Source: a virus. From it: a stretch of 64,000 nt of DNA. The stretch covers positions 1-64,000 of IMG/VR virus record IMGVR_UViG_3300033692_000004. One strand, 5' to 3'. Each line of letters opens with the position of its first letter. Position 1 is the first letter of the stretch. The notes beneath the pieces are model-generated. The model was given only the letters and a program-made list of their open reading frames with translations. It did not search any database and had not been told where the DNA came from. Shown here piece by piece: positions 1-64,000 of the stretch. The position numbers were made by a program, and so were the translations under genes.

Positions 1-1
1 C

Positions 2-1432
2 CAACCTTATCCGGTGAGAGATATTACAGGTACTATTATAGGTATGGGTATGCACAATGGTACTCTGTATAACGATAGTGACTTAAAAGAAGAGTATGGA
101 GTGCCTGATAAGTTAGAGTATATTGATGGAGAGGAAATTATAGAACACTCTCCTAATGATTCCCAAATATTATTTTGGACCCTACTGGTTAAGGAAGACT
201 ACTCTATTCTTGAAAAATACCAGGGGAGTGCTGCTTTAGCTTGGTTTGATTTCAGAGAGGATAGATTATATCTATTTAAAGGTAGTAGCAAATCTTATGA
301 AAAGGCCCTAAATGAAGTGGAAGAAAGACCTTTATACCTACTGAAAGAGAAGGATAATATATGGTTTTCTTCAGAAGAAACTCCCTTATGGGTTATTACT
401 CAGAAGCAATATCCTGAGATAGACAGTATAAGTAGTAATGAAATTCATGTATTTGAAGAGGGTAAGTTAATTGATACCATTAAAATTACTAGAAAAGCAG
501 GTCAATATAAAAAATCTACCTATAGTAGTAATTATAATACTGGATGGGGTAGCTATAAAAACAAACCATACAATAATTATGATGCTAAAAGGAACTCCTT
601 GCCTGCAAATACTACTACTAGTAAAGCCAATAAAATAGAGGAAGAAACTTTACCTATATTACATGAATCAATTGCTTATGCAAAAGGTAGGTATTGGGAT
701 AATAAAGGTAAAAAAGCACATGGTATTTATCATTTAGATAAAACCGGTAAGATTCATGACAAACCAAGTGGGGAATTTGCTTCAGAATGGGTTAAAACTA
801 AACCATATTATTTTATAGATGGCTGTATGATTACTGATCATATTAGCTTCCAAGAGTACATGAAAAAGTTTAAAGATAACGGTAATGATACTAAACAAAG
901 TTTCATTATGAAAGAACTATGTAGAGTATCAGTATATCCAGTACATAAATATGGTACTGATGATACAATGTGCTGTTGGAACAAAGATAGGAAAGATTGG
1001 TGGTATTTTACAGGGGAAATTACCCCCCTATTTAGTAGTAAAGAGTACGAATATATAAGAGGCAGTCTTAAAACAACCAATACTGGTACTTGGAAGTTTG
1101 CAGATCATTCTGATATATCAGAAGGGGAGTGGATTACTGACTCTAAAGAAGATGAATCAGCGGAAGCATATGAACAAGCCTATCAGGAGTATGAAAAGTA
1201 TAATAAATCCAATCCATTTTTAGAAAAACTACCTTTTGATGATGATTATGAGTCTCCTGAAGACCAAATGATTAAGAGAGAGGTTGTTAATGAAGTTGCA
1301 AATGCTTTGAAAAATATTCAAGATTGTATCAATGTAATACAAGTTTATGAAGGTAGTAAACCCGGTAATAAAGCTATTGCAGTATTAGAAGAAATTGAAA
1401 ATAAACTTTCTGAAATAGGTGATAATGATTAA
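2..1432 (+). CDS. Class-II (Ntn) glutamine-amidotransferase-like protein, 5'-truncated by the window edge, with a ~320-aa C-terminal part of unknown function
   Basis: The frame is open back to nt 2 (the track start at 14 is GTG). The N-part reads HNGTLYNDSDL...NDSQILF...GSAALAWFDFREDRLYLFKG...ERPLYLL...IWFSSEETPL. This matches the NGEIYN / SDSE / G.FA...D...L.L.RD / RPLYY / FASE blocks of PurF/AsnB-type GATase domains. The N-terminal Cys nucleophile would lie upstream of the window. No PP-loop (SGGxDS) in the C-part. Confidence 0.55.
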   Translation, partial: QPYPVRDITGTIIGMGMHNGTLYNDSDLKEEYGVPDKLEYIDGEEIIEHSPNDSQILFWTLLVKEDYSILEKYQGSAALAWFDFREDRLYLFKGSSKSYEKALNEVEERPLYLLKEKDNIWFSSEETPLWVITQKQYPEIDSISSNEIHVFEEGKLIDTIKITRKAGQYKKSTYSSNYNTGWGSYKNKPYNNYDAKRNSLPANTTTSKANKIEEETLPILHESIAYAKGRYWDNKGKKAHGIYHLDKTGKIHDKPSGEFASEWVKTKPYYFIDGCMITDHISFQEYMKKFKDNGNDTKQSFIMKELCRVSVYPVHKYGTDDTMCCWNKDRKDWWYFTGEITPLFSSKEYEYIRGSLKTTNTGTWKFADHSDISEGEWITDSKEDESAEAYEQAYQEYEKYNKSNPFLEKLPFDDDYESPEDQMIKREVVNEVANALKNIQDCINVIQVYEGSKPGNKAIAVLEEIENKLSEIGDND

Positions 1433-2846
1433 AGAAGTAATTACATACGATGGTAGCAAAGCTTTAAAGTCTAATTGTAGAAAATATGATGGTAAATATT
1501 ATGAAATAGGTAGACAATGTTTTAAAATGGATAACGGACGTTACTATCGTATTGATACAAATAAGATTATTTATGATTATGATACTAAAAAATATGTATT
1601 AAAGACTGATAACTATATTAGAGGTATAGTAGGTTTCAATAAAAAAGAGCTAATATACGGTTATTTTAAACCTAATAAATTTAAAAATGCTTACATATTT
1701 AATAGAGGTCCTGTACTAAACGAAGATATTATTACTAATGATTATGTAGAAGAGTTATCTTCAGGTAAATATTACCCAAAAGCATATGTTGGTAAAGGTT
1801 TTTATAAAAAAAGAGTGGGTGGTAGATATAGTAGAGAGACTGATTATAGTGTTAATTATAGATTAGATGAGTTTACAAAGACTTTTAATAATCATTTTGA
1901 AGCACCTATAATTAAGAACTTTTACAAAGAATTACCTAATAATGCTACCTATGGTATAGAATACGAAACCAATGCAGGGAGGGTACCGGAGAATAAGTGT
2001 ATGAAAACTGGTATGGTTCCTGTAAAAGATGGTAGCTTACGTAGATCTACAGGGATATCTTTTGAGTATGCAACTATAATATTGAATAAAAATAATGTAC
2101 TTCATGCTATTAAAGAGCATTGTAACTTACTGGATAGATATTGCACTAAAAGTGTTAATGAGAGCCTACATATTCATATAGGAGGTTATGAAAGGTCTGT
2201 TGAAATGTTGGTAGCGTTATATAGAACTATATCTGTATTACAGAAAGAACTATATGAAATGTTCCCACTATTTATTAAGAAGACAAGCCTATTTAAAAGA
2301 AGTCAAAAGAACTATTGTAAGCCCTTGCCTAAAAGTAAAATTACATATAAAGATTTTAAACATGATTTACGTTATATAATTAGATACTTATCTGACGGTA
2401 ATTTACATTATGAAGATTTTAGTTTAGGAATGCCTAACCCAGTAGATCCAGACGGATATCATAAATGGAATAGTAGGTCTAGATACTCTATATGTAATCT
2501 AAATCACTTTGCATTTAAAGGTACTGGTACTATTGAATTTAGAATGCATACTAATACTTTCAATAAAGATAAAATAGCAGCATGGTTGTTTATTATTACA
2601 TCTATAGTTGAGTATGCTAATAAAATTAAAAATGAGCCTTATTTTAACACTAAAATTAACCTCAGTAGTATTGTTACCCAATGCTATCAAAATAAGGTCT
2701 TAAAAGGCTATTTAAAGGCATATATTCAGTATCGTAAAGATCTTATGAAGTATAACCAAAATGTTCATAAAGATTTTATTGGGGTATTGGATGTAATGAA
2801 TGATAATCTAAATAATTTTAAATTCCCCATAAAAGAATTAGTATGA
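1425..2846 (+). CDS. Glutamine-synthetase-fold amidoligase (Amidoligase_2-type COOH-NH2 ligase)
   Basis: YGIEYETNAG, VPVKDGSLRR, ISFEYATIIL and VNESLHIHIGG reproduce the GxExE / DxSL / E-h-h-S / hHhHh blocks I remember for this family. ATG 1425 overlaps the upstream stop (ATGATTAA); the track start 1419 is GTG. Confidence 0.55.
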   Translation: MIKEVITYDGSKALKSNCRKYDGKYYEIGRQCFKMDNGRYYRIDTNKIIYDYDTKKYVLKTDNYIRGIVGFNKKELIYGYFKPNKFKNAYIFNRGPVLNEDIITNDYVEELSSGKYYPKAYVGKGFYKKRVGGRYSRETDYSVNYRLDEFTKTFNNHFEAPIIKNFYKELPNNATYGIEYETNAGRVPENKCMKTGMVPVKDGSLRRSTGISFEYATIILNKNNVLHAIKEHCNLLDRYCTKSVNESLHIHIGGYERSVEMLVALYRTISVLQKELYEMFPLFIKKTSLFKRSQKNYCKPLPKSKITYKDFKHDLRYIIRYLSDGNLHYEDFSLGMPNPVDPDGYHKWNSRSRYSICNLNHFAFKGTGTIEFRMHTNTFNKDKIAAWLFIITSIVEYANKIKNEPYFNTKINLSSIVTQCYQNKVLKGYLKAYIQYRKDLMKYNQNVHKDFIGVLDVMNDNLNNFKFPIKELV

Positions 2847-3521
2847 ATGGTACATGAAGAATTTGCAAAGAAGTTAGTAGGTAGTTGGTATAGGTTGTTA
2901 AGACCTATACTACTATCTGACTACTTTTATAAGTTACTGAAAACATTAGATAATGAATATTTGAGTAAAGAAATATATCCAGATAAGAAAAATGTATTTA
3001 AAGCATTTCAATTAACTAATTATGAAGATTTAAAAGTATTTATTATTGGACAAGACCCCTACCCAAACAATAGGGCTACAGGGCTAGCTTTTTCTAATAG
3101 TTTGGAATCAAATGGCCTTAGCCCATCTCTTAGAAAGATTAAGGAAAGGGTTGAACTTGGTTTTAATCAAACAAATCCCCTAGATAAAGATTTAACATTA
3201 TGGGCTAAACAGGGTATATTTTTATATAATACTATATTAACGGTAGAAAAAGGTAAACCTGGTAGTCACTATAAACTATGGAGAGAATTTACTAAACAAT
3301 TATTAATAAGATTATCAGAATATAATTCAGGTATAATATATTGTTTGTGGGGTAAACATGCTCAAAGCTATAAGCAATACATTAATACTAATTCTAATTA
3401 TATATTAGAAGCAGAACATCCATCATTTGCTGCTAGACAAGGTAGAATATGGAATTTTAATTTTAAAGAATTAGATCAGTTAATAAAAGATAATTATGAT
3501 ACTAATATAAATTGGTTATGA
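2847..3521 (+). CDS. ung: Uracil-DNA glycosylase, family-1-like
   Basis: FIIGQDPYPNNRATGLAFS corresponds to motif A (GQDPYH..GLxFS) with His->Pro. EAEHPSFAARQ corresponds to motif B (HPSPLS-like). 224 aa, typical UNG size. Confidence 0.7.
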   Translation: MVHEEFAKKLVGSWYRLLRPILLSDYFYKLLKTLDNEYLSKEIYPDKKNVFKAFQLTNYEDLKVFIIGQDPYPNNRATGLAFSNSLESNGLSPSLRKIKERVELGFNQTNPLDKDLTLWAKQGIFLYNTILTVEKGKPGSHYKLWREFTKQLLIRLSEYNSGIIYCLWGKHAQSYKQYINTNSNYILEAEHPSFAARQGRIWNFNFKELDQLIKDNYDTNINWL

Positions 3522-3913
3522 TTGATTTAGAAATTGAAAAGATTAAAGGTTTTTATAATACTGAATATAAATTTACAGATATTGCCACCGATAGTGTTAG
3601 TGATATTGGAAATTGTGTAAATTTTGTAGTACACGAAGATCCCAATGGTAATTGCCAAACTTTCGGGATAGCATATGCAGATGAGTTTACTGCTTACGGT
3701 AAAAAAGATATGAAAGACATCTTAAAAGCTGTTTGTAGGAAAGTTAATAAACATCAAATGCTACTAGATATTACAGAATATGATTCATATGCTATTCTAA
3801 AAAATCTCAAACCCTTTTCTAAGAAACAAAATATTAAGCGTTATATAAGTACTAATGGTAGTAAAATGATGCTTGTACTTGTAGTTCTCGATAGAAATAA
3901 AATATTTAAATAA
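3518..3913 (+). CDS. Hypothetical protein (131 aa)
   Basis: Long ORF in the operon frame. ATG 3518 overlaps the UDG stop (ATGA); the track start 3512 is TTG. No motif recognised. Confidence 0.55.
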   Translation: MIDLEIEKIKGFYNTEYKFTDIATDSVSDIGNCVNFVVHEDPNGNCQTFGIAYADEFTAYGKKDMKDILKAVCRKVNKHQMLLDITEYDSYAILKNLKPFSKKQNIKRYISTNGSKMMLVLVVLDRNKIFK

Positions 3914-3918
3914 TTTTG
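3911..3918 (+). promoter_or_regulatory. Candidate Bacteroidota -7 box (TAATTTTG = TAnnTTTG)
   Basis: Exact TAnnTTTG match 14 nt upstream of the ATP-grasp ATG. No clear -33 TTG partner, so weak. Confidence 0.2.
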
Positions 3919-3931
3919 TAACTAATTAATT

Positions 3932-4804
3932 ATGACTAGATTAAGAATTCTTCCATACGCAATGAATAGTTTATCTTCAAAAGCTATTTCTAAACATTTT
4001 AATACTAAACGTGTCTACCCTAACCGTAATTATAGGCCTAAAGATGGGGATGTAGTTCTTAATTGGGGGTTTAGAGGAGTCGCACCTGTGTTAGAAAATA
4101 GTAGCAGTAATTTCACTCTACTAAATAAGCCTATTGCTGTTGATAGAGCTTCTGATAAAATTGCTACTCTTAGATTACTTAAACAAAATAATGTAGCTCA
4201 TGTTAAATTCTTTTTAAATAAAGACGACGCTATTAAGTCTTGTGGAGAGGGTAATATTATTTATTGCAGAACTATTACCAGGGGTAGAGAAGGAAAAGGT
4301 ATTATTCTTGCTAAAACACCTGATGAGATAGTAGATGCTAGGTTATATACCGAATATTTTAAAAATGATAAGGAGTATCGTATTCACGTATTTAATGGTA
4401 AAGTAATTGATGAAGTTCAAAAGAAATCTATGTCTAGTGAGAGAATGGCACAGAAAGGCATAACTAGGACCGAGGATTCTGACTATATTCGCAATTTAAA
4501 GAAGGCGTGGTCGTTTTGTAGACAAGGTGTAGAAGCGGAAGATATTGTTAAAGAAACAGCTATTAAAGCCGTAGATGCTCTTGGATTAGATTTTGGCGCA
4601 GTAGACATTGCTTATAATTCTGAAACTAACGAGTGTAAAGTACTGGAAATCAATACCGCACCGGGACAAAAGAGACCTTCGTCAACCCATTACTCTTATA
4701 TAAAAGCGATTAGTGGATTTATGGGTATACCATATACTGCAAAAGACTATAAAGACAGGTACGGTTTAGATGTAATTGAATTAAACAATAGAGATGACAA
4801 ATAA
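3932..4804 (+). CDS. ATP-grasp ligase (RimK-like size class)
   Basis: KEYRIHVFNGKVIDEVQKK central strand. GLDFGAVDIAYN...CKVLEINTAPG gives the E-x-N metal/ATP site of the ATP-grasp C-domain. 290 aa. Confidence 0.7.
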   Translation: MTRLRILPYAMNSLSSKAISKHFNTKRVYPNRNYRPKDGDVVLNWGFRGVAPVLENSSSNFTLLNKPIAVDRASDKIATLRLLKQNNVAHVKFFLNKDDAIKSCGEGNIIYCRTITRGREGKGIILAKTPDEIVDARLYTEYFKNDKEYRIHVFNGKVIDEVQKKSMSSERMAQKGITRTEDSDYIRNLKKAWSFCRQGVEAEDIVKETAIKAVDALGLDFGAVDIAYNSETNECKVLEINTAPGQKRPSSTHYSYIKAISGFMGIPYTAKDYKDRYGLDVIELNNRDDK

Positions 4805-5399
4805 ATTTAAGAGTCAAGTAGAAGAATATTTTAGCTATTATTTAGAAGAGCTACAAGAAACTGGTTATATTAGGGAATGGTCATATGAAAGTGATACATT
4901 TGATTTAAGTGAATCAGTATCTGAGCCTTACTTACAACAAGGTAAATATAAGGTATTAGAAAAGGCCGAGCACTTACTTCATAAAGCTAGTATAACTGCT
5001 GATTTTACTGTAGTTTGGACAGATAAGGCTAAAAATATCTTCTACTTGGATAGAGGGGAGCCTATTGATTGTAATGCAAAAGATATACCATTTAGAATTA
5101 ACAATATGGGAGCGCCGACTTCTTATATTGAAGTTAAAGGCTCGCATGAAGCTAATACTAGCAGTAGTATATCGTTTCCTTACAAGCAAAAGTGGCTGTA
5201 TGATAAAGATGATATTTATATTCAAAAAATTAAGCCATTCGCACCTAAAACTAAGTCAGGTATATTATTTCAATCAACATTTACTCCTAAGAAAGTGATT
5301 GACATTGAGAGATATGCTAGAGATTGTAAATTTGGTAGAAAAGGTGATTCTAAATTGAAATATAATTATAAGACATTAAATCAATTTTTATATGAATAA
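4794..5399 (+). CDS. Hypothetical protein; possible PD-(D/E)xK nuclease fold
   Basis: ITADFTVVW followed 43 aa later by SYIEVKGSH resembles a D...ExK nuclease core. The spacing is long, so the functional call is weak. The ATG overlaps the upstream gene end. Confidence 0.35.
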   Translation: MTNKFKSQVEEYFSYYLEELQETGYIREWSYESDTFDLSESVSEPYLQQGKYKVLEKAEHLLHKASITADFTVVWTDKAKNIFYLDRGEPIDCNAKDIPFRINNMGAPTSYIEVKGSHEANTSSSISFPYKQKWLYDKDDIYIQKIKPFAPKTKSGILFQSTFTPKKVIDIERYARDCKFGRKGDSKLKYNYKTLNQFLYE

Positions 5400-5625
5400 A
5401 TTAGATGAAATAAAAGAAATTATTGGTGATGGTCTTGAATTTGGACAGGCTGATAAAAAAACAAGTGAAAAAGTCAATAATTTTATTGACTGTGTAGAAT
5501 CATCATATTGTCTAATTCAATGGCCAGATGTACAAGATTATATGGAAGAAGAATGGTTTGATGAAGAAGCTGTGTTGACTGATGATTCTGGTTATTTCGT
5601 ACCTTTTAAAAGAGTTTTTAAATAA
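5392..5625 (+). CDS. Hypothetical acidic protein (77 aa)
   Basis: ATG overlaps the upstream stop region. Consistent codon usage; no motif. Confidence 0.5.
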   Translation: MNKLDEIKEIIGDGLEFGQADKKTSEKVNNFIDCVESSYCLIQWPDVQDYMEEEWFDEEAVLTDDSGYFVPFKRVFK

Positions 5626-5636
5626 AGTCTAAATAA

Positions 5637-5849
5637 ATGCAATATACTAAATTAGATATTATTAAACACGCTAAGAAATATATTCGTGATGTAGAGGTTA
5701 AAAATGCTTTTATACAAGTAGTACATAATGATAGAAACCAAGGTCATAGTGCTAGAATTATATCAGAAGGACTTTGTGAAAGACATCCACGTAGTAACAG
5801 ATTTGCTGAATTAGATACAATGGTAATGGAATATTATAATTTTGGGTAA
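5637..5849 (+). CDS. Hypothetical protein (70 aa)
   Basis: ORF in operon orientation, 11 nt after the previous stop. Confidence 0.45.
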   Translation: MQYTKLDIIKHAKKYIRDVEVKNAFIQVVHNDRNQGHSARIISEGLCERHPRSNRFAELDTMVMEYYNFG

Positions 5850-5853
5850 CTAT

Positions 5854-5882
5854 AGAAATGTTTATAATTGGATTTCTTTTAA
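5854..5882 (+). terminator. Weak A/T-rich hairpin + T-run
   Basis: AGAAAT (5854-5859) pairs with ATTTCT (5872-5877), followed by TTTAAT. It sits in a 93-nt gap, one of the few real gaps in this arm. Confidence 0.25.
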
Positions 5883-5942
5883 TATAGACTACTGTATTGA
5901 TATAAATAGCAATGGAATTAACCAATAATAACTATTAAGGAT

Positions 5943-6197
5943 ATGGAATTATATAAAATAGTAGAGTTAAACGATTCAGGAGTAGAAAAAAATGATTTAT
6001 TACTAGTAAGAGCAAATTGCCGTACACAAGCGCTAGAAAAAGCTAGCATGTATTTAAATAATAAAGCAATTTATAGAACAGGATTTTACAATGCAATACA
6101 TATAAAAGATTCATACCATTATATCAACAATGGATTAATTACCGCTAAAAATAAATATAAAGCAATTAAAAAATTTTATAAAAATATTATTGAATAG
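5943..6197 (+). CDS. Hypothetical protein (84 aa)
   Basis: First ORF after the 93-nt gap. Confidence 0.5.
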   Translation: MELYKIVELNDSGVEKNDLLLVRANCRTQALEKASMYLNNKAIYRTGFYNAIHIKDSYHYINNGLITAKNKYKAIKKFYKNIIE

Positions 6198-6200
6198 TAT

Positions 6201-7208
6201 ATGGTAAATTTTAAAAATTTTTGTGAGAATATTACTGAAGAAGAGTATAGGGCTATAGAACGACCTTCATACTCTTTCTTCAAGGAATTAGATGACAAAG
6301 GGCCTTCTGTAATCAGGGATGGAATAGACTTTAAAATGAGTGCAGGATTGACTCTAGGTAGCATTGTAGACAACTTAATTACACAGGAAGACTATGATCC
6401 ACTGGAAGAGTATCATATTACTAATATAGCTCCTGATTTGTCTGGTAGCACTCATCATAGTAAGCTACTTAAATACGTATATGATAATGAAATTAAAGAT
6501 CCTAGTGAAGATATTTTAAAAGAAGCCTGTACTAAATTAGGTTTTAAGAAGAACCCATCATTAACTGATAGTAAATTTGAAGCCCAACTTAACATGGTTA
6601 AAGGTATGCTTAATGGTAAGAAATACCTTAATCAAAGAGAGTATGAACTAGCCATGCAAATGGCTGAGACATTACAATCTCTTGAATATACTAAAGATAT
6701 ATTTAATGATGGATTTGATTTAGAAGCTGTTAATCAAGCTATAATCTTATTTACTCTTAAAGGACTACCAGTTAAAAGTATGTTGGATAGAGTGTTAGTA
6801 GACCATAATAAGAAGATTATATATCCATATGATCTAAAAACTGGTGCATTCTATGACTTTATGCAAAACTTCTGGAAGTATAAATATTATCTACAAGGGG
6901 GTATGTACACTGCTGCTGTATATTATATTATAGAGAATCATCCAGAGTTTAAAGATTATACAGTAGAGCCATTTAGATTTGTATATATTTCTAGAGAAAG
7001 ACCAGATTTACCATTAGTGTATGAAATGCCTAAGAAGTTTATTGAATATGGTCTTACTGGTTGGACTACTATTGGTGGTAGGAAATATAAAGGAATACTT
7101 GAGCTAGTTGAAGATTATAAGTGGTATTTAGAAAATGATGAATATGATTTGACTAAAGAAATTGTAGAGAATAAGGGCTTAATTGAAATCAAAACACCTA
7201 TTGTATGA
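6201..7208 (+). CDS. RecB/Cas4-type PD-(D/E)xK exonuclease-like protein
   Basis: SMLDRVLVD ... IIYPYDLKTG ... YYLQGGMYTAAVYY correspond to the D / D-x-K / Q..hY blocks of RecB-family nucleases. No Cys cluster. Confidence 0.45.
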   Translation: MVNFKNFCENITEEEYRAIERPSYSFFKELDDKGPSVIRDGIDFKMSAGLTLGSIVDNLITQEDYDPLEEYHITNIAPDLSGSTHHSKLLKYVYDNEIKDPSEDILKEACTKLGFKKNPSLTDSKFEAQLNMVKGMLNGKKYLNQREYELAMQMAETLQSLEYTKDIFNDGFDLEAVNQAIILFTLKGLPVKSMLDRVLVDHNKKIIYPYDLKTGAFYDFMQNFWKYKYYLQGGMYTAAVYYIIENHPEFKDYTVEPFRFVYISRERPDLPLVYEMPKKFIEYGLTGWTTIGGRKYKGILELVEDYKWYLENDEYDLTKEIVENKGLIEIKTPIV

Positions 7209-8389
7209 AAGTAATTAAAAATAATATTGGTAATGAAGTTAAAATATTTGCAGAAACTTTTGAATATGAAGCCTATGATCAAATCAAAAAGCTGGCTAAC
7301 TTTGAACCATATCAAAACTCTAAGATCAGGATAATGCCTGATGCCCATGCTGGTAAAGGATGTACAGTAGGTACTACTATGACAATTACAGATAAAGTTA
7401 CACCTAATTTAGTAGGTGTGGATATTGGATGTGGAATGCTTACAGTTAAATTAAAAGATAATAGTATAGATTTTGAAAAACTAGATGAAGTTATAAATAC
7501 TAAAGTGCCTAGTGGTTTTTCTGTGCACCAATCTAGCAAAGACCATTTTAATTTTGACAATCTTAGATGTAAAGAACATGTAGATTTAGGTAGGGCAATA
7601 TTATCTATCGGTTCATTAGGTGGTGGTAATCACTTTATAGAGCTGAGTCAATCAAAAAATGATGGCAGCCTTTATCTAATTATTCACACTGGTAGCAGGA
7701 AGCTAGGTGGAGATACATGTAAATATTATCAAAACAAAGCCTTTAAGAATGTCAATGAGATGAAGGAAGTTAAAAATAATCTTATCAGTAAATTGAAGTC
7801 TGAAGGCCGTGAAAAATATATAGACTCAGAGATTAAAAAACTCAAGAAGCCTAGCGCAGATAAAGAATTGGCATTCTTAGAAGATAGTGATTTTAAGGAC
7901 TACATGAATGATATGAGAATTGTACAAGAATTTGCGATGATAAACAGAAAGGCTATTGCTGATATAATTATTAACGAATATGGGCTTGAAGAATTGAATA
8001 GGTTTGAAACAATCCACAATTATATTGACTTTAATCGTATGATTTTACGTAAAGGAGCTGTATCTGCTGAATTGGGAGAAACACTATTAATACCAATTAA
8101 CATGAGAGACGGTTCACTCCTTTGTAAGGGGAAAGGAAATGAGGATTGGAATTACTCAGCTCCTCATGGTGCAGGTAGGCTGATGAGCAGAAGTAAAGCT
8201 AAAGATAATATTGATCTAAATGAATTCACAGAATCAATGAAAGGTATTTATAGTTCTTCTGTAGGACAATCTACTTTAGATGAAGCCCCTCAGGCGTATA
8301 AATCAATTGAAGAAATCACATCTGCAATCAAAGATACTGTTGATATAATTGATATACTAAAGCCAGTGTATAATTTTAAAGCTCATTAA
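7205..8389 (+). CDS. rtcB: RNA 3'-phosphate/5'-OH ligase RtcB
   Basis: All hallmark blocks are present: MPDAHAGKGCTVG, VDIGCGM, GGGNHFIEL, IIHTGSRKLG, IHNYID, SAPHGAGR. 394 aa. Confidence 0.92.
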   Translation: MKVIKNNIGNEVKIFAETFEYEAYDQIKKLANFEPYQNSKIRIMPDAHAGKGCTVGTTMTITDKVTPNLVGVDIGCGMLTVKLKDNSIDFEKLDEVINTKVPSGFSVHQSSKDHFNFDNLRCKEHVDLGRAILSIGSLGGGNHFIELSQSKNDGSLYLIIHTGSRKLGGDTCKYYQNKAFKNVNEMKEVKNNLISKLKSEGREKYIDSEIKKLKKPSADKELAFLEDSDFKDYMNDMRIVQEFAMINRKAIADIIINEYGLEELNRFETIHNYIDFNRMILRKGAVSAELGETLLIPINMRDGSLLCKGKGNEDWNYSAPHGAGRLMSRSKAKDNIDLNEFTESMKGIYSSSVGQSTLDEAPQAYKSIEEITSAIKDTVDIIDILKPVYNFKAH

Positions 8390-8417
8390 TATTTAATTGT
8401 GAAGTTGGAAGAGGCGT

Positions 8418-8912
8418 ATGAATAAATCAAAAAGTTACATTTTACCACTAGTTCTATATGATTATCAAGAAAATGTACAAAAACTTCTAGATAATATAGA
8501 AAATACCTTTGTAAGATACAAGGAAAAAGATTATGTATTGGTATTAACTTTATTTAAAGATAATTTAACACTAGAGTTTTTTGATTACTATAAAAACTTA
8601 CCTATCTTTGCCGACTTTTCCGAAACAGATACTAAATATATCTTAGTATTAAGTGTACCAGAAGAGTCTCTAGAAGATTACGATAAGTTTATTGCTGGTA
8701 AATACAGTAAGATTAGTGAATCAAGTAAGGAAAAGATTATTAAGTTTACTTACAAATATTACCCATTACAACTATATGATACTATAAGTAAGGTAGTATA
8801 TAGAGATCCACAATTAATTAAGGAATGGATAGAATATCTTAATCTTACAGAATTCCCAGAAGATGTAGAACTAAGTAGTAAAATTGACTTAATTAAAGAA
8901 ACTTATGGCTAG
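8418..8912 (+). CDS. Hypothetical protein (164 aa)
   Basis: Long ORF between rtcB and phoH whose end overlaps the phoH start. No motif recognised. Confidence 0.55.
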   Translation: MNKSKSYILPLVLYDYQENVQKLLDNIENTFVRYKEKDYVLVLTLFKDNLTLEFFDYYKNLPIFADFSETDTKYILVLSVPEESLEDYDKFIAGKYSKISESSKEKIIKFTYKYYPLQLYDTISKVVYRDPQLIKEWIEYLNLTEFPEDVELSSKIDLIKETYG

Positions 8913-9558
8913 AACTCCTAAAGGTCCAATTCTAAAGTATAACGAAAGCCTCAGCCCTGATCAGCATGAGGCTAAGAAAGTCATTAAAACCAGTGATATC
9001 AGCTGTTTAAAAGGTAAAGCTGGGTCAGGTAAAACTAGAATAGCTGTAACCTATGCTCTGGAGCAATATGCTCTAGGGCGTAAAAATGGTGGTATAGAAA
9101 AAATTGTAATAACTAGACCCCCTGTATTTAAGAAGGATCATAACATTGGCTTTCTCCCAGGTTCGATTTCAGAAAAATATTCGCCGTGGATCACTCCTCT
9201 GTATGAGATAGTTACAGAGATTGAAGGGGTGGAAGAATATGAGGAACTAGTTAAAAATAATATATTACAGATAGTACCTACAATGTTTATTCAAGGTAGA
9301 ACTTTCAGTAATGCTGTAGTTATTATTGATGAAGCTCAGAATCTTACCAGAGATGATACCATTGGGTTTTTCACCAGATTAGGCAAGAATTCTCAAATGA
9401 TATTTTGTGGAGACACTAATCAGTGTATTATTGACAAAAAAGAGTCTGGTTTTGAAAGGTTATGTGAGATGTCCAGAATAATAGACGGTATAAATATTTA
9501 CGAATTAGAGACTAATTGGAGACACCCTATTATTGAAGAACTGTTAAATGAGTATTAA
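8905..9558 (+). CDS. phoH: PhoH-like ATPase
   Basis: GKAGSGKT (Walker A), VVIIDEAQNLT (Walker B), FCGDTNQC. 217 aa. Confidence 0.88.
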   Translation: MARTPKGPILKYNESLSPDQHEAKKVIKTSDISCLKGKAGSGKTRIAVTYALEQYALGRKNGGIEKIVITRPPVFKKDHNIGFLPGSISEKYSPWITPLYEIVTEIEGVEEYEELVKNNILQIVPTMFIQGRTFSNAVVIIDEAQNLTRDDTIGFFTRLGKNSQMIFCGDTNQCIIDKKESGFERLCEMSRIIDGINIYELETNWRHPIIEELLNEY

Positions 9559-9582
9559 TATTAATTAAACTAAATTTTATAC

Positions 9583-11454
9583 ATGAATAGTAATATGGAT
9601 AGAAGTAGAGAGATTTTAAGTGAGATTACTATTTTTAACAAGTACGCAAGATATTTGCCTAATGAAGAGCGCAGGGAAACATGGTCTGAAATTGTAGATA
9701 GAAATATGTCAATGCATTTATCTAAGTTTCCTGAAATAGAAGATGATATTAAATGGGCATATCAATTTGTATATGATAAAAAAATACTCCCCTCTATGAG
9801 AAGTATGCAGTTTGCTGGACAAGCTTCAGAAATTAACCCCGCTAGGTTATATAATTGTAGTTTTATGGCAATTAATGACTATAGAGCTTTTCAGGAAACT
9901 ATGTTTCTATTATTAAGTGGGAGTGGGGTAGGATATTCTGTACAAGACCATCACGTAGAGCAATTACCTGATATACGTAAGCCTAATCCTAATAGGGTCA
10001 GGAGATATGTAATAGGCGATAGTATAGTAGGTTGGGCTGACTCTATTAAAGTATTAATGAAATCTTACTTTGGCAAAATAAGTTCTACTATACAATTTGA
10101 TTTCAGTGATATTAGACCTAAAGGAAGTCTACTTATTACTAGTGGAGGTAAAGCGCCTGGTCCTCAGCCATTAAAGGAATGTCTAATTAAGGTTAGGGGA
10201 GTACTAGATTCAAAAGAAGAAGGTACTAAACTAACTCCACTGGAAGTACATGATATAATGTGTCATATTGCAGATGCAGTATTGTCGGGTGGTATTAGAC
10301 GTGCTGCACTAATTGCCTTATTTTCAATAGATAATAAAGAAATGTTATCTTGCAAAACAGGTAATTGGTGGGAGCTTAATCCGCAAAGAGGTCGTGCTAA
10401 TAATAGTGCTGTAGTTGTTAGATCAAGAGCTACTAAAGTTGATTTCTATAAATTATGGGATTATATTAAAAACTCTGGTAGTGGAGAGCCGGGTATATCG
10501 TGGACTAATAACCCTGAATATGGATTCAATCCGTGTCATGAAATTAGTTTACAATCAGAACAAATGTGTAATTTGACCGAGGTCAACGTTTCTAATATAG
10601 AATCACAGAAAGATCTTAATGACAGAGTCAAAGCAGCAACTATTATTGGTACATTACAAGCAAGCTATACAGATTTTCATTACTTGAGGGACAGTTGGCG
10701 CAAGAATTGCGAAAAAGACGCATTATTAGGTGTTTCTATGACAGGTATTGCATCAATGAATGTATTTGATTATAATATTTCAGAAGCAGCTGATTTGGCC
10801 GTTAAAATCAATAAAGAGTTTGCTAACAAGATAGGTATTAAACCAGCTGCTAGAGTAACAACTGTTAAGCCAGCGGGTACAACAAGTCTAGTATTAGGAA
10901 CATCATCTGGTATACATGCTTGGCATGATAAGTATTACTGGCGTAGAATGAGAATTAATAAAAATGAAGCTATTTATACTTATCTTAGTATATATCACCC
11001 TGAATTATTAGAAGATGATTATTTTAATCCAGATACTACAGCTGTTATATCTGTACCTCAAAAAGCACCAGAGGGCTCTGTAACTAGAGAAGAATCTGCC
11101 TTAGATTTACTAAATAGAGTTCATTCTATTACAGATAAATGGGTTAAACCCGGTTTTAATACTGGTTACAATCAGCATAATGTAAGTTGTACAGTTTCTA
11201 TACGAGATAATGAATGGGACGAAGTAGCTAATTGGATGTGGATTAATAGGGATTTGTATAGTGGGATATCTGTATTACCTCATTCAGATCATAGCTATAA
11301 ACAAGCACCCTTTGAATCATGTACAGAAGAGGAATATAATAATGCTATTGAGAGTTTAAATAATATTGATTTAAGTAAAGTAGTAGAAACTTATGACAAT
11401 ACAGATTTGCAAGGGGAACTAGCTTGTTCTGGAGGTAATTGCGAAATATCTTAA
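9583..11454 (+). CDS. nrdJ: Ribonucleotide reductase, probably class II (adenosylcobalamin-dependent, NrdJ-like)
   Basis: NPCHEISL is the N-x-C-x-E catalytic loop. Also TVKPAGTTS loop and a C-terminal CSGGNCEIS Cys pair. 623 aa without an ATP-cone, and no beta-subunit gene nearby. The N-terminal FNKYARY...RETWSEIVDRN resembles NrdJ starts. Confidence 0.7.
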   Translation: MNSNMDRSREILSEITIFNKYARYLPNEERRETWSEIVDRNMSMHLSKFPEIEDDIKWAYQFVYDKKILPSMRSMQFAGQASEINPARLYNCSFMAINDYRAFQETMFLLLSGSGVGYSVQDHHVEQLPDIRKPNPNRVRRYVIGDSIVGWADSIKVLMKSYFGKISSTIQFDFSDIRPKGSLLITSGGKAPGPQPLKECLIKVRGVLDSKEEGTKLTPLEVHDIMCHIADAVLSGGIRRAALIALFSIDNKEMLSCKTGNWWELNPQRGRANNSAVVVRSRATKVDFYKLWDYIKNSGSGEPGISWTNNPEYGFNPCHEISLQSEQMCNLTEVNVSNIESQKDLNDRVKAATIIGTLQASYTDFHYLRDSWRKNCEKDALLGVSMTGIASMNVFDYNISEAADLAVKINKEFANKIGIKPAARVTTVKPAGTTSLVLGTSSGIHAWHDKYYWRRMRINKNEAIYTYLSIYHPELLEDDYFNPDTTAVISVPQKAPEGSVTREESALDLLNRVHSITDKWVKPGFNTGYNQHNVSCTVSIRDNEWDEVANWMWINRDLYSGISVLPHSDHSYKQAPFESCTEEEYNNAIESLNNIDLSKVVETYDNTDLQGELACSGGNCEIS

Positions 11455-11457
11455 TAT

Positions 11458-11622
11458 ATGGAAGAAAATTTATTACTAGAAGCTATTAATACACCTTATA
11501 CAGAGTGGCAAACAATTACAGATTTAATTGATAAGACAAATGATTATGTATTAAAAGAACGATTAAGACGTATTATGATTGAAAAGCATCATACAGAAGA
11601 ATATTATACTGGTAACTTATAA
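11458..11622 (+). CDS. Micro-ORF (54 aa), hypothetical
   Basis: ATG 3 nt after the nrdJ stop. Translation: MEENLLLEAINTPYTEWQTITDLIDKTNDYVLKERLRRIMIEKHHTEEYYTGNL. Below the ORF-track length cutoff. Fills an otherwise empty gap. Confidence 0.35.
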   Translation: MEENLLLEAINTPYTEWQTITDLIDKTNDYVLKERLRRIMIEKHHTEEYYTGNL

Positions 11623-11631
11623 AACTAATTT

Positions 11632-11802
11632 ATGTTATATTGTATAGAAGTAGATAGAAGTGGATTGCCCGAAGAAAATATGGTACTTCACTATGATTTT
11701 GATAAAGAACCTACTAGAGAGGAAATTATAGAGAGGGTTATAGCAGAGGATTGTGGCTATGATGACCATTACTGTAAAGTAGATTATTATAGGGTTAACT
11801 AA
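11632..11802 (+). CDS. Micro-ORF (56 aa), hypothetical
   Basis: Translation: MLYCIEVDRSGLPEENMVLHYDFDKEPTREEIIERVIAEDCGYDDHYCKVDYYRVN. Preceded and followed by the identical 15-nt junction TAAAACTAATTTATG. Confidence 0.35.
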   Translation: MLYCIEVDRSGLPEENMVLHYDFDKEPTREEIIERVIAEDCGYDDHYCKVDYYRVN

Positions 11803-11811
11803 AACTAATTT

Positions 11812-12246
11812 ATGCTAAATATTAAGATTAAACCAACACATACTAATTTTATACCCCCAACTAAAGGTAGCGAATATGCTGCCTGTTGGGATGTATATGC
11901 TGCTGATATTAAACGAATAGATTTTGGTAAGTATGAAGTAGATCTAGGGTTTGCTACTGAAATTCCAGAAGGATATAAAGGTGTTATTGTACCTAGAAGT
12001 AGTATTACTAAGACAGAACTTATTATGCAAAATAGTCCTGCTCAAATTGATTCTGATTATAGAGGTAATTGGAAAATTAAATTTCTATATATGATTGATG
12101 TAGGAGATAATGACTTCCCATATCAAGTGGGAGACAGAGTAGCCCAGATTTATTTTGAAAAAGTTGAACCATTTAATTGGGATCTTGTTAATATACTATC
12201 AGATACTAATAGAGGTTCTGGAGGATTTGGTAGTACAGGTAAATAA
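11812..12246 (+). CDS. dut: dUTP pyrophosphatase (trimeric dUTPase)
   Basis: VPRSS, IDSDYRG, GDRVAQ and C-terminal RGSGGFGSTG (motif 5). 144 aa. Confidence 0.9.
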   Translation: MLNIKIKPTHTNFIPPTKGSEYAACWDVYAADIKRIDFGKYEVDLGFATEIPEGYKGVIVPRSSITKTELIMQNSPAQIDSDYRGNWKIKFLYMIDVGDNDFPYQVGDRVAQIYFEKVEPFNWDLVNILSDTNRGSGGFGSTGK

Positions 12247-12256
12247 TTAATTTAAT

Positions 12257-13345
12257 ATGATTCACGTATATGACATAGAAACACTTCCCAACATATTCTG
12301 TTTAGTAGCCAAAGATATTAATACTAAACAGATACATACATTTGAAATAAGTTATAGATTAAACCAGGTTGATAGGTTGATTAAATACCTATCATCCCCT
12401 GGTTTAAAACATATAGGTTATAATAATCTTGCATTTGATTATCCTGTAATACATTGGTTACTTAATAACTATTATAAATATAAAAATACTGATGAACTTA
12501 TATTAGCAATACATAACTATGCCAATTATATAATTAGTTTAGAGTATTCAACTGTACGAGATAGAGATGTAAAAATACCACAATTAGATTTATATAAAAT
12601 ATGGCATTTTGATAATAAGGCTAAAGCAACATCTCTCAAAGCACTTGAAATTGCTATGCGAATGGAAACTGTACAAGATTTACCATTTGGTAATAAAGAA
12701 GAAGTACCGTTAGAATATTTTAATGATGTTATTAATTACTGTATAAATGATGTGGATGCTACACATAAATTTTATCTAGAGTCTAAAAATGAGATTATAT
12801 TACGTCAAGATTTATCAAAAGAACACGATCTCGATTTAATAAATGCTAACGATCCTAAAATAGGTGAACAAATATTTCTTAGCAAATTAGCTACTGAAAT
12901 GAATATAAATAAGTGGGATCTTAAAAAAATGCGTACTTATGTAGATAAACTAGAGTTTAACAAGTATATACTGGATATTATTAAGTTTCAAACTCCAGAA
13001 CTAAATACTTTATTAAATAAAATTAAATCATTTACTACTACAGATACTAAAGGTAGTTTTCATTATTCAGCTAAATTAGGTGATTTTACAATAGACTATG
13101 GTCAAGGCGGACTGCATGGTTGTATTGAACCTGGAGTATATGAATCTGATGAAAATAAAGTAATTTTAGATCTTGATGTAGCTAGTTTTTATCCAAATCT
13201 TGCAATTGTAAATAATATTAGACCTAGACATTTAGGAGAAGCATTTAGTAATATATATAAAGATATGTATTTTAAACGTAAATCTATACCTAAATCTGAT
13301 TCTAGGAACTATGGATTAAAGATAGCATTAAACGGTTCATTTGGT
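12257..13345 (+). CDS. Family-B DNA polymerase, exon 1 (3'-5' exonuclease domain plus palm motifs A and B)
   Basis: VYDIETLPN (Exo I), YNNLAFDYPV (Exo II), YCINDVDAT (Exo III), LDVASFYPNLA (motif A, DxxSLYPS), KIALNGSFG (motif B, KxxxNSxYG). The frame then hits TAA at 13346-13348, which I read as the first intron codon. Confidence 0.8.
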
Positions 13346-13410
13346 TAAGATAAAGTTTATAATAGATTAAATTAAAGTCGCATTTACTTGCGTTTTACAT
13401 TATTATTTAT

Positions 13411-13418
13411 TATATTTG
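13411..13418 (+). promoter_or_regulatory. Candidate -7 box TATATTTG (TAnnTTTG) for the intron-borne endonuclease gene
   Basis: Exact TAnnTTTG match 15 nt upstream of ATG 13434. A TTG lies at 13387-13389, about 21 nt upstream. Confidence 0.3.
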
Positions 13419-13433
13419 TATTAAAATTTTAAT

Positions 13434-14258
13434 ATGAATATTGATAGTAATAGTGTGGTAAATTTAAAGAAGATTGGTATTTATAAAATAACCAATTTAG
13501 TTACTGGTATGTTCTACATAGGAAGTACTAGACAATCTTTTATTGTAAGATTTAGACATCATCATTCGATGCTTAAAAATAATAAGCATGATAATATTCA
13601 CCTCCAGAGAAGTTGGAATAAACACGGTGAAGATAATATGGTGTTTGAAATACTTGAAGTAATAGAAGATAAGTCAAAAGTTTTAGACAGAGAACAATAT
13701 TATATTGATAAATATAGTATTGAAAATTTGTACAATATTAATCCTTTAGCTAAAGAAATACCTAAAGTATCTAAAGAAGTTATAATTAGACGTACAGAAG
13801 CTATAAAGAGATTCTGGAAAGATAATGGTACGGAAAAGCTAAAAGGAAAAATACCTTGGAATAAAGGTAAGAAGTATAAATCAACAGATCATTTAAAAGT
13901 TCCTAAAAAGAGGAAAGGGGATAGATCTAAAGACAATGCAACTAAAAGGTCTGCTCTTCCCGAAGTTGACGTATATGATATTAATATGAATTTTTTAGGT
14001 CGATGGAATTCAGCTAAAGACTTAGAGGACTGGTCTAAAACTAATGAAAATAATTTACCAATTATTGCTCGTAAAGGGTCTTTAAAAGGTTGTTCAGAAA
14101 AACAGTTATTATCTCAATGGATTATAAAAAGTAATAACTCTGGAAAACCTTATAAAAATCTCTATTTTAAACTTATAGCCCCTCCTAGTAGCAATATTAG
14201 AGAGGAATCGGATAAATTGCTGGAAAACCCTGAAGAGGACAATCAGCAGCCAAGCTAG
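13434..14258 (+). CDS. GIY-YIG homing endonuclease (I-TevI-like architecture)
   Basis: IGIYKITNLVTGMFYIGST (GIY-x10-YIG), conserved Arg (RFRHHH), REQYYI (catalytic Glu), YN. The C-terminal EVDVYDINMNFLGRWNSAKDLEDW is a NUMOD-like DNA-binding module. Confidence 0.9.
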   Translation: MNIDSNSVVNLKKIGIYKITNLVTGMFYIGSTRQSFIVRFRHHHSMLKNNKHDNIHLQRSWNKHGEDNMVFEILEVIEDKSKVLDREQYYIDKYSIENLYNINPLAKEIPKVSKEVIIRRTEAIKRFWKDNGTEKLKGKIPWNKGKKYKSTDHLKVPKKRKGDRSKDNATKRSALPEVDVYDINMNFLGRWNSAKDLEDWSKTNENNLPIIARKGSLKGCSEKQLLSQWIIKSNNSGKPYKNLYFKLIAPPSSNIREESDKLLENPEEDNQQPS

Positions 14259-14532
14259 CCCTTAAAAAAGCTAGAAGGTTCAACGACTAGATATTGAAAC
14301 TAAATAAGTTATATTAGTAAATAAGTAAACTAATATGTAAAAGTGGGATGTGGGATTAGAATTGTCCATCATCTAAGGAAAATGATGTGTTATACCACTT
14401 TCCTTGTTTAGAATATAATATATCCACGAACATCCGACATCCTAATGGGATGATGATATAGTCTGAGCTACACATATAACTTAAAAACGAAAGTGTAGAA
14501 ATGGTAATTAAAAAAGCCATATTAACAAACTG

Positions 14533-15420
14533 AAAATGAATGATGAAAATAGTTTCTTGTATGACCCTGAATCATTACTTAGAATTACACTAAATGGACA
14601 GTTATCATTATCAATGTTATTGGAAACCATATATCTTACAGTACCTGTAATATTTTTACAAGGTAACACTGATGGATTTACATTACAATGTAATAGATCG
14701 GATGTTGATGTAATTCAAAAACTTACTAAAGAATGGGAGGAATATACTCATTTAGAAATGGAGTTTGCTGAATATAGTAAAATGGTTATTAGAGATGTAA
14801 ATAATTATTTAGCAGTATACGATAATGGTAAGATTAAATACAAAGGTGCATTTGAAATAGATAGAGCATGGCATAAAAATCATTCAATGCGAATTGTACC
14901 ATTAGCATTATCTGAATATTATATTAATAATAAACCTATTGTAAATACTATATCTAATCATTTGTCAGGTAAAAACTACACTACTAATAATCCAGATAAA
15001 CCAATTAAAAACTATGGTATATTAGACTTCTGTAAAAGAGGTAGAGCTACTGGTAAAAACAAATTAGTAGCAAGAAAGAATAATGTAGATAAACCATTAC
15101 AGAAGAATAATAGATATTATATTGCTAAAGATGGTATTGATTTAATTAAAGTAATGCCAGCATTAAAAAATTCAGATGGTACATACAAGGCTGATAGATT
15201 AGAAAAATATCGTAAGCAAAATCCTAATCAGCTAGATATGTTTCACTTTATAGAAGATGTACTAGTTGAAAAAGATCGTGAAACAAATTTAGAAGTTGGA
15301 TACAAGTGTGAATTACTTAATATAATTAAAGATATAGACTATCATAGTAATAATATTAATAAAGATTATTATATTAGAGAATGTTATAAAATAATTGATG
15401 TAATAAACAATGGACATTAA
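14533..15420 (+). CDS. Family-B DNA polymerase, exon 2 (motif C, thumb)
   Basis: The frame is open from 14512 (the track ATG is 14536). YDPESLLRITLNGQL continues motif B, LQGNTDGFTL corresponds to motif C (YGDTDS-like), and KYKGAFE is KxY-like. Confidence 0.75.
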   Translation, partial: KMNDENSFLYDPESLLRITLNGQLSLSMLLETIYLTVPVIFLQGNTDGFTLQCNRSDVDVIQKLTKEWEEYTHLEMEFAEYSKMVIRDVNNYLAVYDNGKIKYKGAFEIDRAWHKNHSMRIVPLALSEYYINNKPIVNTISNHLSGKNYTTNNPDKPIKNYGILDFCKRGRATGKNKLVARKNNVDKPLQKNNRYYIAKDGIDLIKVMPALKNSDGTYKADRLEKYRKQNPNQLDMFHFIEDVLVEKDRETNLEVGYKCELLNIIKDIDYHSNNINKDYYIRECYKIIDVINNGH

Positions 15421-15601
15421 AACTATAGGTAAGATATATAGATTAGTAAGAGAGTATGAGGATATACCCCAAAATAATGTAAAAGAGCTTGATTTAAGGC
15501 ATAAATCAGAGAAAGAGCAGTTACTGTTCAGTAGAGGCTATAAAGATGGTTATTTGGCCTGTATTAATAAATTAAAAGATATTATTGATGGTAAATTATA
15601 A
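15410..15601 (+). CDS. Hypothetical protein (63 aa)
   Basis: ATG overlaps the polymerase 3' end. Confidence 0.45.
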   Translation: MDIKTIGKIYRLVREYEDIPQNNVKELDLRHKSEKEQLLFSRGYKDGYLACINKLKDIIDGKL

Positions 15602-16142
15602 GATATTGGAATCAGAATATGTTCCAGGTAGAAGGTTTATAGGTTATACTCCTAAAGATGTATTAGATATTAAGAGTGTAATGAGAATGAGTGATGGTAA
15701 AATATTTAGTTTAGGAGATAAAATAGTACTAGATAAATATATGATGGGTCGAAAATATATTACCATTGATGAAATATACTGGAATGAACACGACCAACTA
15801 TCTTTTAGCACAAATATAGGGCCTGCACCTAAGCATTTTAATTTCGGGTTATCAGACATTAATTGTAGAGACTATAAAGAACCCTATAATGACTTTAAAA
15901 GCATATACAACAGCTTGTTACGTATGCAAGAAGCTAAAGATAAAGCTTATGGTAATAGTGCATTAAAGCCGTTAGATATATTTGCTAAGCATCATAATTA
16001 TGGTGCTAGGTTGGATGAAAAGTTAGCAAGGGTGCAGAACTCAACCGAGTTACGTAAAAATGATGTAGCAGATTTAATAGGGGGGTTAGTATTAATTTGT
16101 AAAGATAAAGGTTGGACTAATTTTGATGATTTAATTGATTAG
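15588..16142 (+). CDS. Hypothetical protein with a C-terminal all-alpha MazG/DUF1599-like segment (weak)
   Basis: QEAKDKAYGNSALKPLDIFAKHHNYGARLDEKLARVQN...DVADLIGGLVLI resembles the K..YG...G...R..DKL.R helix pair of MazG-type NTP pyrophosphohydrolase-like domains. ATG at 15588 (the track start 15585 is TTG). Confidence 0.3.
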   Translation: MVNYKILESEYVPGRRFIGYTPKDVLDIKSVMRMSDGKIFSLGDKIVLDKYMMGRKYITIDEIYWNEHDQLSFSTNIGPAPKHFNFGLSDINCRDYKEPYNDFKSIYNSLLRMQEAKDKAYGNSALKPLDIFAKHHNYGARLDEKLARVQNSTELRKNDVADLIGGLVLICKDKGWTNFDDLID

Positions 16143-16144
16143 AT

Positions 16145-16582
16145 ATGGCAGGTAGAGAAAAAATTAAATGTTATCAATACGATAGCAATGGAAAATATTT
16201 AGGTAAATATAATTCTGTTTCAGAGTTGAGAAGAAAATATTTTAATAAACACAAAGGAAAAACACCTTTATTTATTAGTAAAAATTACCATGTATTACCA
16301 GATAATACAGTTGCAACCTTAGAAAGATTGGGTAGAGACGAGGTAAAAAGAATATTTAAAATACATCATAATCCACTATTGAAAAAGTATAATACAAAAT
16401 ACAATGCTACGCCTATAGAAATATATGATATATTAGGTAATAAAATAGCTGAATTTAAAAATAAAAGTTGTGCAGAAGAGTTACTAAAGTTTAGTAAATC
16501 TCAAATATATGGATATTTACAGAAAGCAGGAAATAATTTTCCAAATAATGATCTAGGTATAAGTATTAAATATAAGAAATAA
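16145..16582 (+). CDS. Stand-alone tandem NUMOD-like DNA-binding protein (no nuclease domain)
   Basis: Two copies of the h-x-x-Y-D-x-x-G-x-x-h-x-x-F/Y-x-S module: IKCYQYDSNGKYLGKYNSVSEL and IEIYDILGNKIAEFKNKSCAEEL. The same module occurs in the C-terminus of the intron endonuclease. Confidence 0.35.
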   Translation: MAGREKIKCYQYDSNGKYLGKYNSVSELRRKYFNKHKGKTPLFISKNYHVLPDNTVATLERLGRDEVKRIFKIHHNPLLKKYNTKYNATPIEIYDILGNKIAEFKNKSCAEELLKFSKSQIYGYLQKAGNNFPNNDLGISIKYKK

Positions 16583-16592
16583 TTAATTAAGT

Positions 16593-16889
16593 ATGCTTAC
16601 AGATTCAGAACGAGATGAAATTACTGATAAACTAAGGGAAGTGCTTAATGATACATTGAGCTTTTATCCCTTCAAATTACGTCGAAAAGAACTTGAATGG
16701 AAACAAGTATTGGATGAAAATAAAAAGGTCTTAAATGAGCCTAAAATGCATGTTATTTCTGAAATGGATACTAGTCATCTACATAATATTCTTTTAGATA
16801 CAGATTATGATAATAATAATAACTACGATCTAATATTAAGAACTATTTGGGAAGAATACCATTATCGTAAAAACAATCATTTAGATTAA
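16593..16889 (+). CDS. Hypothetical protein (98 aa)
   Basis: ORF in operon orientation; no motif. Confidence 0.5.
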   Translation: MLTDSERDEITDKLREVLNDTLSFYPFKLRRKELEWKQVLDENKKVLNEPKMHVISEMDTSHLHNILLDTDYDNNNNYDLILRTIWEEYHYRKNNHLD

Positions 16890-16933
16890 TTAATGTTAAA
16901 TTATACTAGTATTTAGTTAAAAATATATAAATT

Positions 16934-17161
16934 ATGTTAGAATTACTATTAATTATTTGGTTATCAATAGGATTTATTGTAAGTTTGTCGACTTTTTTCA
17001 TAACATTATATGAAACAGACTACTTGGTAGTAACAATGGAAGATGTATTTGCACTACTAGTACATATTACTAGTGGACCATTGTATATACTATATATGTT
17101 AATTGAAAAATATATAAGCATGGACGATATTGAACTATATGTTCATCATCGACGACGATAA
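16934..17161 (+). CDS. Small two-TM membrane protein, holin candidate
   Basis: 75 aa. Hydrophobic stretches LLLIIWLSIGFIVSLSTFFITL and FALLVHITSGPLYILYMLI, with a basic C-terminus HHRRR. Lies immediately upstream of the lysozyme-like gene. Confidence 0.45.
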   Translation: MLELLLIIWLSIGFIVSLSTFFITLYETDYLVVTMEDVFALLVHITSGPLYILYMLIEKYISMDDIELYVHHRRR

Positions 17162-17179
17162 TAACTTAAATTATATTAT

Positions 17180-17788
17180 ATGAGAAAGCTGATTACACTA
17201 CTTATTTTATTAGTAACTTTTACAGCAACAACTAGTACTTCTACTAGATTAATTGAATTTACACAGGCAGATGATGAAAGATCTCTTGAAAGATTCAAAT
17301 ATAGGATTGAATTAGCAGAGATGAAGAAGATGTATGCAAAAGGATTAGAGGAGTTTCTAGACCATCTAGCTAAAAGAGAATCTTCCAATAACCCTACTAT
17401 TGTAAATACTTATGGTTATATTGGAAAGTATCAGTTTGGAAGAGCAGCGCTAAAAGAAGTAGGTTGTGATTCAGTTACTGTGACTAAATTTATTAAAGAC
17501 CCTAGTGTATTTCCTGAAGAAGTACAGGATGAAGCAGTTATTAAGTTAATGAAAATTAACAGAGAACGTATTGGTAAGTTAGTAGATACTTATAAAGGTA
17601 AAACTATTAATGGTGTAGAAATTACAGAAGCTGGACTATTAGCTGCTGCACATTTGGCAGGTGCTGGTGGCGTTAAAAGATTTCTAAAATCTAATGGTAA
17701 ATATAATCCTGCTGATGGGTATGGTACTAAACTTACTAATTATTTAAAAGATTTTCAACATCATAAAATAAATTTAAAGTATGTTTAA
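17180..17788 (+). CDS. Secreted/anchored lysozyme-like peptidoglycan hydrolase (lytic-transglycosylase-type E-S motif), endolysin candidate
   Basis: N-terminal signal/anchor MRKLITLLILLVTFTATT. LAKRESSNNP...GYIGKYQFG resembles the E-S...G.YQ catalytic region of the SLT/lysozyme-like superfamily. AAHLAGAGG is also present. Confidence 0.5.
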   Translation: MRKLITLLILLVTFTATTSTSTRLIEFTQADDERSLERFKYRIELAEMKKMYAKGLEEFLDHLAKRESSNNPTIVNTYGYIGKYQFGRAALKEVGCDSVTVTKFIKDPSVFPEEVQDEAVIKLMKINRERIGKLVDTYKGKTINGVEITEAGLLAAAHLAGAGGVKRFLKSNGKYNPADGYGTKLTNYLKDFQHHKINLKYV

Positions 17789-17993
17789 AAGATTGAATAA
17801 GTGGTATAAGAAAAATACTGGTTACATTATAGGTACTGCTGGTATACTAGCAGGATTATGGTTTATAATCCTACCAGAAACAGTTCCAAATTGGATAATT
17901 ATTATGTGGGGTATTTATTTTATAGCTAATGGTTTAATTAGTTTGGCTGATAATTACCTAGATATGAATATTGAAATAGATCCGTTTGATTAG
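17781..17993 (+). CDS. Small two-TM membrane protein (holin/antiholin candidate)
   Basis: 70 aa. Hydrophobic stretches YIIGTAGILAGLWFIIL and WIIIMWGIYFIANGLISL. Overlaps the hydrolase gene end. Confidence 0.45.
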   Translation: MFKRLNKWYKKNTGYIIGTAGILAGLWFIILPETVPNWIIIMWGIYFIANGLISLADNYLDMNIEIDPFD

Positions 17994-18012
17994 TTAATAT
18001 AATGTAAGTATT

Positions 18013-18046
18013 AGGGGAGTTATTAAAGTAGCTCCCCTTTATTTTT
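18013..18046 (+). terminator. Rho-independent terminator
   Basis: AGGGGAG (18013-18019) pairs with CTCCCCT (18032-18038), 12-nt loop, then TTATTTTT. Confidence 0.6.
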
Positions 18047-18057
18047 AAAAAACAAGT

Positions 18058-18366
18058 ATGAGTTTTGAAGATATACAACCATTTAAAATAGATGATTATT
18101 TTCCAAATGGATTTCCTAGCTGGTATGAAACTTTTTATGAAGTAGTAGATACTATAACCTATATAATGGAGAATAATGATTTTATACATCCTCTATATAA
18201 GGAGTGTAATAAGAGATATAATAGTCAAGGTAGATGTGGTTTATATGAACTAGCTAAAGGACTTACTGATAAATTTGAGTTAAAGAATAAAGATAGGTCG
18301 TGGGATGGTGAGTTTTTTGAAGAAATTGATAAATTTTTAGAGAAGGAGTTATATGAAGAAGATTAG
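18058..18366 (+). CDS. Hypothetical protein (102 aa)
   Basis: First ORF after the terminator. Its 3' end contains AAGGAG 6 nt before the thyX ATG. Confidence 0.5.
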   Translation: MSFEDIQPFKIDDYFPNGFPSWYETFYEVVDTITYIMENNDFIHPLYKECNKRYNSQGRCGLYELAKGLTDKFELKNKDRSWDGEFFEEIDKFLEKELYEED

Positions 18367-19441
18367 TGCAGAAATAGTAGCAGATAGTATTGATCCAAGA
18401 GGCAATCGAATAACCTCATTTCTGCTAACTTATCCCAGATTTATTCATGGTGAAATAATGACACACCGGATGTTTAGTCGTAATTCAGCTAGTAGTAGAG
18501 CTATTCCATTTAATAAGATGGTCAAAATGGTAGAAGAAGACCCTTTCATTCCTATTGCTTGGCAAAAAGATCATAAAGGAATGCAAGGTAGCAAATATAT
18601 TACTGATTTTAATGAGTTAGCTGATATTACAAAACAATGGCTACATGCATCAAGACAAGCGATACTAATGGCTAATGTTCTTCATTCTGATAATGTAACT
18701 AAACAATTATGTAATAGACTTCTTGAACCTTTTATGTGGCACACTGTATTAGTTACAGCTACTGAATATGATAATTTCTTTGAATTGAGGTGTCCTAAAT
18801 ATATAGTTAATTGGTATACTTCTCAAAAGAATAGAACTGAAATATTTCATAGTAGAAAAGAAGTCATTAATTATGTAGAAGAAAATAATTTGAAAAATGG
18901 CTGGGAAGACTGTAGAGACTGGAACGACATTCAGTGGTTACAAATTAATAATTCTCAAGCAGAAATACATATTCAAGTATTAGCTGAAAGTATGTGGGAT
19001 GCTATGAATGAATCTGTCCCTAAAGAACTTAAACCAGGGGAGTGGCACATTCCTTTTGGAGATAATATTACTGCGGAGGATTGTTTTAAGTCTCAACCGT
19101 ACAGTAATAAATCTGATAACGGATTTGACTATTATAATGAAGTAGCAGTTAAAATAGCAACAGCGAGAGCCGCAAGAATCAGTTATACTACACTAGGAGA
19201 TAATCCTAGGATAGATTATGAGGCAGATATAAAACTACATGATAGATTACTGGAATCTAAACACATGAGCCCATTTGAACACTGTGCTAGGGTTATGACT
19301 GAAGAAGAATATCTGGGATTTCATTTAACCCAAGGTAATAATGATCCTTTTGATGATAATGGAAAAGACATCTTTGGAATATGCAGGAACTTTAGAGGAT
19401 TTGTTTCTTATAGATATTTAGTAGAAAATAATTATGATTGA
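18353..19441 (+). CDS. thyX: Flavin-dependent thymidylate synthase ThyX-like (extended, 362 aa)
   Basis: MTHRMFSRNSASSRAIP matches the ThyX signature RHRxxSxxxxSxR (first R->T). RAARISYTT and HMSPFEH are also present. Confidence 0.7.
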   Translation: MKKISAEIVADSIDPRGNRITSFLLTYPRFIHGEIMTHRMFSRNSASSRAIPFNKMVKMVEEDPFIPIAWQKDHKGMQGSKYITDFNELADITKQWLHASRQAILMANVLHSDNVTKQLCNRLLEPFMWHTVLVTATEYDNFFELRCPKYIVNWYTSQKNRTEIFHSRKEVINYVEENNLKNGWEDCRDWNDIQWLQINNSQAEIHIQVLAESMWDAMNESVPKELKPGEWHIPFGDNITAEDCFKSQPYSNKSDNGFDYYNEVAVKIATARAARISYTTLGDNPRIDYEADIKLHDRLLESKHMSPFEHCARVMTEEEYLGFHLTQGNNDPFDDNGKDIFGICRNFRGFVSYRYLVENNYD

Positions 19442-19532
19442 AACTCCTAGAAATGATGAACACGAGGCGCAAGGCTGCTTGGTTGTATTATTTATAATAA
19501 TTACATTAGCAGCTTTAAGTATAATTATTTAA
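19434..19532 (+). CDS. Possible 32-aa single-TM miniprotein
   Basis: ATG overlaps the thyX stop (ATGATTGA). Translation: MIETPRNDEHEAQGCLVVLFIIITLAALSIII. It would fill most of the thyX-ligase gap. Too short to be sure. Confidence 0.25.
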   Translation: MIETPRNDEHEAQGCLVVLFIIITLAALSIII

Positions 19533-19542
19533 TCATATAGCA

Positions 19543-20181
19543 ATGAATCAATATCATAAAATACAATCGGTATTTAATAGAGATCCAGAAGATAACTTTA
19601 AGACTTTTATTGAAGGTAGTTTTGCTAAACCTGAATTTGAGGTACTTAAAGATATAAATTGGACCTGGACAGAAAAGATAGATGGGACTAATATTAGAGT
19701 CATTTGGGATGGTAGTAATGTAATATTCAAGGGCAAGACAGATCGTGCAAATTTACCTGCTCATTTGGCTAAAAAGCTACGTGAATTATTTACTGTAGAC
19801 AAACTAGAAGCATATTTTGGACATGGTGAAATGAATGTGTGCCTGTATGGTGAAGGTTATGGTCGCAAGATTCAAAAAGGTGGTAATTATATACAGAATG
19901 ATGTAGATTTTATATTATTTGATGTAAGGATAGGTAATTGGTGGATAGAAAGGTCTACTGTAGAAATAATGGCTAGAGATCTTGGCATTAATGTAGTACC
20001 AATTATTGATATAGGACCGTTAGAAAAAGCCATAGAATTAGTTAAACAGGGTTTTAAATCTACCATCGCACAGAATAAAGATTATCTTGCTGAAGGTCTT
20101 ATTTGCAAACCAGATGTAGAATTGTTTGATCGTAAAGGTGATAGAGTTATTACTAAGATCAAGCATAAAGATTTTAAATAA
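19543..20181 (+). CDS. ATP-dependent polynucleotide ligase, minimal Rnl-type (RNA ligase family) nucleotidyltransferase domain
   Basis: WTEKIDGTNIRV (motif I, KxDGxN), ILFDVRIG (III), AEGLICKP (IV), ITKIKHKDF (V). The N-terminal YHKIQSVFNRD is typical of Rnl-family starts. 212 aa. Confidence 0.7.
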   Translation: MNQYHKIQSVFNRDPEDNFKTFIEGSFAKPEFEVLKDINWTWTEKIDGTNIRVIWDGSNVIFKGKTDRANLPAHLAKKLRELFTVDKLEAYFGHGEMNVCLYGEGYGRKIQKGGNYIQNDVDFILFDVRIGNWWIERSTVEIMARDLGINVVPIIDIGPLEKAIELVKQGFKSTIAQNKDYLAEGLICKPDVELFDRKGDRVITKIKHKDFK

Positions 20182-20187
20182 TATTAA

Positions 20188-20315
20188 TTAGTACCTCTCA
20201 AAACTCACTAGAAATAAGGAGAGCTGTTAGGTATTGGAAACAACTTAGGTTAATGAAAAAGGGTTAGTAGTAATGCCGTACAAACCAGTAACCCTGCGAG
20301 AGGTACTAATTTTTT
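20188..20315 (+). other. Structured intergenic element: 12-bp perfect terminal stem enclosing ~98 nt with inner helices, followed by T6
   Basis: TTAGTACCTCTC (20188-20199) is the exact reverse complement of GAGAGGTACTAA (20298-20309), followed by TTTTTT (20310-20315). Inner GGGTTA/TAACCC helix at 20261-20294. Alternative CTCTC/GAGAG pairing between 20195-20199 and 20219-20223. Confidence 0.5.
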
Positions 20316-20327
20316 AAAAATAGTAAA

Positions 20328-20525
20328 ATGGATATTAGTTTAAGATACATAGATGGTAATCCAGCTAGGATAATAGAATTTTGTATAGAAAGTAATACTA
20401 CTACTATTAAAGAAGATATTACTGATATAGATTCTAAGATAGACCCAGAGTTTATTAATAATTTAAGAGAAATTGCCGATAATTTAGAACTACAAAATAA
20501 ACTTATAGATGAATCCTACTCATAA
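20328..20525 (+). CDS. Hypothetical acidic protein (65 aa)
   Basis: ORF after the structured element. Confidence 0.45.
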   Translation: MDISLRYIDGNPARIIEFCIESNTTTIKEDITDIDSKIDPEFINNLREIADNLELQNKLIDESYS

Positions 20526-20763
20526 ATTTAATAGTGGTAATAAAGCTACTTTATGTAAATCATGTAGAAAGACTATAGTAGAAGATTTTACAGATGACTT
20601 ATTGTGTACAGATTGTCAAAGGACATCTTTAGATCTACTTAGAAGAATTGATAATATTATAAATTTAGATGGAGATGAATTTACAGATGGGGAGTGCTTA
20701 GATATGATATTTCAATTAAAATTAGATAATTTTCTTAAAAATATAGATGATGAAGAATCCTGA
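20509..20763 (+). CDS. Small zinc-ribbon protein (84 aa)
   Basis: CKSCRK ... CTDCQ forms a CxxC-x17-CxxC pair. Confidence 0.5.
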   Translation: MNPTHKFNSGNKATLCKSCRKTIVEDFTDDLLCTDCQRTSLDLLRRIDNIINLDGDEFTDGECLDMIFQLKLDNFLKNIDDEES

Positions 20764-20998
20764 AGAATATTTAAAAAATCTTGTAAATAATTGCAAAGGT
20801 AAAAATGAACCTTATTTAGACTCTAGTTATTTTATATACGACGGTACAGTTCATCCTATTATTAATATTATTAAACAAGCACAAATAGATGCTTATAATG
20901 AAGCTTTAGATGATGCAGTAGGAAGTGCTTATGTAGAAGTAGATACAGGGGGGTACCCATATGTATATGACCAATCTATACTTAAATTAAAGAAATAG
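20747..20998 (+). CDS. Hypothetical protein (83 aa)
   Basis: Overlapping start with the previous gene; operon frame. Confidence 0.45.
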   Translation: MMKNPEEYLKNLVNNCKGKNEPYLDSSYFIYDGTVHPIINIIKQAQIDAYNEALDDAVGSAYVEVDTGGYPYVYDQSILKLKK

Positions 20999-21133
20999 TT
21001 ATGAGTAAATTATATGAATTCACAATAAACCCAGTTGGATGGGGAGAAACCCCGTAAGAAGCTTGGGGGAATTGTATAGAAAATTTAGATTTAGACAAAG
21101 AGCCGTTACCCAATAACGAAATTATAGACGAAG

Positions 21134-21397
21134 ATGACAACTGAAGATTTTAATAAGAAGTATTCTGACTATTTAGAAACAGGTCATTATGGGTTAGCTA
21201 TTAATAATGAAGAAGTTATTAATTATTTAGACAGAGTATTTGAAGAGAAGCTAATTCATATACCTGGTTTTAAATATAGTCAGATTAAAGTTAAATTTGG
21301 TTACTGTAGATTTTACTGTAAAGGTATACAGATACCAGATGAACTTATAGAAAGAATTGTAGATGATATTAATATTATATTATTTAATCAAAGTTAA
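21134..21397 (+). CDS. Hypothetical protein (87 aa)
   Basis: ORF in operon orientation. Confidence 0.45.
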   Translation: MTTEDFNKKYSDYLETGHYGLAINNEEVINYLDRVFEEKLIHIPGFKYSQIKVKFGYCRFYCKGIQIPDELIERIVDDINIILFNQS

Positions 21398-21402
21398 GAA
21401 GT

Positions 21403-21672
21403 ATGAGAGACGATGTTTGGAGTAAACAAATAGATATGATGTTTAGTAGAGAAGGAACGCCTAGATATATTGAAGTATTAGATGCTAATAATTATCTAAT
21501 ATATGGCAATTCTAACTACTTGAGATTTGGGGATGATTTTATAGACTACGAAGGGGGCCCTTTTATTGCAAAGGGTCAGCCTTTGTATGGTAGTGACGAG
21601 CGTGTAATTGTAGATATTAAACCCTGTATAACAGAGGGTAAACCTAATTGTTATAAAATAACTGTAGTATGA
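21403..21672 (+). CDS. Hypothetical protein (89 aa)
   Basis: ORF in operon orientation. Confidence 0.45.
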   Translation: MRDDVWSKQIDMMFSREGTPRYIEVLDANNYLIYGNSNYLRFGDDFIDYEGGPFIAKGQPLYGSDERVIVDIKPCITEGKPNCYKITVV

Positions 21673-22004
21673 GTTTAGTATTACTTAAGAACGACGAAGT
21701 AATTAGTGGGTATAATATTAAAAAGCATGATTCAGGCATAATAGAGTTAAATATAACTACGCACCATAAGTGGGTAGAATATTTTCGCTCTGATGATCAA
21801 AACTATTTTATCGGAGGGATGTCAGACAAATGGGCACAATCAGCTTTAACTATACCAGAAATAAACATACCTAAATATTATATCTGTACTGAATTACAAG
21901 ATAAAGATAACATATACTTCTACTGGATACCATTTGAACTAATAACCTCAGGAAGAATTAAGGATAAAGTTTTAAAATATAGAAATGGAGATAAAACCAA
22001 CTAA
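21669..22004 (+). CDS. Hypothetical protein (111 aa)
   Basis: ATGA start/stop overlap with the previous gene. Confidence 0.5.
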   Translation: MSLVLLKNDEVISGYNIKKHDSGIIELNITTHHKWVEYFRSDDQNYFIGGMSDKWAQSALTIPEINIPKYYICTELQDKDNIYFYWIPFELITSGRIKDKVLKYRNGDKTN

Positions 22005-22305
22005 ATGCAATAATTGTCCATTTAAGGTAGTAGATTATAACGATCATAGCACAGGTGATGATACACTACTATATTGTAATTTAATGAAATATTTGGGCTT
22101 TAAAATACATATTTTAGATACTTATGACAGCCTAGAATCATGTGACCATTGTAACGAAGCTGAATATGATAGTCTAGCCACAGGTGAAGATATGGAACTA
22201 TATTACGATGGAGACTTATGTACTTGCGAGGAAGAGCCTGATATTCCAGTACCAGATAATTGTCCTATTAAGAATGTAGATATTAAAATTAGTATTGATG
22301 ATTGA
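21985..22305 (+). CDS. Cys-rich (putative multi-zinc) small protein (106 aa)
   Basis: CNNCPF, YCN, CDHCNE, CTCEE and NCP give at least 9 Cys in CxxC-like pairs. Confidence 0.5.
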   Translation: MEIKPTKCNNCPFKVVDYNDHSTGDDTLLYCNLMKYLGFKIHILDTYDSLESCDHCNEAEYDSLATGEDMELYYDGDLCTCEEEPDIPVPDNCPIKNVDIKISIDD

Positions 22306-22882
22306 TAATTTCAACAGAATTAAAGATATGCTTGAATTCAGATCTGATGATGATTTCTACCATTGTCAGATCATTAAGCGTAAGAAAGAGCATCCTGAAC
22401 TAGGCTCTAATAGTTATATTGTAAAGACATACTATATTAAAAAGATTGAAGAGCTTGATTACTACAGAGATGAAATAATATTACTAGCTACACACCATAA
22501 TGCTAGAGTACAAATTAATCTAAATAGACGTAGTTTTGAGAAAATGGCTTTTCATACTCAGAAGAAAATTGCAGACCAATTAATGAACAGAGATTATAGG
22601 TCTGTAAGAAAAGCATATAATAGTTGTTGTGGAAAATATTCTAACGAGACTAATAAGAAGTGGATTATTGACGTTGATGAGAAGTTAGATTTAAGTGGTT
22701 TAAATAAGATTAGTAAATATATTAATGATCAACAACCTATTGGTTTAAAGGTAGAAGATTATATACCTACTAAGAATGGGTGGCACATCATTACGGAACC
22801 TTTTAATCTACAGGATTTTAAAAAAGAATATCCTGATTTAGATATCCATAAAGATAATCCAACAATTCTTTATATACCATAA
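22298..22882 (+). CDS. Hypothetical protein (194 aa)
   Basis: ATG 22298 overlaps the previous stop (ATGATTGA); the track start 22295 is TTG. No confident motif. Confidence 0.5.
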   Translation: MIDNFNRIKDMLEFRSDDDFYHCQIIKRKKEHPELGSNSYIVKTYYIKKIEELDYYRDEIILLATHHNARVQINLNRRSFEKMAFHTQKKIADQLMNRDYRSVRKAYNSCCGKYSNETNKKWIIDVDEKLDLSGLNKISKYINDQQPIGLKVEDYIPTKNGWHIITEPFNLQDFKKEYPDLDIHKDNPTILYIP

Positions 22883-22898
22883 TAAAAACAATTTAGAC

Positions 22899-23162
22899 AT
22901 GAGTGATGTAGTTAATAAAAATATATTTCTAGAAAATTTAATAACAAGATTAGCTAGAGATAATTTTAATAAAGCTAATGATAGGTTTGCTGAGAAATAT
23001 GGCTATGATTTGAGAGATACTAATAATTCAGATAAATTAAAATTTATTTCTTGGTTAGTAGATGACAAGATACTAGAATTGCGATATAAAGAAATAACAC
23101 CTCACGATGTTCCTTACTACATATCGTTATATTTTAACCCAGACCTACTGCGTATAACATAA
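22899..23162 (+). CDS. Hypothetical protein (87 aa), last gene of the + arm
   Basis: ORF followed by the convergent-arm hairpin. Confidence 0.45.
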   Translation: MSDVVNKNIFLENLITRLARDNFNKANDRFAEKYGYDLRDTNNSDKLKFISWLVDDKILELRYKEITPHDVPYYISLYFNPDLLRIT

Positions 23163-23167
23163 CAAAA

Positions 23168-23189
23168 GGGGAATCTTTCGAGACTCCCC
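23168..23189. terminator. Bidirectional hairpin terminator at the convergence of the two arms
   Basis: GGGGAATC...GAGACTCCCC forms an 8-bp stem with one mismatch. It is flanked by AAAA on the left and TTATTTATT on the right, so either strand reads hairpin + U-rich tail. Confidence 0.5.
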
Positions 23190-23249
23190 TTATTTATTGC
23201 TACATATCACTATTATTTTTGGAACTTACACTACGGATACACGATTTAT

Positions 23250-26200
23250 TTATAAAATCTGAGTCTTAATATACTTGTTCTTATCCTTAATATGTGGTAA
23301 CTCCCAAAGGTTTTTAATTAATGAGCGCTTTATTAAGAACTTCTCACGTTGCGTCATACCTTCATAAGCACCATATTCAACCTCATCATTATCAAATATA
23401 CTAAACATTAAGTTCTGTATATCTTCATAAGTACTTAGTGCAGCTGAAGGAGAATTAAGTATATTAGGAATCTCTTTTGGATTCATATAAGCACCTTGTT
23501 CAAGCTCTAATCTATTAAACTGATAAGCAAGATATTGTTTTACCCATTCATCTTCCTCATCATCATCTGCGATACCTTGGAATATAGAGGCTAATATCAT
23601 AGACCCCGCTGTAAATAATATATCAGTCATAGCCTTACGAAGATTGCGCTTCTCATACTCACTAAGATTATTATATGTAGCAAATCTAGCTTTTAAAGAC
23701 CCTCTTGTAGTAATGAAATTTTTTACAGCAGTAGCTATAGTACGATAATAACCTTCTTCTACTTCACCAGTTTGATAATTGATACCAGCTTTCTTAAACC
23801 TTTCAGCCGCCATTACAGGCATCCAACCCCTGTGTAGCATTACCATTCTACCAAAAGCACCTCTATAAATACCCGTACGATCGAATCTACTAGCCATACC
23901 TGTAATTACACTACCACGTTCCCTGATAATATTAGTAACTCTATTTTCTACATCAGCAGTAACATACTGTTTAAATTGAGGTTTAACTACTAGCTTACCA
24001 CCCTTATACTCATAAGCATTGTACAAGCTTCTATCTCTAAATTCAGACCATTTACGAGGGTCTTTCTTAGTACGTCTATCAAACTGTGCTTTAGTTATAA
24101 ACTTACCATCTACAAGCCTCATATTGTCCATTATAGCTAATGCTAACTTACCTTTGAGTCTAGTATCGAAGAATTCATATCCTGCAAATAAAATATCGTC
24201 ACTTGTAGTACGCATAGCTCTATTAGTAAGGTCCATTCTCTTAAAAATATTCTGACTATCTCTGTGTACTTGAAACCTATCAAATACTTGTTCCATCTTA
24301 GAAGTCTTCTTGCGCTTACCGGCATTAGCCATTAGATGATGTAAGTTAGCATCAAATTCTTTTTCAGCAAACCATTTAGACTCTTGCGTACTTATTGTAC
24401 CCATAACATCTTCAATTTTAGAGTCAAGAGAACCTTTCATATGACCTGTAATCATAGTAGGTATGTTCATAAATAGGTTATTACTTCTTACAAAAGCCCT
24501 AAATTTATCTAGTATAAGCCCAATAGAAACCTTTTTACCATTAGGTAGGTACATATACTGACGCTTCTTTTCTTGACCATAAAAGAAGGCTTCAATGAAG
24601 TCTTGTAAAGCCTCATAAGTTCGAGTTTCAGTACCTTCTTTAACACCATCATCTGTAGATAGTCTTTTAGGTCTAACTTTAGCTTTACCCATGACCCTTT
24701 GTATAACATATAAATCTTCTACTCTACTAGATAAAGCTTTAAAGTTACTAGACATTTCATAGAAAGCAGCATACATAGACGTAATATCATTAGATAATTG
24801 ATTCTTATTATCTAAAGGTTTGGTATAGTGAATAGGAGCGTTTTTAACTACCTTACCATTAACATCTAACATTATTTCTTGACTACCATATTCAATATCA
24901 TCCTCTGTAATATTAATATTCTCTTTAATACGTGACTTAATTTCTCCAAATAAGGGGTTTTCAGAGTCTTTTAAGGTCTGCATGATATCTTTCCTTATCT
25001 GAGGCAATAACCATTGCATATAGCCGTTTCTATAACGTTTAGGGAGCATTGCTTTAGACTCTTCATGAACCTCTAATACTTTATTATAATAATTAGCAAA
25101 TGCCTTATTACGCATTAACTTCTGAAACTCTTTGTTAATAGGGGGATTGGCTACAGAACTACCATCTAAACCTTTTTTATGATATTTAGCATAGAAGTCT
25201 GACCATATTTTCCTATAGAACTTAGAATCTTCATTTGATAAACTACCTTCTTTGTAAGAAATTACTACATCATTATAACTCTCTTTACCAAACTTTTTAA
25301 TAAGTGTCTCTTTAACTTTAGACTTAGCCTCATAATATTCTGACCACTTACGTTCTGTAATTAGAAAACCTGTTTTGTTACCATTAGAATCTCTGTCATG
25401 CAAATCACTAGCTTTTAAACCTGCCTTTTCTAAAGCGAGTTGTAAATCTAACAATTCATTACCAACCCCAAGCGTATTTCTATTAGTTTCATTATAAATA
25501 TTAGTTGCAAGATTATATACCATTCTAAGTACCTCATTACTAGAAGATCTTAATGGACCAAACCACCTTGATAAATAACTTATATCACCTATGCTTGAAT
25601 TCAGTATATCATTTACGTCTAACTTACTACCCTCAGCTCTATACTTAAGTAATAATTCTTGAGTCTTATTCTTATTAATAACGTCTAGAAACTCTTTAAT
25701 TTCAGCTATACTGGTTGTAGCATACTCTAATTGTTTTTTAACATCCTCATATATATATTGAAATGAACTATCCCACTTAAGAATCTTATTAAGATTAAGA
25801 ATATTTTTCTCATTAAGAGCAGTAATCTCTTCCATTCGATTAATTTGAGAACTAGAAAATGGCATTTTAGAAGTATCCTTTCGGAACCCCTCTACTTGTC
25901 TACGCATTACAGATAACTCCTCAGAATTAATATGGTCTAAGTAAGCCATTACAGATGCTTTAGGGGACTTTTTCTCCCCTATCTGTTCCCTCATAATATC
26001 AGCTGTCCTACGTAATGCCGCTGCTTTACTAGCATCATCTTCATTGGCGGCCCTAGCATCAAGTATTTCTGCACGTTTAATAAGTCTATTTATACTAGAT
26101 AAAATCTCTTTAGTTAATGGATCAGTTTCATAGAATATACCTTCATTACTAATAGCATCTGGGTCTAACTCTAATTGCCGATTCATTAACTTATTAGCTA

Positions 26201-39100: not shown

Positions 39101-39470
39101 ACAAGTAACCAACTCCTTCTATAGTACCACCTACTAATTGACCTGTAACAGCCTGATTAACCGCACTACCTAATGAAGCATACCAAGGTTGTTTTTTGTG
39201 TCTATATTGAGCAACCCCACCTGGAGAAATTATATCAGAATATTGCATTCCCTCATTAAAAGTAGATTTGTCAGATACAAAATCACCGACATCAGTAGCA
39301 ACTCCTGTTCTACCTGCCCTCTGACGAAATACCTGTTCCTCAAATTTTCTCGAATTAAGGGCGGTCTCGGAAGATTGATTATTAAGTAAGTTCTCTTCTG
39401 GGGATAAATTACTTCCAATCCTATTATAAAACTCGTCTATATCTAAAAATGCTTTGCCTTTTTTTGCCAT
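27135..39470 (-). CDS. Giant (4,111 aa) internal virion polyprotein. N-terminal polyvalent-type modules (ART-like, zincin) are fused to a crAss-like two-barrel (DPBB) virion RNA polymerase.
   Basis: Single 12.3-kb ORF. Residues 3281-3326 read RIPTEDKYSMLPLKVVGFLPLESGGAIMLPAEITTISGSDFDVDKM, a beta-prime-type DPBB with a DFDxDxM metal loop. Residues 1490-1523 read YHGGPKGIDSFDPLMLLSGEGANAYGKGFYFT (ART-like). Residues 1915-1919 read HEAFH. The N-terminal 450 aa are Gly/Ala-rich and hydrophobic, like ejection proteins. Residues 700-1000 are K/E/S-rich low complexity. Confidence 0.7.
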   Translation of the reverse strand: MAKKGKAFLDIDEFYNRIGSNLSPEENLLNNQSSETALNSRKFEEQVFRQRAGRTGVATDVGDFVSDKSTFNEGMQYSDIISPGGVAQYRHKKQPWYASLGSAVNQAVTGQLVGGTIEGVGYLLDLEQYANLAKGTEQEFGNWFSDLGKELRTWSEEATPIYTDPTKQGGWNPEDWTWWMSNLPSVASTMSLMIPSGAVVKGASLLAKGLNLSSKLGKASKWATKGLSQAVVSRHMESMMESSQLMPEMVQELTGKQIGSLEAEKIAKNYDVSLPVIGQDEQGNNLYEIDEDTANEIGAKAAADSYRANWAMLVQDLPEYLLLNTPFGKSTEKLTMGLAKKLGKDVAPVAFSKAKSIGTTMISEAGEEAYQYVVGERAREMALARAGLVEERNLSETVSDAINSGDFWTSATFGALGAGFMQTVGRKLMDVPNRIAGIESDRDARIRDVDSWGKSMQMYRGLKQAAEQTGSQLLNEKADQFGMTSLGIKAAQAGNLDYLIEAIEQVPNMTEEEQQFLGITPEDVEYAKKKNPNVVKDLKRIGQIYEKNARTYEPEFVGLITEEDFNKEFHQKQDEAMSNEYDSVLEDIPYFNDLSSYGQDITKNEQIILPAAESALNWLKSTEKRVKDSDRKALIKSRIKELETFIKNTTAKNNQLKSDRSSEEAKSDSKLDLNSPSLEQSKRLYKERLYNRLQLKNATEMANKMRTFKWQDSARKKAKKVQKERAKNIVDKVETPQEATELKEEARGTNVQNLIGDAIQNKATDQLADTEEGEVVFESEYTPEESTGFTSEEEIRDAWQKELDNLPSGSEMASPIVSQARKSVNTKYENILREFKQKEASTPVMITQDMKQQLADLGYSREDISAMKPEDANAIISQNKTKSGAISEPGVSVSDITKSARKPSNFAKKRYSNKPHLWSEESDGLTDHLDSFISKNQDNLTSEEQQLLNKFQPSSPETLDTWFDKVSESENANNLSESVKEYYSNQNAKAEAIKTNRDPKNNVNYKESAVDPVQQEEQVVDEATEPIGTSEDLINIASAPSRSNRKVFSFSGDYQKGGRNEGRNFIGVNAVPVVDKQGLNQGEYKPGTTLHFELDTKDPFSKKDVAEKGIQIVVYKNGDPSVKTPANRKVVGLIPAAKGQFAELMYLREVLSKDLDSKTQGNKRYITSKYTSQVSGYITAFSRSDQRNSPLTVLREEDKNRTEYSKFGGYVIGITEQTNSGVRWAAPRSGIDSIEGVDTKYPGQIIIGTYNPLIGDTLLLRAFVRKLSNYENESDTFRNNGQKIRQNVIDILRDVKANSNESTMVDINNRIKQYLIGNATLDRNNNQLILDNYYKVPLDDIQNDNLDVVNEWLGGLIFNIDKNKVNEVMAGEHDFGFGAVNGRYNELVNDFLTMNTVPGQYYDNTSILVDQSIVENEEFTSTQERIGSSVAELIREPKSQPDTSVDAKDGVDIIFRNSPGLSSIGTKEQYSQYIDTVFPNSKAVFPNKIYYHGGPKGIDSFDPLMLLSGEGANAYGKGFYFTMNRGSAVSSYQNLESRKDPEASAFVSSVGGDIDEGMTTYSVLLNIRNPFIWEESFLSQDIVREMTLDDYDKSLIGSKKIRREVKDGNYGNYDSVVHVAEGGGLHDEGDIHIVVPDPNQVHILGSKRDIEGFKEFVEQGKRQVKPSVKESISDSTATQDVIEQREETVNQPISNLNIETGRYIKYQGETYIVTKRNNNGTIQIYNPTLEGTNAKKSVAERNLETLNSSAVIIPYKNSSYIVTPKDTIISLTSNKIMKWAEDNGDRRNIVSIANNKRSQAVPQPTSKEAQVKPDKPKQFKRRNNPLSGAGKSSLMEEVRRNQNKPKTRLVDPNIPYVKWNKAEEIAWFKKNFPQVPITVLDNLKEIVAGGREAWGVFDKAAVYIAKNAATGTAYHEAFHAAFNLFLNDKQRAQVLGEKYTEEQLADEFAEYVASQQADITLGKQVNDFFKKLWLTIKSFFTNNITGKDEMFFRINTGFYKNAKIDYGSFGANIQRTKIADWPSSYTKDIVESINKHILLDIVPNLREADVNFADLSDVEVMSELSREYGPVGIYDIAYNNLLDIYENENTSDDVKNELAEVLTYFYDENGNPGSIIHESIRAFDTNNGIRISLNKVVDVPETGREEESVEGEEASQVENWQSSYTERSRKTNTPYEVKKFLRYIPSDKPANAIGLNRYVDYEDLYNTLLQDLADSTSLDMMKQYLKDAAYFNPEYNIILDKLNGDSQFGAKFFNAFHNTHQKYLMVLKRKDNYVVTEANKKGVVNNIITKWKNNVLVNSQVLTNKGKGEYTINTDKASEIKTRFDEILKARKLTSDHIVQISDITEELGFKIEPKVFQYALDNNYLRKVLNGDKSLAKIIDRFAEGKNPFEETAGIGVSEKESIRVLATLAKKATPSLFESSFRNISGKTVYSHLVPNYLSKLVSNLQDPNKVLDVVNSYLRDPLFQSNPILQTMGNLQTEPQQLSEAFQVHVVDGLVEGSERTDYPNMSEADYQVMSLNGYFNNGNKQYSFYRAPVLSDAPNMIMTRFKRYQKSEIVNYLLSLAEGEYRRIKALQEYQGDNYNNYSDKINSSTESGYHAMPMFNGFKGSPKANPEKAKQLIENYLNDKVDKYKESLIANKVILQDINGNVDYTNSRIDSRVSSKGLDSFLEEFYYNDYLMRASFGLLTIGDPAFYKGGKGTGNRMVDYIKRAKEIYSPKYIPDTSAYYIDPETGEDIKVGTTYNTVYLKDQKIPAPNLEAIKKALQQSKDSGYITEDQRKAIIASYNEVNVTDAQAYITLPMYRKTMIGLGRWNDQLQSAYKRLEQGLGTANDIALVMQPIKPFMYTQVYDENLKRMVPVQHKNSEFLLLPQLALSTNNDGSYKNPTLANLYNKMTDLNVGIANFESAVKTGLTKVTTIDKLSSKSLIQMNTADRGIQQEVPEHFRDSNNLFGSQIRKLIMSDLVEGVDYVVTKDGNQVISKKAEELRKIYEDIILQDLIEGYESASSELTNEDGTISWKKVYNILLDEARNRGKGEQYELAITYDEANDRLNLPLFHPLYANVSQQLLTSIFKSRVTKQKIAGGSFVQASSFGLSKELKLVFKDKTTAKDEDLRYYSKTVEYNDIIFDTSKLIEVSEIFTGKEDSTISDGRDFDNEILSEYGMSDSEYSFAKDNEDILVSILTVIGDSGDLIEEIVDKILKTAEVEYNPNSSELFPETVDFKNLIVKGIIKDTGLDYAEVLLPAWSKEFYKDFVDSDGNINFTEVEQKAPELLDMIGYRIPTEDKYSMLPLKVVGFLPLESGGAIMLPAEITTISGSDFDVDKMYVMMKSFKRKSESDYSGIVKELSERGYITSNSQVRTVYNKAANNEELDSREQELYDEIKYLPSTITENVTSTTYEVDKYDLEKPWSDQSKGARDNAKIDIMLGVLRNPATLPSILTPGGFDYLKDLAGLFRDKTATEGQELDVYDMMSNDVMAKRNMVGTQLKGIASIHNAHHALRQNANLSLKQPVRFDYKTEVSISQKKAVTQFEVVTKQDGSKTLKEIKVPNKLITKNFAEPQAAVMDNAKDPVASDIGYTTETSDLFSLILATGYDIATASSFVNQPVVQHIQNRIATEDISEDSVIKDVANSLNVDLNADTPNLNTQDMFDAVGSTDINTELQSNVLIAYNSYKASAKALGKLIQATQADTKPLGPTLADAEVMLNARADIRDERFLIDGVEEFVTENDTDTNLETYFNRYGIELPLETILNQMFPYRNEFFDSIKQEIRANHKFNRLSAKQLNTINDNIVTYTISGFDFFDISEAQDIIMDLPLRVFKTIDNNSDLQDNALLKRLRYEAADNDNPTDRLVFDNTGSFTDSQRNDVQNAWLDLLNSTNESLNKLGLDLIKYSYFTAGLSFGPNGFSHLVPTEAYLSVIRDSNGNTLSDYLYNRIGPGMYDYGDQTNFIEQFYRNMYRNAAFVPRVKDDFSNVSTRNTQGKRIIGFTVNPDTVKSDDFVIKEMDRKEPVKFIAHEQDGEYNLYKFVGKSEHGFEYELTDKLGIHNHVVEYNINMTVPETLFSQNKIKQYSMTKANKSSVSTTEQVQGKDITNMLLQNNITKEDINNIPDCI

Positions 39471-39481
39471 ACTTAAATAAC

Positions 39482-41614
39482 TTATTGTACCTGTTCTGCT
39501 TTACGTTTACGCTGATAACCCAGTCTCCTGGTAACGGAATCTGCATACCTAGTTAAAAACTCACCTTCGCTTACAGGGATGACCTGCTCTGGATTAATTG
39601 GGTTTATCGTTATAATACTTGTAACAAATTCATTGGTTTCAGGATTATAAGCTTTATATGCTGAATAAGGTATTCCATCAACAACAACCTGTGGTTTAAA
39701 CGTCTCGGTATTCTCAAAAGTAAGATCTCGTAGACTGCCTAAAAAATCAGATACTTTTTTCTGAGTATCAACAGCCTCCTTAGGTAGTATTTTAGAATTA
39801 GTAGCATCTATTTTGTAATTGTTGTCTTTAGGTTCATTGGTAGTAACCTTAAACATATTTTCACCTGGTATATATGATATATCTGATATACCAACATCTT
39901 CTGATAACACTTCTTTCAGATTAACATCATCTTGGCCACCATCATCTTCTATTTGAATTGCTGACATTTCCCCAACTGAAGATCTAACTCTTCTAAATAA
40001 ATTGTCTGCTACCTCCTTATCATATATATTTACTTCACTAAAATGAGTAGCAGCTTGTTTCTTCTTATGATTAGCGGCAGCTTGGATAGCTGTTTGGGCA
40101 ATAGTAATATCATCCATATCTGGATTATTCTGTTTAAGGGTTTCCATAGCCTCTGTTATTACAGGATTCTTTTCTATATATTCCTGTAAGTTGTCCCCCT
40201 GCTCTTTGAGTCTATCCCTATTTTTATCTATACCGAATTGTAATTCAGTAGTGAGGTCAACTAGAACTGCACTTTCCCTACCTTGTCTAAATAAGTCTAA
40301 TCCTTTATTATTAAACTGATATAAGCCTGTTTCAGGATCTAATGCAACATACTCATGATTTTCCCCCAGTACAGATAATAAACTAGATAATTCCTCTGGA
40401 TTTTGTTCTCTATTCATAAAAGCTTGATGAACCACGTCTCTAATCTTACCAAACCTTTTATTCTTCTCGACAGGAGATAAGTTAGATAAATATTGGCCAG
40501 CGGCTCCAACAGCTTGACTAACTGCATTACTTATGTTATATGACCATTTATTTTTTAAATCCCCAAGAGAGTACTCTCCATCTTTTACTCTATTAATAGA
40601 TTGTCTTGTACTGCTATTCATTGGAATAGAGGAAGTGCTTACAGATTTTTTCAAAGTACTTATTGAAGGAGTTATATCATATTTAGATAAAATATCGGTA
40701 ATATTAGAAATAGTCTGTTTAGCTTTATCTATAGTATGAACTCTCTCAATATTCTCATCAGCTTGAGATTGTATATTACCCAATTGTTGGCTTTCACTTA
40801 TGTTCCCAGTATATCTTTGATATAAGGGCCTACCAGAAGCATCGGTATTTTTACCTACGTTTGCCAAATACTCGGGATCTTGACGTTCTTCTATGGTTGA
40901 TCCTTGAACTAGCTGATTGGCATAATTATCCGATATTCGTCTACGCTCGCTTTCCGGTAATTCTGGACTTTGAGCAGATAAGCTTTCATACATCTGACTT
41001 GCTACGTCCTGTAATTCTACTGGTAAAACACCTTTATAGTTACTACGCTCTAACATCCAAGGGAATTGTGCATTTCTACGCCACTCCCCAGGAGTTTGTT
41101 TAGTGCCTAGTTTACCAAATCTTCTCTCTAATTGCTGCTCATATAAACGTTGATCTAATACTTGTGATTGTAGTTCCTCTGGAGTAATCCACTCACCAGT
41201 TTCAGGATCTTGCAAAGGGGCAGCTGTAACGTCTTGAGTTAAAATAGCATTAGGTCCTAATTGAGCTAATCTTTTGCGTTGTTCTTCAGCTAACCTACGA
41301 CGTTCAGGTGCTAACTGAAAGAATGGATTTTGTCTAGTCTTACTAGTTAATCTAGCAATATCTTTAGCAGCAGCTCCATAATCACCTCCATACCTATCTA
41401 CTACTTCTTGTACTTTAGACTGGAAATCTCCTAGTACTTTATTTTTAATAGGTATATCCGTAGGATGCGTGGGTACTTCAGCAAACATATCTTCCATAGC
41501 TACTTGTTGCTGCATAGCTAAATCATGCCTCGCTTGATCTTGTGCTAATTGTTGCTGTAACATGCCTACATTACTAAATATAGGCTGTGGTATATATTGT
41601 ATTGGTGTAGCCAT
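39482..41614 (-). CDS. Internal virion (ejection/cargo) protein candidate, 710 aa
   Basis: Occupies the position equivalent to T7 gp15. Q-rich N-terminus (QQQLAQDQARHDLAMQQQ); no enzymatic motif. Confidence 0.45.
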   Translation of the reverse strand: MATPIQYIPQPIFSNVGMLQQQLAQDQARHDLAMQQQVAMEDMFAEVPTHPTDIPIKNKVLGDFQSKVQEVVDRYGGDYGAAAKDIARLTSKTRQNPFFQLAPERRRLAEEQRKRLAQLGPNAILTQDVTAAPLQDPETGEWITPEELQSQVLDQRLYEQQLERRFGKLGTKQTPGEWRRNAQFPWMLERSNYKGVLPVELQDVASQMYESLSAQSPELPESERRRISDNYANQLVQGSTIEERQDPEYLANVGKNTDASGRPLYQRYTGNISESQQLGNIQSQADENIERVHTIDKAKQTISNITDILSKYDITPSISTLKKSVSTSSIPMNSSTRQSINRVKDGEYSLGDLKNKWSYNISNAVSQAVGAAGQYLSNLSPVEKNKRFGKIRDVVHQAFMNREQNPEELSSLLSVLGENHEYVALDPETGLYQFNNKGLDLFRQGRESAVLVDLTTELQFGIDKNRDRLKEQGDNLQEYIEKNPVITEAMETLKQNNPDMDDITIAQTAIQAAANHKKKQAATHFSEVNIYDKEVADNLFRRVRSSVGEMSAIQIEDDGGQDDVNLKEVLSEDVGISDISYIPGENMFKVTTNEPKDNNYKIDATNSKILPKEAVDTQKKVSDFLGSLRDLTFENTETFKPQVVVDGIPYSAYKAYNPETNEFVTSIITINPINPEQVIPVSEGEFLTRYADSVTRRLGYQRKRKAEQVQ

Positions 41615-41616
41615 AA

Positions 41617-42579
41617 TTATCCGTTATATCTCCTTACAATTTGTTTAGGCTGAGTTATTTTCTGAAACCAGTTCAAACTAGGATCTTGGTATTGACCTAT
41701 TGAATAATCTTGACCTAAACTATTAATTAATGCATCTTGTTGTCTAATACCTGCTACGTTCATCATTGTTTGAGGTATAGCTTGTATAGCAGCACTAGTA
41801 TAAGCATCTCGATTAGCTCTAGCTTGTTGTTGCGCCATAAAATTAGCTTGAGCTTCTTGGGCCTGTAGTCTAGCATTAGCTTCAGAAACTCTAGCTCTCT
41901 CAGCAGCATTCATACGTGCTTCTTGTGAGTACAAACCAGATAATGCTTCAGCAGTACCTCTGTTCATAGCGGCTTCTTGTGCAGCTGCTGTAGATAAATA
42001 CTCACCCCTTGTCCTTGAGCCTCTAGCTGCATTACTTCTAGCTATTCTACCAGCTGTACTTGATTGCCTCTGTACACCAGAGCGTTCCCTAGCTAAAGAT
42101 ATTTCTTCTGGTGATAATCTATTTAAACTCATCTCTGGTATATCTCTCATGGCTCTATTTGCCATAAACATATTAGCACCAGCAGTAATTGCTCCCGATG
42201 CTATACTTGGTATAATAGACGTACTGTAGTTAGATAACCCAGATGTAGGCAACATTCCTGCACTTGTAGAAGTCATATCAACCTGAGGGCTTTGAAAATA
42301 ATTTACATCTGTCATCCAAGGTTCAATAGGAATCATTCCTTCGTCATAATCGGCATTTAAATAATCAGTTAAACCTCCATTAGCGTATTGTTGTTGTGAT
42401 TTCTGATTACTATCATTCATTCCATTAGCCTGTCTATATTGCTCTTGTTCTTGCGCTAGAGTAGCTAATTCCTTATCTAACTGTTCTTTTTCAATAGGAT
42501 CCCAATTAGCACGTTTATATTTATTTATAATACCTTTTGCACGAGAGGCAAATGTAGGCTTATTTTTCTTACTAGCCAT
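41617..42579 (-). CDS. Low-complexity Q/A/N-rich internal virion protein candidate, 320 aa
   Basis: Compositionally biased (QKSQQQYANGG, AQEAQANFMAQQQARANR). Tightly packed between internal-protein genes. Confidence 0.45.
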   Translation of the reverse strand: MASKKNKPTFASRAKGIINKYKRANWDPIEKEQLDKELATLAQEQEQYRQANGMNDSNQKSQQQYANGGLTDYLNADYDEGMIPIEPWMTDVNYFQSPQVDMTSTSAGMLPTSGLSNYSTSIIPSIASGAITAGANMFMANRAMRDIPEMSLNRLSPEEISLARERSGVQRQSSTAGRIARSNAARGSRTRGEYLSTAAAQEAAMNRGTAEALSGLYSQEARMNAAERARVSEANARLQAQEAQANFMAQQQARANRDAYTSAAIQAIPQTMMNVAGIRQQDALINSLGQDYSIGQYQDPSLNWFQKITQPKQIVRRYNG

Positions 42580-42600
42580 ATTAATATATCTTAAATATTA

Positions 42601-43860
42601 TTAAAATCTGTCTGAAAATATATAATCACCATATCGCACCTCCCCTGATTCTACACTACCTTTATTTCCAATAGGTATGCCTCCATAAGGAGAGGTTTCA
42701 TGTGTGGAACCACCAGAGTTATATGCAGTTATATCTGGGTTGTATCTAGTTTGTTCTAAATAACCACCATCTGCTTTAGTATAATACTCATGTCCTGCTC
42801 TATTACCCATTCCAAGATTTAACCCTGGTATATCAGCAAATCCAGCCACTTCTCTTTGAAGGTTCATTTGATTTAAATACGAATTTTTATCAGGATATAC
42901 AGATTCATACTGTTCATTGTATATATCAAGAGTTTCCCTATCAGATAAAGGGGCATTGTTAAAATCAATATCCCTGTAATTACCCATTCCCGGAGACCTC
43001 TCTACTTGTTGATATAAAGGCTCACCTCTCCTAGTCATTTGGTATACACTATTATTACCAGCCAAATACTGTGTATTAGGCCCCTTAGTATATAACCTAT
43101 TAAAAGCTTCCTGTAAATCTTCATTTGTGGTAGCATTTGATTGCCTCCTAACAGCATCTATTTGCTCAGGGGACATCTTTGCAAAATGTTGCCTATAGAC
43201 AGGTCTGGTATCAAATTTAGTAGGCGCTTCTACTGTTTCTGTTGGTAACTGACCTATACCTAAACCCTGTATTGTACCACCATTAGGATATGAATTAAGC
43301 ATTCCCCCTGTTTTAAAGGTAGGAGCATAGTTATAACCTTGGTTTCTATTATAGGAATTCAATCTATTTTGCGTCAAGGATTGTTTATTCATAGCAGCTT
43401 GTTGTTGCTGCATCATTTGCCGCTGTTGTTGTAACTGTTGCTTTTGAGCGATACCAGAACCAACTCCTTTTTGTACTCCCCCTAACATAGCACCCCCCAT
43501 GGGACCTGCAATAGCTGTAGCACCTGCCATTCCAATGGCTGGCATAACATAATTTGAAGTAATATTACTAACACCAGCACCTAGTTTAGTTTCATAAGCA
43601 TCCTCACCTATTACATTACCAGCACCTACTAACCCCAAAGCATTATCCGCTGAATAAGTTAAATAATCACCAGCAACATCAGCAACGCCGCCAGTAAACC
43701 CTTTTACTCCACTACGAATATCTTTACCGACTACATCACCTGCAAAATCAGCTACTTTTTTAAGCCCAGTAAATTCACCAACATCCTTTACAGCCCCTTT
43801 TAACCAGCTACCTAGGCCATACTGAGGAAGTGAACTTATATATTGTTTTCTATTACGCAT
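42601..43860 (-). CDS. Low-complexity G/Q/N-rich internal virion protein candidate, 419 aa
   Basis: Gly-rich N-half (GAGVSN, MGGAMLGGVQKGVGSG), a QQQLQQQRQMMQQQQ tract, and recurring xGG motifs (TGGM, PNGGT, ADGGY, NSGGS). Confidence 0.45.
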   Translation of the reverse strand: MRNRKQYISSLPQYGLGSWLKGAVKDVGEFTGLKKVADFAGDVVGKDIRSGVKGFTGGVADVAGDYLTYSADNALGLVGAGNVIGEDAYETKLGAGVSNITSNYVMPAIGMAGATAIAGPMGGAMLGGVQKGVGSGIAQKQQLQQQRQMMQQQQAAMNKQSLTQNRLNSYNRNQGYNYAPTFKTGGMLNSYPNGGTIQGLGIGQLPTETVEAPTKFDTRPVYRQHFAKMSPEQIDAVRRQSNATTNEDLQEAFNRLYTKGPNTQYLAGNNSVYQMTRRGEPLYQQVERSPGMGNYRDIDFNNAPLSDRETLDIYNEQYESVYPDKNSYLNQMNLQREVAGFADIPGLNLGMGNRAGHEYYTKADGGYLEQTRYNPDITAYNSGGSTHETSPYGGIPIGNKGSVESGEVRYGDYIFSDRF

Positions 43861-43874
43861 ATTATTTAATAATT

Positions 43875-43898
43875 AAAGCCCCTAAATATAGAGGCTTT
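43875..43898 (-). other. Hairpin in the nozzle / internal-protein intergenic gap
   Basis: AAAGCC (43875-43880) pairs with GGCTTT (43893-43898). It lies 15 nt upstream of the 419-aa gene ATG. The tail on the - strand is AATTATT, not a clean U-run. Confidence 0.25.
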
Positions 43899-43966
43899 AT
43901 ATGATTATTACAAAATAAATTTAATTCTCTATTGACTTTAAATCAATTTATAATATTAAAGTAATA

Positions 43967-46900
43967 TTAAATCTTAGCTTCTCTATAATAACTTATTACA
44001 TCATGTAATTTAAAATTAAGATTATCTATATTATCAAACTCAAATGTTACCAGTAAATAACTGTCTACAAACCTATTACCATCTTGAGTTTGAGGTACTT
44101 GAGTCCTAAAAGCTCTAGCTAAATAACTAACAGTTTTATTAGGATCATTTAATTTAGTAACCTTAGTAATAGGATCTATATAACTATTTTGGTAAATTAT
44201 CCTATCCACAGTTTCTTTGGTAGTTGAGTCAGTTTCTGTTCTAAAATCTAAGTTATCAAAACTATTAATTATATTACTATTAGGATTAATTAGTAATGTA
44301 ATATATGATTTATCTCCTAATTTAGAATTAGGATTGTTATTTTCACTTAGAATATTATTAGTGATAGAATAGAATTTACCCTTTAAATTAAAATAATTAG
44401 ATGGGTTTACACTAAATTTTCCTATAACAGAACCGAGTATCTCGTTTAATACCCAAGTTTCATTATCAAAACTGAAATATATTTCGTTAAAATTAGGGTC
44501 AAATCCAGCCAATATTTTAGTACTTGGTATCAAACTATTAATCTTACTAGAAAAGCCTTTAATTCGGCTTAATTCTTGCGAATTTGCCCCTTGTAACATC
44601 CATAACTCTTTATTATATTCATCAATAAAATATAGAGCTTGTTTAGAATCTACTAAAGCACCTTTTCTTTGTAATCCGGTAGTAGTTGTAATATAATCAT
44701 ATCTCTCTAATACACCCCCAGTACCTAATGCTAACTGTATACCAGAACCGTCATTAATAAGACTACGATCATTTACGGCTAATAAGGAAATAGCCTTTTC
44801 TTGAAAACAATATAATTGGTTCTTAAATCTTTTAATATCTGTAATACTACCATAAGATGGATCCACCTCTATAAAATTTGCAGGTTTTAACAATGACCAA
44901 CTATCTATGTACTCCCCATTAGTTTTAACCTCAGAAGCTAATACTTTAGTATCAATAAATTCCTCTTCTACAAAATCAAATGGTTTAGGATAAAACTTCT
45001 TAGCTGTATTCTCTTTACTATATACAGAATTATAGGTGTATAGGTCACCTACATCTTCATTATAGTATTCTGGTTGATACTCTATACCAAAGTTAACAGT
45101 CTCCTGTACAGCCATTGTTTTGATTTTAGCATCATTGTCTAGTGCTACTGTATCCCCTTTGAAAATATAATCCAATAGTTTATCATTACGATAGTCTAGA
45201 TTGATACTTGTATACATTGGGAAAGTTATTATTTCCTGCAAGCCATCATCCAGGTCCCAATTTTGAGGATAATCATATTGGAATATATTCCTAAGATAAC
45301 TAAACATCTTTATATACGTATCCCCATTAAAATCCTCAAGAGGGGTTTGGTCGGTGAGATGCTCAGTACTATTTATCTGTCCATAAGGAATATATTCATT
45401 TAATAATCTACTTTGATAAGTTACTCCACCATACCTGGTCTTTTCAGTATCCTTAACAATATCTACATTTATAGCACGGTAGTTAGATGCAGATGACCAA
45501 GCAACTGGTATAGAAATTACACCAGAGTGTACTATATATTTAGTACCTCCTATTCCAATATTAGCAGCGTCCTGACCATTAGGATAAGTATTATGTTTAG
45601 ATTCATTCCTGTAGGCAATGGTGTCTGTTAATGTATTTATAATTGTAAGCCCATCATCATCATAGATCACTGGACTTACTTTTTTATAACTAATTATAGG
45701 ACTAGCTGAAACTTGTTCAGGCCAGGGAACAGACTCCTTGGCTTTAGCATTTAAAAATACATGGTATTTAGAAGCATCATAGACTACCTCTGAAATATAT
45801 TCATAAGCTCTATTTACTATCATTACTCCATCGAAGTCTAACCCCCTATCATTAAAAAGTAACTCAGGACAGATTAATTCATATAAATCGGAAGTAGAGC
45901 CGGAAGTAGTATCAGTAGTATTCAGAGGTTGTCCAAGATTATAGGTAGTATTATCTACACTATTAGCATTAGACTGGGGTCTATAAAATTCCTCAGATCC
46001 AAACTTATCAGTTGGTAGTAATAATCCATTATAAACTTGTTCCCTATCTTCAAAATTCCTTTTAACCCTAACGACTTGCCAAGCTTTGATACTATCATCT
46101 AGCAACCAAGGCTCCTTGCCTTCCTTTATAGATACGTTTAGTACTATATTAAAAGCTTCAGTAGCGTTATTGGCCGCTGACTCAGATACAAAAGGGGTGT
46201 TGCCTATCTCTTCTGGGAAAGGAACTCTAATATCTTGTACCCACCTAACAAAACTTACTTGTCCTTTCTTATTATAGAAAACAATTCCTATTCTATAAAT
46301 TTCATTAGGCTGGAGCCCGCTTATATTTTGTTTATATGTAGTTAAATCATATCCTCTATAATTACCGTAATTATCTATTTTACTACTAACTAATGAAAAT
46401 CCAAATTTAACGTTTGGGCCTTCACCCCCGAATACACTAGAGTTAGGTTTATACCTCCTATTATATGATGATGAGGATGTAGACCGAAAATTACCACCGG
46501 GCCTGTACCCTAAAAGTACAGGGGTTGCATCTGCGTCATAAGGTACTGTGTTCCAATTAGAAGTAGTTACATTTATGGAAGATTCAAAAGCTACATTATA
46601 TATAGAGGTAGTATCGGAGTTTTCTGGGAAAGAATAGGCTCTACTGTCCCAATAATTAGAATCAGAAGGGTCCTCTAATATACTAGAACCAAAAGAACTT
46701 TCTTTTAAATTAGCAGAGAACAGTATATTATTTTTAGTCTCTAAAGAATTCGGTATATATGTGGTATTATTAAATGTCAAAAACTCTTCATAAGTTAAAG
46801 TATCTATAGGTCTGTTAGAATCTATTATAGAAATATCTACATTATTAATTCCTTCATATATTACATTAACTTGAGGTTCACCAAATAATTCCTCATAAAA

Positions 46901-47749
46901 CAATGCCAATATCCTCACCCTACTATATCTAGTATCTAAATCAGATATACTGACTTGTACAGATTTGTTAGTATCTACTCCTATATCAGAACCCCCTATG
47001 TCATTTTCTGAAATAGATGATAGTAATACTGGATTAGATACCGGAGATATTGTAGTGATAGTTCCTTGCGGGTTGTATAATTGATAAGCATATTGAACTA
47101 CACCTGATGTATAAGAGCCTCCAGAAACTACTTCTAAATTAAAAGTTCCATTCAAATTTACATCTGGAACATGATCTAATAAATTAGAAAAAGTTAATAA
47201 TGGAGTTTCTCCATCAACTATATTGAGAACTCTTAATGGATCTATTCCATTAGCCCAATATACTTTTATATTAGAAGAACTCTCATACCTACCAACTGCC
47301 GAAAGTTCTTTGTTGAAGTTAAAAAAGCCCAGTGACCCTCCTAATGAAGCGGGTAAGTATCTAACTAATGTGTAATTAGTAAAACCCTCTTCAACTAAGT
47401 CCATGCTAATAATACCAGACGCAGGTTCTGATGTTAAAAAATCCGGTATAGTCACATCAAAGTCTGCAAATAATACAATTTTTTCTCTAATAGTAAGTAC
47501 TTTATAAATAGTAATATTACTAAGAGTAGCATTATCAGAAGTAGACCATTGAGGAATAATCCATTCAACAGCTTCTAAATCAGCTTTTTCTAGTAAGCCA
47601 TCTACATTACTTATGGCTCCACTAGTAAAAGTATTATTAGAAATAGGGCGTATGTTTTCTGCATCATAATAATGAGTATTATCATACTTATTTACAGAAG
47701 TATCCCTGTCTATACCACCAGAAAATGTATTTATATGCCTTTTGGTCAT
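43967..47749 (-). CDS. Tail nozzle / tubular-tail-B-like protein (1,260 aa)
   Basis: The N-terminus FSGGIDRDTSVNKYDNTHYYDAENIRP...GAISNVDG resembles, from memory, the T7 gp12 start (LKGGISQQPD...). Large and beta-rich. Lies between the adaptor-like gene and the internal-protein genes. Confidence 0.4.
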   Translation of the reverse strand: MTKRHINTFSGGIDRDTSVNKYDNTHYYDAENIRPISNNTFTSGAISNVDGLLEKADLEAVEWIIPQWSTSDNATLSNITIYKVLTIREKIVLFADFDVTIPDFLTSEPASGIISMDLVEEGFTNYTLVRYLPASLGGSLGFFNFNKELSAVGRYESSSNIKVYWANGIDPLRVLNIVDGETPLLTFSNLLDHVPDVNLNGTFNLEVVSGGSYTSGVVQYAYQLYNPQGTITTISPVSNPVLLSSISENDIGGSDIGVDTNKSVQVSISDLDTRYSRVRILALFYEELFGEPQVNVIYEGINNVDISIIDSNRPIDTLTYEEFLTFNNTTYIPNSLETKNNILFSANLKESSFGSSILEDPSDSNYWDSRAYSFPENSDTTSIYNVAFESSINVTTSNWNTVPYDADATPVLLGYRPGGNFRSTSSSSYNRRYKPNSSVFGGEGPNVKFGFSLVSSKIDNYGNYRGYDLTTYKQNISGLQPNEIYRIGIVFYNKKGQVSFVRWVQDIRVPFPEEIGNTPFVSESAANNATEAFNIVLNVSIKEGKEPWLLDDSIKAWQVVRVKRNFEDREQVYNGLLLPTDKFGSEEFYRPQSNANSVDNTTYNLGQPLNTTDTTSGSTSDLYELICPELLFNDRGLDFDGVMIVNRAYEYISEVVYDASKYHVFLNAKAKESVPWPEQVSASPIISYKKVSPVIYDDDGLTIINTLTDTIAYRNESKHNTYPNGQDAANIGIGGTKYIVHSGVISIPVAWSSASNYRAINVDIVKDTEKTRYGGVTYQSRLLNEYIPYGQINSTEHLTDQTPLEDFNGDTYIKMFSYLRNIFQYDYPQNWDLDDGLQEIITFPMYTSINLDYRNDKLLDYIFKGDTVALDNDAKIKTMAVQETVNFGIEYQPEYYNEDVGDLYTYNSVYSKENTAKKFYPKPFDFVEEEFIDTKVLASEVKTNGEYIDSWSLLKPANFIEVDPSYGSITDIKRFKNQLYCFQEKAISLLAVNDRSLINDGSGIQLALGTGGVLERYDYITTTTGLQRKGALVDSKQALYFIDEYNKELWMLQGANSQELSRIKGFSSKINSLIPSTKILAGFDPNFNEIYFSFDNETWVLNEILGSVIGKFSVNPSNYFNLKGKFYSITNNILSENNNPNSKLGDKSYITLLINPNSNIINSFDNLDFRTETDSTTKETVDRIIYQNSYIDPITKVTKLNDPNKTVSYLARAFRTQVPQTQDGNRFVDSYLLVTFEFDNIDNLNFKLHDVISYYREAKI

Positions 47750-47751
47750 TA

Positions 47752-48636
47752 TTAACGTCGTTTATTAGGATATTGATTATACCTACGTTCTTGAATATTT
47801 AAAGTCTTAAACCCATTAGAATGTTCATTAGGTTTAGGTATACTTCTTAACCACATATTTTTTAATGATTCCATTTGATCTACAGAAGGTATATGTGCTT
47901 TAGTCCTAGCAGAGGCTACTGCAAATAAATATTGTTGTTCACTATCATTAACAACTGCTTTTAGTCCCGGACTCGCTGGATTTCTACGCCATCTCTTCCA
48001 ATCTAATTTATATGTAATATAATATTCTAATGCAGATATATATTTTTCATCGTCAGGAATCATGGGAAACCCTTCATTATCTATAGGATAACTTGTGTAT
48101 ACTAACTCTATATTACCTTCTTTAAAATCTGTAAAGATATAATCCCCTTGTATCTTATATGTATTAGGTAATGTATTAGTGTAATTAATTTTATCCTGTT
48201 GAATAAAGTTATCTTCAGCTTCTAAATCCCCATATTCATCTAAGGTAAAGTTGGTAACTCTAGCTACCGGATCATAAGCAGTAGGATTATTATACTCTTC
48301 TTCTAAATTAGTTTGATGATATACATCGGTAGATGCTATCATAGGTCTGAAATCAACTATATTACCTAAATCGTCTATTTGTACCCTACGAGCTGATTTT
48401 ATACTTACAAACCCTGTAGGTAGTATACCTCTATAGTTCTCAACAGATATTGGAGGAGGGTTATACCCTTCACTATTAGTATCTATTTCAATATATTGAT
48501 AAGTTATGCCTATTTTACCCATCAACTGAACAGTCCAAGCTACTGCACTTTCCCAGTCAACTTTATCAAAACCAGCATCCCTAAATACATTTTCAACTAC
48601 TTGATGTATACTTATATATCTACCGTTATATGCCAT
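47752..48636 (-). CDS. Tail adaptor / tubular-tail-A-like protein (294 aa)
   Basis: Lies directly upstream of the nozzle-like gene (2-nt gap). The C-terminal IPDDEKYISALEYYITYKLDWKRW is loosely like the gp11-type C-terminal helix. Weak. Confidence 0.3.
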   Translation of the reverse strand: MAYNGRYISIHQVVENVFRDAGFDKVDWESAVAWTVQLMGKIGITYQYIEIDTNSEGYNPPPISVENYRGILPTGFVSIKSARRVQIDDLGNIVDFRPMIASTDVYHQTNLEEEYNNPTAYDPVARVTNFTLDEYGDLEAEDNFIQQDKINYTNTLPNTYKIQGDYIFTDFKEGNIELVYTSYPIDNEGFPMIPDDEKYISALEYYITYKLDWKRWRRNPASPGLKAVVNDSEQQYLFAVASARTKAHIPSVDQMESLKNMWLRSIPKPNEHSNGFKTLNIQERRYNQYPNKRR

Positions 48637-48638
48637 TA

Positions 48639-48917
48639 TTAATAGTCTAAGAAGTTCTTAATAGCTTTCTCTAGTTCATCAGTATTAGCACCCTCATCAG
48701 GTTTCATACCATCTAAAGGATTGCTCTGTGAATAATACTTTTTATAACTGTCTTGGTATTTACCATCTTTTTCGCCGTATTCTTCTAGGCAAACTAAGTA
48801 ACCATTCTCAATCTCCTCAACATTGATCTTTTTGCACCAACCATCCTTTTCAGTTGATTTAGACCACTTCTTATATTCATTATTACCCATAACTGATATA
48901 TTTTCTAATTTATCCAT
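48639..48917 (-). CDS. Hypothetical virion-module protein (92 aa from ATG 48917)
   Basis: The track ORF starts at 48986 and overlaps the upstream gene by 77 nt. ATG 48917 gives an 8-nt ATGGATAA overlap typical of the coupling seen elsewhere in this arm. Confidence 0.45.
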   Translation of the reverse strand: MDKLENISVMGNNEYKKWSKSTEKDGWCKKINVEEIENGYLVCLEEYGEKDGKYQDSYKKYYSQSNPLDGMKPDEGANTDELEKAIKNFLDY

Positions 48918-49458
48918 AATAGTAATTATCTCTTTCATCTGATTTAACCCATGTAGATAAACCTCTTCTACCGTAGTAATAACCATCTTCAGTTACACCA
49001 CCTTTTACAGGTCTATATACATAAGCTGAATAATTCTTTATATTACATTGTCTACGATCCCAATACCATTTCATTAAATAGCCATCAGTATGTTCATTAG
49101 TATGAACAATTAATTTCTTATCTGGAATCTGTTTAATCTCTTCCCAGGTCTTATCTGGATATATTTCATTCCAATATTGTCTACATGCAGGCCAATCAAT
49201 AGGCATCCTCTTGGTATCTATTTTACCATCCTTGATAATAACCTCCTGCTTAATAGCTTTAACTCTTAAAAATCCTAATCTATAAGGCATTCTAAATTCT
49301 AAGGAATCTCTAATCATCATATCAGAAATACGTTTATTAAACTCCTGACATAGATCTGAATATAGTTTCCTATTGATACCATTCCTCCCCGCTTTCTTCT
49401 TATAAAATGCATAAGCATCATATAACCCTGCTGTGATCTCCCTACGCTTTTTGGCCAT
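48910..49458 (-). CDS. Hypothetical basic protein (182 aa); weak HU/IHF-like beta-arm resemblance
   Basis: Basic N-terminus MAKKRRE. LEFRMPYRLGFLRVKAIKQ is loosely like the GFG.F.V arm of HU/IHF proteins. Not verifiable by eye. Confidence 0.3.
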   Translation of the reverse strand: MAKKRREITAGLYDAYAFYKKKAGRNGINRKLYSDLCQEFNKRISDMMIRDSLEFRMPYRLGFLRVKAIKQEVIIKDGKIDTKRMPIDWPACRQYWNEIYPDKTWEEIKQIPDKKLIVHTNEHTDGYLMKWYWDRRQCNIKNYSAYVYRPVKGGVTEDGYYYGRRGLSTWVKSDERDNYYYG

Positions 49459-49464
49459 AAAATA

Positions 49465-50103
49465 TTATTTAATTATCTCTCCACTTGAATCCGATACTTC
49501 GTCTTCTATACCTCTTAAGAACATTCTAAAATCTTCACCCACAATAGCCTTTTTAATATATTCTACACCATCATAATCTATTGGAAAGTTATCTACCTCA
49601 TTATCAAAATTAGGGGCTTTCCTGGGGTCTTCTAATATACCTGATACATTTATACTATTAATTAATTTAAAAGCATTATTTCGGCTCTTAAATAGCAAAT
49701 ACCCATCTTTATATGTGACAAATACTATATTACCATTAAACTTACCATTACCTGCTAATTTAAAGTGATTATAATTCACATATGAGAATATATAGGATGC
49801 AGTATCTGTACCAGTAATATCTGTAATCTGGAGACCTTCTTTAGTATTAAGAAAACTAGGGACCTTTTCTGTAGACCTTAGTACGGTAGAACTACCATCA
49901 TTATAAGATTCTACAGGTAGACTTAAGAATTGTTTAGAATTCTCGGATACTCCCCAATTACGATCTATTACAGACCTAAGATATTCAGCCCTCTTAGTTA
50001 CTACAAAGTCTTCTAATAGTCTAGAATCAAGTCTTTCATCATCTACTATATGTCCTTGCCTAAGTAATTCTAATGCTGAATATGTAATTTCTTGTAATGT
50101 CAT
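49465..50103 (-). CDS. Hypothetical virion-module protein (212 aa)
   Basis: First ORF after a 64-nt gap containing a TTTGTAAT motif. Confidence 0.5.
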   Translation of the reverse strand: MTLQEITYSALELLRQGHIVDDERLDSRLLEDFVVTKRAEYLRSVIDRNWGVSENSKQFLSLPVESYNDGSSTVLRSTEKVPSFLNTKEGLQITDITGTDTASYIFSYVNYNHFKLAGNGKFNGNIVFVTYKDGYLLFKSRNNAFKLINSINVSGILEDPRKAPNFDNEVDNFPIDYDGVEYIKKAIVGEDFRMFLRGIEDEVSDSSGEIIK

Positions 50104-50167
50104 TTATATAAATTTAGCGCAATATACAATAATTTCTTGAATATTACAAATATTTATTAATTCTTAA

Positions 50168-50503
50168 CTATTCTTGGACAGTAAAATGTTTACGCAACTC
50201 AGTTTTTATAGTATCAGTATTCATTAATATATCCTTATTTAACAGTATTAGAGTATCAGTCTTCTCTACAATTTCACGTTGTGTAATAATTATAGTATCT
50301 ACTTTAGCTGGTAAAGATTTAAGACTATCCAGTTTAGAGTTTGCGGTATGTAGATTATATTTAACACTGTCTAACCTGCTGTTATTAACTTCTATAACCT
50401 CTTGTAACTCTTCACTACACTTGTCTTTCTGATACTGTGAGCCACCATAAGCACCCCCAAATAAAAGTAATATTGCTATAATTGCTTCTGCCATCTTATT
50501 CAT
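50168..50503 (-). CDS. N-terminally anchored coiled-coil membrane protein (111 aa)
   Basis: AEAIIAILLLFGGAYGG TM segment followed by a heptad-like region (LDSVKYNLHTANSKLDSLKSL). Confidence 0.5.
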   Translation of the reverse strand: MNKMAEAIIAILLLFGGAYGGSQYQKDKCSEELQEVIEVNNSRLDSVKYNLHTANSKLDSLKSLPAKVDTIIITQREIVEKTDTLILLNKDILMNTDTIKTELRKHFTVQE

Positions 50504-50509
50504 ATTTAA

Positions 50510-50698
50510 TTATTTATTATTGGTTCTTTCAAACTCCTTACGATCCTGATATTGTTTATTAGCTAAAATACCTATACCTAATGTAAATCCCGCCATCATT
50601 GTAGTACCATCTTTGTATACAAACCCATATATTGCACTACATAGTATTACAAAATAAGCTGCTATCTTACTACCTGTTAATCTAAGATAAAAGTTCAT
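50510..50698 (-). CDS. Two-TM small membrane protein (62 aa), holin-like topology
   Basis: IAAYFVILCSAIYGFVY and MMAGFTLGIGILA, plus a charged tail QYQDRKEFERTNNK. Confidence 0.45.
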   Translation of the reverse strand: MNFYLRLTGSKIAAYFVILCSAIYGFVYKDGTTMMAGFTLGIGILANKQYQDRKEFERTNNK

Positions 50699-50987
50699 AG
50701 GGTGTCTTAGTTAAGTAGAACAATAATTCTTTAGACTTATTAAAAATATTTAGCACATCTTCCTCTGTAAAATAGTTATTTTCAGGTAAGCCATTAGTAT
50801 CATACAGATCTAATATATTAGATAGCTGATAAATATAAAGTGCTAAGTATTGCCTAGACCAAAAGCTATCATATGCTTCTGATAGATTATAAGCCTCCCA
50901 AAAAGTTATTTCTACAGAAGTATCTAATGCAGAATGCTTCTTTAACTTGTCTACAATTACTTCTAATGATTCTTTAGTTATTGACAT
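50682..50987 (-). CDS. Hypothetical protein (101 aa)
   Basis: ORF in the late operon frame with overlapping ends. Confidence 0.45.
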   Translation of the reverse strand: MSITKESLEVIVDKLKKHSALDTSVEITFWEAYNLSEAYDSFWSRQYLALYIYQLSNILDLYDTNGLPENNYFTEEDVLNIFNKSKELLFYLTKTPYELLS

Positions 50988-51505
50988 ATTGTTTCTAATG
51001 ATGTTAATATTCTTTCAGAATCTTCGTACAAACCTAACTCAGATGTATATTCTAAATTCAATAGCCAATTATAGCACCTTAGAGGCGTTTTAAGCTTGTT
51101 TGTATAGCAACCGAAGTATTCCTTCCAGTCAGTGTCTTTTAAAGCAGATATGACCTTATATTTAATTATATCATAGAATACAACGGTTAGTTCGGATGTA
51201 TGTGTTACTTCTGAACCAGTAGAATTTTCCACCACTTCTAAAGAAGTTTCATAAACACCATCTAAGATTTGTGTACCCACCAGTGTAGAAGATTCTAACT
51301 TTAACCCATTACCGTCCCGCAATGAAGCTAAACTAGATGTAATATCTTCAGAATAATCTACACCTCCTACAGTAATGGTAAAAGTAATAGATATAACATC
51401 TGTATTAATATCTATACCTAGATCACTATACTCCTGTAGAGTAGTAGTATCATATACTATTACTGAATTACCAAGTGTCCCTTCCTTTACATTATGACTT
51501 ATCAT
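50978..51505 (-). CDS. Hypothetical virion-module protein (175 aa)
   Basis: ORF in the late operon; beta-rich; no motif. Confidence 0.5.
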   Translation of the reverse strand: MISHNVKEGTLGNSVIVYDTTTLQEYSDLGIDINTDVISITFTITVGGVDYSEDITSSLASLRDGNGLKLESSTLVGTQILDGVYETSLEVVENSTGSEVTHTSELTVVFYDIIKYKVISALKDTDWKEYFGCYTNKLKTPLRCYNWLLNLEYTSELGLYEDSERILTSLETICQ

Positions 51506-51506
51506 A

Positions 51507-51794
51507 CTAATTGTATTTATTTTTTAGACCATGTACGTCTAGTTTAAGATCTTCAATTGCTTCATCATGCCTATCCACCCGCCCCTCTAATTTTTCTACA
51601 TTATCTCGTAAATTAATATTACTCTCTTCGTGTGCTGCAAAACGTATTAATATACCGTTAACAGTTGTGTTAAGTTTTTTAAGTACAGCAATATTCTCTT
51701 TTACAAAATAAATCAATAGACCTAAGCCTCCTGTAAATAGTAGTGGAATTAACCATGCGAAAAATTCAGGGAAAGCTTTTATTAGTTCATTCAT
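51507..51794 (-). CDS. N-terminally anchored coiled-coil membrane protein (95 aa)
   Basis: FFAWLIPLLFTGGLGLLIYFV TM segment, then VEKLEGRVDRHDEAIEDLKLDVHGLK coiled coil. Confidence 0.5.
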   Translation of the reverse strand: MNELIKAFPEFFAWLIPLLFTGGLGLLIYFVKENIAVLKKLNTTVNGILIRFAAHEESNINLRDNVEKLEGRVDRHDEAIEDLKLDVHGLKNKYN

Positions 51795-51822
51795 ACCACG
51801 TTCAAAAATTTATATATTATAC

Positions 51823-52224
51823 TTATATTAATAATCCAAAAAATCCCGCAACAAACCTACTCACTGAAAGTACCGGGATTCGTGCATTTCGTTCAATCTT
51901 TCTCATCCAAATCTTAGGTCTATCTAACCATGTATTATCATCAGAATCAAGATGGTATTTATCTACTCCAGCAATTCTATTCCAAAAGTAGTCAAAGAAT
52001 GCGTATCTAAGTAGTATATAAGCAGGAATAACCATATAGCCTTCAGCAAGTATCGGTGAAGCATAATAAAAGTAGTGCATAATAACAGATACAAATATTA
52101 GACTCACTTCATATAAGGGTGTAATTATATGATCTAATTGATTCTTATTTCCTTCTACATCTAACCAAGCCTTTGCGAATATTGCTGTAATTAGAAGTAA
52201 TTTAATTGTGAAAAATGTTATCAT
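51823..52224 (-). CDS. Multi-pass membrane protein (133 aa from ATG 52224)
   Basis: About 4 hydrophobic segments: ITFFTIKLLLITAIFA, VSLIFVSVIMHYFYY, YMVIPAYILLRYAFF, FVAGFFGLLI. The track start 52281 is TTG and overlaps the upstream gene. Confidence 0.45.
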   Translation of the reverse strand: MITFFTIKLLLITAIFAKAWLDVEGNKNQLDHIITPLYEVSLIFVSVIMHYFYYASPILAEGYMVIPAYILLRYAFFDYFWNRIAGVDKYHLDSDDNTWLDRPKIWMRKIERNARIPVLSVSRFVAGFFGLLI

Positions 52225-52264
52225 GTCATTTATTTTCAAGTTTGATAATCTGGCCCTTGTCAAA

Positions 52265-52594
52265 TTACTGTATATTAACAATTAAATATGGTTTATTTCT
52301 AAACTTTTCAAATGTTATCCCTCCCACATAGGCTTCAGGCGGTCTATTTGTATGTTCTTTTTCAAATGTAACAGCCGTTAATTTTGTTTGTAAATAATCA
52401 ATCGGGTCTGGTATTACCTGAAAAGTTATTCCGGTTAAACTTACCTCTGTGTCTAATTGCCAGTCCGTATTATCGGGGTGTGGCTCTGTTGTCGTACCGT
52501 CAACTAAAGCAGTCCACAACTCACCTCTCCACCCCCTTTGTTCGTTTAAAGGGGTGGCTGTCCCATCCCATTCTGATACATTATTACTGTACAT
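52265..52594 (-). CDS. Hypothetical protein (109 aa), in the visibly GC-richer block
   Basis: ORF directly after the beta-helix protein gene (1-nt gap). Confidence 0.45.
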   Translation of the reverse strand: MYSNNVSEWDGTATPLNEQRGWRGELWTALVDGTTTEPHPDNTDWQLDTEVSLTGITFQVIPDPIDYLQTKLTAVTFEKEHTNRPPEAYVGGITFEKFRNKPYLIVNIQ

Positions 52595-52595
52595 A

Positions 52596-54005
52596 TTAGT
52601 CTATTATTACCCGTCTGATTGTAAACTCAATGATGAAATCCTGAACGACTTGTTTCTGTTCTGTGTTGTCATCAAACAGATCATTTAGTTGTGAGTTTCC
52701 GCTTGCGTCAATTGTAGGCTCTCGATTCAATTCATAATCCTTAAATACAGAAAGTGCATCAACCGTGTTAGGGGCGACTTGCAAACGATAATCATATACA
52801 ACTCTTTGATTCGCCGTATTGTCTGGTTGTAAATCTACGGTTGTATCAATTCTCTGATTAGCGACACCTTGTTTGGCAGTACCTTCGATATTGTAAACAA
52901 AGTTCGCCATAAATGCAACTAAATCAACCGTGATCGCTTCCAGCATTGATATTCTCACACTTCTATATGTGCCTACATCAAACCCGTCTGACAATACGAT
53001 AGCATTATTAACCATGTCATATTCCAGATTTGAAGTATTCCCGGAATCAATATGAGTGTTCCATAAGTCCGAAGCTGAAAATCTATAACCAACAGGTTTT
53101 GCACCTATGTAAGTACCATTCAGCCCTCCAAATTTTACACGGTCATTGGCTGTTGGTTTTAATGTAAAGTCTGCATTTTGCCAATCATCAATATAAATAG
53201 GTGAATAATAATTGTTGAATATTTCATTTATTTGTGCAACACTTGCACCGCTACCTGACACATTTCCAAATAGATCAACCTCACTATAAGATTTTACAAA
53301 ATAATTTCCATCGGCTTTGAAATCCTCTATTGTTACTCCTGTTGTTTTGCCGTTGATTGCAGTTGATGTTTTAACTGTGCCTATTATTATTGAGTAGTCT
53401 GTAATCGCTCCTGTTGGTCTGGGAATAGTGGCTCCAATCGATAGACCTGGGCAGTCAATAATAACATTATTGTACGAATTGTCTGTCGTAAAATTACTTG
53501 AAGTGCTTTTTATTATCAAACAATTAATTACATTAACTAAAATTGAAGCACTTGACTCAATTAGTATATTTTTTTTAAAATCAGTACTTCTAAAATTAGA
53601 AGAATATAAAAATATACAATCTTCATATACTTTAGTAGCTTCACTTCCTGAGCATTGACTAAATATCACATTGTACCCATCAGGGTAACCATTAAAGGTA
53701 ATATTATTAAAAACAACAATTCCGTCACCAACTGCTTTTATCCGTTTTGAAATAGGTAGTGATGAGGAATATAGAGCTGAATCAAACACGACTAAATGTC
53801 CTGATAATACAGAAGGTTCCTGTTCTAATTTTTCATAAGTCGCAAACGGCCTCGTCGGCCCTCCATGCCCCGTCGGATTAGTGCTCGGATCATAAAGCCC
53901 AACAGCATCAACATCAGTATCATTGCCATAATAAGCTGAAACATACCACATTGCAGTTAATCCGTATTTCTTTTGCTCTATACCTGTCCATTTAATATTA
54001 GCCAT
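52596..54005 (-). CDS. Parallel beta-helix receptor-binding / depolymerase-type tail protein (469 aa)
   Basis: Recurrent coil-like hydrophobic rungs: VVFNNITFNG, NVIFSQCSG, DCIFLYSS, INCLIIKS, NVIIDCPG. Preceded by a canonical AAGGAG 8 nt before the ATG, unlike almost all other genes here. Confidence 0.5.
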   Translation of the reverse strand: MANIKWTGIEQKKYGLTAMWYVSAYYGNDTDVDAVGLYDPSTNPTGHGGPTRPFATYEKLEQEPSVLSGHLVVFDSALYSSSLPISKRIKAVGDGIVVFNNITFNGYPDGYNVIFSQCSGSEATKVYEDCIFLYSSNFRSTDFKKNILIESSASILVNVINCLIIKSTSSNFTTDNSYNNVIIDCPGLSIGATIPRPTGAITDYSIIIGTVKTSTAINGKTTGVTIEDFKADGNYFVKSYSEVDLFGNVSGSGASVAQINEIFNNYYSPIYIDDWQNADFTLKPTANDRVKFGGLNGTYIGAKPVGYRFSASDLWNTHIDSGNTSNLEYDMVNNAIVLSDGFDVGTYRSVRISMLEAITVDLVAFMANFVYNIEGTAKQGVANQRIDTTVDLQPDNTANQRVVYDYRLQVAPNTVDALSVFKDYELNREPTIDASGNSQLNDLFDDNTEQKQVVQDFIIEFTIRRVIID

Positions 54006-54117
54006 TTGCTATCTCCTTTCTCTCTACTTTAGACACTTTAAAAGCATCACGGGGGACGTTATTTTGCACTTGCGAAACAGTGTATTTGTAAGTGTAAGTT
54101 TCAACTATTTGACTATT

Positions 54118-54219
54118 TTATAATTGCCAAATACGTTCTGACCAACGACCAATTTCATCTTTATTGATAGTCGTTGGTTCGTTCTCGCTTATATATTCTT
54201 GAATTTCTTGCTCTGTCAT
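54118..54219 (-). CDS. Possible 33-aa micro-ORF
   Basis: Translation: MTEQEIQEYISENEPTTINKDEIGRWSERIWQL. The ATG is 5 nt after the 1,030-aa gene stop. Too short to be confident. Confidence 0.2.
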   Translation of the reverse strand: MTEQEIQEYISENEPTTINKDEIGRWSERIWQL

Positions 54220-54224
54220 GGTTA

Positions 54225-57200
54225 TTATAATTTAACTCCTATTAATGTGAAATATGCATCTGTAGTAACATCATAAGTCGCTTCAAATTTTAATACATCT
54301 GTCGAATTTATTGTAATTGGTAAAGATATAGTCGATGGAGTAGCACCATTTATGCCTAATCGTAAATCAGATATATTAGGTGATATTACAGAACTATCAT
54401 ATCTAACATCTCTGCCAACAACTGTTTTAAAAGAACTAAATCCGCTAAAGTACCCCGCTAAAGTAGCATCGCCTCTTGTAATACCAATGTTACCAATAAA
54501 TGTACCTCTAGCTATTCCATCTTCCCATAATGCAGTATTTGTCGTAAATGCTGCTAGTCCAGCGGAATTTTTAAATAGCCATCGAGCAGAGCCTTCAAGA
54601 GTAGTTCCACTTGGAATCCACGGCACATCTTCTACGATGATATCTATACCAGAAGAGTCCAAATTACTAATAAGCTTGGATGGATATTGTGTAAATATAT
54701 TTTTAAAAGTATATGTACCACCTCCCACAGATGTTATAGTTATGTGACTGTTAGAAGGTGTATTCTCTAAGTGCAAACCTCTACAACTAAATTCTTTAAC
54801 TACTGTACTATTTCTTCCATTAAAATATATATTATCCAATGGGTTTCCACCTTCACATATAACATTATCTAAGTGTATTCCGCTGCAAGATTCAATATAA
54901 ATACATGAATTCGATCCTGTAGAACTATATACTCGTACATTCCTTAATGTTGTTGAATTTGATTGACTGTTGGAAGTTGAACCTCCCCAAGAGCTGCCAT
55001 AATTTATATCTACGTGTCTATTAGAACATGACTGTAATAAAGTATTATTTATCTCTGTCATTAAAGCAAACTCTGTTCTTAACCCTGTATCAAAGCTTCC
55101 GAAATAACAGTCATTAATAGAACTTCCATAAGTAGCGCCTAAGAATAATCCCATTTGACCAGTTAGTCCGCTACCTATAAACTTAATACCTTTTATTTGG
55201 ATAGACGAACTAACCATTACTGATGCTTCAGATTGGTCAATAGGCTGTCTATTGAATATACGCACACTAGAAGTGTTAGTTTTTAGCGTACACCCATATC
55301 CTTCTATTAATAATGTGGAAGAACCGGAATCAACTTTTGTTAGATTAACAGTTGAATTTATTAAATATACTTTTGCTGGGATATATACTTTTTTAGGATT
55401 GTTTATACTTAAACTATCAAACATATTTTGAAATGAAGTAGCATCGTCTGTAACTCCATCTCCCACAGCTCCAAACATCTCAGGTGTTACATAATCTAAT
55501 TGACCATCTATACCATAAATCCAATCAGCTTTAACATACCTCTGTTCCCCTGTCAACTCATCCAATTTAGGCTTAATATATTTATCCGATTCAGCAAGAT
55601 AAGGGCTGTTAACCTGTCTGATACTTTTCAGTGCATCCCCTATATTTGTGCTATCAATTTCAGGGTAAGTGGCAATGATGTAATCAGTAAGCTGCATAAA
55701 TTCTGCATCTGTGGGTACTGTCCCATTCGTGGCTAACCCTAAAGCATTATCAACCGCATACCAGTTGTATAAGAGGCCGTAAGCGGCTATCATTTCAGCT
55801 TCAGAATCAATGCCTGAAACTAAATTGTGATCGTAAACGGCATAAGCCCCTGTTGTTAAATTAGACCAATCTGTGTCATTATAGCCGGTTGGAATTGGTG
55901 TTCCGTCAGCGTAAGAAGTAGTCTTCAAGTTAGTTGTTGACCAAACCTGGTCTCCTATTATTACACCGTCATAGGTGTTGCCATCGTAGTCTGAAAAAGT
56001 ACCGGATAATATTCTACCGTCTATTTTGTCACCGTCAGCGGGGACGTAGGGGCGGACGAGACGGATAGACATGCCATTTGTTTCTACTCCAGTAAAATCA
56101 AAAATAGAAAAATCACTAGAATTGTAATCGACATAAAATTGACTTTTGTCTTTAGACCATATGCCAAAAAATTCACCTATTCCCGCATAGCTTGGATTTG
56201 AGTTTCTGGTTCCTGCGGGCAGCGCGTCAAACCTAAAATTGTCAATTCCGTAAATATTAGAATCACCTGAATCGTCCCACCGTGGATGTTCGGTTGTGGC
56301 TGCTGAAAAAGTCTCCGGCTCCCATAGAGAGTCTTCTTTACTATAACCTAATGTTTCAACTAAATTGTCTAATGTAAATACTTTTATCCAACTACCTGGA
56401 TTATCAGTATCATCATAATCATTAGCTCTAGTCCCAGAATCATCACTGGAATCAAATTTATACCAAGCTTGTTCCGATGACACAAACACACTATCTGTAT
56501 TCTTATACCCAGTAAGAGCTTTTAAAGTATTTAGATCAGCTACAGCAGTATTAGAAGTATTACCACTAGATAGTTCTACTTGAGTACCTTGATATACCCA
56601 CTTTTCAGGATTAGTTTCAGGACTCTCGCCAGCAGTTGTATCTACATCACAACGATATATTGCTTCATTTTGAAATTGTGGATCTGAAGAACCTGCATTT
56701 ACATATGATACAAATGTGTTACCTGCTGTATACGCTTTAGTATCATCCCAAACTTCAACAGTATCTAATGTAATAGTTTCTGATTCAGGGGGATCTACAA
56801 ACTTAAGACCGTCCTCTCCGTCATTTATTGCTACAAATTTACCAGACAACCCTGTATAGTCTGTAGGAGTATCAATAAGATCTAAGAAACTTATTTGAGA
56901 ATTATCCACAGTAGTTCCTTGTAATTCCCATTTAGTTTGTGCTGATTCAGGAGATTCCCCAGCTGATGTAGTTGTTATACACCTATATATAGCAGGGGTC
57001 TGGAATTGAGGATCGCTAGACTCTGTATTGACATAACTAACGAAGGTGTTACCAGCTTGGTATATCTTATCTGAACGCCATACTTCTACATCTTCTACTT
57101 CTAATACAGTACTTTGAGTAAGTGCCTTTATAGCAGAATAAGACCTATAATACCAAATATCGTCTGGTACATTATAGGCAAGCTGACCTATCATTAAGTC

Positions 57201-57317
57201 AGATTCTTTATTGAACCTACTATCCGTGGGCATTATTGTGGCTGGGTTTGGAATTGTAGGTTTAGCCCCGGCTTCTGTCAATATAAGAGGTTGTATTGGT
57301 GCTGTATATTTTGCCAT
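54225..57317 (-). CDS. Multidomain tail fibre/spike (1,030 aa): 2x CBM5/12-like repeats + FISUMP lectin-like region + pectate-lyase-type beta-helix
   Basis: aa 77-135 and 187-245 are near-identical W...Y.AGN.FVSY...IYRC....AGESPE....KW repeats. DGNTYDGVIIGDQVWSTTNL...YGLLYNWYAV plus FDALPAGTR...SIRLVRP are FISUMP (Fibrobacter succinogenes major paralogous domain) blocks. TPEMFGAVGDGVTDDATSFQ is the pectate_lyase_3-type N-cap. Confidence 0.65.
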   Translation of the reverse strand: MAKYTAPIQPLILTEAGAKPTIPNPATIMPTDSRFNKESDLMIGQLAYNVPDDIWYYRSYSAIKALTQSTVLEVEDVEVWRSDKIYQAGNTFVSYVNTESSDPQFQTPAIYRCITTTSAGESPESAQTKWELQGTTVDNSQISFLDLIDTPTDYTGLSGKFVAINDGEDGLKFVDPPESETITLDTVEVWDDTKAYTAGNTFVSYVNAGSSDPQFQNEAIYRCDVDTTAGESPETNPEKWVYQGTQVELSSGNTSNTAVADLNTLKALTGYKNTDSVFVSSEQAWYKFDSSDDSGTRANDYDDTDNPGSWIKVFTLDNLVETLGYSKEDSLWEPETFSAATTEHPRWDDSGDSNIYGIDNFRFDALPAGTRNSNPSYAGIGEFFGIWSKDKSQFYVDYNSSDFSIFDFTGVETNGMSIRLVRPYVPADGDKIDGRILSGTFSDYDGNTYDGVIIGDQVWSTTNLKTTSYADGTPIPTGYNDTDWSNLTTGAYAVYDHNLVSGIDSEAEMIAAYGLLYNWYAVDNALGLATNGTVPTDAEFMQLTDYIIATYPEIDSTNIGDALKSIRQVNSPYLAESDKYIKPKLDELTGEQRYVKADWIYGIDGQLDYVTPEMFGAVGDGVTDDATSFQNMFDSLSINNPKKVYIPAKVYLINSTVNLTKVDSGSSTLLIEGYGCTLKTNTSSVRIFNRQPIDQSEASVMVSSSIQIKGIKFIGSGLTGQMGLFLGATYGSSINDCYFGSFDTGLRTEFALMTEINNTLLQSCSNRHVDINYGSSWGGSTSNSQSNSTTLRNVRVYSSTGSNSCIYIESCSGIHLDNVICEGGNPLDNIYFNGRNSTVVKEFSCRGLHLENTPSNSHITITSVGGGTYTFKNIFTQYPSKLISNLDSSGIDIIVEDVPWIPSGTTLEGSARWLFKNSAGLAAFTTNTALWEDGIARGTFIGNIGITRGDATLAGYFSGFSSFKTVVGRDVRYDSSVISPNISDLRLGINGATPSTISLPITINSTDVLKFEATYDVTTDAYFTLIGVKL

Positions 57318-57321
57318 AATT

Positions 57322-59124
57322 TTAAATATCTTTTACTAATCTTACTGAAAGAGCATAGTTACTAATTGGAGAACCTGAATAACTTGTAGATTCAAAATAC
57401 CTTGCAGTCGGCCATGCAGTTGACCCATTACTAGTTACGGTGAGATATATATATCCAGTAGACGCCCAGTAACCAGCCCCCAGTGCTCTAGCATAGACTC
57501 TATAAATAGAGTTGGGTATCAAGTAGGACCCGGCAGGTACTAAGGCTAGCCCCAAATCATCGAATGAACTAGCTGCCCAAGGAACAAAAACATCTTGATT
57601 CTGATTGTACCAAAATCCAGGGTTATTTTTTGTAGACCATAAAGTCTCGTACCCAGCCATTGCTTCCTTTTGAACATATATAGATCCAAATGAAGCTATA
57701 AAGTCACTTTCTGTAGGCAATCTATAACCTGGATTTGCAGCCAACAATCTAAATACTGCATCCTCTGAATACAACAATCCAAAAGAAGCTATATTCGCGT
57801 CCGAGCCATCCACTTCTTTTGGCGTGAATATGCCAGTACCAGAATCATTCCAATCTTCATTAGATGTCTTCCATATAGTATCACCTATTTTAACTTCGTT
57901 AGGTTGTAAATTATTATCTATAGAAGTAATAGCTACTGATTTATTAGGTAAATTACCGTAAGAAGGGTCAATGGATGATGGGTTTAATACTATAGTGGTA
58001 TTTTTATCCCCTATATCTGTATTTTCTATAGCATTAACTGTAACAGTTTGATTAGTACTATAATTTAATGGTGTGAAAGTTAGGGAGTTACTGCCTACTG
58101 TAGCTATATCAGTATCAGAAGAACTTACTGATATATTAACATTGCTAGTTGGTTCTGTAGCTAACCTTACATTAAAAGTATCTGAAGTACCTTCTGTAAT
58201 AGACATACATGTATTAGATTTAGAAAGTATATAATCAGCGTTATCTAAATCAGCTACATCAACTGAAATATACTTTGACGTTAGATTAGTATAATTAGAG
58301 TCATTTGAGCTGCTTACAGCTATAGTAATAGTTGTACTGTCTGTAACAGAATTAGCGTCTGAAACGCCATTTATTTGAATATTTTGGGGGGTATCATAAT
58401 TGGCAGTATTAAAAGTAATAGAACCCTGTACCACTGTAGCTATATTAGTATCTTGCGATATAACAGATAATACCACATCGTCTGTAGGTTCCCTATCAAG
58501 TACTACAGTAACAATAGTAGCACCTCCTTCTGCAATGTTCACAGAAGTAGAAGATAGTCTTATATTAGCTGCTGGTAAAGGGTCTGGTTGAATATAACCT
58601 TTACCACTGAAATCCGATAAAGTAATATAATCTATATTTAAAGATACTTGATTATTATCAGGGTTTACGGTAAACTCATCGGATAAATCAGTATATTTAA
58701 TACGTTCATTAAGAGCTTCTTCTAATCCACTAACATCTGATAGAAATATAGTATTATCTCCTATTGTACCGACCTTACCTTGTCTCTGCCATTTATCAGG
58801 ATGTGATTCTGGGGACTCACCTGCACTGGTATTTTCCACACACCTATAAATATATTCCTCAGATAAAGGGTCACTTTCCGGTAGTATATCATAATCAGGA
58901 GATTTATAACTTACAAAATTATCCCCAGCTAAATATGCTTTAGTAGGGTCCCATACTTCTACAGATACTGACGGAGTATCAGTTATCTTACGAAGAAATT
59001 TACCATTTTGGTATAATAATATATCCTGACCATCCCAGGCTAACTCAATCTCATCACGCTCTCTTCTCCAAATACGTAATGTAGTAGACTGTATAGGCTT
59101 TATAAATCCTTGTAATTTACCCAT
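57322..59124 (-). CDS. Tail fibre (600 aa): CBM5/12-like repeat + two Ig/Calx-beta-like repeats + C-terminal FISUMP lectin domain
   Basis: VEVWDPTKAYLAGDNFVSY...YIYRCVENTSAGESPESHPDKW. Tandem ~90-aa repeats (VNIAEGGATIVTVVLDREPTDDVVLSV...ITFNTANYDTPQNIQI and MSITEGTSDTFNVRLATEPTSNVNISV...LTFTPLNYSTNQTVTV). VKIGDTIWKTSN...FGLLYS...YRLPTESDF...LVPAGSY...SVRLVKDI. Confidence 0.6.
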   Translation of the reverse strand: MGKLQGFIKPIQSTTLRIWRRERDEIELAWDGQDILLYQNGKFLRKITDTPSVSVEVWDPTKAYLAGDNFVSYKSPDYDILPESDPLSEEYIYRCVENTSAGESPESHPDKWQRQGKVGTIGDNTIFLSDVSGLEEALNERIKYTDLSDEFTVNPDNNQVSLNIDYITLSDFSGKGYIQPDPLPAANIRLSSTSVNIAEGGATIVTVVLDREPTDDVVLSVISQDTNIATVVQGSITFNTANYDTPQNIQINGVSDANSVTDSTTITIAVSSSNDSNYTNLTSKYISVDVADLDNADYILSKSNTCMSITEGTSDTFNVRLATEPTSNVNISVSSSDTDIATVGSNSLTFTPLNYSTNQTVTVNAIENTDIGDKNTTIVLNPSSIDPSYGNLPNKSVAITSIDNNLQPNEVKIGDTIWKTSNEDWNDSGTGIFTPKEVDGSDANIASFGLLYSEDAVFRLLAANPGYRLPTESDFIASFGSIYVQKEAMAGYETLWSTKNNPGFWYNQNQDVFVPWAASSFDDLGLALVPAGSYLIPNSIYRVYARALGAGYWASTGYIYLTVTSNGSTAWPTARYFESTSYSGSPISNYALSVRLVKDI

Positions 59125-59214
59125 TCTAAATTATTTAACAGCTAAAAATATGTAATATATATTAATATATCAAATTTTAATCAATAGGTAATAGACCTTA
59201 CATTATTTTTCATT

Positions 59215-59237
59215 AAAAAAGGGGGCTACTAACCCCC
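59215..59237 (-). terminator. Rho-independent terminator after the 412-aa gene
   Basis: On the - strand: GGGGG-TTAGTAG-CCCCC followed by TTTTTT (+ strand A-run 59215-59220). Confidence 0.6.
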
Positions 59238-59272
59238 TAATTTAACTTAAAATTTATTTATGATTAGGCAAT

Positions 59273-59318
59273 ACCTAATACAGTTTTAAGATCAGACCTA
59301 ATACAGTTTTAAGATCAG
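59273..59318 (-). repeat. Perfect 23-bp tandem duplication spanning the stop codon of the 412-aa gene
   Basis: ACCTAATACAGTTTTAAGATCAG occurs at 59273-59295 and again at 59296-59318, head to tail. Confidence 0.95.
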
Positions 59319-60513
59319 TATGTACAGTAGAAACCGACTCATCTTCTGTAGCAATCATTACATTACCAAAGGATGATACCAGACTGTCAATACTACGTGC
59401 ATTCTTATCTACGTAAGAGAATGTTACTTGGTCATATACTTTACCAGAAGTGGCTTCAAGTACATTTTCTACAGGATAATCTGCAACTCTAAAGGGCTCT
59501 CCACGATTACCTTTCAGGAACCACTCATTTTGGGCAACTTCCCAATATGTACCAGCTCCAACAGAAGGAGCAGCCAACTCTGACAGAGTAGTGCTACCAA
59601 ACTCATCTTTAAGTTCAATAGTAAACTCAGTTACATCATAACGGATAACCCCAGCTTGGAAATCATCAGTCAACGGCAGTGCAGTCAGCTTAACACCTGC
59701 GGCAGCACTAGCAGCAGCAGCAGAGGCAATATACTCAGCACTTGCTTCAGCAACTACTTCACTATCCCCTTGATAAGGCATATTAAGAGTAATAATTTCA
59801 TTGACAGTGTCAATAGCTGTTACTTTATAAACAGGATCAGTAGTAGCTGTTCCAAATCTTAAATAACCACCTACAGAAAGTACAGCACCAGCATTGGGAG
59901 GAGTAGTACCACCATCTGGAGAAATAGCTTGTACATATTTACTACCATTTACAACTTTAAGATTACCAGTACCAGTAACAGCTGCACCAGCATCACTAAG
60001 CAGAATTTCTGCCTTAATAATAGGCGGATTTTCACGAGCAAAGTTCTTATTAAAGTTAACAGCTAATCCGTCTGCAATTTCAATTTGAGTAGCAGAGTCT
60101 GAACTATAGTAAGCTGCAAATTTTACAGGAATACCTCTACCAAAAGTTTTACTATTATCCCGCCAGAAAATATGAGTTACATACTCATTATTGTTAATAG
60201 CATCAATAGAACCAGAAGTTCCATTATAACCAATAGCTCTAGACCTTTGGGTAGGAGCTGTATAAGTAACTGCACTCTTATCCTTAATATAGTCATACTC
60301 AATTACAGGAGTTTCAACTACAACACCTTTAGAATTTTTATAGGCTACTGTAAAGCGATCACCTGCTGAAAGAGCATCAGTTTTTGCAGTTTTAGAACCC
60401 ACGAGAAATACACCAATTTGACCTACAGCCAAATCATTTCTAGTTTCAGCAGCAGTTAAAAGATCAGTATCTTTTCCTACTAGCATATGGGTTACATTAC
60501 TTTGTGAAATCAT
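59275..60513 (-). CDS. Abundant virion protein candidate (412 aa): second capsid protein (auxiliary/decoration) or alternative major capsid protein
   Basis: Beta-rich with an Ala-rich linker (ASAAAASAAAG). Followed by the clearest terminator in the late arm, as expected for a highly expressed structural gene. Confidence 0.4.
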   Translation of the reverse strand: MISQSNVTHMLVGKDTDLLTAAETRNDLAVGQIGVFLVGSKTAKTDALSAGDRFTVAYKNSKGVVVETPVIEYDYIKDKSAVTYTAPTQRSRAIGYNGTSGSIDAINNNEYVTHIFWRDNSKTFGRGIPVKFAAYYSSDSATQIEIADGLAVNFNKNFARENPPIIKAEILLSDAGAAVTGTGNLKVVNGSKYVQAISPDGGTTPPNAGAVLSVGGYLRFGTATTDPVYKVTAIDTVNEIITLNMPYQGDSEVVAEASAEYIASAAAASAAAGVKLTALPLTDDFQAGVIRYDVTEFTIELKDEFGSTTLSELAAPSVGAGTYWEVAQNEWFLKGNRGEPFRVADYPVENVLEATSGKVYDQVTFSYVDKNARSIDSLVSSFGNVMIATEDESVSTVHTDLKTVLGLILKLY

Positions 60514-60552
60514 TTTTATTCAATTTAAATTCGACAATTATATAATTAATTA

Positions 60553-61323
60553 TTAATCATTACGTTGTTGTTCATTAACACCTAGTTGGTATTTTTCTTC
60601 CTGAGTAGCTGCCTGTGCTATAATCACAGCTTCATCTACTATTTCCCTATGAAGAGTTTCGTCAAGAACACAGTGTCTTTGATTTGTAGGGTCAAACTCA
60701 TCTACTACAATCTCAGGTGGTGTAGCTAAGTATCTAACTCTGTATTTATCTACTGTAGCTGCTTCTGGGAGTATAAGCTCAGTACGTTTAGCAGAAGCAG
60801 CTGTGCTGGTTCCTTCAGCATGCTGATACCTACTAATATCCATTCTCCATATAAGATCCTTATATGGCTTTTTATAGGGATTATTTATATTAGCTAAATA
60901 TTCATCATGCTTTACAGGTCTAACCCAGGCTTCTTTGGGTTCATCCACAAGCTTAACTGCTTCCTCTACTGAATATAAAAAGTCTATAGGCATATCAAAA
61001 AATACCCCTTCTGGGTGTGCTCCACCTTGTTGGGCAGACTGAGTAATAGGTTCCACACCATCAGGTAAAGCCACCCCTGTTGGGTCGGAAGAATCATATA
61101 GTGCAGGTTTGATCAATTGCTCTAAATCACGCCTACGCTGTTCATCTGCTTCAAAACCCTTTTGATATTTATTAGCAAGAGGGTTATATCGTTTTATAAA
61201 TACCCTGAATTGGGCTTCAGTTAAAAGATAACTTATCTGTCTGTCGTCATATGCTGGAGCAGAGAACTCAAACAGACTATCAAATTTTAACTGAAAGTTG
61301 AATTTCATTTGATTCGAAGTCAT
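60553..61323 (-). CDS. Hypothetical head-module protein (256 aa)
   Basis: ORF between the two capsid-candidate genes; no motif. Confidence 0.5.
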   Translation of the reverse strand: MTSNQMKFNFQLKFDSLFEFSAPAYDDRQISYLLTEAQFRVFIKRYNPLANKYQKGFEADEQRRRDLEQLIKPALYDSSDPTGVALPDGVEPITQSAQQGGAHPEGVFFDMPIDFLYSVEEAVKLVDEPKEAWVRPVKHDEYLANINNPYKKPYKDLIWRMDISRYQHAEGTSTAASAKRTELILPEAATVDKYRVRYLATPPEIVVDEFDPTNQRHCVLDETLHREIVDEAVIIAQAATQEEKYQLGVNEQQRND

Positions 61324-61342
61324 TGACTATCAGTTTGTTATG

Positions 61343-62209
61343 TTATTTACTATTAAGCTCTAATCGTTGTTGAATCAAAAGTTTATCTTCCCGACCTGCA
61401 ATTGAATCAAAATAATCTACAACTTGAGCCATATTTTTACCTAAGAGTTGGTCATTAGAAGACAATCTATAATTACCATTCTTTTGTACCACCTCACCAA
61501 TTTCCATTGCATCAAGTACAAATAGTTTAGAAGGTAGTTTTGCATCGTCTGCGGTGTTAATAAAGTCATCAATAGATAAAATACCAGGTGCTTTTTGCTT
61601 CTGACTAATAATCTTATCAAGCTCTGATTTAAGCCATTTAGTATCCTCCTTAGCTTTCTTAGGTACATTACCTTTAAGAACCCTGAGGATATCATACATC
61701 TTCTTATTAGACTTCTTAACCTTCATAAACAGCTCCATAGCTCGTTCATTCTTCTCAGCAATCTTGTAGTTATCATCAATAATTTGTGACTCACTTACTA
61801 AAGCGAATTCATAACCAGGATTACTGTTACGGGCTTCCCATGAGGGTGCAATACGTTTTTTATTAGCTTTAAGTACCTTATACTCTAACATATGTGAAGG
61901 AATACTCAGATCAAGGGTTTTACCCTCTTTAGTAAGGGTTACTGTAAATGTAGTCCAATACTCACTATGTCTATCATATACTGATAAAGAACCCTTTTTT
62001 AACCCTAATTCTTCCTCAAAGTACTCCTGTTCAGACTTACTCTCAAATATATCTACATAGCTACGTGTGCTATTAGAATAAGGTAACATATAGCCTTTAG
62101 TTGTACCCGAAAACATGAACTCCCCATCATGACCTTTACTGAAAAAAGACCGTTGTCTTACAATAGGTTTAATCTCTACTCTCTCTTCTCGCAAAAAATT
62201 GTTATCCAT
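61343..62209 (-). CDS. Hypothetical head-module protein (288 aa)
   Basis: ORF downstream of the 496-aa gene. K/E-rich central helix region; no motif. Confidence 0.5.
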   Translation of the reverse strand: MDNNFLREERVEIKPIVRQRSFFSKGHDGEFMFSGTTKGYMLPYSNSTRSYVDIFESKSEQEYFEEELGLKKGSLSVYDRHSEYWTTFTVTLTKEGKTLDLSIPSHMLEYKVLKANKKRIAPSWEARNSNPGYEFALVSESQIIDDNYKIAEKNERAMELFMKVKKSNKKMYDILRVLKGNVPKKAKEDTKWLKSELDKIISQKQKAPGILSIDDFINTADDAKLPSKLFVLDAMEIGEVVQKNGNYRLSSNDQLLGKNMAQVVDYFDSIAGREDKLLIQQRLELNSK

Positions 62210-62294
62210 ACTGTGATTTAATTAAATTTAGTTGTTAATTAGAGGTCATGGGCAGAACCAACCACCCATAACCGAATTGAGAATATATTTATTA

Positions 62295-63785
62295 TTAGCC
62301 GAGAACATTAGGTATAAGTTCCCCGAGCCTCATTGGGTTACGAACCATCACTCCAGCCCAGTCAGCTTTGGTAATCTCATAACCATCAACCTTACTAGCC
62401 ATGATTTTGGGAGTACCTTGTCCACCTGGTGAATATGGATCACGCAATCCAGGCAAGTATCCAAACTGCTCAGGGTTGTTCTTAGAACGAACCAACTGAA
62501 TGTTAGGAGCACCTTGAGAAGAACCGAAGTCCATAATAGTCATTCTATGAGATTCTGCAAGACCTCCGTCTGGATGTGTAATCTTATTACGGACTGCATC
62601 ATCATATTGAGGAATGTGCATAAACTCTAGACGGATACCATTAATATCAGCCAATTTAACGTATTGAGGACGCTGGAATGAAGCTTTACTTCCACCAGTA
62701 ATTCCAGTAATACGATCATAGTCCAATGCGCTAGATGAAGCATAACGCTCGATTTCACGAGAGATAACTTTTAACCCATGCTCACCAGTACCGATTACAA
62801 ATCTACGAGAGTCTTCAGGAAGTTTACCTACTGATAAGCTCAAGCAGTAATCAACAAGGGTCTCAATATTGAACTTATTGTAGTACAATACATTTGACGG
62901 AGAGATTTGCTCACGCAATCCCATACCTGCTTTGATTTCATAGCCAGAGTCACCGAGGTTAGCATATGTACCATCAGCTCTACGGTTAGATTGACCAAAC
63001 ATCAATAGTTTAGCTTTCTCACGACGGAACTGACGACGGAATTCCCAGTCAAGTTTATTCAGCCAAGTTTTAATCGGCTTATTATCTTTACCATGAACAC
63101 CAAATACTACAGGGCTATTCTCCTTTTTATTAATCATATCACCAGGAACTGTATGCTCTTTACGAATAAATGACATACGGTTGGCCATACGGAAGGGAGA
63201 AGTGAAGCTGAGATCAGAACCTTTCTTAGAAAGAGTTTGTTCTGATAGAGAATATTCTACACTCCAACGGGTTCCTGCCTCAATTTCTTCAGGTGGTAGA
63301 TATAGTTCAGTGTTACCTGTTACAAGTTCAGCCTCGTATACAAAGTAAGCACCACGTTGCTCCCCATCAGTACGAAGAAGTACCTTATAGAGATCTGGGT
63401 TCTCTCCTACAATTACATGTTGCTGGAAAAACAGTTTTTCTGAGAACCACAACATAAATCGTTGACCATGTTTACCTACTTCATCAGTAGCTGCAAATTC
63501 TGAACCACTTAGATCAGTAGCCTTTACAAGTGGAATATTCTTTTCTTCAGCACCTTGAAGCAACCATTCAAATTCTTTATCATCATCAAGATAATAAGTA
63601 GGATATTGCTCCATATATGAAATAAGGTCTTCACCAAGGTCAAGATATTCCAGTCTGGAAATAAAATCACCAATCATTTCAGGTTGCTCTCCAAACAAAG
63701 CACCAAGATGGTTTCGGGTAGTTAGCCCCGCCCAGTCTTTAGATTCGACTCTTATGCTGGGAAAACTAGATTTACTTACACTCAT
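62295..63785 (-). CDS. Putative major capsid protein (HK97-fold, crAss-like size class, 496 aa)
   Basis: The amphipathic helix TWLNKLDWEFRRQFRREKAKLLMFG is a candidate spine helix. The C-terminal half is G/P- and beta-rich rather than helical, which argues against a portal crown. The size is close to what I recall for crAss-like MCPs. Not verifiable without a profile search. Confidence 0.45.
   Translation of the reverse strand: MSVSKSSFPSIRVESKDWAGLTTRNHLGALFGEQPEMIGDFISRLEYLDLGEDLISYMEQYPTYYLDDDKEFEWLLQGAEEKNIPLVKATDLSGSEFAATDEVGKHGQRFMLWFSEKLFFQQHVIVGENPDLYKVLLRTDGEQRGAYFVYEAELVTGNTELYLPPEEIEAGTRWSVEYSLSEQTLSKKGSDLSFTSPFRMANRMSFIRKEHTVPGDMINKKENSPVVFGVHGKDNKPIKTWLNKLDWEFRRQFRREKAKLLMFGQSNRRADGTYANLGDSGYEIKAGMGLREQISPSNVLYYNKFNIETLVDYCLSLSVGKLPEDSRRFVIGTGEHGLKVISREIERYASSSALDYDRITGITGGSKASFQRPQYVKLADINGIRLEFMHIPQYDDAVRNKITHPDGGLAESHRMTIMDFGSSQGAPNIQLVRSKNNPEQFGYLPGLRDPYSPGGQGTPKIMASKVDGYEITKADWAGVMVRNPMRLGELIPNVLG

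Positions 63786-64000: not shown

Follow-up and report, generated by a model that had tools for sequence, protein, structure and literature searches.

Positions 2–4804 of the window, the 64,000-nucleotide stretch of viral DNA analyzed here, constitute the downstream two-thirds of one copy of a widespread phage locus, the amidoligase cassette ('peptidoglycan modification cassette'). The cassette in the window is real, but it belongs to an already known type of phage locus. We hypothesize that its products form an ATP-driven line for the assembly and trimming of glutamate/glutamine-type amides, a reading that we consider probable, though not strongly so. Judged by sequence, the catalytic residues are intact in all five cassette enzymes.

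The genes for GAT2, Amidoligase_2, a uracil-DNA glycosylase (UDG), a 131-aa ORF, and an ATP-grasp ligase lie closely packed on one strand (+), to which all coordinates below refer. The GAT2 stop and the amidoligase start overlap by 8 nt (ATGATTAA), the amidoligase and UDG genes abut directly, UDG overlaps the 131-aa ORF by 4 nt, and an 18-nt gap precedes the ATP-grasp gene, which in turn overlaps the next ORF (4794..5399) by 11 nt. The packing of the genes agrees with a preliminary description of the cluster. The carrier is an uncultured crAss-like phage. A 96.6-kb JGI contig matches the window at 100% identity and restores the genes upstream: primase, a pair of uncharacterized paralogues, GGACT, an uncharacterized ORF of 123 aa, the COOH-NH2 ligase, another such ORF of 205 aa, and GAT2 at its full length of 594 aa. 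The 5' end that had been noted as missing is thereby recovered, and the cassette continues upstream of the window, with the complete order GGACT, 123-aa ORF, COOH-NH2 ligase type 2, 205-aa ORF, GAT2, Amidoligase_2, [UNG], 131-aa ORF, ATP-grasp.

Description of the cassette is credited to Iyer et al. 2009 (Mol Biosyst) and Hardies et al. 2013 (J Virol) in section 16 of PMC5498523 and in PMC10580990, and the cassette is named also in PMC6209634. Published carriers are phiEco32, 7-11, LUZ24, PaP3, tf, PA11, RIO-1, and CW02, and the annotations of phi14:2 (g037–g042), cr108_1, Lbo-JY46, UFV-P2 (LUZ24-like), Kuravirus 172-1, and CVT22 list the same genes. The copy described here shares with the published cassette the same families (Amidoligase_2, class-II GATase, COOH-NH2 ligase type 2 (PF14395), phrog_2599 ATP-grasp, and GGCT/GGACT) and the same tight, co-directional layout in the early/replication module beside primase, but it differs in its crAss-like carrier, its gene order, the lack of a Peptidase_C26-like gene, and the separation of the amidoligase from the ATP-grasp by UNG and the 131-aa ORF. 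The preliminary description had presented the ATP-grasp as an extension of a known pair, whereas the phrog_2599 ATP-grasp belongs regularly to the cassette as published, alongside the COOH-NH2 ligase, GGCT/GGACT, and Peptidase_C26-like proteins. The literature on the cassette that we found consists of genome reports and hypotheses, with no experiment on any member, and the earlier statement that no function is established is upheld.

We surveyed 43 dereplicated related loci from 22 phage lineages (38 loci in a first survey). GAT2, Amidoligase_2, and the COOH-NH2 ligase are present in every one. The amidoligase/GATase pairing is a known neighborhood, as the preliminary description states. The ATP-grasp is found in 39 of the 43 loci, the exceptions (L040–L042 and L045) being MAG contigs, three of them short. 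This co-occurrence is not due to chance, and the gene-neighborhood survey suggested earlier has shown the core genes to be co-conserved. A gamma-glutamyl-cleaving accessory gene (C26-like and/or GGACT) also accompanies all 43 loci; C26-like peptidases occur in 38, and the remaining five, this phage included, have GGACT without C26. The GGACT of this phage is recognized by Pfam (E 2.4e-20) and contains the YGTL and LEG motifs, and the catalytic residues of the COOH-NH2 ligase are intact.

GAT2, a class-II (Ntn) glutamine amidotransferase-like protein, is encoded by 2..1432 from residue 119 to residue 594 of 594; the ORF runs off the 5' edge of the window, and the nucleophile Cys28, preceded by a hydrophobic leader of 27 aa, lies among the 118 residues encoded upstream. 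In Pfam, the window ORF matches GATase_7 (E 1.9e-4) and GATase_6 (E 3.2e-4), both under the gathering score, and the full-length protein reaches 25.9 bits (E 1.1e-5) with GATase_6 (cut-off 27). The evidence for the assignment comes from profile and fold comparisons. A profile built from 40 homologues matches PurF (E 5e-10) with Cys28 placed on the Ntn Cys1, and a Foldseek search with the AF2 model (mean pLDDT 84.9 for the full protein) gave E values between 1e-9 and 1e-7 for AsnB, GlmS, PurF, and EgtC. The residues invariant in the 40 homologues (C28-G29, R56-G57, G100-H101-x-R103, H136-N137-G138-T139, and D171) align with PurF Cys1, Arg26/Gly27, Arg73, Asn101/Gly102, and Asp127. The likeness to PurF, GlmS, and AsnB extends over the N-terminal Cys nucleophile, the Arg, Asn-Gly, and Asp residues of the glutamine pocket, and the fold, but GAT2 has no recognizable synthase domain, carrying a small beta-hairpin domain instead, and its leader is long and hydrophobic. 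A strongly hydrophobic leader of 20–30 aa precedes the nucleophile Cys in about 30 of the 40 homologues; B. subtilis PurF also has a propeptide ahead of its Cys.

Within the window, alignment, a PDB profile match, and Foldseek delimit the C-terminal two-thirds of the Ntn glutaminase-type domain (2..520, residues 119–291), with the HNGT codons at 53–64 and that of Asp171 at 158–160. A low-complexity, N/Y/G/K-rich linker follows (521..628, residues about 292–327), which is predicted to be disordered (pLDDT <50, residues 292–326) and varies in length among the homologues, where its columns are gapped and unconserved. The family-specific beta-hairpin C-domain (629..1129, residues 328–494), delimited by AF2, HMM, and alignment, contains the motifs GRY, HGIY, YYFxxGxM, YP, and YTGxxxPLFS; its invariant residues are Gly, Phe, Tyr, and Pro only, with no conserved polar residues. 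Modeled alone, the domain has a pLDDT of 88, and no PDB fold matched it significantly, the best being the TcdA CROPs (E 0.035, probability 0.18). In BFVD it matches only the GAT2s of phi14:2 and cr108_1, its HMM identifies GAT2 at each of the 38 loci surveyed first, and an exhaustive HMMER search recovered 45 proteins, every one of the same architecture; the HMM detects no such domain in 172-1 and CVT22. Alignment and AF2 models define the remainder (1130..1432, residues 495–594 and the stop codon) as an acidic, helical tail with a LPFDDDYESPED segment, and in some homologues the tail region carries DnaJ-type CxxCxGxG zinc fingers. The C-terminal region that the preliminary description could not place is real and consists of this family-only domain and helical tail, with no known relative.

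Amidoligase_2, a GS-like carboxylate-amine ligase of 473 aa (1425..2846, from the ATG at 1425), scores 40.7 bits with PF12224 (cut-off 22) and matches phrog_2443 (1.9e-26); a PDB sequence search gave no match. An N-terminal beta-rich domain (1425–1928) precedes the catalytic domain (1929–2843), in which GxExE 177–181 (nt 1953–1967), DGS 202–204, EYxT 214–217, HxHxG 249–253 (nt 2169–2183), RY..N 353–358, and TxExR 369–373 (nt 2529–2543) are invariant. The RimK-like ATP-grasp ligase (3932..4804) scores 24.2 bits with PF08443 (cut-off 21), matches phrog_2599 (2e-61), and is covered end to end by RimK/alpha-L-glutamate ligase structures at low identity, with the invariants K76, E148-Y149-R150-x-H152, K164, D225, E239, and N241. 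It is 32–38% identical to the cassette ATP-grasps of Kuravirus and CVT22 type, and 16–21% to those of other crAss-like phages, the relative L010 excepted. Here and in L010 it is placed downstream of UDG rather than upstream as usual. Given this divergence and its position apart from the rest, we infer its partnership with the other cassette genes from family membership. The GATase-like, Amidoligase_2, ATP-grasp, and UDG assignments made beforehand were correct by Pfam, PHROG, profile, and structure matches, with PF12224 and PF08443 above cut-off and the sub-threshold GATase_6/7 backed by profile and fold.

The UDG (2847..3521) is a family-1 enzyme (UNG) that matches PF03167 (E 1.7e-15) and B. 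subtilis UNG (3zoq, 1.8e-39), with its GQDPY (Asp70) and HPS motifs in register. Of the 102 phage records that contain a homologue, most lack the cassette, and UDG adjoins the amidoligase in crAss-like loci only. It is not a functional insert: crAss-like phages without the cassette have homologous UNGs at the same position. The gene is an ordinary one for repair or replication from the replication module of crAss-like phages, and it lies within the cassette without being one of its components. The primase–UDG interval is a cargo slot. In four other members of the same subfamily, the Asinivirinae (crAss001, cr111_1, cr128_1, and DAC15), the syntenic slot holds a five-gene block in place of the cassette, in which a ThiF (E1-like) gene adjoins one that is annotated as a metalloprotease and matches JAB weakly (Prok-JAB, E 5e-4, under cut-off). 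Like the cassette, this block sets an enzyme that activates carboxylates beside a putative amide hydrolase, but in unrelated folds, and none of its genes has a homologue in the window.

The cassettes of phi14:2 (a cultured crAss-like phage) and cr108_1 (uncultured) occupy the same primase–UDG slot as that in the window and share the order COOH-NH2 ligase, GAT2, amidoligase, UDG, as well as the GAT2 C-domain (Foldseek 6.6e-8 and 3.6e-6) and the amidoligase N-domain. Like this phage, phi14:2 has GGACT and no C26 gene. Amidoligase identity is only 28%, however, and in both phages the ATP-grasp lies upstream beside GGACT or primase, in contrast to the ATP-grasp of a different subtype downstream of UDG here.

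The chemistry of the GS-like, GCS-like, RimK-like, Ntn-GATase, C26, and GGACT families is established. By analogy, the two GS/GCS-fold ligases and the RimK-like ATP-grasp would each convert a carboxylate to an acyl-phosphate and couple the activated group to an amine. GAT2, with a seemingly complete gamma-glutamyl (glutamine) binding pocket and a gene that appears translationally coupled to Amidoligase_2, would either pass ammonia from glutamine to the activated carboxylate or remove gamma-glutamyl groups, its sequence being compatible with both. GGACT may free a gamma-glutamyl-linked amine as 5-oxoproline, an accessory role presumably taken by Peptidase_C26-like proteins in most other phages; as this phage lacks these common peptidases, its pathway may differ. 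The GAT2 C-domain and the amidoligase N-domain, both without conserved polar residues, are most likely docking or acceptor-binding modules. Similar logic is found in the gamma-glutamyl carrier/protecting-group pathways PuuA/PuuD (polyamines), EgtA/EgtC (ergothioneine), GMAS/NMG synthase (methylamine), and BtrJ/BtrG (butirosin), in which a GS/GCS-fold or ATP-grasp ligase adds gamma-glutamyl and an enzyme of the Ntn-GATase, C26, or GGCT-fold type later takes it off. The EgtC fold match and the pairing of ligase with remover suggest this likeness, which does not imply orthology, and the phage set differs in its three ligases and phage-specific extra domains.

The alternative that survives best, although unlikely, is that published for the cassette, again credited to Iyer et al. 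2009 and Hardies et al. 2013 (PMC5498523 and PMC10580990): the ligases build or alter peptidoglycan stem-peptide links and the hydrolases trim them, so that the altered surface excludes superinfecting phages. The hydrophobic leader could put a GAT2 pro-enzyme at the membrane, and the YYFxxGxM motif resembles cell-wall-binding repeats. Clostridial toxin CROPs, the best fold match of the C-domain, are related to such repeats, and ligases of related folds make the gamma-glutamyl and D-Ala-D-Ala-type bonds of stem peptides. These resemblances of fold and motif are under significance, however, with no CW_binding Pfam match even at E<=10; all of the ligases require cytoplasmic ATP; the cassette sits in an early/replication module; the locus survey found no conserved Mur-type ligase, transpeptidase, flippase, or secretion signal; and we found no experimental support in the literature. 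Some cassette contigs were binned with MAGs of the wall-less Anaeroplasmataceae, which is weak evidence because binning is not proof of host.

It is also doubtful that the cassette tags phage or host proteins, the ligases adding glutamate or a short peptide at a carboxylate or lysine and GAT2, C26, and GGACT processing or removing the tag. RimK performs such an attachment on S6 and PafA, one of the GS/GCS-fold ligases, performs one with Pup, and GGACT acts on epsilon-(gamma-glutamyl)lysine. The full-length RimK likeness of the ATP-grasp and the pairing of GS/GCS-fold ligases with amide hydrolases in one locus, as in PafA/Dop pupylation, are consistent with such tagging, and the non-catalytic beta-hairpin domains of GAT2 and the amidoligase, like the zinc fingers in the tails of certain GAT2 homologues, hint at partners that are macromolecules. 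In 45 loci, however, the cassette has beside it no small tag or substrate protein that is conserved, S6-like and Pup-like genes included, and no modified protein is known. The ThiF and JAB-like genes in the same slot point the same way, but such replacement indicates exchangeable cargo rather than the same job, and the JAB match is weak.

An auxiliary metabolic role, raising host glutamine/glutamate/glutathione turnover or nitrogen assimilation to feed phage replication without a dedicated product, is suggested in PMC10945688 for a phage associated with Planctomycetes whose genes bear the same names, and in PMC10580990 for OM43 phages, although the growth experiments in these papers do not test these genes. 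All cassette families handle glutamate/glutamine derivatives, but the distance of the amidoligase and GAT2 from housekeeping enzymes, the phage-specific domains, and inheritance as a fixed multi-enzyme set make this very improbable; in one genome scan, moreover, the cassette occurred only on phage-looking MAG contigs, the other bacterial matches being lone amidoligase homologues at four Planctomycetes MAG loci. Least probable of all is the nucleotide or DNA-modification role raised in the preliminary description, for which we found no specific support: a glutamyl or amide group on a precursor or phage DNA base would explain the neighboring primase (in crAss-like, LUZ24-like, and Kuravirus genomes), the UDG, and nucleotide-metabolism genes such as the PRPP synthetase adjoining the cassette in Lbo-JY46, and PurF is the closest sequence to GAT2, but Pfam and fold searches found no PRTase or other nucleotide-binding domain in GAT2, the locus survey found no conserved DNA-binding, base-flipping, kinase, or glycosylase-like transferase gene, the phage encodes ThyX, dUTPase, RNR, and normal UNG, a set for canonical thymine DNA, and the UDG and cargo slot are accounted for above.

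Two further ORFs flank the ATP-grasp. The lineage-specific 131-aa ORF (3518..3913) matched no Pfam or PHROG family and none of the profiles of the cassette families; it was found only here, in L010 (two tandem copies at the same position), and in L016, far from the cassette. The 201-aa ORF that overlaps the ATP-grasp stop (4794..5399) occurs together with the relocated ATP-grasp only here and in L010.

ORF finding over positions 1-5400 of the window revealed a single tightly packed run of ORFs, all on the + strand. The first, open at the window edge (2-1432, +), encodes GAT2, a class-II (Ntn) glutamine amidotransferase-like protein for which Pfam gave GATase_7 at E 1.9e-4 and GATase_6 at E 3.2e-4, neither of which reaches the gathering score. 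It is followed by an Amidoligase_2 gene (1425-2846, +; PF12224, 40.7 bits against a cut-off of 22; phrog_2443, 1.9e-26), a UDG gene (2847-3521, +; Pfam, E 1.7e-15), a 131-aa ORF with no Pfam or PHROG family (3518-3913, +) and a RimK-type ATP-grasp gene (3932-4804, +; PF08443, 24.2 bits against a cut-off of 21; phrog_2599, E 2e-61). The GAT2 and amidoligase genes overlap by 8 nt (ATGATTAA), with the gene callers starting the amidoligase at the ATG at 1425 and the ORF finder at an upstream GTG at 1419; the two genes are translationally coupled, and their products may act as partners. The amidoligase and UDG genes abut directly, the UDG gene and the 131-aa ORF share 4 nt, an 18-nt gap lies 5' of the ATP-grasp gene, and this last gene overlaps the next ORF by 11 nt. 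The packed order of GATase-like gene, amidoligase, UDG, 131-aa ORF and ATP-grasp in the preliminary description is confirmed by these ORFs, family matches and junctions, and the 5' end of the GATase-like gene that it reported as missing was recovered upstream.

The exact UDG protein was found on 16 public contigs, the longest of which is a 96.6-kb JGI metagenome contig (locus L004) that is 100% identical to the window over window positions 1-13000. Upstream of the window this contig carries, in order, the primase, ORFs of 161 and 231 aa, a GGACT gene (L004 4584-4928; PF06094, E 2.4e-20), a 123-aa ORF, a phiEco32-type COOH-NH2 ligase gene (L004 5276-6157; PF14395, 33 bits against a cut-off of 25; phrog_3815, 2.9e-40), a 205-aa ORF and the full-length GAT2 gene, encoding 594 aa. 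The 161- and 231-aa ORFs between primase and GGACT (L004 3411-3896 and 3877-4572) are tandem paralogues (hhalign probability 100%), and relatives of them, for which no family was found, occupy the same place in L010, a relative of the window phage, and in the surveyed loci L014, L022 and L024. The amidoligase has its closest annotated relatives, at 28% identity, in the cultured Cellulophaga phage phi14:2 and the uncultured phage cr108_1 (Steigviridae, Asinivirinae). A nucleotide search of window 1-6000 against phages gave no match, a promoter and terminator scan gave no difference from shuffled sequence, and a tRNA search found none.

The window locus is another member of an amidoligase cassette that has been known since 2009 and of which a cultured crAss-like phage already has an annotated copy. 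The window phage carries the cassette genes Amidoligase_2, the class-II GATase-like gene, COOH-NH2 ligase, ATP-grasp and, as the gamma-glutamyl-cleaving accessory, GGACT. In phi14:2 the annotation after the primase reads gamma-glutamyl cyclotransferase, ATP-grasp ("S6 glutaminyl transferase"), COOH.NH2 ligase, aminotransferase, amidoligase and UDG; cr108_1 has this set together with class-I GATase-like genes, and the set is annotated likewise in cyanophage Lbo-JY46. The LUZ24-like phage UFV-P2 lists COOH-NH2_lig, amidoligase, GATase, ATP-grasp and AIG2/GGCT, followed by primase/helicase, and cassette families are also listed for phage tf, the PA11-like phage TC6, Kuravirus 172-1 and Citrobacter phage CVT22. 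Recognition of the phage amidoligase cassette is reportedly owed to Iyer 2009 and Hardies 2013. The relevant passage of PMC5498523 gives it as conserved in RIO-1, phiEco32, 7-11, PA11, tf, MR299-2, LUZ24, PaP3 and CW02 and, with reference to Iyer et al. and to Hardies et al. 2013, hypothesizes that it alters the cell surface and so prevents superinfection; PMC10580990 repeats this hypothesis and says that the function awaits exploration, and PMC10945688 speculates on a role in nitrogen metabolism. A full-text literature search found no experimental characterization of the cassette and no product or phenotype for any member. Hundreds of sequenced phages carry it (the ATP-grasp alone matches 313 phage records), among them crAss-like phages of the gut and Pseudomonas and E. 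coli phages that are candidates for therapy, and identifying its product would close a sizeable gap in phage biology, the description dating from 2009. Because cultured carriers already exist, the window makes the question of the product no easier to test.

To place the locus among its relatives, we surveyed 29 viral-contig loci, 16 genome or MAG loci and annotated phages, scoring ORFs with HMMs of the cassette proteins; the 43 dereplicated loci with enough sequence correspond to 22 lineages at 50% amidoligase identity. GAT2, Amidoligase_2 and the COOH-NH2 ligase were present in 43/43, and the gene-neighborhood survey thereby bears out the co-conservation that the preliminary description gave for the amidoligase and GATase-like pair. 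An ATP-grasp was found in 39 of the 43, the loci without one (L040-L042 and L045) being MAG contigs, three of them short, where the gene possibly lies beyond the fetched stretch. Peptidase_C26-like genes were found in 38/43, in one to three copies each (PF07722 confirmed on representatives), and GGACT in 14/43. Every surveyed locus has a C26-like gene, a GGACT or both, and five have GGACT only: the window phage, in whose cassette no C26-like gene was detectable, L010, phi14:2, L013 and L049. Within the surveyed clade the COOH-NH2 ligase gene always precedes GAT2, and GAT2 the amidoligase; the UDG adjoins the amidoligase in crAss-like loci only. All-against-all clustering of 45 loci yielded no further universal family and no conserved small tag or substrate protein. 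In a scan of bacterial genomes, the cassette occurred solely on phage-like MAG contigs, the other matches being four Planctomycetes MAG loci with a lone amidoligase homologue. In many large-phage loci (L015, L018, L020, L025, L029, L031-L034, L036 and L037) the COOH-NH2 ligase gene (about 6400-8350) is in two ORF pieces 0.15-1.1 kb apart, which suggests an intervening element or a frameshift.

We examined the conserved residues of GAT2 in an alignment of 40 homologues (A1). Invariant are Cys28-Gly29, Arg56-Gly57, Gly100-His101-x-Arg103, His136-Asn137-Gly138-Thr139 and Asp171, and in a profile comparison with the PDB (E 5e-10) these align with Cys1, Arg26/Gly27, Arg73, Asn101/Gly102 and Asp127 of PurF. 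The glutamine-pocket residues Arg-103, Asn-137-Gly-138 and Asp-171 are the equivalents of PurF Arg-73, Asn-101-Gly-102 and Asp-127, so that the predicted pocket for the gamma-glutamyl moiety is complete; the nucleophile Cys-28 is encoded upstream of the window. The full-length protein still scores below the Pfam gathering values (25.9 against 27 for GATase_6 and 21.2 against 25 for GATase_7), and an AF2 model (pLDDT 84.9) matches AsnB, GlmS, PurF and EgtC in Foldseek; with the whole model as query, these matches covered the Ntn domain alone. Judged from these residues, the leaving group could be either ammonia, as in a glutaminase, or a larger amine, as in an EgtC-like hydrolase. No recognizable synthase domain that would receive ammonia is fused to GAT2, and its C-domain has no synthase relative in fold or sequence. 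In about 30 of the 40, the Cys is preceded by a strongly hydrophobic leader of 20-30 residues, and six homologues start Met-Cys. As in other Ntn enzymes, this leader would presumably have to be removed for activity. It is predicted to form a helix (L004 6802-6885, A1 columns 1-35), and such a membrane-like propeptide is unusual on an amidotransferase of cytoplasmic type.

The C-terminus of GAT2 consists of a disordered linker, a 160-residue beta-hairpin domain modeled with confidence (pLDDT 88) and a helical acidic tail. The preliminary description had been unable to place this region, and that judgment is upheld, as PDB, Pfam and HMMER searches gave no relative outside the GAT2 family. In the PDB the C-domain has no significant structural neighbor, the best being the TcdA CROP repeats (Foldseek E 0.035, probability 0.18); YwqK/MORN matches reached just E 0.05-0.9, and there was no Pfam match at E<=10. 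The C-domain has no significant match in sequence or fold to cell wall-binding, CROP or MORN beta-hairpin repeats, and homology to the amidoligase N-domain was rejected (hhalign probability 1.6%). A viral structure library gave matches to the phi14:2 and cr108_1 orthologues only. The C-domain HMM finds GAT2 in 38/38 loci of the first survey and has no match in the Kuravirus or CVT22 GAT2, and HMMER, run exhaustively over 1.84 billion representatives, returned 45 proteins, all with the domain at one position of one architecture. Because its invariant positions in the 40 homologues are Gly, Phe, Tyr and Pro only, we read the domain as a putative non-catalytic module for docking or binding. Pairs of DnaJ-type CxxCxGxG zinc fingers are inserted in the tails of some homologues (P0009, P0013, P0016, P0024, P0028, P0081, P0102 and P0109; A1 columns about 830-880), where the window GAT2 has an acidic LPFDDDYESPED segment instead; these zinc fingers aside, the longer homologues have no fused domain that would tie the cassette to another function.

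The ligases likewise retain their family motifs. Invariant in the amidoligase are GxExE, DGS, EYxT, HxHxG, RY..N and TxExR, preceded by a beta-rich N-domain of ~165 residues that is at least partly present in all loci; the amidoligase profile gave no match to PDB sequences at E<=1. The COOH-NH2 ligase has invariant GxDxE, HxH and GxExR motifs, and the ATP-grasp has invariant Lys-76, Glu-148-Tyr-149-Arg-150 (EYR-H), Asp-225, Glu-239 and Asn-241 and matches RimK-family structures over its full length (7qyr, 2.7e-9; 5zct, 9e-7). The name "S6 glutaminyl transferase" that databases give this protein is an annotation transfer. The window ATP-grasp belongs to the same PHROG (phrog_2599) as those of phi14:2, cr108_1, Lbo-JY46 and the large-phage loci; it shares 59% identity with that of L010 and 16-21% with the other crAss-like and metagenomic cassette ATP-grasps aligned, and from the 313 phage records matched, those of Kuravirus, CVT22, Klebsiella and Vibrio phages reach 32-38%. 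In the window phage and L010 the gene lies with the 131-aa and a 201-aa ORF on the far side of the UDG. This position and the divergent sequence suggest that the ATP-grasp gene was relocated or replaced. Peculiarities of the window locus are the ATP-grasp beyond the UDG, the absence of a C26 peptidase and the lineage-specific small ORFs. The 123-, 205-, 131- and 201-aa ORFs, like the unplaced domains, gave nothing usable in Pfam at E<=10, and hhalign rejected these ORFs as diverged Peptidase_C26 or members of another cassette family.

Five enzyme families with intact catalytic residues are thus inherited as a set. Going by family chemistry, the set would carry out three ATP-dependent carboxylate-amine ligations via acyl-phosphates, GAT2 would either feed glutamine-derived ammonia to one of the ligases or strip a gamma-glutamyl group, and GGACT, or elsewhere the C26 peptidases, would remove gamma-glutamyl groups. 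An ever-present cleaving accessory would fit the logic of a gamma-glutamyl carrier or protecting group. Such carriers and protecting groups are known from the Puu, ergothioneine, methylamine and butirosin pathways.

The surroundings of the cassette were compared with those of other crAss-like phages. The UDG is a family-1 UNG, matching B. subtilis UNG (3zoq) at 1.8e-39 over residues 10-223, with the GQDPY (residues 68-72, including the catalytic Asp) and HPS motifs aligned. A UNG homologue is found in 102 phage records, most of the cultured crAss-like phages among them; three phages in the same collection have the amidoligase. Phages crAss001, cr111_1, cr128_1 and DAC15 share a backbone of primase, interval, UDG, resolvase, exonuclease, RNR and dUTPase, and in these four the amidoligase cassette is absent and the interval is a conserved five-gene block (L055 867-6089 in crAss001, L056 3467-8013 in cr111_1, L057 3227-7983 in cr128_1 and L058 3057-7983 in DAC15) encoding a ThiF/E1-like protein (PF00899, 8e-16) and an annotated metalloprotease that matches Prok-JAB weakly (E 5e-4). 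Because the same backbone holds either the cassette or the ThiF/JAB-like block between primase and UDG, the interval is a cargo slot and the UDG a backbone gene, and the two modules look mutually exclusive at this one syntenic position. Homology of the 123-, 205-, 131- and 201-aa ORFs to genes of the ThiF block was rejected.

With respect to the acceptor, the tagging of a protein is compatible with the non-catalytic domains and with the alternation of the slot between cassette and ThiF/JAB-like block, and it has against it that no tag or substrate gene is conserved across the 45 loci. The published idea that the cassette alters the cell wall is a conjecture, which is neither helped nor excluded by the leader of GAT2, although hydrophobic, or by the weak resemblance of its C-domain to CROP repeats. 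Modification of DNA or nucleotides sits badly with a cassette in which no nucleic acid-handling component is conserved, and matches the ThyX, dUTPase and UNG set poorly; a generic metabolic booster is hard to reconcile with phage-specific domains and a fixed set of genes. Protein tagging can be taken one step further, to the joint proposition that the slot holds one of two mutually exclusive modules and that, as functional analogues, they make the cassette a phage system for covalent protein conjugation, which we regard as a long shot. If it were true, the cassette would follow the logic of ubiquitin conjugation or pupylation but use gamma-glutamyl or peptide chemistry, and its targets would be host or replisome proteins; the beta-hairpin domain of GAT2 would recognize the target, and the hydrophobic propeptide would act as the switch for activation. 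What the comparison itself adds is the constant core, the ever-present gamma-glutamyl-cleaving accessory, the private C-domain and usual propeptide of GAT2, and the alternation at the slot. The cassette contigs L040-L042 were binned as Anaeroplasmataceae, a wall-less family; such a host, if right, would argue against a peptidoglycan target, although binning of phage contigs is unreliable.

The remainder of the window, judged by its predicted genes, is that of a crAss-like phage, with a major head protein, large virion proteins, class-II RNR, dUTPase, ThyX, RtcB, PhoH, an RNA ligase and a split DNA polymerase. Two divergently oriented arms meet near 22-23 kb, where the sign of the GC skew switches, and the virion-gene arm includes a single ORF of 4111 aa (27135-39470, - strand). 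The DNA polymerase is present as two ORFs that align with phrog_1252 positions 54-412 and 414-651 and have a GIY-YIG endonuclease ORF between them (12257-13348, 13434-14258 and 14536-15420), which suggests either that an intron or homing endonuclease was inserted or that the polymerase is a split one. Shortly 3' of it, a 145-aa ORF (16145-16582) has NUMOD1 DNA-binding motifs typical of homing endonucleases. The RtcB RNA ligase, a second RNA ligase (PF09414) and PhoH lie in one arm (7205-8389, 19543-20181 and also 8905-9558) and possibly form a tRNA/RNA repair set.
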